The notes beneath the pieces are model-generated. The model was given only the letters and a program-made list of their open reading frames with translations, had not been told where the DNA came from and did no database searches. Position numbers and translations under genes: made by a program. Shown here piece by piece: positions 1 through 30,299 of a stretch of DNA of 30,299 bases; position 1 is the stretch's first letter; every line of letters starts with the position of its first letter. The stretch is from an uncultured Methanosarcinales archaeon (lineage in GTDB: Archaea; Nanobdellota; Nanobdellia; Woesearchaeales; CAZYIM01): positions 9,415 through 39,713 of the forward strand of contig CAZYIM010000028.1 of NCBI GenBank assembly GCA_964647565.1. The letters are read 5' to 3'.

Positions 1-60
1 AGGAGATAGAATGAGTGTCCATCTCCAGTATAAGCGCGCCTCTAGAGACCAGCTTACCTT
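1..60 (-). ncRNA. Possible 5' end of a structured RNA running off the window edge (unidentified)
   Basis: TATA-like ATTTATAAAT at 84-93 lies ~25 nt before position 60 on the minus strand. Two adjacent hairpins (31-56 and 2-26); the mismatch in the 2-26 stem is G.U only on the minus strand. Family not recognised. Confidence 0.25.
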
Positions 61-101
61 GTAGTATGGTGGAAAAAAGAATTATTTATAAATTTAATGT
101 T

Positions 102-545
102 TTAATTCTTTAGAAATTCATCTATTATTTTTTCATATTCTTTTTTATTTCGCATCTCAGTATATAGATTGCATCCTGCGATTATAGTTGGAGTATATAT
201 GACCTGTACATTTAAAGCAGCTATGGCATTTTTACCGTGGGATTCTGATATATCAATATAAGCGAGGGCGATATTTTTTTCAGACTCAATTTCTTTAAGA
301 AGAGGAATCGCATAAGCGCAGGCCTTGCAATATTTTGAATGAATGACAATGACATTATTTTGAAGATTTCTGGCTTCACATTGCTCTAGAGGTATGGGGC
401 CCTCGTAAGAGAGGACTATTGGCATGTTAACAGGTTGAGCCTGGCTTGTTGTTTGGAATGACTGCGTATTTTTCTGCTCTTCACAACCCATACAGAGTAA
501 TATACTGATTACAAGCAGAATTAATAGTTTCATCTTTCCTTTCAT
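102..545 (-). CDS. Secreted/lipid-anchored thioredoxin-fold protein
   Basis: Basic N-terminus, hydrophobic stretch and lipobox-like LCMGC; CKAC (CxxC) after a beta-strand (VIVIHSKY); cis-Pro-loop-like YTPTII. Confidence 0.75.
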   Translation of the reverse strand: MKGKMKLLILLVISILLCMGCEEQKNTQSFQTTSQAQPVNMPIVLSYEGPIPLEQCEARNLQNNVIVIHSKYCKACAYAIPLLKEIESEKNIALAYIDISESHGKNAIAALNVQVIYTPTIIAGCNLYTEMRNKKEYEKIIDEFLKN

Positions 546-594
546 TTTCAGAGGTGATTTTCTTGATTATTAATAATTTACTCTTTATACCCAA

Positions 595-624
595 AACTTG
601 AAATATAAAATTTTATTTCAAGTT
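595..624. repeat. Perfect 11-bp inverted repeat
   Basis: AACTTGAAATA (595-605) / TATTTCAAGTT (614-624), 8-nt spacer, in the divergent intergenic region. Confidence 0.8.
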
Positions 625-707
625 CAAAAATAACCCTGTTATTTTAGAAACTTAGTAAAATTAGGTATTTTTCAAGTTCAAAAATGACGATGTCATTTTA
701 GAAACTT
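616..707. promoter_or_regulatory. Two 38-bp palindromic direct repeats (candidate operators)
   Basis: TTTCAAGTTCAAAAATAACCCTGTTATTTTAGAAACTT (616-653) and TTTCAAGTTCAAAAATGACGATGTCATTTTAGAAACTT (670-707); cores AAAATAAC-N3-GTTATTTT and AAAATGAC-N3-GTCATTTT. Confidence 0.75.
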
Positions 708-708
708 T

Positions 709-716
709 TTTATAAA
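709..716 (+). promoter_or_regulatory. TATA box for the HTH gene (probably leaderless mRNA)
   Basis: TTTATAAA ends ~20 nt before the ATG at 737; no SD. Confidence 0.6.
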
Positions 717-736
717 TCATCATGACTCAATAAGTT

Positions 737-1393
737 ATGCCTGCACTTGAGACCGATCTTGAGAAGAAAACCTTTTCCTCAGAGGATTTATCCCAATTGA
801 TATCTGATGAGATGAAGAAACGGTTAGGCATCACGATAGAAGAGCTGAACAGAGCCATACTCAAGACCCTTGATTCTGGTCTGATGCTCGGGGGTTTTGA
901 TGTCACTAAGGACAGCTTCAAAAAAGCTGAAAAGACTTTTCTGAAAACATTTCTCACATTCTTAGCTGTAAGACATTATGGTAATGTTTCTGCAATAGCA
1001 CGTGCTTCGGGCAAAGACAGAAAGACGATATTGAATCTGGCTAAAAAAGTGGGCGTCAATTTTGACAGTTTCAGGCAGGATATGATGAATCCGCTTGATT
1101 ATCTTAAAAAGCAGGTGAAGCAGAATATCGAAGTAAACTTCAGGAATTACGAGGCTTTTTTAAGTAAGGACTTGGCTAGCAACTTCCAAAAGGGCATCCC
1201 TGATATAACTGACACTCTTGTATCCAGTTTTGATATGGAATCCCTTACTTTAGATGCTGCAAGGGACATCTTTGAGAAGAGCTTTCTTCAAGAAACAATG
1301 ATTGTTTTTAAGGACGTGAAGACTGCTGCTAAGGCAATTGGCATGAATGAACGTACCTTGTATCATAAGTTGCAAAAATATGGGCTGAATTAG
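737..1393 (+). CDS. Protein with two Fis/NtrC-type (HTH_8-like) helix-turn-helix domains
   Basis: SFKKAEKTF...YGNVSAIARASGKDRKTILNLAKKVG and TLDAARDIFEKSFL...VKTAAKAIGMNERTLYHKLQKYGL both match the Fis/NtrC C-terminal pattern; no AAA+ or receiver domain. Confidence 0.8.
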   Translation: MPALETDLEKKTFSSEDLSQLISDEMKKRLGITIEELNRAILKTLDSGLMLGGFDVTKDSFKKAEKTFLKTFLTFLAVRHYGNVSAIARASGKDRKTILNLAKKVGVNFDSFRQDMMNPLDYLKKQVKQNIEVNFRNYEAFLSKDLASNFQKGIPDITDTLVSSFDMESLTLDAARDIFEKSFLQETMIVFKDVKTAAKAIGMNERTLYHKLQKYGLN

Positions 1394-1495
1394 TTTGCAA
1401 AAAACTCCCCAGTTACTTGTTCTTTAACACGATAGAGTTTATAAATATAATTCGCTTATAGGGTATTGAGTGAAAAATAATACACACAGGTAAAA

Positions 1496-1873
1496 ATGCA
1501 TAAATCAAACTGTTCCGGATGTGGAAACATAGGATACGCGACTACACAAACGCCTATACCGCAGTTTAGACCGCAGAATATGCCATATGCTAGGGCTGGC
1601 AATTCAGATATTTCAGATAAACTGCAATTTTCCAGAAATATTAGTGAGTCTAGGAATGAATCTCTAGGCCAATTCAATATGACAGATTCTACTGATTATG
1701 CCTTGAATGTTGGCGGTGCATCTATGCAAGCCAATTACTTTAATCCAGAATCTGAAATGATATCAAGCTCTCGAACAATGGGTGTAGATACATATACTGT
1801 AGCAAATCCAGTTGTTTCAACGGCCAACCTCAGCTATGCAGGTGGCGCGGGAGGATCATCAGGCGGTGGTTAG
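1496..1873 (+). CDS. Hypothetical low-complexity protein (N-terminal CxxC, Gly-rich C-terminus)
   Basis: ATG preceded by CAGGT; TATA-like TTTATAAATA at ~1438-1447; next gene starts 2 nt after its stop. Confidence 0.6.
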   Translation: MHKSNCSGCGNIGYATTQTPIPQFRPQNMPYARAGNSDISDKLQFSRNISESRNESLGQFNMTDSTDYALNVGGASMQANYFNPESEMISSSRTMGVDTYTVANPVVSTANLSYAGGAGGSSGGG

Positions 1874-1875
1874 TC

Positions 1876-2538
1876 TTGAACAGATATGAACCATTGATTT
1901 ATACTCCCCAATCGCAATTTGATGCTCAAATATTACCTCCTAAATCTTATGAAGAGGGGGCTGGTGGGCTTGAGAATAAAATCTTTTCTCAGTCCCAGAG
2001 AAGGAACCATCCCGAACCAGCAGCTCACAAGCCCCCATACTTTATTTCTTGTGGTAGTGATTATTGTAATCCTATCTATAAGCTTCCACCTCTAGTATTG
2101 CCGCCTAAGGTGTTGGATTCTCCGGAGTTATTTGACGACTATATGACTGGTCTTTCTTCTAATCCGATCGCAGGTTATGCTCAACCTCATGTTTACTGGG
2201 GCAAGATGCCTTTTCGAAAGCCTGATCCTGATGAATTTGATTCAAATGGCTATCTCAAACAGAATTTTGGACTTTCAGATGGACTTGCAGGTTCTACTTC
2301 TTCAATCCCTGCAGGCATCACAGTAGTCAAGGTTCCTCCTTATGTCCTGGGAGAGAACGTGCTTGGAAGGGCTTTTATCTATCAGGGATTCATCCAGATC
2401 AGAGAGGATATGCATGGCAATGACTATGAGGAAGTGCTATTGCATGAGTTGCTGCATATATTCCATCCTGAAAAAGATGAAAAAGAAATCAGGGACATGA
2501 CCAGGACAAGATTGCCCTTTGTGTCCAGGTATAATTGA
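1876..2538 (+). CDS. Zincin-like metallopeptidase (HEXXH) with Pro-rich N-terminus
   Basis: VLGRAFIYQGFIQIREDM...EEVLLHELLHIFHPEKDE; TTG start after GGTGG SD-like motif. Confidence 0.7.
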   Translation: MNRYEPLIYTPQSQFDAQILPPKSYEEGAGGLENKIFSQSQRRNHPEPAAHKPPYFISCGSDYCNPIYKLPPLVLPPKVLDSPELFDDYMTGLSSNPIAGYAQPHVYWGKMPFRKPDPDEFDSNGYLKQNFGLSDGLAGSTSSIPAGITVVKVPPYVLGENVLGRAFIYQGFIQIREDMHGNDYEEVLLHELLHIFHPEKDEKEIRDMTRTRLPFVSRYN

Positions 2539-2664
2539 TCAAAAAATAATGAAATCCATTTCTTCTTGGTAGTTTTGCATTCTTTTGTACCTAAATCAAC
2601 TAATGCTATACGAGCGTACTAGGAACAGAAAATCATTTAAAACTAAGAGTTTGAGTTATGTTTG

Positions 2665-3549
2665 ATGGAAAAAGAACATTGGTTTGTGGTAATTACAGGT
2701 GTCCTTTCAGGTCTTATTGTTTTTGGTGGCCAGATATTGGCTAATTTCGGGTTGTCACTATACCAGATTATGTTATTTCCTTCGTTGTTCTCTATGTTGC
2801 TGTTGCCATTTGTAATCTTCAAGAAAGAGTGTAGGATAAAACCTGAAATGCTTAAGCTATTTTTTATTTATGGATTGCTGGGGGCTGTTTCTGTTTTTGG
2901 AGAGTTTTTACCTCTTTTGCTAGGAGTTCCAGTGGCTATTGTAGTGTTATTACTTTATACCCATCCGATCTGGACAATAATACTGAGTAAACTAATTCTT
3001 AAGGAATCTATAACTAAAACTAAATTATTGGCAATGTTCCTCGTAATACTAGGTATGATTATTTTAGTCAATCCTTTTAATGTGAGTGGAATTGGAAATC
3101 CCTTAGGTATTCTCATTGCAATTGGGGGAAGCATAGGTATGTCTTGTTGGATTATTCTGGGAAGGGTTTCTGGCAAGAAAAAAGTACACCCCATAACAAC
3201 TAAGTTCTTCTACACTTTTTTTCTAGTTGTGTGTTTACTTTTGATATATCCTATATTCAGGCATTTTATGTCCGATCCTATTTATACAAATCTCTCTTTT
3301 AATCTTTCAGGCACTATTTGGTTATATATACTCGGATTTGCCATATTTGCCAATATTATTCCTCATCTGTTTTATTATGCAGGTACACTTAAAGTGCAAT
3401 CATCTATCGCGGGGATAATTCTTCTTTTAGAACCTGTTAGTGCAACTTTGTTAGCAGCAATATTCTTAGGTCAGATGCTGACTTGGAATATTTTTATTGG
3501 AGGAATTTTTGTACTTACTGCTAACTGGATTATTTTACGCAAGAGTTAG
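2665..3549 (+). CDS. EamA/DMT-superfamily transporter
   Basis: About 10 TM helices in two repeats; LLYTHPIWTIILSKLILKE and LLLEPVSATLLAAIFLGQ motifs. Confidence 0.9.
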   Translation: MEKEHWFVVITGVLSGLIVFGGQILANFGLSLYQIMLFPSLFSMLLLPFVIFKKECRIKPEMLKLFFIYGLLGAVSVFGEFLPLLLGVPVAIVVLLLYTHPIWTIILSKLILKESITKTKLLAMFLVILGMIILVNPFNVSGIGNPLGILIAIGGSIGMSCWIILGRVSGKKKVHPITTKFFYTFFLVVCLLLIYPIFRHFMSDPIYTNLSFNLSGTIWLYILGFAIFANIIPHLFYYAGTLKVQSSIAGIILLLEPVSATLLAAIFLGQMLTWNIFIGGIFVLTANWIILRKS

Positions 3550-3640
3550 ATTGCATTTTAGTTGTGTTTTTGAACTTCGTTCATAACAATCTTTATATAT
3601 TACCAGCTCTCAGTCTTTCTCAAAGAGAGGTGGGTAGATC

Positions 3641-6337
3641 ATATCTATTGATGAAATTAAAGATAAGAAACTTTCTGAGGTTTTTGAGAAGTTGGGCTCT
3701 GATATCTCTGGATTAAGCCAAGAGGAAGTCCAAAAAAGATATTCTACGTATGGCAAGAACTCTTTTGCTATCCATAAGACCACATCACCTATTATCATGT
3801 TTCTCAAGGAGTTTCTTGAGCTGTTCCCATTATTGCTTCTTGGTGCATCTGCATTGTCTTTTTTCGCACACTACACTTCTCCTGGAGAAGGTTATGACAT
3901 GATTGCATATGCGCTCTTTGCTGTTGTCTTGCTTAATTCAACTGTTTCTTTTATCCAGAAGAGCAAGGTTGAACAGATAATGCGTTCTTTTATGGATTAT
4001 ATTCCTGAAAAAGTGCTAGTCATAAGACGTGGAGAAGAAAGATTGATCGGTGCAGAGAATCTGGTGCCTGGCGACATTATGTTGCTTAAGGAAGGGGATA
4101 AGATTGCTGCAGACAGTGCCATTATAGAGACCTCAAACCTGTTGGTGGATGAGTCGATCCTGACTGGTGAATCAGGACCTGTTAATAAAGTTGAATTCGA
4201 TGCATCTGATGAACCCGATAAAAAAACAGGGTTGGTTTTTTCTGGTACCACTATCCTGACAGGAGATTGCAAAGCTTTGGTGATTTCAACCGGTAAGAGA
4301 AGCAGTTTTGGCTCCATTACAGATCTTGCGCAAAATGTAAAACAGGATCTTACGCCTATGCAAAAAGAGCTGAAAGATTTTGTAAAGAAAATAACTTTTC
4401 TGGCCCTGGGTATTGGTTTTGTTTTCTTCTGCATTGGTTTTTTTATTGGAAATCAATTCTGGACTAATCTGGTTTTTGCAATAGGCATTATTGTGGCTAA
4501 TGTTCCTGAAGGCCTGCTTCCCACAGTTACTTTAGCTTTGACCCAGGCATCCCGTAAGATGGCCAAGAGAAAGGCAGTTGTGAAAAACATCTTATCTGTA
4601 GAAACCCTTGGCAGCACCACGGTCATCTGCACAGATAAGACCGGAACCTTAACTCAGAATAAGCTTGAAGTGGTCCGGTTGTTTTCAAATTTTGAAGATA
4701 TCCATATTTCAAAGTCAGAACTCAACCAGTTTATGCACACTCCTGCAAAAAATCCTATTCTTGAAGTTATGAACCTTTGCAATGACGCAGATCGGATTGT
4801 TGAGGGATCTGAGATTAAATATGCAGGAGATCCAACAGAAGTTGCTCTTAGGGAGTTCTCTGATTTGCTCGTTGATTCAGAACATTTGAAGAAGAATTTT
4901 TTTAGCCTTGATAAGAAATCCTTTAACAGTAAGGATAAATATATGGCGGGTTTATATAGGACTTCGGGTAATACACTTTACACTGTTGTCAAAGGCGCGC
5001 CAGAGGTTATTCTTGAGAAGGTTAGCCAGGTCCATCATGATGGAAACGTAAGGGCCATATCTGATGAAGACAAGGCTGTTCTAAAAAATGCGTATAATCA
5101 ATTTTCTAAGGACGGATTAAGAGTGTTGGCTATGGCATATAACGTGGGTAATCAAAACTGTCAGGATGTTGATGGTCTGGTTTTCTTAGGATTTGTCGGC
5201 ATGATGGATATGCCCAGAAAGGAAGTCTATTCTGCTGTTAAAGCATGTCAGGCAGCAGGCATAAAAATTTTTGTGGTCAGTGGCGACAATGCAGAGACCA
5301 TCAAGGCTATCACTAAAAAGGTTGGCATATCTGAGGATCCTTTTGTTGTTAATGGTGAAGAATTGCAAAGTATGTCCGACTCAAGTTTGTATCAGATTGT
5401 GAAGAAAGATTGTGTTGTTTTTGCCAGGACTTCTCCTTCCCAGAAACTAAGGATTGTTGAAGCAGTTAAGGCTGTTGGTGAAGTTGTGGCAGTGACTGGC
5501 GATGGTGTGAATGATGCGCCTGCCCTAAAAAAGGCAGATATAGGTGTGTCCATGGGGCAATCTGGTACTGATGTGGCCAAGGAGGCTTCTGACATAATTC
5601 TTCTTGATGACAATTTTGCAACAATTGTAGCTGCGGTTGAAGAAGGCAGGACTGTATATGATAATATTAAGAGGTTTATTACTTATATACTTACCAGTAA
5701 CATTCCTGAGATCCTTCCATTTATTGCATATGTCTTGTTTCCTATCCCTCTTCCAATTACTGTGATCCAGATTCTTTGTATTGATTTAATAACTGATATA
5801 TTGCCTGCTATTGGATTGGGCAATGAACCTCCTGAGTCTGATACAATGACCAGGCCTCCAAGAAAGAAAACAGATAAACTGGTTACAGCTAAGACCTTTC
5901 TTCGAAGCTATGGTATTATCGGTCCATTCCAGGCCCTCTTTGCCTTTGCTTTGTTCTTCTTGACCTTTAAGATGTTTGGGATCATACCCAGGGCAGATAT
6001 ACCTCTTACTGACCCTGTATATATGAGTGCCTCAGTAACTTTCCTGGCTGCAATTATTATCTCTCAGATCGGCAATGTTTTGGCCTGCAGGACCAACCGG
6101 CAATCTGCCATACCTCGGTTAAAACGGCTCAACAAATGGATCTTATGGGGTGTTGTGATCGAGATACTATTCTTGCTAGCCATTACCAATCTCCCTTTCC
6201 TTTACAACTTTTTTAATTCAGGGCCTATACGGTTGGACATGCTTCCTTATCTGGCTCTCACTCCTATTTTGCTTTTCATGGTCGAAGAATTGAGAAAGTT
6301 GCTTGTAAGAAAAGGCGTCAAGTTCTTTGCAGTATAG
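3641..6337 (+). CDS. Cation-transporting P-type ATPase, P2C (Na/K-ATPase)-like; probable ATA start at 3641 (ORF track starts at TTG 3692)
   Basis: TGES, VANVPEGL, DKTGTLTQN, KGAPE, TGDGVNDAPALKKADIGV; TM5/TM6 ILTSNIPEILPF and ILCIDLITD. Confidence 0.92.
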   Translation: MSIDEIKDKKLSEVFEKLGSDISGLSQEEVQKRYSTYGKNSFAIHKTTSPIIMFLKEFLELFPLLLLGASALSFFAHYTSPGEGYDMIAYALFAVVLLNSTVSFIQKSKVEQIMRSFMDYIPEKVLVIRRGEERLIGAENLVPGDIMLLKEGDKIAADSAIIETSNLLVDESILTGESGPVNKVEFDASDEPDKKTGLVFSGTTILTGDCKALVISTGKRSSFGSITDLAQNVKQDLTPMQKELKDFVKKITFLALGIGFVFFCIGFFIGNQFWTNLVFAIGIIVANVPEGLLPTVTLALTQASRKMAKRKAVVKNILSVETLGSTTVICTDKTGTLTQNKLEVVRLFSNFEDIHISKSELNQFMHTPAKNPILEVMNLCNDADRIVEGSEIKYAGDPTEVALREFSDLLVDSEHLKKNFFSLDKKSFNSKDKYMAGLYRTSGNTLYTVVKGAPEVILEKVSQVHHDGNVRAISDEDKAVLKNAYNQFSKDGLRVLAMAYNVGNQNCQDVDGLVFLGFVGMMDMPRKEVYSAVKACQAAGIKIFVVSGDNAETIKAITKKVGISEDPFVVNGEELQSMSDSSLYQIVKKDCVVFARTSPSQKLRIVEAVKAVGEVVAVTGDGVNDAPALKKADIGVSMGQSGTDVAKEASDIILLDDNFATIVAAVEEGRTVYDNIKRFITYILTSNIPEILPFIAYVLFPIPLPITVIQILCIDLITDILPAIGLGNEPPESDTMTRPPRKKTDKLVTAKTFLRSYGIIGPFQALFAFALFFLTFKMFGIIPRADIPLTDPVYMSASVTFLAAIIISQIGNVLACRTNRQSAIPRLKRLNKWILWGVVIEILFLLAITNLPFLYNFFNSGPIRLDMLPYLALTPILLFMVEELRKLLVRKGVKFFAV

Positions 6338-6368
6338 ACAAAAAAATTAGTTATAGAAACAATCAGAT

Positions 6369-7043
6369 TTAATGATGTCCTTTTAGAATATGGTGAAGGT
6401 CGCTACTCTTGGGTTTTCCTGGTTTTTTATTTTTTGCTGTATGATGAACCGATTTTTTAGCAGGAGCTTTTTTCTTGGCAATTTTTTTAACGACTTTCTT
6501 TTTCCCTTTGGCTTTTTTATGAGCTCTTTTTTTGCCTTTTGCATTTTCCCTGTCTAACTCAAAATTACCTATCTGTTTGATGACTTCATCTGTCTCTTCA
6601 ATAACATCTTTGAGTACACCCTTTTCTTTCTTGTATTGTTTTACTCCGCCTGAGATGGTATGAACATGACTGGTAAGATTCTGCATGTTCTCTGTTAAAC
6701 TAAGGTGATTAGTCTTTAGAATACCTATCTCTTCCTTGTACATCTCAACCATCTGAAGCAGTATGTTCTTTAATTCTTGATTTTGTTTTATCAGAACATT
6801 GAAATTAGAGAGATCTGCTGTTATATTCTTAGTGGTTTTTTGAAGGTCAACATAGAGATAACTGAGCTTGTTGATGATGTCATTAACCTTTGCATTTAGT
6901 GCAGGATAATTAATCTGTGGTGCACTAATACTCATCAATTTTTGGTTCAATGCTTCAATATTGGTGGCAAGAACTTCGATTTGGGCATGTACAACCTCAT
7001 TTGGTGCCCCTTTTTTTTGTGGAGGATTATTTACTATGTCCAT
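6369..7043 (-). CDS. Hypothetical coiled-coil protein with Lys/Ala/His-rich tail
   Basis: Heptad-like N-terminal two-thirds; tail KKRAHKKAKGKKKVVKKIAKKKAPAKKS; minus-strand TATA (TTTTATATA, 7067-7075) ~23 nt before the ATG. Confidence 0.75.
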   Translation of the reverse strand: MDIVNNPPQKKGAPNEVVHAQIEVLATNIEALNQKLMSISAPQINYPALNAKVNDIINKLSYLYVDLQKTTKNITADLSNFNVLIKQNQELKNILLQMVEMYKEEIGILKTNHLSLTENMQNLTSHVHTISGGVKQYKKEKGVLKDVIEETDEVIKQIGNFELDRENAKGKKRAHKKAKGKKKVVKKIAKKKAPAKKSVHHTAKNKKPGKPKSSDLHHILKGHH

Positions 7044-7122
7044 CAGGACTTCAAAAGGTTGCTCTCTATATAAAACTTTGTTTTCCTGTCAGAGTGAAAA
7101 AGATTTTTCATAATAAACTTAT

Positions 7123-7137
7123 AAAAAGATTTATATA
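7123..7137 (+). promoter_or_regulatory. BRE/TATA promoter of the pilus operon
   Basis: AAAAAGA followed by TTTATATA (7130-7137), upstream of the ATG at 7178. Confidence 0.55.
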
Positions 7138-7177
7138 TACATTCTTTAATAAAAGTTTTAGTTGGCGCTATTTTAAA

Positions 7178-8896
7178 ATGTTTGAGCGGGAAAAAGAGGT
7201 GCTTGTTAAAGACTGTCAGGAATGCGATTACGTTAGTTCTCCAACTATATCCAAAGAATGCAGGAATTGTATTGGAAAGCAAAAATTTGACCGTCTTCGG
7301 CTAGTAACTAAATATTTTACAAAGGAATATGACAGAAAATACAATCTTCTTTCTGTTGAACCCTTCTTTATTGATGTCCGGTTTAACACTCTCGTTGAAA
7401 ATGCAACTTATGTTGATGAATATTTCCTAAGCACAGGTGCAAAGGTCACCATATTCAAGAAAGAGGATGGTGTGGGGTACATATATTTTGTGAATATTCC
7501 AGAGATGAACATAACTTTTAATGAGCTTCCTAAGTTTCATGAGCTTGTGGAACAATATGAGTTGGACGGTGATACTGAAAATCTTTTTGTGAAGCGGTGG
7601 TATAAGGATTTTGGAATCCTTGAGCATCTCTTGTTTGATGATAATATTCTTGAAATAAATATTAATCCTCCTGCTTACAAGACAGGTATTCGTATAGTAC
7701 ATGCAAAATATGCTGAGTGTGTCTCAAATATTTATCCTACTGATGCATTTTTAGATTATCTGGCTACCAGATTGAAGATAAGCACTGGAAGACCTCTCAA
7801 CAAGGCTCAACCTCAATTGGACGGAGAGATTTTCATTGAGGATCAGCGAGCAAGAGTTGCAGCAATTGTAGAACCCTTCTCTATATATGGTACTGCCTAC
7901 TCTATTAGAAAACACAGAGAGCATCCATGGACCCTCCCGCTTTTTATTAAGAATAGGAATGCCAATGCTTGGTTTGCAGGCCTGATGGGTATGGCGATTG
8001 CTCACGGCAGAACATTTCTAACAGCAGGACCTAGAGGTTCTGGAAAGACCTCTATGCTTGGAGCCCTTATCTTAGAGATACTTCCTAAATACAGGATTAT
8101 AACTATTGAAGATACTCAAGAACTGCCAGTTAAATCATATAAAAAGTTGGGATATGACATCTTACCTCTTAAAGTGAGATCTGCCTTGATGAAAGAGGGT
8201 ATGGAATTACCATTTGACGTTGGCTTGAGGACATCGTTAAGATTGGGAGATTCTTGCCTGATAATAGGTGAGGTAAGAAGTAAAGAAGCGATTGTGCTTT
8301 ATGAAGCAATGCGTGTTGGAGCTATGGCCAACGTGGTTGCAGGAACTATCCACGGCGATTCTCCTTATGGTGTGTTTGACAGAGTTGTAAATGATTTAGG
8401 CGTGCCAAAGGGATCTTTTAAGGTTACAGATCTCATCGTTATCCAGAACCAGATAAAAACCCCGACAGGCTTAAGCAGGGTGAGGCGTGTAATGAAGGTT
8501 ACTGAGGTGCTTAAGAAATGGGAAGATGAGCCTGAGTTTCAGGATCTGTTAGTCTACAATCCTCAGACTGATAATCTTGAGCCCACAGAGGCCCTTTTAC
8601 AGGGACGGTCTGAAATGCTGAAGCAGATATTAAGTACTACCTCTGGATATAAGAATTACGATGATGTACTTAAAGACATCATTCTTAGGGGCTGGGCTAA
8701 AAAGGTTCATGTGGATCTTGCAGAAGGAAACGAAGCTTTTCTAGAGGCGCCGTACATTTCAGAAGCTAACAATCTTTATACTGTTCTTTTTGAACAATTT
8801 AAGCCGCTGCTTTCTGTGAAGAATGAGGCTATGTTCAAGACCATGTTCGAACAACGTTTGACAACTAATTTTCATTCAATGCTCAAGGGAAAGTGA
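7178..8896 (+). CDS. Type II/IV secretion system assembly ATPase (CpaF/TadA/VirB11/ArlI family)
   Basis: Walker A GPRGSGKT, Asp box TIEDTQE, Walker B LIIGEVR, His box GTIHG; N-terminal CQEC...CRNC. Start moved to ATG 7178. Confidence 0.93.
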   Translation: MFEREKEVLVKDCQECDYVSSPTISKECRNCIGKQKFDRLRLVTKYFTKEYDRKYNLLSVEPFFIDVRFNTLVENATYVDEYFLSTGAKVTIFKKEDGVGYIYFVNIPEMNITFNELPKFHELVEQYELDGDTENLFVKRWYKDFGILEHLLFDDNILEININPPAYKTGIRIVHAKYAECVSNIYPTDAFLDYLATRLKISTGRPLNKAQPQLDGEIFIEDQRARVAAIVEPFSIYGTAYSIRKHREHPWTLPLFIKNRNANAWFAGLMGMAIAHGRTFLTAGPRGSGKTSMLGALILEILPKYRIITIEDTQELPVKSYKKLGYDILPLKVRSALMKEGMELPFDVGLRTSLRLGDSCLIIGEVRSKEAIVLYEAMRVGAMANVVAGTIHGDSPYGVFDRVVNDLGVPKGSFKVTDLIVIQNQIKTPTGLSRVRRVMKVTEVLKKWEDEPEFQDLLVYNPQTDNLEPTEALLQGRSEMLKQILSTTSGYKNYDDVLKDIILRGWAKKVHVDLAEGNEAFLEAPYISEANNLYTVLFEQFKPLLSVKNEAMFKTMFEQRLTTNFHSMLKGK

Positions 8897-8899
8897 TGT

Positions 8900-10786
8900 A
8901 TGAATCTACTAAAAATTTACGAACTTGGAAGGATTTTACCTTTTAGCTTTTCTGTTAAAATTATGGATGACAAACTGAATTTTGTTCTGTTTCCCTACAA
9001 TTCCAAAGACATATTGACCACAGCTCTTCTTTTTCTATTGGGTGGCCTAATCATCTATCTTCTATTTGTCTTCTTGATTCCGCTTATTGCTTATATAGGT
9101 ATTTTTATGGGTCTTGTTATGGCATTTGTGCTTTATATCTATCCAGGTCATATCTATTATTTTCATCAAATAGGCGAATATAATGAAGAAATGCTTCGTG
9201 CCATTTTACGAATCTCAACATTTATATCGATGGATTCAAGCATGGAGTATGCTTGGATTGATACTACATCTCATCTGCATGGCACCTTGCGGCTCCAGTT
9301 CGAGAAGATTTCAAGAGAGCTCCAAACCAAGGAGAAGGTTACTTTAGGATCTGCTCTTGAGGAATTTGTTGATACATGGAATAGTATTAATCCTTCTTTT
9401 GTAAAATCTCTTAGGTTGCTTCAGACTGCAATGAACAGTCCAAAGCAAGACAGGGAAGGTATAATCAATGAAGTCATAGAGACCCTTATCTTTAACTATA
9501 CTTCTACTGGAAAACGTTTTGCTGAGAAATTGGCTCATGACGCGAATAAACTTATCTCTGTTGCAGTACTTTTTCCTGTTTTGTCACTGATGCTTCTTCC
9601 CTTGCTTTCAATTTTTATGACAGATCTGGTCAATCCTGCAATTTTAGCATTTATCTATTGTGTCTTGTTTCCTGTTGTTACTTTGATGATGGCCCTTAAC
9701 TTCTCTTCTGCAAGAATCCAGGTTGATACTGTGAGGATTGAAGATTCTCCCTTTTACAAAAAGACGCCCAGGATGGTATATTATATCGCTATTGCGATCG
9801 TTGTTTTCTTAGCGATTCCAACTATTGTTCATTTGTCTACTATTGATATGTCAACACCTGCGCTTGCAAACAGGGAATATTCGCTGGGTGCAGTAGTAGT
9901 TTGCTGGTTGGTGTCTCTGGGAATAGTGATTGCCACATATCTCTTTACATATATATTTACAAAAAGAAATGAAAAACTCTGGAATGATATTTATTCTATT
10001 GAGCAGGATCTTCCTCATCTTTTACAGAGCATTTCAACCTATCTAACTCTCAACATTTCAATGGAGAATATTCTGCCGGAGATAGTTGATGATTATAAAA
10101 AATTTGGTTTCCATAATCATCCTGTTGTGAAGATTTTCTCGACTTTCATAACCAAACTCTACACCACCAAAGAAAGTCTTGAGGATTTGGCTAGAAATCT
10201 GATGCCTAAGCTGTGCCCATCAAAAAAAGTTACTAATATCCTAAACCAGATAATCTCATTTAATAATATCTCAACTAAAAGCTCTTCTAGAGCTGCCAAG
10301 ATGGTCAGAGAGCAGACACTTTCACTCTATAAGCTTGATGATTATATGAAAACCCTTCTTTCGGACACTTCAGCCCTTATCAATGTAACATCGACTATGC
10401 TTGCACCTCTTTTATGTGCCTCTTCTGTAATCATGTCTCTTGTTATTGTAAAGTCCTTGTCATTTATTACTTCCCAACTTGAGTCAATGTTTTCAACTCT
10501 TGGATCTTCGGGCATAGCCGATTCTCTTAATTTTGTTGATGTCACAAATATTGTACCTCCTACTGTACTTGAGGTTATTGTCGCAATATATCTTATTGAG
10601 ATCATTTTGGTATTATCGATCTTTGCCACTTCAGTCAACATCGGTAACGACAGGTTTCAGATGCTAAAAACGATAAATTCAAATATGATGGGTTTCGTAA
10701 TATATTCCATTATCCTGCTTGCAGGATACATATTCATGCTGGTAATAGTGTTTCAGGGCATACTGGGCGCGACCCCGGGAGTATAA
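8900..10786 (+). CDS. Type IV pilus membrane platform protein (TadC/ArlJ/T2SSF-like, duplicated domain)
   Basis: Multiple TM pairs separated by two helical cytoplasmic domains; begins 3 nt after the ATPase stop. Confidence 0.8.
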   Translation: MNLLKIYELGRILPFSFSVKIMDDKLNFVLFPYNSKDILTTALLFLLGGLIIYLLFVFLIPLIAYIGIFMGLVMAFVLYIYPGHIYYFHQIGEYNEEMLRAILRISTFISMDSSMEYAWIDTTSHLHGTLRLQFEKISRELQTKEKVTLGSALEEFVDTWNSINPSFVKSLRLLQTAMNSPKQDREGIINEVIETLIFNYTSTGKRFAEKLAHDANKLISVAVLFPVLSLMLLPLLSIFMTDLVNPAILAFIYCVLFPVVTLMMALNFSSARIQVDTVRIEDSPFYKKTPRMVYYIAIAIVVFLAIPTIVHLSTIDMSTPALANREYSLGAVVVCWLVSLGIVIATYLFTYIFTKRNEKLWNDIYSIEQDLPHLLQSISTYLTLNISMENILPEIVDDYKKFGFHNHPVVKIFSTFITKLYTTKESLEDLARNLMPKLCPSKKVTNILNQIISFNNISTKSSSRAAKMVREQTLSLYKLDDYMKTLLSDTSALINVTSTMLAPLLCASSVIMSLVIVKSLSFITSQLESMFSTLGSSGIADSLNFVDVTNIVPPTVLEVIVAIYLIEIILVLSIFATSVNIGNDRFQMLKTINSNMMGFVIYSIILLAGYIFMLVIVFQGILGATPGV

Positions 10787-10878
10787 TGAACAGAACAATT
10801 AGTATGATTATTTCATTGGTCATTGCCATTATTGCTTTAGGTATCATGTTATTTTTTGTGTTTAAGACTCTTTATTAA
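10786..10878 (+). CDS. 30-aa single-TM peptide MNRTISMIISLVIAIIALGIMLFFVFKTLY (absent from ORF track)
   Basis: ATG overlaps the upstream stop (TAATG); its TAA lies 1 nt before the next ATG (10880). Confidence 0.7.
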   Translation: MNRTISMIISLVIAIIALGIMLFFVFKTLY

Positions 10879-10879
10879 A

Positions 10880-11311
10880 ATGGAAACAACAGAACTCATA
10901 GTTTACCTGGTTATTGCCATGTTGGTCGGCTTTCTCATATTAGGTTTTATATCTGGCTGGAAGGCTGAAAATGCCTATGATTCTTTGAAGGGACTTTTAT
11001 TGAGAGAGCGCAGTCTTAATTACCAGGAAATACCTAGTGAGGAATTTGTTGTGACTACTTATAATCTTTGGAAGCAGTGTGGCTTTGGAGAGGTAAATAA
11101 AAGCCAGACCATCTATGTTGAGGGAACAGGTTCGATTAACAAGGCCTTCCTGTTTCAGGACTTGCTGAAGATGAACCTATGCGAATCCATCCAGTCTGCA
11201 GCAAATAACTGTGGCGCCAGGGAGGATGTTACCTTTACGCCAGCAGATATTGTGCTGCCTGCAATAGTTAAGATAGAGTGCGGCAGTGGCAACTTACTGA
11301 TATCGTCATAA
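10880..11311 (+). CDS. Pilin-like protein (no basic leader; METTE-hydrophobic helix)
   Basis: N-terminal TM with Glu at position 5; four Cys in the globular part; operon context. Confidence 0.7.
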   Translation: METTELIVYLVIAMLVGFLILGFISGWKAENAYDSLKGLLLRERSLNYQEIPSEEFVVTTYNLWKQCGFGEVNKSQTIYVEGTGSINKAFLFQDLLKMNLCESIQSAANNCGAREDVTFTPADIVLPAIVKIECGSGNLLISS

Positions 11312-11326
11312 AATTCCGAAAACTCA

Positions 11327-11427
11327 GTGAAATTATAGAAAATTTCACAAGTCCTCAGAAAATTTTATTTTCTGGGACGCCAGCAACCTTCGCTTGCTTT
11401 GCGTTACGAAAATGCCTTGCATTTTCG
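11327..11427. repeat. Cluster of four short hairpins (REP/MITE-like intergenic element)
   Basis: GTGAAATT/AATTTCAC (11327-11348); GTCC(T)CAGAAAAT/ATTTTCTGGGAC (11351-11378); AGCAA/TTGCT (11382-11398); CGAAAATGC-CTT-GCATTTTCG (11407-11427). Confidence 0.75.
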
Positions 11428-11505
11428 AAAACTTTATAAGTTCAAAAACCGAAAATTGAATAAAAGAATTACATAGTGTTCATTTTAAAAAGAGAGGTGT
11501 TATTC

Positions 11506-11907
11506 ATGGCTGATGTTAAGGAAAGGATCATAACTACTATTGTTCTTGTAGTATCACTGATTGTAGCAGGATTCATTTTTATATTATTGAATTCCAGATT
11601 TTCAACTGAGATGGCACTTTTGGTTGCTCTTCCGTTAGGCATCTTGATAAATATAGTCTATTTGCTTGCTTTTTATGAAGAAACCCACGACAAGAAAAAA
11701 AAGGTCAATACCCTGACCCAGATTTGGGCGGGTTGTGTAATAATTGTGGCGTCCATTATTGTTGGTATTCTTCATGCTATCTTTAACATTGAGATAGGCA
11801 CCCTTTTGATATACCTCACTGTTGTGGTGCTCATCTTGATTTTCGTCTCGATCAAGAAGTATGATAACTACCTTGAAACGAGGCTGGCTGTTAAATCAAA
11901 AAAATAA
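11506..11907 (+). CDS. Four-TM hypothetical membrane protein
   Basis: GAGGTG SD at 11494-11499 before ATG 11506; four hydrophobic segments; own TATA-like TTTATAA at 11433-11439. Confidence 0.75.
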   Translation: MADVKERIITTIVLVVSLIVAGFIFILLNSRFSTEMALLVALPLGILINIVYLLAFYEETHDKKKKVNTLTQIWAGCVIIVASIIVGILHAIFNIEIGTLLIYLTVVVLILIFVSIKKYDNYLETRLAVKSKK

Positions 11908-11929
11908 TGCTTTAAACTGGTGAATTAAA

Positions 11930-12328
11930 ATAGAACTACCAATTAAGGTTATAATTACCTTTTTCGTTGCAGTGGTTGTAGCAATAGCAGTGATCCAATT
12001 TGCAAGGACTATGATAGATAATGCAAGGGATAACATAGACACTATTGGTCCTGATGTTCCTGAAAATAAGATAATTGAGGTACAGTTGATTACAGAAAGT
12101 CAGATACTCCATTTATCAGAACAGTGCTATAACGATCAAAAAGGTAGTTTAGAGAAGGTAATGTGTTTTGTTCTTAGAGGACCTATCGCTGCAGGAGTTA
12201 CAAAAGATACTGTAAAGACCTCGTGGAATGTGCCAGATGCTAACATGACAACTAATTTTGATCCTGCAGATAAGGCATTGTTCATTTATTATATTCCAAT
12301 AACAAATACCGTTGAGGTAATAAATTAA
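11930..12328 (+). CDS. Pilin-like protein; probable ATA start (M)ELPIKVIITFFVAVVVAIAVIQF
   Basis: GGTGA SD at 11919-11923 contains the in-frame upstream stop; the hydrophobic helix extends 14 codons upstream of the track's GTG (11972). Confidence 0.7.
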   Translation: MELPIKVIITFFVAVVVAIAVIQFARTMIDNARDNIDTIGPDVPENKIIEVQLITESQILHLSEQCYNDQKGSLEKVMCFVLRGPIAAGVTKDTVKTSWNVPDANMTTNFDPADKALFIYYIPITNTVEVIN

Positions 12329-12352
12329 AAAACAAGAAAAAGAGGTTATAAA

Positions 12353-12940
12353 ATGAAAAGAATTTTCGGAAAGAAAGGAACTGAAAAACCAATCGAGATT
12401 TTTGTTGCTCTGTTTATCATTTTGGCTGTGGCAATGGTCATGTTAAAAGTTTTTAATACACAGATTACTCAACAGCAGGATACTCTTTCAGATGAAGAGC
12501 AGAAAAGACAGCTTGAGTATCTGCAGACTGATGCGAAACAGGAGTGCAGCAGTTTATGCGCATTGGCTCAGTCCAATCAATGTTCTCCTTCTGATAAGGC
12601 AGAATATTGCATGAAGAGGATTAATGAATATTGGTCTAAAAGTCCTGATGGTACTATCTTGCAGCAGATTGGCACTACCAATTACTGTGAAGATACTCTA
12701 TACTGCCCTCAGATAACCAAATGTGAATGTGGCGGACGAGAACTTACAATCGAGAACTGCTTTAAGTTGGTATGTGACCGTCTTCTTAATGAACATGGTT
12801 GGTTGCCTGCACAAGCAGAGACATATCTGACAAATACTGTCTATCATCCAGGCGCCTGCTATGCAACAGCTTCAGGTCAGGATCAGATTCTCCATTGGTA
12901 TTTCTCAAAAGCACCTATGATAAACTGCTCTGTACCATAA
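12353..12940 (+). CDS. Type IV prepilin-like protein with class III signal peptide, Cys-rich head
   Basis: MKRIFGKKG|TEKPIEIFVALFIILAVAMVML; AGAGGT SD; many Cys. Confidence 0.8.
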   Translation: MKRIFGKKGTEKPIEIFVALFIILAVAMVMLKVFNTQITQQQDTLSDEEQKRQLEYLQTDAKQECSSLCALAQSNQCSPSDKAEYCMKRINEYWSKSPDGTILQQIGTTNYCEDTLYCPQITKCECGGRELTIENCFKLVCDRLLNEHGWLPAQAETYLTNTVYHPGACYATASGQDQILHWYFSKAPMINCSVP

Positions 12941-12952
12941 AACAGGTGACTG

Positions 12953-13363
12953 ATGGAAGAGGCAATATGGATTGCAATAGGAGTTATTGCTGTAATAATA
13001 GCAGTCGGGATCATTTCTCAGCTAGTTGTAAGGACTAATGAAGACAGTAAACTCAACTCAATTGACTCTTCCATAGCGTCATTAAAGCAGAAATGTGATT
13101 TTGTCTGTAATAATCCTGTTGACACTCGATTGTCTGTGACAGTGCCTATTGCTTCAGGTGCAGTCCTTACAGCTAAAGGCAACAAGATGTGTATTTTTAT
13201 CAAAGACAAGGTTGCTTGTGACTCATGTAAATGTTCTTTGATCAATGAGACTATTCTTGATTTGAACAATACTCAATCTTTACAGCTGTTCAGAACGCAC
13301 GATTACTCCTGCTATTTTACCAAGTTACAAAATGAAAATATTAAAGTCGAATGCAGGGGCTAA
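12953..13363 (+). CDS. Pilin-like protein (no basic leader; MEEAIWIAIGVIAVII)
   Basis: GGTGA SD; N-terminal TM then amphipathic helix and beta-rich Cys-containing head. Confidence 0.7.
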   Translation: MEEAIWIAIGVIAVIIAVGIISQLVVRTNEDSKLNSIDSSIASLKQKCDFVCNNPVDTRLSVTVPIASGAVLTAKGNKMCIFIKDKVACDSCKCSLINETILDLNNTQSLQLFRTHDYSCYFTKLQNENIKVECRG

Positions 13364-13772
13364 CGCTGTAAATATAGTCATGTGGATAGGAGCAATATTA
13401 GCTGTTCTTATTATGGTAGCTTGGTTCATAAAAACATTTAGGCCTTATAACGTGGATCTGGATGTTGTAGATAAGGATATTGGGGTGTTGTTTGATTATT
13501 TCAGTGGTGCGTGCAACAGCCACTACTTCAAGGCCAGGTTCAATCCTGTTTTACAGCAGGGGTATATTAGTATAAACAATACCCAGATTTGCGAGGGCAT
13601 TTACATATATAATAAATGCCGCGATGGTAAAAACGGCTGCAATTCTAGTGTCTTATTTCAGAGATGCAGAGTCTTGATTTGCAATACCAGCAACCATTAT
13701 TTTGCGAATCTGACCAATATTACATATTTTTGGATGGAAAAGAATGATACTTTCAGATTTTGGACTGAATAG
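13332..13772 (+). CDS. Prepilin-like protein
   Basis: MKILKSNAG|ANAVNIVMWIGAILAVLIMVAWF; overlaps both neighbours; several N-x-S/T sequons. Confidence 0.7.
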   Translation: MKILKSNAGANAVNIVMWIGAILAVLIMVAWFIKTFRPYNVDLDVVDKDIGVLFDYFSGACNSHYFKARFNPVLQQGYISINNTQICEGIYIYNKCRDGKNGCNSSVLFQRCRVLICNTSNHYFANLTNITYFWMEKNDTFRFWTE

Positions 13773-14181
13773 ACGTGGAACATATTCAATAATAACCACT
13801 TTTTTCTTTATCATAGTGGTTCTTGTTGTGATTATCGGTTTGACTTATTACAGTACCATTATCCTGCAGAGCAAGAAGATCATGGCTGATCAGATATCCA
13901 AGTATGATCTGGCCAGAAGTACCAAGGATGCTATATATCAATGCTATGGCCGGACAGTGTTTCGGATTGATAAGATCAACACGTCTCAATCCTGTATCAC
14001 GTTTGGAGAGGTTATTGGTTATGAGGTCATCCAATACGACAATGGCCTCAATTGCCAGCAGAAAAATTTTACCTTTGGCAATCCAACCTCAAATTATCAG
14101 ATATTCCATTATCTTATCCCTATTGTACAAAATGATACCAAGACAACCTGTCTTGGCAAATTGATAATACATTTAAAATGA
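13744..14181 (+). CDS. Prepilin-like protein with class III signal peptide
   Basis: ...LNRRG|TYSIITTFFFIIVVLVVIIGL; ATGA overlap with the next gene. Confidence 0.75.
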   Translation: MILSDFGLNRRGTYSIITTFFFIIVVLVVIIGLTYYSTIILQSKKIMADQISKYDLARSTKDAIYQCYGRTVFRIDKINTSQSCITFGEVIGYEVIQYDNGLNCQQKNFTFGNPTSNYQIFHYLIPIVQNDTKTTCLGKLIIHLK

Positions 14182-15563
14182 GTGTAGTTGAAAACATTGT
14201 AGGTGCATTGGTGATCTTGATAGTCTTCTTGCTAGTGGGCATTCTAGTCTTCAATAGTATGACCAAGACATCTATGCAGGATCTTATGCTTGAGGAGGGA
14301 GACTTCCTTAAAAACAAATGGGAAACTGATCTCAATGCTTTATTGATTGTGACAGAACCACAGACTAACCAGCCAATTGGCTTTCTACTTTCTGACGCCA
14401 TCTTTTTTAGAGATGAGATAATAACCGTAAATAGTTCAATTGTGAATGCTACTATCAATGTTACACAATTATTTAAGGATCTTCTGGATAGGGCCTATGG
14501 TCCTGGTGAGTACTACATAAATTTTAGGCCGATTATTGTTGATGTAAGTCTTAATTTCATTGTAGATGGTACTAACAGTTTGGTAGCAGAAAGACAGTTT
14601 TTGGCAACTAACATGACTTCTATTTTAGATACAATCCTTCATACTATTAACAAGACTGGCGAAGAAAAGGTTATGGCTACTGTCTATGTCATAGGATCAA
14701 GAAAATGTGATATCTTTGACAACCTGGGAGATTCAAGAGTGATTTGTCGGGTATTAGATGAGAATGATTTGTATGTTCCTGAGCCCTTCTATAACACTAC
14801 CTTAAATCAAGAGAAACTTCGCTGGAACATTAGGCCGCCCTATAACTATTCTTGGCTGAATGGTAACCAATACGCTAAGGCATTTGATTATTATGGTGCT
14901 GACTGGGGTACAGGAACTGCATTTGCATCCATGACTTCTGCAATTGAAAGCCTTAGCAGATTGACTCTTTTCTTCCCTTTTGGAGATGAACTCTCTTCTA
15001 GTTCCATATCGGACTCTTGTTATAATTATAGTGATCAGGAGGATTGGATCCTTTGCGGGCTCTGCGACGACAATTGTCCAACCGCACGTTCAAGATTGCT
15101 TTTGAACAGGACTATAAATGTACTAAAGAATCATAATCATTATGCATTCCCCATCTACTCCTTTAACTGCGACTATGCGTATGCCCCAATTTGGGGTCAG
15201 TTTCGAACTACCCATGCAAATTATGGGGCTGCACCGCCTCCTAATGATAATTGGTGTACGAACACAGAATGTGGAGGCTGCAGTGTTACAGGAGGTGGTA
15301 CTTGTTTCCATTCAAATTGTTGGCCCCAGGTGAAAAGCCAGATGCAATGGCTGGCAAATGAGACTGGCGGCACTGCAATAGAGCTAACAAATCTTAATGC
15401 ATTATCTTCGCTTATATTAAATGCTACCAATCAAACATTCAATGTGTTCAATGTCACAATCGGAAATAAGAATGCTTCCCGAGAACGTTATGTCCTTAAC
15501 AGGATCATACCCATGGCCAAGGGATACAAAGCAGATGTGAATCTATGGGTGTATAAAAAATAA
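14178..15563 (+). CDS. Pilin-like protein with VWA-like domain and Cys-rich insertions (putative adhesin)
   Basis: MSVVE-hydrophobic helix; MIDAS-like LNFIVDGTNS; FFPFGDE; VWA-end-like WLANETGG; many sequons. Confidence 0.7.
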   Translation: MSVVENIVGALVILIVFLLVGILVFNSMTKTSMQDLMLEEGDFLKNKWETDLNALLIVTEPQTNQPIGFLLSDAIFFRDEIITVNSSIVNATINVTQLFKDLLDRAYGPGEYYINFRPIIVDVSLNFIVDGTNSLVAERQFLATNMTSILDTILHTINKTGEEKVMATVYVIGSRKCDIFDNLGDSRVICRVLDENDLYVPEPFYNTTLNQEKLRWNIRPPYNYSWLNGNQYAKAFDYYGADWGTGTAFASMTSAIESLSRLTLFFPFGDELSSSSISDSCYNYSDQEDWILCGLCDDNCPTARSRLLLNRTINVLKNHNHYAFPIYSFNCDYAYAPIWGQFRTTHANYGAAPPPNDNWCTNTECGGCSVTGGGTCFHSNCWPQVKSQMQWLANETGGTAIELTNLNALSSLILNATNQTFNVFNVTIGNKNASRERYVLNRIIPMAKGYKADVNLWVYKK

Positions 15564-15596
15564 ACTTATGATGAAAAAATTATGAAGGTGAAATAC

Positions 15597-18029
15597 ATGT
15601 TTGGAAAAAAAGGTAATGTTATTGCTGCAGTTCTTATTGTGGTGGCTATTCTTGCAGGATTTGTTGCATATACGCAGGTTGTCAACAAACCAAGTCCGCA
15701 TCAAGAGGATCCGACCAAGCTTATGTCAGAGTCTGAATTGGCCGTCCAGAGAGCCTTATCCCAGGCCCTAAGTGAGTTTATACAGACTGGTTACTCTTAT
15801 GATTCTGGAGTGTGGTTCTGCGATTATCCTTTTCCTCCCGATCTTAATGAATCCAATTCATCTTTATATACATATCTCAATAAATATCTGAGGCTTTATA
15901 CCCACCATCTTGAGAGTACAGGTGTAGATATTACTGATCCTGATCTTGCTGTTGATATTATTTCGGATCAGTTAAAAGATCTGAACAATGATTCTGTAAC
16001 AATAAATTTAGATAAGTTTTTGGCAAGTTCTCAAACAGAGGATGTAATCAGGAGCCAGGAGCTTTCAAAAGAGTACAGTTTTGCTTTTAAGATTTGGTTG
16101 ATCTATCAGAATCTGCAAAACTGGATGGATAGCGGTGCAGGCAACATTACTGCGGAAGTGGTGGATCTCATATCTGAGAAGCAATGTCAGTTCAGGAGTT
16201 GCTGTTGTTTTAGAAATGATACCTTTGATGTGGCAAGATATGGAGATATGGGTTATATAAAGTCTTTTGATGTCACAGAGCACGAGGTTGAAGTCAAGAT
16301 TGATGACAGCCTTGCAGAACTGAATCAGATGTTTACAGGAACAGGTATAGAATGCCGTAGGGAGATTGAACGGATCCATGTTGAGAATTATCCTGTTTTT
16401 GATTATGGTTTGACTACCACCTGTACATATTCCTGCTCCACTCAGAACTCAAGTCTGAATCTTTCCAATATGGGGGAGGTTAAAAGATGGAACGAAGATA
16501 TCACAACACCTGGCGTAGATAGTCCTTCTGAATGCGGAGGAGGTTTGGATAGGCCGACCAGGAGCTATCCGGATGTCTATAATCCTCCAGGCAATTATGA
16601 GACCATACCTGAGCATGAGAATGAATCTGCATCAAAATACAGCTATGATCTAGACAGTCCATATGATCTGCCTACCAACTATGTTGCACAGTTTTTATTT
16701 TACACAACACCTTCTGTCATAGAGTCTGTGGCAGTGGATAAGGGTGTTGCAGTACTTTACTCTGTTGTCTGTGAAGATCCTTCTGTCTTGATAGAGACTG
16801 AGAAGGGAACAGAGACCTTGAAGACTAAGATACAGCTTAGAGTTTCTCTGAAGTATGATTGTGTTGTGCCTGACACCAGTGAGGAAGAAGGGAATGTGAC
16901 ATGCAACTATTGGGGGCCTCTACCAATACCGGGACCTCCCGCCGGAACATGCCCTCTTGATTGTCCGAAATGCAATATGTGTGTTCCCAAGGATCCTAGC
17001 AATCAGTTTTCAACAGATCCTGATGACTATGAGTGTATTGCATATGCACAAGGTATAGAAACAATCTTTCCTGAGATACCTGCGAGTCTTTGCCCCGATA
17101 ACAAATGCATGACCTGCGATCCTGCAACAGCACGGCCTGATCCTGCTGGTACTGGTTATGATATCATGGATTGCACCCTGCCATATTATGGTTACCAGGA
17201 TAAGGATTGTGCCAAATGTGAGATCTGCATAGAAGACCCTACTGGTGCATGCGGTTCTGTTGATGATGCTATTGCACTCGGACAGCCAGCAGGTGTAGTT
17301 TCACAAATAAGAACTGCCATAAACCAGATCTCAGATACTGACTGTCCTGGAGATTGTGAAGGCTGTGATGATGACGGCAGCTGTGGTTTGGGTCCTCCTT
17401 CCATCGGCGCGTGGGATTGCGGCAATGCGTGTCAGACATGTACTGCCAATAATGTTTGTTCAGTCCATAGCTCTCAAGCCGACAATGAATGTGATGGTAC
17501 TAAATGTGCCAAGTGTGGTACTGATGGCTCGTGTGGTGAGTATTTCAATGATGGTAAAAGGCACAACTGTCCTGCATGCAATTCTTGCCAAGGGACTGCA
17601 GATTGTGTCTTTGATGCGAGCATGGGTGGTTGTGGAACCTGTGATATGTGTGATGCGACTGTTGGAGGCTGTGCACCTAACCCTGCTAAGCTAGGTGACA
17701 AATGTGGGTCGAAAGAATGTTATGAGATGAGATGCGCTAACAATGGCTGCACGGATAAACGTGTTTTTGAAGGAAAGATTTGCGGCAACAATCCTCAGTG
17801 TAGGGGTAGATGCGATTCCAGTGGTGATTGTGATGCAAGTGCAAACGATGGCCAATCTTGTGATTATTGCGGAGAAAATCCCGATGCAGGATCCTGTGAT
17901 AACGGTTATTGCAAATTAGACAAGCTTTGCTGTCAGGGAAATATCTGTGCTGGCGGTTCAGACACATATAAATGCTGTGGCCCGGCTTGCTACCTAAAAT
18001 CTAAAGGGGCTTGTCCAGACGTAACATAA
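15597..18029 (+). CDS. Large prepilin-like protein with C-terminal Cys-rich repeats (putative adhesin)
   Basis: AAGGTGA SD before ATG 15597; MFGKKG|NVIAAVLIVVAILAGF; C-terminal ~360 aa of repeated C-x2-5-C-x2-4-C-x4-7-C modules. Confidence 0.8.
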   Translation: MFGKKGNVIAAVLIVVAILAGFVAYTQVVNKPSPHQEDPTKLMSESELAVQRALSQALSEFIQTGYSYDSGVWFCDYPFPPDLNESNSSLYTYLNKYLRLYTHHLESTGVDITDPDLAVDIISDQLKDLNNDSVTINLDKFLASSQTEDVIRSQELSKEYSFAFKIWLIYQNLQNWMDSGAGNITAEVVDLISEKQCQFRSCCCFRNDTFDVARYGDMGYIKSFDVTEHEVEVKIDDSLAELNQMFTGTGIECRREIERIHVENYPVFDYGLTTTCTYSCSTQNSSLNLSNMGEVKRWNEDITTPGVDSPSECGGGLDRPTRSYPDVYNPPGNYETIPEHENESASKYSYDLDSPYDLPTNYVAQFLFYTTPSVIESVAVDKGVAVLYSVVCEDPSVLIETEKGTETLKTKIQLRVSLKYDCVVPDTSEEEGNVTCNYWGPLPIPGPPAGTCPLDCPKCNMCVPKDPSNQFSTDPDDYECIAYAQGIETIFPEIPASLCPDNKCMTCDPATARPDPAGTGYDIMDCTLPYYGYQDKDCAKCEICIEDPTGACGSVDDAIALGQPAGVVSQIRTAINQISDTDCPGDCEGCDDDGSCGLGPPSIGAWDCGNACQTCTANNVCSVHSSQADNECDGTKCAKCGTDGSCGEYFNDGKRHNCPACNSCQGTADCVFDASMGGCGTCDMCDATVGGCAPNPAKLGDKCGSKECYEMRCANNGCTDKRVFEGKICGNNPQCRGRCDSSGDCDASANDGQSCDYCGENPDAGSCDNGYCKLDKLCCQGNICAGGSDTYKCCGPACYLKSKGACPDVT

Positions 18030-18062
18030 TTTAATTTTTATTCTTTAAATTTTTTATTCTAT
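18030..18062 (+). terminator. T-rich tract, probable archaeal terminator
   Basis: TTTAATTTTTTATTCTTTAAATTTTTTATTC directly after the last pilus gene, between convergent genes. Confidence 0.45.
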
Positions 18063-18089
18063 TTAGAATTAATAAGAATTGGCTAGGCG

Positions 18090-19370
18090 TTACTCTTCAA
18101 TTAAGCCATAACCGATCAATCTGAATCTGGTGCCTACCCTTCTGCTGATAGTAACCCTGGAGCCCTTATCCGCGCAGACAGGAAGCTTCAATCGACACAT
18201 GCAAAAATTCTTGCCTATTTCTTCAACAAAACCAACTGTTGCTGCACTGTTGACATTCAGCATAAGAATTTCGTTCATCTTAATAGGATCAACTTTGAGT
18301 TCATCCTGACTTCCAACAACCCTTTCAAGCAGATGGGTTTCTAGTTTCAGTTCATACCAGATGGGCGGTAGTTTACCTGTATGACCTACTATGTTGCCTG
18401 TCAGATTATCTGATTTTACAATCGCAGGGTCAAGTAAGGTCATTACACCAATAGAGCCTCCTGGTAGGACCTCTTTGACAGGACATCCGCCAGTTATAAT
18501 GCTTGCAATCTCGGTTTCAATTGGCTTGGCAACCCTTTTATTATGTTCTTCAACAATTCTGCCAGGTCTTAACTCAATCTTCTCACCAATCTTGAGTTTA
18601 CCTTGAGTTAATGCACCTCCTATGACGCCGCCTTGGAGATCCTTAGGTCTCGCACCTGGCTTGTTGATGTCAAAGCTTCTGGCAATGAACATTACAGGCT
18701 CGTCATTCGGATTTCTCTTGGGAGTGGGTATTACCTTCTCCAGAGCCTCAATTAGAAGATCTATATTGGCGCCGTGTAAAGCACTTATTGGGATTATGGG
18801 CGAATTTTCATAGTCTGTGCCTTTGATGAATTCTACGATTTCTTCATGATTTCGAGTTGCCCTTTCTGTGGTTACAATATCTATCTTGTTCTGGATAATT
18901 ACAATATTCTTGATGCCTGCAATAGAAAGAGCCATCAGATGCTCCCTGGTTTGCGGCTGAGGACAGATTTCATTGGCAGCTACAAGCAGCATTGCGCCAT
19001 CCATTATTTTTGATCCTGAAAGCATGGTAGCCATGAGGCTTTCATGTCCAGGAGCATCAACAAAAGAGACTTTTCTTAATGGGACAGTTTCTCCGTCACA
19101 TATAGGGCATTTCTTTTTAACTGTGTAGCAAACAGGAATTTTGCATTTTGTGCATTTCCTGAAAATAACATCTGCATAACCTAGTCTTATAGTAATCCCT
19201 CTTTTCATCTCTTCAGAATGGGTGTCTGTCCATTTTCCAGTCAGCCTTTCTGTAAGAGTGGTTTTTCCATGGTCAACATGGCCTACAAGACCTATATTTA
19301 CAACAGGCTGAGCTTTTTCAATATCTGCGCAGCTGTTATCCTCTGCTTCAGCTTTCTTTTTTCTTGGCAT
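18090..19370 (-). CDS. eif2g: Translation initiation factor aIF2 subunit gamma
   Basis: GHVDHGKT, RGITIRLGY, Zn-ribbon CxxC...CxxC, DAPGHE, NKID, SALH, C-terminal FRLIGYG. Start moved to ATG 19370; TATA at 19395-19403. Confidence 0.97.
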   Translation of the reverse strand: MPRKKKAEAEDNSCADIEKAQPVVNIGLVGHVDHGKTTLTERLTGKWTDTHSEEMKRGITIRLGYADVIFRKCTKCKIPVCYTVKKKCPICDGETVPLRKVSFVDAPGHESLMATMLSGSKIMDGAMLLVAANEICPQPQTREHLMALSIAGIKNIVIIQNKIDIVTTERATRNHEEIVEFIKGTDYENSPIIPISALHGANIDLLIEALEKVIPTPKRNPNDEPVMFIARSFDINKPGARPKDLQGGVIGGALTQGKLKIGEKIELRPGRIVEEHNKRVAKPIETEIASIITGGCPVKEVLPGGSIGVMTLLDPAIVKSDNLTGNIVGHTGKLPPIWYELKLETHLLERVVGSQDELKVDPIKMNEILMLNVNSAATVGFVEEIGKNFCMCRLKLPVCADKGSRVTISRRVGTRFRLIGYGLIEE

Positions 19371-19460
19371 TCTGTCTACTGGAATAGGAGGGACTTTATA
19401 AAAGTTATGCATGATACGAAGTGAATAATAAAGATGCGTGTGCTGAGTATAAACAAAATG

Positions 19461-19605
19461 AAAATAAGCATTCATGGTCACTTCTCTAGGTTACGTTCTC
19501 AGGTTTTCGGTTCTTCGAACAGAAAACCATTCACGGTACAGACGCATTTTGCCTACAGCAAAATGCTACTCGACTTCGTCTCGCCTGGCCATGAATGCTT
19601 ATTTT
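19461..19605. repeat. 145-bp element with 20-bp terminal inverted repeats and internal hairpins (MITE-like or structured RNA)
   Basis: AAAATAAGCATTCATGGTCA (19461-19480) / TGGCCATGAATGCTTATTTT (19586-19605), 1 mismatch; internal stems at 19502-19528, 19544-19566, 19572-19580. Confidence 0.75.
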
Positions 19606-19702
19606 TGTTCATTTTACTTTGGTGAATTAGAATACAATATCGTCTCAATTATTCCAAAACTTAACTCAATTGGGTGAGTAAGTTCCCTTTATTAAGGAAA
19701 AC

Positions 19703-19711
19703 TTTTATAAA
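19703..19711 (+). promoter_or_regulatory. TATA box for rps7 (probably leaderless)
   Basis: GGAAAAC-TTTTATAAA ending 22 nt before the ATG at 19734. Confidence 0.6.
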
Positions 19712-19733
19712 TAGCCTATATTTTCTCGTCAAT

Positions 19734-20333
19734 ATGACAGATGTACTAGCATTTAACAGATGGGATTGCTCACATATAAAGGTAGTTGATCCTGGATTGA
19801 TATCTTATATAAACACTCAGCCTATGATCGTTCCCAAGACGGGAGCTAAATATGCAGGAAACAGATTCCATAAGTCAAAGCTTTTCATAGTTGAGAGACT
19901 TATCAATAAGATAATGATTCCAGGTCATAGAGGTAAGAAACATAAGATAACATCGGGTTTTTGCACCGGAAAGGCAACCATGGCATATTCCCTTGTTGAA
20001 CAAGCCTTTAATATCATTGAAAAAAAGCTGAAGAAAAATCCTGTTGAAGTATTTGTCAAGGCTCTTGAGAATGCTGCGCCCAGGGAAGAGCTGATAACTA
20101 TTGAATATGGAGGCGCTCGATATCCTAAGGCTGTTGATTGTGCACCTCAGAGACGAGTTGATGTTGCACTTAGACAGATGGTGCAGGGAGCTTATCAAAA
20201 AAGCTTTAGTTCTAAAAAAAGTGCTGCAAGTGCAATTGCTGATGAGATTATGGCTGCATATCAGTTAAGTCCAACATCAAATGCCATTACCAAAAAGCAA
20301 GAGCTTGAAAGGCAAGCTGATGCTAGCAGATAA
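19734..20333 (+). CDS. rps7: 30S ribosomal protein uS7 (archaeal type)
   Basis: FNRWD, IVERLIN, NPVEVFVKALENAAPRE, AVDCAPQRRVD, KKQELERQADASR. Confidence 0.97.
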   Translation: MTDVLAFNRWDCSHIKVVDPGLISYINTQPMIVPKTGAKYAGNRFHKSKLFIVERLINKIMIPGHRGKKHKITSGFCTGKATMAYSLVEQAFNIIEKKLKKNPVEVFVKALENAAPREELITIEYGGARYPKAVDCAPQRRVDVALRQMVQGAYQKSFSSKKSAASAIADEIMAAYQLSPTSNAITKKQELERQADASR

Positions 20334-20349
20334 ATTTTTTGTTCTCAAT

Positions 20350-20483
20350 AGGGTTTGTAGAAAATCTCTTACTTCGCTTACCTATGATTTTGTTTCATAG
20401 GCAAGCTACGCTTGGCCTGGCCCTAAATGCCTCAGCATTCAATGGCAATCAAGGCACAGACAGAGATTTTTTCTAGAAATCCT
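20350..20483. repeat. 134-bp element with imperfect terminal inverted repeats and internal hairpins
   Basis: AGGGTTTGTAGAAAATCTCT (20350-20369) / AGAGATTTTTTCTAGAAATCCT (20462-20483); GCTTACCTATGA/TCATAGGCAAGC (20376-20406); AATGC-CTCA-GCATT (20426-20439). Confidence 0.65.
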
Positions 20484-20550
20484 TTTCAATAATAAAATTT
20501 TTAAAGCATAAGTCCACTAGTTATAGCTAAGAATATTTGGCGGAAGCAAT

Positions 20551-21105
20551 ATGGTGAAAAAAAGGGTAATTTCTGACTACACTCCGTACTATCTGCTTGC
20601 TATTGTAGTGATTGTCGCTTTGGTAGCTATTATTACTCTTGTTTCTCCTGAAACTATAAAGTTACCTGTTTCAAATGTTGGCGGAAAGGCTGATTACAGA
20701 AAGGCTGATTATGTAGAGTTGTATGATACTGATAAGGTCTCTATTGTAACAAAGACGTCGGGTGTATCAAAATCAGATTTGAGCCTTGAAGCTATAAGCA
20801 CATTACAGATCCATGGTTTTGATAAGAATAATATGAAAAAGGTGGCTATATATGCTATTGTTAAGAATTTGGGCGAGGAGATATCAAGTGAGTATAAAGT
20901 GTTTTATTTTATTGATGGTGCTAAGTCCAGCGACGGTCAGCTTTATGAACCACTTGAAAGCGGGGCAAAAAAGAACACTGTCAGCTTTGAAAAATTACTC
21001 GCGCCAGGTCAATATACAATTTATTTCTTAGTTGTTCCTATCCAACCAGATAGTAATATTCTAAATAATAAGATTTCTGCCTCGCTGACTATAGAAGAAG
21101 ACTGA
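20551..21105 (+). CDS. Membrane-anchored CARDB/Ig-like surface protein
   Basis: N-terminal TM; DLSLEAI...AIVKNLG...FYFIDG...LESG...PGQYTI...DSNILNN follows the CARDB pattern. Confidence 0.7.
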   Translation: MVKKRVISDYTPYYLLAIVVIVALVAIITLVSPETIKLPVSNVGGKADYRKADYVELYDTDKVSIVTKTSGVSKSDLSLEAISTLQIHGFDKNNMKKVAIYAIVKNLGEEISSEYKVFYFIDGAKSSDGQLYEPLESGAKKNTVSFEKLLAPGQYTIYFLVVPIQPDSNILNNKISASLTIEED

Positions 21106-21108
21106 GTT

Positions 21109-21777
21109 CTATTTTAATTTTAGGACATCATCTAAATTTATAATAGGCCTGTTCAGGCTTTCTTGATCATCATAGCCAATTCTTGGGCAGGCTGTGTTTA
21201 CCCATACGTCTACAAATGGGAAATTAGCAAGACCTGCAAGTTCTATTGTGTCTGCAATAAAGAAATAGAAATCCTTTTCAGGGAACAATACTTTAAGTTT
21301 TTTTGCCTCACTGAGCCTGTTCTGGCCATGCTTTTGGGAGATGATGATGCCTACATCCTTTGACACCACAAATTTCATCAGGGCTGCCTTTGTTCTCTGT
21401 TTAATACTTTCAATGTCCCCTTTGTTGAGTTTTTTTAGCTTCTTGGAAAAGGGATTGTATGTGAAGACAGGTTTCTGATTGATAAGCATGAGAGTTTTGG
21501 GATGGAACATGCCATCGCCGATATAAAGGAACGCCTTTACTCCATTATTGAAGTTCTCGATGCTGCAACCCAGCAGTTGGCCTGGATATTTGCAATGGGA
21601 TGGTTTGATTAGCACCACCTCTTTTCCAGCCTTTTCCAGCTGTTTTTTTATGTTTTTTAGCTCTCCAATAAATTGAACTGCAGTAAAGAGAGCGATTTTT
21701 TTCGGTAGTTTTTCAATTTCATCCGGCTTGAGATCTATTTTTTCATCGGACTTGGCTTCAACATGTATTAGCTGCAT
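21109..21777 (-). CDS. dph2: Diphthamide synthesis protein Dph2 (short form)
   Basis: TAVQF, PGQLLGC, YIGDGMFHP, KHGQ, VWVNTACPRIGYDD. Confidence 0.88.
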   Translation of the reverse strand: MQLIHVEAKSDEKIDLKPDEIEKLPKKIALFTAVQFIGELKNIKKQLEKAGKEVVLIKPSHCKYPGQLLGCSIENFNNGVKAFLYIGDGMFHPKTLMLINQKPVFTYNPFSKKLKKLNKGDIESIKQRTKAALMKFVVSKDVGIIISQKHGQNRLSEAKKLKVLFPEKDFYFFIADTIELAGLANFPFVDVWVNTACPRIGYDDQESLNRPIINLDDVLKLK

Positions 21778-21871
21778 TTTCTTCTAGTAAATCCTTCTCT
21801 ATTAAATATCTTTCTTAACCACTCTTTAATCAATAGAATATTTTAAATACTCAATATCCTGTGTTTTGTTA

Positions 21872-23776
21872 ATGGCAGAACTTCAAAAGACCCTGAGTTT
21901 CAAGGTTATTCTACTTATAACCATCAATTCAATTATGGGTACTGGAATATTTTTCTTACCTGCTGTTGGTGCAGCCAAGTCAGGGCCTGGAAGCATAATC
22001 TCGTGGGTCATACTTGCAGTGCTGTCAATATATATTGCTATGTGCTTTGCAGAGCTATCTAGCATGTATCCTAAATCAGGAGGGATTTATGAATACTGCA
22101 AGCAGGCTTATGGAAGTTTTCTTTCTTTTATCATAGGCTGGATGACCTTGATTGCAGGAAACATCACAATTGCTATGCTTGTGGTCGGAGCTATTAGATA
22201 TCTTGGACCTGCTTTGCCAGGAGTTTTAAAGATTTCTATTAGCCTGTTCTTTATATTTATCTTTAATTACATGGCTTACAAGGGTATGAAGACTAGTTCA
22301 ATTATGCTTGTGACCTTTGGTTTTATAACCCTATTCTCAATTCTGAGCCTGACATTTTCAAACTTGATAAAATTCGATGTATCTAATATAACCCCTTTCT
22401 TTACTCATCCATCATCTGCAATCTTTATTACAATATTTTTTATTGCAGAAACTTTTTTTGGCTGGGAAACCGCAACTTTTCTCGCTGAAGAGACCAAGAA
22501 TCCTCGGAAAACCATCCCTAAAGCGTTGATACTAGGTACGGTCATAATAGCTATAATCTGTCTGTTTTTTGTGGTGAGTTCACTAGGTGTACTTCCTTGG
22601 CATGTTTTTGGTGCATCTAAAACTCCTTTGGCACATTTAGCCATGTTTCATTTCGGAACAGCTGGAACCAACATTTTTACAATCCTGGTCTATCTTTCCA
22701 TAATAGGTAGCGTTGCTGGTTGGATTGTTTCTGCACCAAGATTGATCCTGGCTCTTGCAGAGGATAAGCTTTTCATACCCCAATGTGCCCAGATTCACGA
22801 AGTTAACAAGACACCTCATAAGGCTATCCTTTTCCAGACAATTCTAACTAGCATACTTGTCATAGTTGGTTCGGGATCATATGATACTCTTCTTGAACTT
22901 TTGTTGCCTTTGGTCCTGATTATATACTCTGCTACGTTACTAAGTGTTGTAGTTTTAAGATTTAAAAAACCCTTGGTTGAACGGACATATAAGGTGCCAT
23001 TGGGTAAGATCGGACCGATTCTTGTGGCTATTTTATGCCTGGGACTTATTGGGTATTGGATGACCAACATCGAGCATGCTGTTAGTATATTTAAGATTAT
23101 TATATCCCTGATTTTTTTTGGGGTGCCTATTTATTTTCTATTGCTATTTTATTATGATCCTGATGCAATTATTAAGATTAATAACCTTTTGAGTTATTTT
23201 AATCTGACTTTTGAGAGTCTTTTAATGCCTAAGCATGTCAGAAAGCATATGCTTGGTATGTTTGGAGATCTTCGATCAAAACGAGTGCTTGAATATGGGG
23301 CTGGTGTTGGTACGATGACAGTCCACATTGCAGATGTTGTAGGGCCTCGCGGTAAGATCTATGCAACTGAGCTTGGGGATAAGAATGTCAGGATAATAAA
23401 GAAACGTTTGAAGAAAAAAGGCTTTGATCATGTTCGTGTGATCCATGATGAACATCAAATAAGTCGAGTGCATCCAGATGTAAAAGAGGTAGATATCATC
23501 TTTTCAACTGGTATGATAGGTTATATGCAGGATATGAAGAAGATCCTAAAAGAGATGAATAACCTTCTTCCTGAAGGTGGTAAGATATGTTTTGTCGAAT
23601 TTGTTGATTTCTTCTGGATAATCCCCAATCTGGGCATACTTTCGGCTGAGGAGAAGCTAAAGCAGCTTTTTAGGGAGTGCGGATTCTCAGTTCAGATTGA
23701 AAAAAAGCGAAGGTTGTTCTGGAGCTATCTCTTTGTCTATGGTATGAAGAGCAAAGAGGATGTGCCTGTGATTTAG
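21872..23776 (+). CDS. APC-family amino acid permease fused to a class I SAM-dependent methyltransferase domain
   Basis: INSIMGTGIFFLP, AELSSMYPKSGG, FFGWE...AEETKNP, 12 TM; C-terminal VLEYGAGVG...VGPRGKIYATE...LPEGGKI. Confidence 0.9.
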   Translation: MAELQKTLSFKVILLITINSIMGTGIFFLPAVGAAKSGPGSIISWVILAVLSIYIAMCFAELSSMYPKSGGIYEYCKQAYGSFLSFIIGWMTLIAGNITIAMLVVGAIRYLGPALPGVLKISISLFFIFIFNYMAYKGMKTSSIMLVTFGFITLFSILSLTFSNLIKFDVSNITPFFTHPSSAIFITIFFIAETFFGWETATFLAEETKNPRKTIPKALILGTVIIAIICLFFVVSSLGVLPWHVFGASKTPLAHLAMFHFGTAGTNIFTILVYLSIIGSVAGWIVSAPRLILALAEDKLFIPQCAQIHEVNKTPHKAILFQTILTSILVIVGSGSYDTLLELLLPLVLIIYSATLLSVVVLRFKKPLVERTYKVPLGKIGPILVAILCLGLIGYWMTNIEHAVSIFKIIISLIFFGVPIYFLLLFYYDPDAIIKINNLLSYFNLTFESLLMPKHVRKHMLGMFGDLRSKRVLEYGAGVGTMTVHIADVVGPRGKIYATELGDKNVRIIKKRLKKKGFDHVRVIHDEHQISRVHPDVKEVDIIFSTGMIGYMQDMKKILKEMNNLLPEGGKICFVEFVDFFWIIPNLGILSAEEKLKQLFRECGFSVQIEKKRRLFWSYLFVYGMKSKEDVPVI

Positions 23777-24963
23777 CTTAACTCATGTCCCATCAATTCT
23801 ATAATGTCCTTTGCTATACCTGTCTTATTGTGGGATTCTATAATCTGGTTTCCATTGAAGATATATGCATTATGTTTGTTATCTTTCATATCAAGATCCC
23901 TGTTGGCGATCACGGTCTCATAACCTTCTTGAAGTCTGTTGTGGGCAATATCAAAGAGCTTTTCTTGGGTTATGCCTACCTCGTACTTAAAGGTGGTCAT
24001 ATATAAGTTAGGATACTCTTTCCTGACTTTTTTGATGACTTTTAAGGTTTCTTCCATTTCCAGATGCTGGATGCCCTCCTTTGAAGGTATCTTGCCCTTC
24101 TTCACTTCAGTCGGCTTGTAGTCTGCCACTGCGGCTGAGAAAATGCCTGCATCGTAGTTGATAGACTTTAATTCCTTGAATACATTACTGATGTAGGCAT
24201 CTAAGGTTTGGTGATAGTGCACATCCAGGTAGTCGGGCATTTTAATATTGGTCTTGCCCATCAGCAGCTTTATGTCTGCACCTCTTAAATATGCTTCTTT
24301 TGCAATCTCCCTTCCAAGCTTGCCTGAGAAGATGTTGGTTATCATCCTCACATCATCGATCTTGACAGGAGTTGGACCTGCTGTAACCAGTAATCTCTTG
24401 CCTTTGATGGGATGATCTGAAAGCTCTCTGCAGGCTTCTGCTGTGATGGTATCGAGACGAGCCATCTTTTTTTTGCCTTCTCCTATCCGTGGAGGGATGA
24501 TTTTTATGCCATATTTAGATGCCTTTTCCAAGTTTTCCAGAAAAAACGGATTCTCATACAATGACTCGTGCATAGTTGGCACCAGGTGAATGGGTTTCTT
24601 GTATCCAAGCGCGCTTGCTATAAGAGTGGTCACGGGATTGTCTGCTGTGCCTGTAAAGATCTTGTTGAATGTATTCAATGTTGCTGGTGCTACCAGAACA
24701 AGATCCTCTTTGCAGATATGCTCTGCCATTCCGCTAAGTTCGCTGACAACAGGTTGTTCAGTCGCCCATTCAAGGGCTGCCATACCGATGAATTTTAGAG
24801 CCTCTGAGGTTGTATATGCCTTGACATCAGCACCATACCTTCTCAGATGTCTTGCAAGTTTGGGTGTCTCTATGGCTGCTATTCCTCCTGTCACACATAG
24901 TGCTATTGATTTATTCTTAAGATGGTCTCCGATTAGATCCACTTGATGGTCTTCATTTTTCAT
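23773..24963 (-). CDS. coaBC: Bifunctional phosphopantothenoylcysteine decarboxylase/synthetase CoaBC (Dfp)
   Basis: LCVTGGIAA, EHI, VAPATLNT, PTMHESLY; LLVTAGPT..IDDVRMITNIFSGKLG, SAAVADY, FKYE. GGAGG SD 8 nt before ATG 24963. Confidence 0.9.
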   Translation of the reverse strand: MKNEDHQVDLIGDHLKNKSIALCVTGGIAAIETPKLARHLRRYGADVKAYTTSEALKFIGMAALEWATEQPVVSELSGMAEHICKEDLVLVAPATLNTFNKIFTGTADNPVTTLIASALGYKKPIHLVPTMHESLYENPFFLENLEKASKYGIKIIPPRIGEGKKKMARLDTITAEACRELSDHPIKGKRLLVTAGPTPVKIDDVRMITNIFSGKLGREIAKEAYLRGADIKLLMGKTNIKMPDYLDVHYHQTLDAYISNVFKELKSINYDAGIFSAAVADYKPTEVKKGKIPSKEGIQHLEMEETLKVIKKVRKEYPNLYMTTFKYEVGITQEKLFDIAHNRLQEGYETVIANRDLDMKDNKHNAYIFNGNQIIESHNKTGIAKDIIELMGHELS

Positions 24964-24999
24964 AATGCATTCCTCCGACACTTTTTCATTCTTTATTCT

Positions 25000-25848
25000 T
25001 TACAATTCTAACTTATACAACAACCTACTCGCATTGTAGTAATAAACTTCTTTTTTATCCAATGGGTGAAAATCTCGCATTGCCTCTTCAACTACATATA
25101 TTGAATCTTCGTGTGTTTGGACTGGAAAATCTGTTCCGAAGAGTAGTTTCTTGGGTCCACATTCGCCAAGCACTCTTGTGACATCCTCGATGGCTTGGGG
25201 GATATCTTCCTTTTCATATTTGGAGTCGAACAGGCCGCTTGAATCTGTGTAAGCGAGGGATTGCCTGTTGATGACTCCTATCAGGTCTGTGAGAAAGGGT
25301 TTTGCAAGATGGCTGATGATTATCTTGACTCCGTATTTGTCTGGGATGAACTCCAGATCAGATGCTTTGACAAAATCTGTGATGGCTGGTTTGCCGTAGT
25401 TTCTCATACTTGAGTATGAGTATCCTGTGTGGAACATCAGTGGTAGGGAATAATCCTGGGCTAATTTGAGTACTTGCTTGAATTTTTCGGATTTCAGGTC
25501 GATGTGTTGGTATCCTGTGTATATCTTTATGCCTTTTATCAGTTTTTTCTCTGTCAGCTCAAAGAGTTCGTTCATACCCTGTCTGAAGTACAAGTCAAAG
25601 TCCAGGCTTCCAAACATGTGAAAATTTTCATGTGAGATTATACCTCTTTCTTTCTCTTGTATCCAGTGCAGCAACCTAAAATTTGATATGCCTGTTCCTC
25701 TGTGAGGAAAATAGGTTGCAAGAAGAACAGTTGTATCTATCTCGTGTTTTTTCATCTCTTTAGCTATTGCATCGATACTGCACGACTTGGGCACTACATG
25801 ATTGAGTGTCCTATTGGTTGTATGGCAGTGGATGTCAATTTTATTCAT
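25000..25848 (-). CDS. Amidohydrolase-superfamily TIM-barrel metalloenzyme (Amidohydro_2-like)
   Basis: IDIHCH, KGIKIYTGY, LMFHTG, IISHL, YTDSS, LLFGTDFP; ATG 25848 overlaps the upstream TGA. Confidence 0.88.
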   Translation of the reverse strand: MNKIDIHCHTTNRTLNHVVPKSCSIDAIAKEMKKHEIDTTVLLATYFPHRGTGISNFRLLHWIQEKERGIISHENFHMFGSLDFDLYFRQGMNELFELTEKKLIKGIKIYTGYQHIDLKSEKFKQVLKLAQDYSLPLMFHTGYSYSSMRNYGKPAITDFVKASDLEFIPDKYGVKIIISHLAKPFLTDLIGVINRQSLAYTDSSGLFDSKYEKEDIPQAIEDVTRVLGECGPKKLLFGTDFPVQTHEDSIYVVEEAMRDFHPLDKKEVYYYNASRLLYKLEL

Positions 25849-26921
25849 TTGGACCACCAAGCTTCGTATGCATGACTTTCGGGTGTATTTCGAGGCCTAA
25901 AGGACATATTTGCTAGAAAGTCAAGATTATCTGCAACAGCAACAAATCCGTGACCCGCCATGTTAAATGCGAAATTTATTTGATCAGAATCTGGGAACTG
26001 TTTTTTGACTTCATCTGCTTCTTCTAGTGTTCCACAGGGAAGAATCTTTTCTGAAAAGGGTGCATTATTTACATAGACATGACCGTGGAGCATATATTTT
26101 GCTGTCTTATAATGTTGATAGAGCCTGATCTGTATTGGTGTGTCAACAGAGGGTGCATGTGTTCCGAAGTACTTTACTGGAATCTCGGGAAGTACAGCAA
26201 CAAATCCTTCCCTGCCAATAAGTCTCTTATCGATGTTTCGTCTTGAGACATAGATGCGATCTTCGTTTCTAAAAGAGGGAAAACCCAAAGTACATCTGAA
26301 TGATGCATTGCCAAAGAACCTGTTGGTTGCTTTGAAGCTAGAGTGAACCAGAAGATGGAATTGTTTGCCAAATTGTCTTATTAACTCAAAGAACTCTTTT
26401 TCATCAGGAATTTTTTGACTCTTTCCTATACTTTGGCTTCCAACCCTGGTGTGACTTATCATTTGTTTGACTCTTTTTCCAAGGGTGTGGCCGACCTGTC
26501 GAAAATCTGAACTGCTTACGTAAACATTTCCCAAAGGATCTAATACTGTCCCGACATATAGCTGGTTATCCTTTGTTAGCTCAACTATTAGATTGCTTTT
26601 GTTCTTTAGCCCATGATAGATGACATCTGGAAATGCATATTTATCTTCTATATTTCTTTTTGAAGTCACCAGAAGGCATCGGCTGTGTGTTTTTTTAATT
26701 TGATTTACATGTTTTGGCTTGTCGTTAGGTACATTTGGGAACCAGAAAACAGGATTATAGCTCTCTATTGAACTAATAAGGCTCTCAAGTTCTGAGAACT
26801 TCCCTCCATTATGATATTCCGCTGGTAGGTCAAGATAGTTGAATATGGTCTTGGCAATTTTAGATGGCTTGCCGCCTTGATCATTATATGTTCCGCCGAC
26901 ATAAAGTATTTTATTTTTCAT
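25845..26921 (-). CDS. Two-domain protein with C-terminal class II aldolase/adducin-like domain
   Basis: FFGNASFR, IYVSRR, PSVDTPIQ, YMLHGH, PCGT, GHGF correspond to the GNxS / PSxE / HxH / NHG motifs, with substitutions. Confidence 0.7.
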   Translation of the reverse strand: MKNKILYVGGTYNDQGGKPSKIAKTIFNYLDLPAEYHNGGKFSELESLISSIESYNPVFWFPNVPNDKPKHVNQIKKTHSRCLLVTSKRNIEDKYAFPDVIYHGLKNKSNLIVELTKDNQLYVGTVLDPLGNVYVSSSDFRQVGHTLGKRVKQMISHTRVGSQSIGKSQKIPDEKEFFELIRQFGKQFHLLVHSSFKATNRFFGNASFRCTLGFPSFRNEDRIYVSRRNIDKRLIGREGFVAVLPEIPVKYFGTHAPSVDTPIQIRLYQHYKTAKYMLHGHVYVNNAPFSEKILPCGTLEEADEVKKQFPDSDQINFAFNMAGHGFVAVADNLDFLANMSFRPRNTPESHAYEAWWSK

Positions 26922-27023
26922 ACAAAATAAGACTCTTTTTACAAACTTTAAACTATATCTATAAATCTTTAAAGAGGTTTATAGAAAAGAAAAATATAAA
27001 AAGAGAGGCTGTCTATTAGTATT

Positions 27024-27929
27024 ATGAAAGTCGTTGAAAGGAATGTCCAGGAAATCGGGAAGTCCTTACTTGTGACCTTGCCCAAACCATGGACGCAGAT
27101 GCTGAAAATCAAGAAAGGCTCTAAGCTTAAACTGTTAGTTTCGGATCAAGGTAATCTTTCTATTTCCCCTGAGTTTGTCCAGAAGGAAGAGAAGAAGGAA
27201 AAGGTCATCCAATATGATGCGCATTTCAAAAGACGCTTTATTAGAGAGTATTTTGATGGGGGTGGCAGGCTGATTATCAAGTTCTCAAAAAAAATACCTG
27301 AACTCGAAAGGAAAGAATTCTATGCATTCCTGAAACGTTTTATGAATTCCCAGATCATTGAAGAATCTGAGGCCAGGATTGTCATCAAGTGCTTTAGGAT
27401 TGATGACCTGACAATGAGGGAGTGTCTGCAAAGGATGTTTTTTCTAACTTTGAACATTATTGATGAGATGATGGGTGAGAATGACAGATTGAAGGTAACT
27501 GAGATGCGAAACACTGCAACCAGGTTCTATTATATGCTTGTCATGCAGGTCCGTAGATATCTTTCAGAAGGTAAGTTCACGTCATCAGGCCAAGTTCCCA
27601 TTATCAGGGCAATGGATATGCGGATGGTTGCTGAGAAGATCCAGCGTATCTGTGAATTTCTTGAGTCCATAGATGGGGTGGAGAATAAAAAACAGCTTGA
27701 GCTGGCCAGTCTAATTAGGGACTTCTATGCCCGAGCCTATAGCTGTTTTATCAACGAGGATTTTGAAAAGGCCCTTCCTCTTTACAATGAGGCTAAATTA
27801 TTGATTAAGAAATATGAACCTGGAGATTCATCTGATATCAAGTCCATGGATGCTGCAATCTGTCTTAGGACTGTCAGGCTTCTTAGAATTCTCAGGTACT
27901 CCATTGAGATATCTAAACTAGTCAGGTAG
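27024..27929 (+). CDS. Archaeal AbrB/SpoVT-PhoU family regulator
   Basis: RNVQEIGKSLLVTLPKPW N-terminal AbrB motif; helical PhoU-like repeats (RFYYMLVMQ, EKIQR). Confidence 0.82.
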   Translation: MKVVERNVQEIGKSLLVTLPKPWTQMLKIKKGSKLKLLVSDQGNLSISPEFVQKEEKKEKVIQYDAHFKRRFIREYFDGGGRLIIKFSKKIPELERKEFYAFLKRFMNSQIIEESEARIVIKCFRIDDLTMRECLQRMFFLTLNIIDEMMGENDRLKVTEMRNTATRFYYMLVMQVRRYLSEGKFTSSGQVPIIRAMDMRMVAEKIQRICEFLESIDGVENKKQLELASLIRDFYARAYSCFINEDFEKALPLYNEAKLLIKKYEPGDSSDIKSMDAAICLRTVRLLRILRYSIEISKLVR

Positions 27930-27998
27930 TGGTTTTCTATAAAACATTTAAGATATTTAAGCAAAAAATTTATATATTAGTTATCCCTTACTTATTGT

Positions 27999-28973
27999 GT
28001 GGGATACAATAAGTTGCAGAATCTGTTAATTGGTGTTGCGATAGGAGATGCCAAAGGTGTCCGGTATGAGTTTGTAACCAGAGGCTTGAAAAACAGGTAT
28101 AAGACTCTTAATCTTGCAGATTATGAACTGAATCCCAATCCCAAATTTGGGACTGGCATTCTGGGCATGTATACTGATGACACACAGATGACCATAGGAG
28201 TCTGTGAACTTTTGCTCTCTGGCAAGGAGTTCAATCTCTATAATCTTGCACAAAGCTTCTTGGATTGCTATAAACGAGATCCTCTTCCAGGAGGATATGC
28301 CGGCGGATTCCAAAAATTTCTCAATAGTACTGAGACTGCTGAAGATTTCGTAACAAATATTAAATCAAAATCAAAACGTAATGGTGCTGCAATGAGAGCA
28401 ACGCCTCTTGGAGTCATATCAGATCTAGACACACTTGTTGAATATGCCACTATTAACGCCAAACTCACTCACAATGTGCCAATGGGTATTGCATCCTCAG
28501 TGTGTGTGGGTCTGTTAGCGCATCATAGGATATATGACAGAACTGATAATGAGCTGGATTTTATACTGCCCTATATTGAGAAGATAGATCCTCGTTCAGC
28601 AGAACACTATGAACAAGCCTATAATCTGGAATCAAAAGATCCTGAGATTCTTTTTGGAAAGATGACCAAGAGATTGGGTCCAATAAAATGGAAGAAAACA
28701 AGAAAAGGCGTGCCTTGCAGCGGATTGAGGACACCTGGTGCTGTTCTTTATCTTCTTAATAATTATGGTGATGATCCTGGTTTAACTCTTAGGGAATCTA
28801 TGCTTCTTGGAGGGGATACAGACACTGTAGCAGCGATAGCAGTAGGCATTAGTGCTATAAATCAAGGTTTCGACTCAATACATAACTATCTCATAGAAAA
28901 TCTAACAAATCACGATTATGGGAAGGATTATCTACTCGATCTTGGAGATCAGTTGTTCAAGAAGTTTTATTAA
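27999..28973 (+). CDS. ADP-ribosylglycohydrolase (DraG/ARH family)
   Basis: GVAIGDAKG, YTDDTQMT, NGAAMR, LTH, GGDTDTVAAI; GTG start ~22 nt after TTTATATA. Confidence 0.92.
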   Translation: MGYNKLQNLLIGVAIGDAKGVRYEFVTRGLKNRYKTLNLADYELNPNPKFGTGILGMYTDDTQMTIGVCELLLSGKEFNLYNLAQSFLDCYKRDPLPGGYAGGFQKFLNSTETAEDFVTNIKSKSKRNGAAMRATPLGVISDLDTLVEYATINAKLTHNVPMGIASSVCVGLLAHHRIYDRTDNELDFILPYIEKIDPRSAEHYEQAYNLESKDPEILFGKMTKRLGPIKWKKTRKGVPCSGLRTPGAVLYLLNNYGDDPGLTLRESMLLGGDTDTVAAIAVGISAINQGFDSIHNYLIENLTNHDYGKDYLLDLGDQLFKKFY

Positions 28974-30299
28974 GCTTCTTCTTTTTCTTCTTCCCTTCTA
29001 TTGTCTCTTCCTTACTCTTCTTCTTTTGAGCCAATAGAATAATTGCTCCAATTAATGAGATGATACTTATTATTGCTCCCAATGTAAATCCTGGCGCTTT
29101 ATACTCTATCGTGACCATTGAATTTTCAGGGCCTACCCTACAACCAATAAGATTATCGTAATTTAATATTTCGCAATCCTTGCTCTGCCAGCCTTTATGG
29201 TGGTTCTGATTGATTATCAGCGTATCGTTTCTTGGTGTACTGTTAATTGAAGTATTTACCCAGACAATAATTCTATTTGGGCTCCATGAGAAATTCTGGA
29301 CGCCTTTAGTCTTAAGATAAACTTCTCCATTATAATTAGTTTCTCCATAATATTTCACTGCTCCGATCAGATGGTATAAGTGGTTGGTTTTTTGATGGCT
29401 TTTCAACCTGATTGACTCATAACAAAGAGGATTTCCCCTATTCTCTATAAAGGCAATGTAGTCTTGCTCCCTGTCATTTAGGTCTATCTCAGGATAATGC
29501 TGGAAGAATACCTCTGATCTGTGTTCTGTACTGGGCTTGAACCCTTTTTGGGATGCGTGGCGAAAGATGAACATGTTATAATGAGTGATATCCACAACTA
29601 TAGCTGTAATAAGGATGAATATTATTATATTTATAATCACCTTTTTTTTCGGAAATTTATTAAGAGCTAGATTCTGGATTCTGGTTAAGAATATTCCTAT
29701 CATGAGAGACACACAAAGAAGTACAAGCATCATGAATCTTGCAGGCATGTTGAGGTTGTTTAACAGAGGGACATATTCCAAGAGTCTCCATATATTAATT
29801 CCCCAATTTCCACTCAATGAAATTATCAGGGTGATAATTGATGTGAATAAAAGCTCTTTTTCTTTTCTGAAAAGTATGATAGATATTAAGAACAAGATTA
29901 CTGGAACGATTCCAATATAGTAACCATATTCCCACCATCCATATTGGTGGGGCCGTTTTTCATATATTCCTACAACCTTTTTAGTCAGACTCTCTTCGAG
30001 TATATTAATATGCATACCTTTCTTAAACGCAACAGAATATTCCCTGGGATTGTCTAAGATAACGTTGAAAAATGGCAAGAACTTGATACTTGAGATCAAC
30101 AGGATAAAAATCAATATTACTGCCAGGTTTTTGATGGGTTTGCAATTCTTCCTAAAGATGGTTCTAAGTATTGCATAAATGACCAAGAATATGACTGAGA
30201 GCCATAGCAAATAAACATTGCCATTAAGCCAGACAACTGAAATCAGCAGAGCACATATTATAGAGAATCTTGGCTTTTTCAATGATTTTAGGAAACAAA
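28957..30299 (-). CDS. Polytopic membrane protein, YfhO/GT-C glycosyltransferase-like (5' partial)
   Basis: Frame open to the window edge; YYIGI, PLLNNLNMPARF, SPNRI, NQNHHKGW, VTIEY followed by a final TM. Confidence 0.65.
   Translation of the reverse strand, partial: CFLKSLKKPRFSIICALLISVVWLNGNVYLLWLSVIFLVIYAILRTIFRKNCKPIKNLAVILIFILLISSIKFLPFFNVILDNPREYSVAFKKGMHINILEESLTKKVVGIYEKRPHQYGWWEYGYYIGIVPVILFLISIILFRKEKELLFTSIITLIISLSGNWGINIWRLLEYVPLLNNLNMPARFMMLVLLCVSLMIGIFLTRIQNLALNKFPKKKVIINIIIFILITAIVVDITHYNMFIFRHASQKGFKPSTEHRSEVFFQHYPEIDLNDREQDYIAFIENRGNPLCYESIRLKSHQKTNHLYHLIGAVKYYGETNYNGEVYLKTKGVQNFSWSPNRIIVWVNTSINSTPRNDTLIINQNHHKGWQSKDCEILNYDNLIGCRVGPENSMVTIEYKAPGFTLGAIISIISLIGAIILLAQKKKSKEETIEGKKKKKKLNKTS

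Follow-up and report, generated by a model that had tools for sequence, protein, structure and literature searches.

An operon of coaBC, an Amidohydro_2 hydrolase and a CoaB-like/aldolase-fold protein in an uncultured archaeon: a possible front half of coenzyme A salvage

The window, a stretch of 30,299 nucleotides from an uncultured archaeon placed by GTDB in the Woesearchaeales, carries a minus-strand operon of three co-oriented open reading frames, here called A, B and coaBC (Table 1). Reading of the ORF list and of the sequence confirmed the layout given in a preliminary description of this DNA: the ATG of B overlaps the stop codon of A in an ATGA (25848-25845), and the ATG of coaBC lies 36 nt past the TAA of B, preceded by a GGAGG. 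The ORF list also offers alternative starts, a TTG at 25860 for B and a GTG at 24981 for coaBC, the latter without a GGAGG-like site. The intergenic region upstream of A presumably holds the promoters of both the A operon and the divergent regulator gene. The regulator protein of the window matches PF04014, and the PhoU domain was found on its homologue at locus L011; at 11 archaeal genome loci, and at 32 of 80 loci from metagenomes, a homologue of the regulator adjoins the operon. On the other side, the permease protein matches PF13520 at residues 10-395 and carries methyltransferase domains at 470-580. This gene may be associated, by a weak link, with the operon through precursor uptake. An AA permease adjoins A in L015, and small methyltransferases follow the regulator in L159 and L160.

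Table 1. Features of the A-B-coaBC operon and its surroundings (window positions)
Feature	Position	Strand	Length or start	Description
Gene A	26921..25845	-	358 aa	Predicted CoaB-homologous domain (1-158) and AraD/FucA-like class II aldolase-fold domain (170-349)
Gene B	25848..25000	-	282 aa, ATG at 25848	Predicted metal-dependent TIM-barrel hydrolase, Amidohydro_2
coaBC	24963..23773	-	396 aa, ATG at 24963	Decarboxylase (18-172) and synthetase (187-355)
GGAGG ribosome-binding site	24976-24972	-		8 nt upstream of coaBC ATG, read in sequence
AT-rich divergent intergenic region	26922..27023	none	102 nt	Between gene A and regulator gene
Regulator	27024..27929	+	301 aa	AbrB/MazE-type DNA-binding domain and PhoU-like regulator; divergent; PF04014
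Permease-methyltransferase	21866..23776	+	636 aa	APC-family permease fused to SAM-methyltransferase domain; convergent

The assignment of the third gene to CoaBC stands. The protein is a canonical, ordinary and single-copy PPCS/PPCDC: it contains both the Flavoprotein (PF02441) and the DFP (PF04127) domains, matches TIGR00521 with 260.6 bits against a cut-off of 219.7, and is the sole DFP match in its own genome (G000). This genome also encodes a bacterial-type CoaD-CoaE fusion, unlinked to the operon. Being single-copy, above the equivalog cut-off and accompanied by CoaD-CoaE, CoaBC must serve CoA itself.

The first gene had been described as class II aldolase-like, which holds for residues 170-349 of A but not for the whole protein, as residues 1-158 form a CoaB-homologous domain. 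Pfam Aldolase_II (PF00596) matches A weakly, at residues 199-281 only (profile positions 16-91 of 183; 25.4 bits against a cut-off of 22.2). In the AF2 model of A (pLDDT 92.2), residues 170-349 match 2opi_B with a VIA-align Z of 14.0, and the fold is common to the AraD superfamily (AraD 1jdi, FucA, OtnC/YgbL 6voq; Z 13-14), although A is only 14-20% identical to these enzymes and has an extra N-terminal domain. The KPSvDTP motif of A aligns with KPSSDTP of AraD and, together with an HxH, with the metal and phosphate motifs of AraD; residues matching the AraD Zn ligands are kept in the alignment, and D260, H279, H281 and H324 are invariant in 70 sequences. In place of the AraD phosphate loop 'KPSG', A has an Arg/Lys-rich 'SRRNvDK' segment. 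The C-domain is thus predicted to adopt an AraD-like class II aldolase fold that keeps the AraD metal and phosphate motifs.

As judged from its modelled fold and from profile comparison, the N-domain of A is a trimmed homologue of CoaB (PPCS). Residues 1-156 superimpose on 2gk4_B (VIA-align Z 16.4, rmsd 2.6, 154 aligned). The six best fold matches are all PPCS enzymes (Z 16.4 to 11.8), while the next ones, a response-regulator and other unrelated folds, have Z values of at most 9.9. No Pfam DFP match was found in A, but hhalign aligned the domain with CoaB co-linearly over its entire length (87.7%, E 3.4e-6). About 150 residues can be aligned with CoaB/PPCS structures (DFP PF04127; S. pneumoniae 2gk4, M. 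smegmatis CoaBC 6tgv, human 1p9o), the 'GGT' and 'GGK' glycine-rich loops of A matching the CoaB loops 'aGgT' and 'ssGk', and A sits beside a coaB gene. The domain differs from CoaB by its fusion to an aldolase-fold domain and is shorter by about 60 residues; missing are the loop that separates the glycine-rich motifs and, behind the 'AAVADY'-type strand, a flap of about 23 residues. In CoaB, these two segments contain the residues for acyl-cytidylate chemistry and carry N210 and K289 (E. coli).

Such a trimmed domain could be a non-catalytic partner that docks on CoaB and modulates or channels its reaction, the aldolase-like domain sensing or binding a phosphorylated effector. The adjacency of A and CoaBC and one 776-aa protein that fuses A, CoaC and CoaB would suit this role. 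In Plasmodium, two PPCS paralogues together make up one heteromeric enzyme; a heteromeric PPCS is described in PMC12985681. However, the invariance of the metal-ligand-matching and phosphate-site residues of the C-domain argues for catalysis, and A occurs without any CoaB in 45 of 49 phage records and in 17 of the 50 A-bearing genomes searched. We consider docking very improbable.

B matches Amidohydro_2 (PF04909; 64.7 bits against a cut-off of 26.4), in keeping with its earlier description as an amidohydrolase. Its AF2 model (pLDDT 93.7) gave VIA-align Z scores of 24.0 with 3irs, 23.8 with 4dlf, 23.5 with 3cjp and 22.3 with the LigI-like 4i6k and 2ffi. The best fold matches (Z 22-24) include Amidohydro_2 lactonases, namely the COG3618 L-fucono-1,5-lactonase 4dlf and the LigI 2-pyrone-4,6-dicarboxylate lactonases 4d8l, 4i6k and 2ffi. 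Like them, B is a compact 280-residue TIM barrel with conserved HxH, His, His and Asp: H7, H140, H180 and D240 are invariant in 45 sequences and H9 nearly so. Identity to these lactonases is nevertheless only 15-24%, decarboxylases of this family come close to them in score (Z 20-21), and the best PDB sequence match (E 1.8e-4) is an uncharacterised protein. B is thus most probably a metal-dependent TIM-barrel hydrolase, nearest to the lactonase branch of Amidohydro_2. To our knowledge, no member of this branch acts in CoA metabolism. The family assignments of A and B bear out the earlier statement that neither belongs to the archaeal CoA route and extend it to every known CoA route; a literature search found no publication on either family.

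We then asked how far the linkage to CoaBC is conserved. Seeding on B gave 80 metagenome loci, 67 of which hold CoaB/C; in each of the other 13, at least one flank of B is shorter than 2.5 kb. Of the loci in which both flanks reach 2.5 kb, all 34 contain CoaB/C and 11 contain A. B is an invariant neighbour of CoaBC in DPANN-type archaea. Seven gene orders occur among the B-seeded loci (BC, CB, BAC, ABC, CBA, BCA and ACB, where C is CoaB/C). Seeding on A gave 69 genome loci, 53 of them bacterial; in the 65 covered by the linkage count (49 bacterial), CoaB/C lies within 4 kb of A in 24, that is 10 of 16 archaeal and 14 of 49 bacterial loci. The linked bacterial loci are coaC-coaB-A operons of overlapping genes next to a LysR gene, and B is absent from the bacterial loci of A. 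In a tree of 111 sequences, CoaB/C-linked A genes fall into three separate clades. In cells, A has no recurrent partners other than CoaB/C, CoaDE and regulators. A CoaD-CoaE fusion directly follows A in L089, and CoaDE follows B-CoaBC in L170. In a class-level sample of 201 genomes, 7 passed the DFP cut-off, 6 of them with more than 100 bits; full-length A was found in 2 of these 6 and in none of the 195 others. At L073, the neighbours of A are a flavoprotein, an HD protein and a CoaB-like gene, and a canonical CoaBC is encoded elsewhere in the same genome.

The A/B-CoaBC pairing thus recurs in many archaea, in gut bacteria and in some giant phages. Protein identities between loci range from 35% to 63%, so that the loci are not near-identical copies of one lineage, and recurrence in dozens of unrelated contigs places the arrangement far beyond chance. 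Nothing that we found favours an adjacency due to chance, or to a historical gene order without functional coupling; against it, the linkage is seen in all seven gene orders, spans two domains of life and the three clades of A, and holds in every well-flanked B locus. We give this explanation next to no probability. Neither A nor B alone can be a universal missing step, since A is optional beside B-CoaBC, as in one genome (G180, 85% complete) with a regulator next to B-CoaBC and no A anywhere, and since B is absent from the bacterial loci.

Unexpectedly, A is chiefly a gene of huge phages, where it usually occurs without CoaBC. Its Atlas clusters are 63-93% viral; neither CoaB/C nor B lies within 8 kb of it in 72 viral loci, and 15 Lak megaphages carry it. 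Among 49 viral records with A, 4 also encode CoaB, in three cases with CoaC adjoining. Viral neighbours include a CCA-adding enzyme (8 loci), an Rnl1-type RNA ligase (6), another RNA ligase (4), NUDIX (at least 4), PTH2, a tRNA-binding protein and CYTH. With such neighbours, A might in the first place serve huge phages as an enzyme acting on nucleotides or ribose phosphates (RNA repair, NAD/ADP-ribose or CoA-nucleotide turnover). It would then be linked to cellular CoaB/C only via a shared nucleotide or CoA turnover, with B the only true CoA-pathway partner. AraD-like domains are typical of pentulose-phosphate enzymes, an IMPase-family phosphatase is joined to A in one protein, and the window and the viral locus L093 each have an ADP-ribosylglycohydrolase near A. 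However, no viral neighbour occurs in more than 8 of 71 loci, the recurrent cellular partners point to CoA, and the N-domain is homologous to CoaB specifically and exists fused to CoaC and CoaB. This makes the phage-centred explanation rather unlikely. As for the trio being a unit, the CoaBC linkage of both partners stands, but only the hydrolase is invariant beside CoaBC.

No known beginning of the CoA pathway was found in the own genome. Profile searches of this 86.9% complete genome recovered no PPS, DUF359, PanK I, PanK III, PoK-like GHMP kinase, PanB or PanC; PoK was checked in this genome only, through its GHMP kinases, and the PanK II search was uninformative, its model having matched no control genome either. 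Shimosaka et al. (2019; PMC6650551) report that Nanoarchaeota and some other archaeal groups lack PoK and PPS. None of the 50 A-bearing genomes yielded a PPS; CoaB was recovered from 33 of them, of which 24 gave no PanK of any type; these absences rest on metagenome-assembled genomes and HMM searches. Four CoaB-positive, A-negative DPANN genomes also lacked PPS and PanK III, so that complementarity of A was not seen. A second PPAT of the own genome is fused to an unknown 200-aa domain, which could be the missing kinase instead of A/B. The preliminary description had allowed for an unconserved linkage and a CoaBC lying amid a complete housekeeping pathway; what we found is a conserved linkage and no known front end.

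In eight gut-Bacilli genomes with coaC-coaB-A, no CoaD or CoaE was found, which would leave the pathway incomplete even given a new first step. Together with the CoaB-like gene clustered with A in L073 and the methyltransferases that recur near the operon or fused, these genomes could indicate that the product of the operon is a CoA-like or cysteamine-bearing metabolite, derived from a non-pantothenate precursor built by A and B. For this alternative, already raised in the preliminary description, we found no specific support, and the canonical, single-copy CoaBC accompanied by CoaD-CoaE in the own genome renders it very improbable.

A and B are likely to act together with CoaBC in CoA metabolism. 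The conserved linkage, together with the failure to find a known route to 4'-phosphopantothenate in the organism, led us to propose them as suppliers of this CoaBC substrate, a step for which we see at best an even chance. With comparable reserve, our best overall explanation is that the A-B-coaBC operon, under the divergent AbrB-PhoU regulator, would be the front half of a CoA salvage pathway, B and A delivering the CoaB substrate, and the unlinked CoaD-CoaE fusion its back half. B would open or hydrolyse a salvaged pantoyl-containing precursor. A, whose CoaB-like domain keeps both glycine-rich loops without the two CoaB segments, and whose AraD-like Zn domain may offer a phosphate pocket suiting a C4 hydroxy-acid phosphate such as the 4-phosphopantoyl group, would convert or activate an intermediate and hand it over to CoaB. 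The operon, its conservation, the domain homologies and the negative searches for front-end genes are observed; what the substrate is, in which order B and A act and how the reactions run are inferred. Against supply counts that neither A nor B shows a recognisable kinase or ligase signature, and we know of no phosphorylating enzyme with the fold of either; the IMPase fusion also fits poorly with an enzyme making a phosphate ester. The earlier interpretation, in which both enzymes provide or process the substrate of CoaBC, is partly supported, as the best reading of linkage and pathway gap.

A repair or recycling loop would need no new kinase, in agreement with the absent signature. B would hydrolyse the amide of damaged 4'-phosphopantetheine (oxidised, alkylated or acylated) or of PPC-type compounds to 4'-phosphopantothenate, CoaBC would rebuild the thiol end with fresh cysteine, and A would take on a further damaged or host-derived form; the role of the operon would be to renew a host-derived pantetheine moiety without new synthesis. 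This suits a member of a hydrolase superfamily that is always beside CoaBC, in host-dependent organisms without pantoate and pantothenate synthesis, and in PANK4 a eukaryotic PanK carries a fused damage-control phosphatase (DUF89). Yet B is closest in fold to lactonases and decarboxylases rather than to amidases, the cycle of hydrolysis and resynthesis spends CTP and cysteine, and A in phages or without CoaBC is left unaccounted for. We hold this loop to be unlikely.

Under the salvage proposal, A and B would take the role of PoK/PPS and of PanK types I-III, the production of 4'-phosphopantothenate for CoaBC. As with PoK/PPS, this would be a lineage-specific two-gene solution clustered with later pathway genes, although A and B have no sequence or fold relation to any of these enzymes. 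If the proposal is true, A and B would constitute a non-homologous replacement for PanK or PoK/PPS, and the missing first step of coenzyme A synthesis would be filled in these organisms.

The genes for the class II aldolase-like protein (A), the amidohydrolase (B) and CoaBC are three head-to-tail open reading frames on the minus strand. The start codon of B lies on the stop codon of A in an ATGA overlap, and CoaBC starts 36 nt past the B stop, with a GGAGG 8 nt ahead of its ATG. These features bear out the three-gene operon of the preliminary description. An AT-rich spacer of 102 nt separates A from the regulator gene facing the operon, whose relatives include a PhoU domain. At the other end, a permease-methyltransferase fusion gene is convergent with coaBC and overlaps its stop by 4 nt; the methyltransferase part is cytoplasmic. 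Stand-alone small methyltransferases adjoin the regulator in two other loci (L159 and L160). In the viral contig L093, which has coaB and coaC as well, a homologue of the ADP-ribosylglycohydrolase (32% identity) lies at 9901-10887, 2 kb downstream of A. The Dph2-type reading frame of the window apparently lacks its N-terminal part, or starts elsewhere. The pilus-like ATPase is followed by ten reading frames of 118-815 aa on the same strand, none of which has a Pfam match; this is possibly a gene cluster for a cell-surface filament or for attachment.

Features of the operon and its surroundings in the window
Feature	Coordinates	Strand	Length	Remarks
Gene A	26921-25845	-	358 aa	
Gene B	25848-25000	-	282 aa	counted from ATG
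CoaBC	24963-23773	-	396 aa	
Regulator, AbrB/MazE-type	27024-27929	+	301 aa	divergent to the operon
APC-family permease/methyltransferase fusion	21866-23776	+	636 aa	permease residues 10-395, SAM-methyltransferase 470-580
ADP-ribosylglycohydrolase	27999-28973	+		just past the regulator
Dph2-type diphthamide synthesis reading frame	21109-21777	-	222 aa	profile positions 82-284 of 302
T2SSE/type IV-pilus-like ATPase and ten reading frames	6950-18029	+	ATPase 648 aa	

CoaBC is the sole DFP match in the genome of the window. It scores 260.6 bits on TIGR00521 (cut-off 219.7) over profile positions 1-390 of 392, with a flavoprotein domain (PF02441, PPCDC) at residues 18-172 and a DFP domain (PF04127, PPCS) at 187-355. 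Judged by its profile score and by both domains, the predicted enzyme is canonical.

The AlphaFold2 model of A, built on 70 sequences, has a pLDDT of 92.2 and two domains. The C-terminal domain (residues 170-349) is most similar to FucA (2opi_B, Z 14.0), 4c25 (13.6), YgbL (6voq, 13.2) and AraD (1jdi, 13.0), with about 150 residues aligned, and it matches PF00596 with 25.4 bits against a gathering score of 22.2 (residues 199-281, profile positions 16-91 of 183). A profile search of the PDB with A gave matches limited to this AraD/FucA stretch, in which KPSvDTP...HxH aligns with the metal and phosphate motif of AraD. Residues D260, H279, H281 and H324 are invariant across the 70 sequences, the first three aligning with the SDT and HTH motifs of AraD. 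The predicted set of metal ligands (Asp/Glu, His-x-His and a third His) thus appears complete, the role of H324 being deduced from its position. The preliminary description had called the first gene aldolase-like; this holds for residues 170-349, by fold and by PF00596, and does not hold for residues 1-158, which are homologous to CoaB.

The closest structure to the N-terminal domain (residues 1-158) is CoaB of S. pneumoniae (2gk4_B, Z 16.4, rmsd 2.6, 154 residues aligned), followed by further PPCS structures (5int 14.8, 4qji 14.3, 6tgv 13.7, yeast Cab2 12.9, human PPCS 11.8); below PPCS come unrelated domains, response-regulator receivers among them, none above Z 9.9. No DFP match was found in A with Pfam at E ≤ 0.01. 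Alignment of 136 A N-domains with 27 CoaB sequences by hhalign gave 87.7% (E 3.4e-6) and was co-linear across the entire domain, superseding a comparison with a small, nine-sequence CoaBC alignment that had given 16.5%. The two glycine-rich loops of CoaB are kept in A; the intervening loop is deleted, as is a flap of about 23 residues. The deleted segments presumably hold N210 and K289 of the E. coli enzyme, required in the two half-reactions. Because this catalytic loop and the lysine flap are deleted in the profile alignment, A is a trimmed CoaB paralogue joined to an AraD-like Zn domain, and not a PPCS. Such a paralogue could also act as a non-catalytic partner of CoaB, by analogy with the heteromeric PPCS of Plasmodium as presented in the accessible part of its source. 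The homology of the N-terminal domain is consistent with this role; the invariant ligand residues of the C-terminal domain point to catalysis. Prediction of a complex between A and the CoaB domain (residues 183-396) gave an uncontrolled score of 0.00, which weighs on neither side. We regard a non-catalytic role as very improbable.

Protein B matches PF04909 (Amidohydro_2) with 64.7 bits against a gathering score of 26.4, over profile positions 1-287 of 289, and its model has a pLDDT of 93.7. The nearest structures are 3irs (Z 24.0), 4dlf of the COG3618 lactonase family (23.8) and 3cjp (23.5); the LigI-like lactonases 4i6k and 2ffi follow with Z 22.3, and decarboxylases of the same family come next with Z 20-21. 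By sequence, no close solved relative was found, the best PDB profile match being an uncharacterised hydrolase (E 1.8e-4). Among 45 sequences, H7, H140, H180 and D240 never vary and at least 90% retain H9, so that the TIM barrel, with its HxH, His, His and Asp positions, probably binds metal. No kinase or ATP-grasp signature was recognisable in A or B. Neither protein matched PanK I-III, pantoate kinase or phosphopantothenate synthetase in Pfam or NCBIfam, and those folds were outside the 50 best structural matches, a list from which a true relative may be missing. The likeness of A and B to the known front-end enzymes could thus be one of function alone.

The linkage of these genes to coaBC, proposed for the window, was found to be conserved from both sides. 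Among 80 metagenome loci seeded on B, 67 contain CoaB/C, and in each of the remaining 13 one or both flanks of B are shorter than 2.5 kb. In the 34 loci where both flanks of B reach 2.5 kb, CoaB/C is always present and A is present in 11. Thus B and CoaBC form an invariant core, of which A is a frequent third member. With C for CoaB/C, the gene orders were BC (31 loci), CB (18), BAC (9), ABC (3), CBA (3), BCA (2) and ACB (1). The regulator occurs in 32 of the 80 loci, and in one of them a CoaD-CoaE fusion follows. Seeding on A gave 69 genome loci, 65 with a usable A reading frame (bacterial: 53 and 49, respectively). CoaBC, or split CoaC/CoaB, lies within 4 kb of A in 24 of the 65, that is in 10/16 archaeal and 14/49 bacterial loci. 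Nine archaeal loci have A and B together, in the order B-A-C or A-B-C. The bacterial CoaB/C-linked A genes belong to metagenome-assembled genomes (MAGs) of gut Bacilli, Tenericutes and Clostridia and to one Cellvibrionaceae MAG; their arrangement is coaC-coaB-A, with overlapping genes, next to a LysR gene. Chance adjacency in the window is hardly credible beside this recurrence.

Other data touch on the same association. In a FastTree phylogeny of 111 A sequences (near-duplicate viral loci, X-containing reading frames and those longer than 450 aa or with at most 300 aligned residues being left out), the CoaB/C-linked sequences fall into three separate clades, namely DPANN, gut Bacilli and the locus L073, with viral sequences between them. 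One protein of 776 aa (P0241) is a fusion of A, CoaC and CoaB, a single sequence in which an assembly frameshift is possible. In a viral or proviral locus (L089), a CoaD-CoaE fusion directly follows A. Among 201 genomes sampled at class level, each at least 70% complete, full-length A was found only in the genome of the window and in G150, to which locus L011 belongs. The DFP match of these two, and of four other genomes, exceeds 100 bits (seven genomes exceed the Pfam cut-off), and A was not found in the remaining 195, a co-occurrence that is indicative, as relatives are not independent. No recurrent partner emerged from Pfam scans of 80 neighbours of A in 27 cellular loci without adjacent CoaB/C, or of 106 neighbour proteins in viral A loci. 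Single leads in cellular and viral loci were purine genes, an R15P isomerase with AMP phosphorylase, a GHMP kinase, acetyl-CoA synthetase, CYTH (twice) and an ECF S-component. On a Woesearchaeota contig (L024, 3352-5642), A is followed by a tandem paralogue of 404 aa with 27% identity, which overlaps the A stop.

A is mostly a phage gene. The ESM Atlas clusters nearest to it are 63-93% viral, and IMG/VR has relatives of A in 72 loci; many of the contigs are 100-550 kb long, and terminal repeats occur in some. In GenBank, 16 of 50,697 phage records carry A: all 15 Prevotella Lak megaphages (MK250015-MK250029) and LR756500.1, a 462-kb uncultured phage. Their proteins (loci L139-L144) are 26-31% identical to A across 93% of the protein. 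Neither A, nor B, nor any of three viral relatives of A falls into a PHROGs family, and a fold search of BFVD with the A model found no match with E ≤ 0.001; the closest was a class II aldolase of Bodo saltans virus (1.6e-3). In none of the 71 viral loci that have a reading frame for A does a relative of B or CoaBC lie within 8 kb of it. The most frequent viral neighbours, each in at most 8 loci, are a CCA-adding enzyme (8) and an Rnl1-type RNA ligase (6), followed by another RNA ligase, NUDIX and radical SAM proteins (4 each). These neighbours are compatible with a phage enzyme of nucleotide or ribose-phosphate metabolism having only a loose tie to CoA, which we consider quite unlikely given the linked cellular loci. 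Four of the 49 A-bearing viral records searched carry a CoaB gene (loci L152, L153, L154 and L151 of records G265, G299, G273 and G298), and three of these records have a CoaC-like flavoprotein next to it. These coaB and coaC-like genes of huge phages with A look like phage-borne genes of the CoA pathway.

The other CoA genes were searched for in the genome of the window, a 2.68-Mb assembly in 86 contigs, 86.9% complete, in which the window is positions 9415-39713 of contig 28. The names that homologues of the operon genes bear at their sources fit a Woesearchaeota-type DPANN archaeon. Besides CoaBC it encodes a bacterial-type CoaD-CoaE fusion of 379 aa, and searches for PPS, DUF359 (the archaeal DPCK family), PanK III, PanK I, PanC and PanB gave no match. 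The negative result for PanK II (Fumble) carries no weight, since the control genomes gave no match either. The only two GHMP kinases of the genome resemble HddA and IspE, and are unlike pantoate kinase. Conversion of pantolactone to pantoate by B, followed by PoK/PPS or PanC/PanK, was rejected, none of those genes having been found. A second PPAT protein of 363 aa is encoded on contig 19 (L003, 802-1893, minus strand). Its bacterial-type CoaD domain (residues 1-161, TIGR01510 149.5 bits) is fused to a C-terminal domain of 200 aa for which Pfam, PDB and the Atlas gave no lead; independently of A and B, this fusion may be the missing kinase. Several DPANN relatives likewise have more than one CoaD-type gene (two or three).

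The same gap was seen in a wider set. We searched 50 of the 69 A-bearing genomes, those set aside being mostly short or truncated contigs and the second locus of one genome. PPS was found in none of the 50; PanK III in 8, all among the ten largest (1.7-5.3 Mb); PanK I above cut-off in one; and Fumble in two, both partial. CoaB was found in 33, CoaD above cut-off in 20 and CoaE above cut-off in 23, and most operon-bearing archaeal genomes have the CoaD-CoaE fusion. Twenty-four of the 33 CoaB-positive genomes, among them uncultured human and animal gut Bacilli, have no recognised PanK or PPS. The accessible text of Shimosaka et al. 2019 (PMC6650551) describes Nanoarchaeota, and a few further groups of archaea, as lacking PoK and PPS. 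On the simplest reading, the CoaB substrate is supplied by B, A or both.

We propose a pathway of CoA salvage whose front end would be B, A and CoaBC and which CoaD-CoaE would complete. B would hydrolyse or open a salvaged pantoyl-containing compound, and A would convert or activate the intermediate before it is handed to CoaB. The predicted Zn and phosphate pocket of A resembles those of enzymes whose substrates are C4-C5 hydroxy-acid or ketose phosphates; OtnC, for instance, has 3-oxo-tetronate 4-phosphate as its substrate. The CoaB-derived domain of A is expected to bind a nucleotide, the phosphopantoyl group or both. That B and A work with CoaBC in CoA metabolism is in our view probable; that they provide 4'-phosphopantothenate itself is close to an even proposition at best. 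A repair loop, in which damaged 4'-phosphopantetheine is rebuilt via 4'-phosphopantothenate, would need no new kinase; we hold it to be unlikely.

Several observations, besides the prevalence of A in phages and the lack of a kinase signature in A and B, are at odds with the proposed salvage front end. Eight MAGs of gut Bacilli and Tenericutes (G028, G030, G031, G036, G038, G040, G041 and G044; loci L037, L039, L041, L048, L051, L054, L056 and L061) have coaC-coaB-A next to LysR, and CoaD, CoaE and PanK were not detected in any of them. In contrast, G032 has A next to LysR together with CoaD and CoaE, without CoaB. Synthesis of a CoA-like alternative metabolite by the operon could explain MAGs of the first kind, and is very improbable beside the single-copy CoaBC and the CoaD-CoaE fusion in the genome of the window. 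A genome that is 85% complete (G180) has the regulator next to B-CoaBC, without A. PPS or PanK III was expected in four CoaB-positive, A-negative DPANN genomes, and neither was found. One of these, a 2.1-Mb genome of the same order (G250), carries a bacterial-type panB-panD-coaBC-panC cluster on contig 57 (L157, 3787-7032), which suggests a transferred de novo pantothenate pathway. A also occurs fused to an IMPase-family phosphatase (P0292; 2p3n, E 3.9e-18) and to a second N-domain and a SAM methyltransferase (P0242), and several phage versions have zinc-ribbon extensions. In a viral locus (L129, 7986-9172), A is split into N-domain and C-domain reading frames, followed by the S component of an ECF transporter. 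The possibility that A is an alternative PPC decarboxylase was rejected, since CoaC co-occurs with A.

Within full-text literature other than subscription journals and supplements, and as far as the accessible text of the articles extends (including PMC12570885, PMC8721197, PMC9503650 and PMC6650551), neither family is described, and there is no mention of a fusion of CoaB-like and aldolase domains or of an aldolase-like or amidohydrolase partner of CoaBC. The sources name the homologues no more precisely than 'class II aldolase/adducin family protein' and 'amidohydrolase'. The pathway itself is already known; the two enzymes, their linkage to coaBC and the megaphage distribution appear to be undescribed.

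Taken jointly, these data allow a reading, more speculative and on balance doubtful, in which B and A, as two new families, would jointly provide a third way of making 4'-phosphopantothenate, in addition to PanK and PoK/PPS. Its starting material would be a pantoyl compound obtained by salvage. In DPANN archaea it would depend on B, with A as an optional member, and in reduced gut Bacilli on A. The origin of A would be a duplicated CoaB that became fused with an AraD-like domain, and the megaphage version would push host CoA synthesis beyond its regulated first step.

The source of the CoaBC substrate in Nanoarchaeota-type DPANN, where PoK and PPS are missing, is an acknowledged gap, as far as the accessible text of PMC6650551 goes. 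Gene order ties two conserved, uncharacterised families, of which one is a CoaB paralogue, to coaBC, and they are a concrete candidate pair. If they carry out the missing step, they would constitute a third entry route for CoA biosynthesis, and predictions of auxotrophy in DPANN and gut taxa would change. The presence of A in Lak and other huge phages, some with coaB and coaC, would point to phage control of the host CoA supply; if the phage proteins are unrelated to CoA, they would still make up a large uncharacterised family of phage enzymes with a clear predicted active site.
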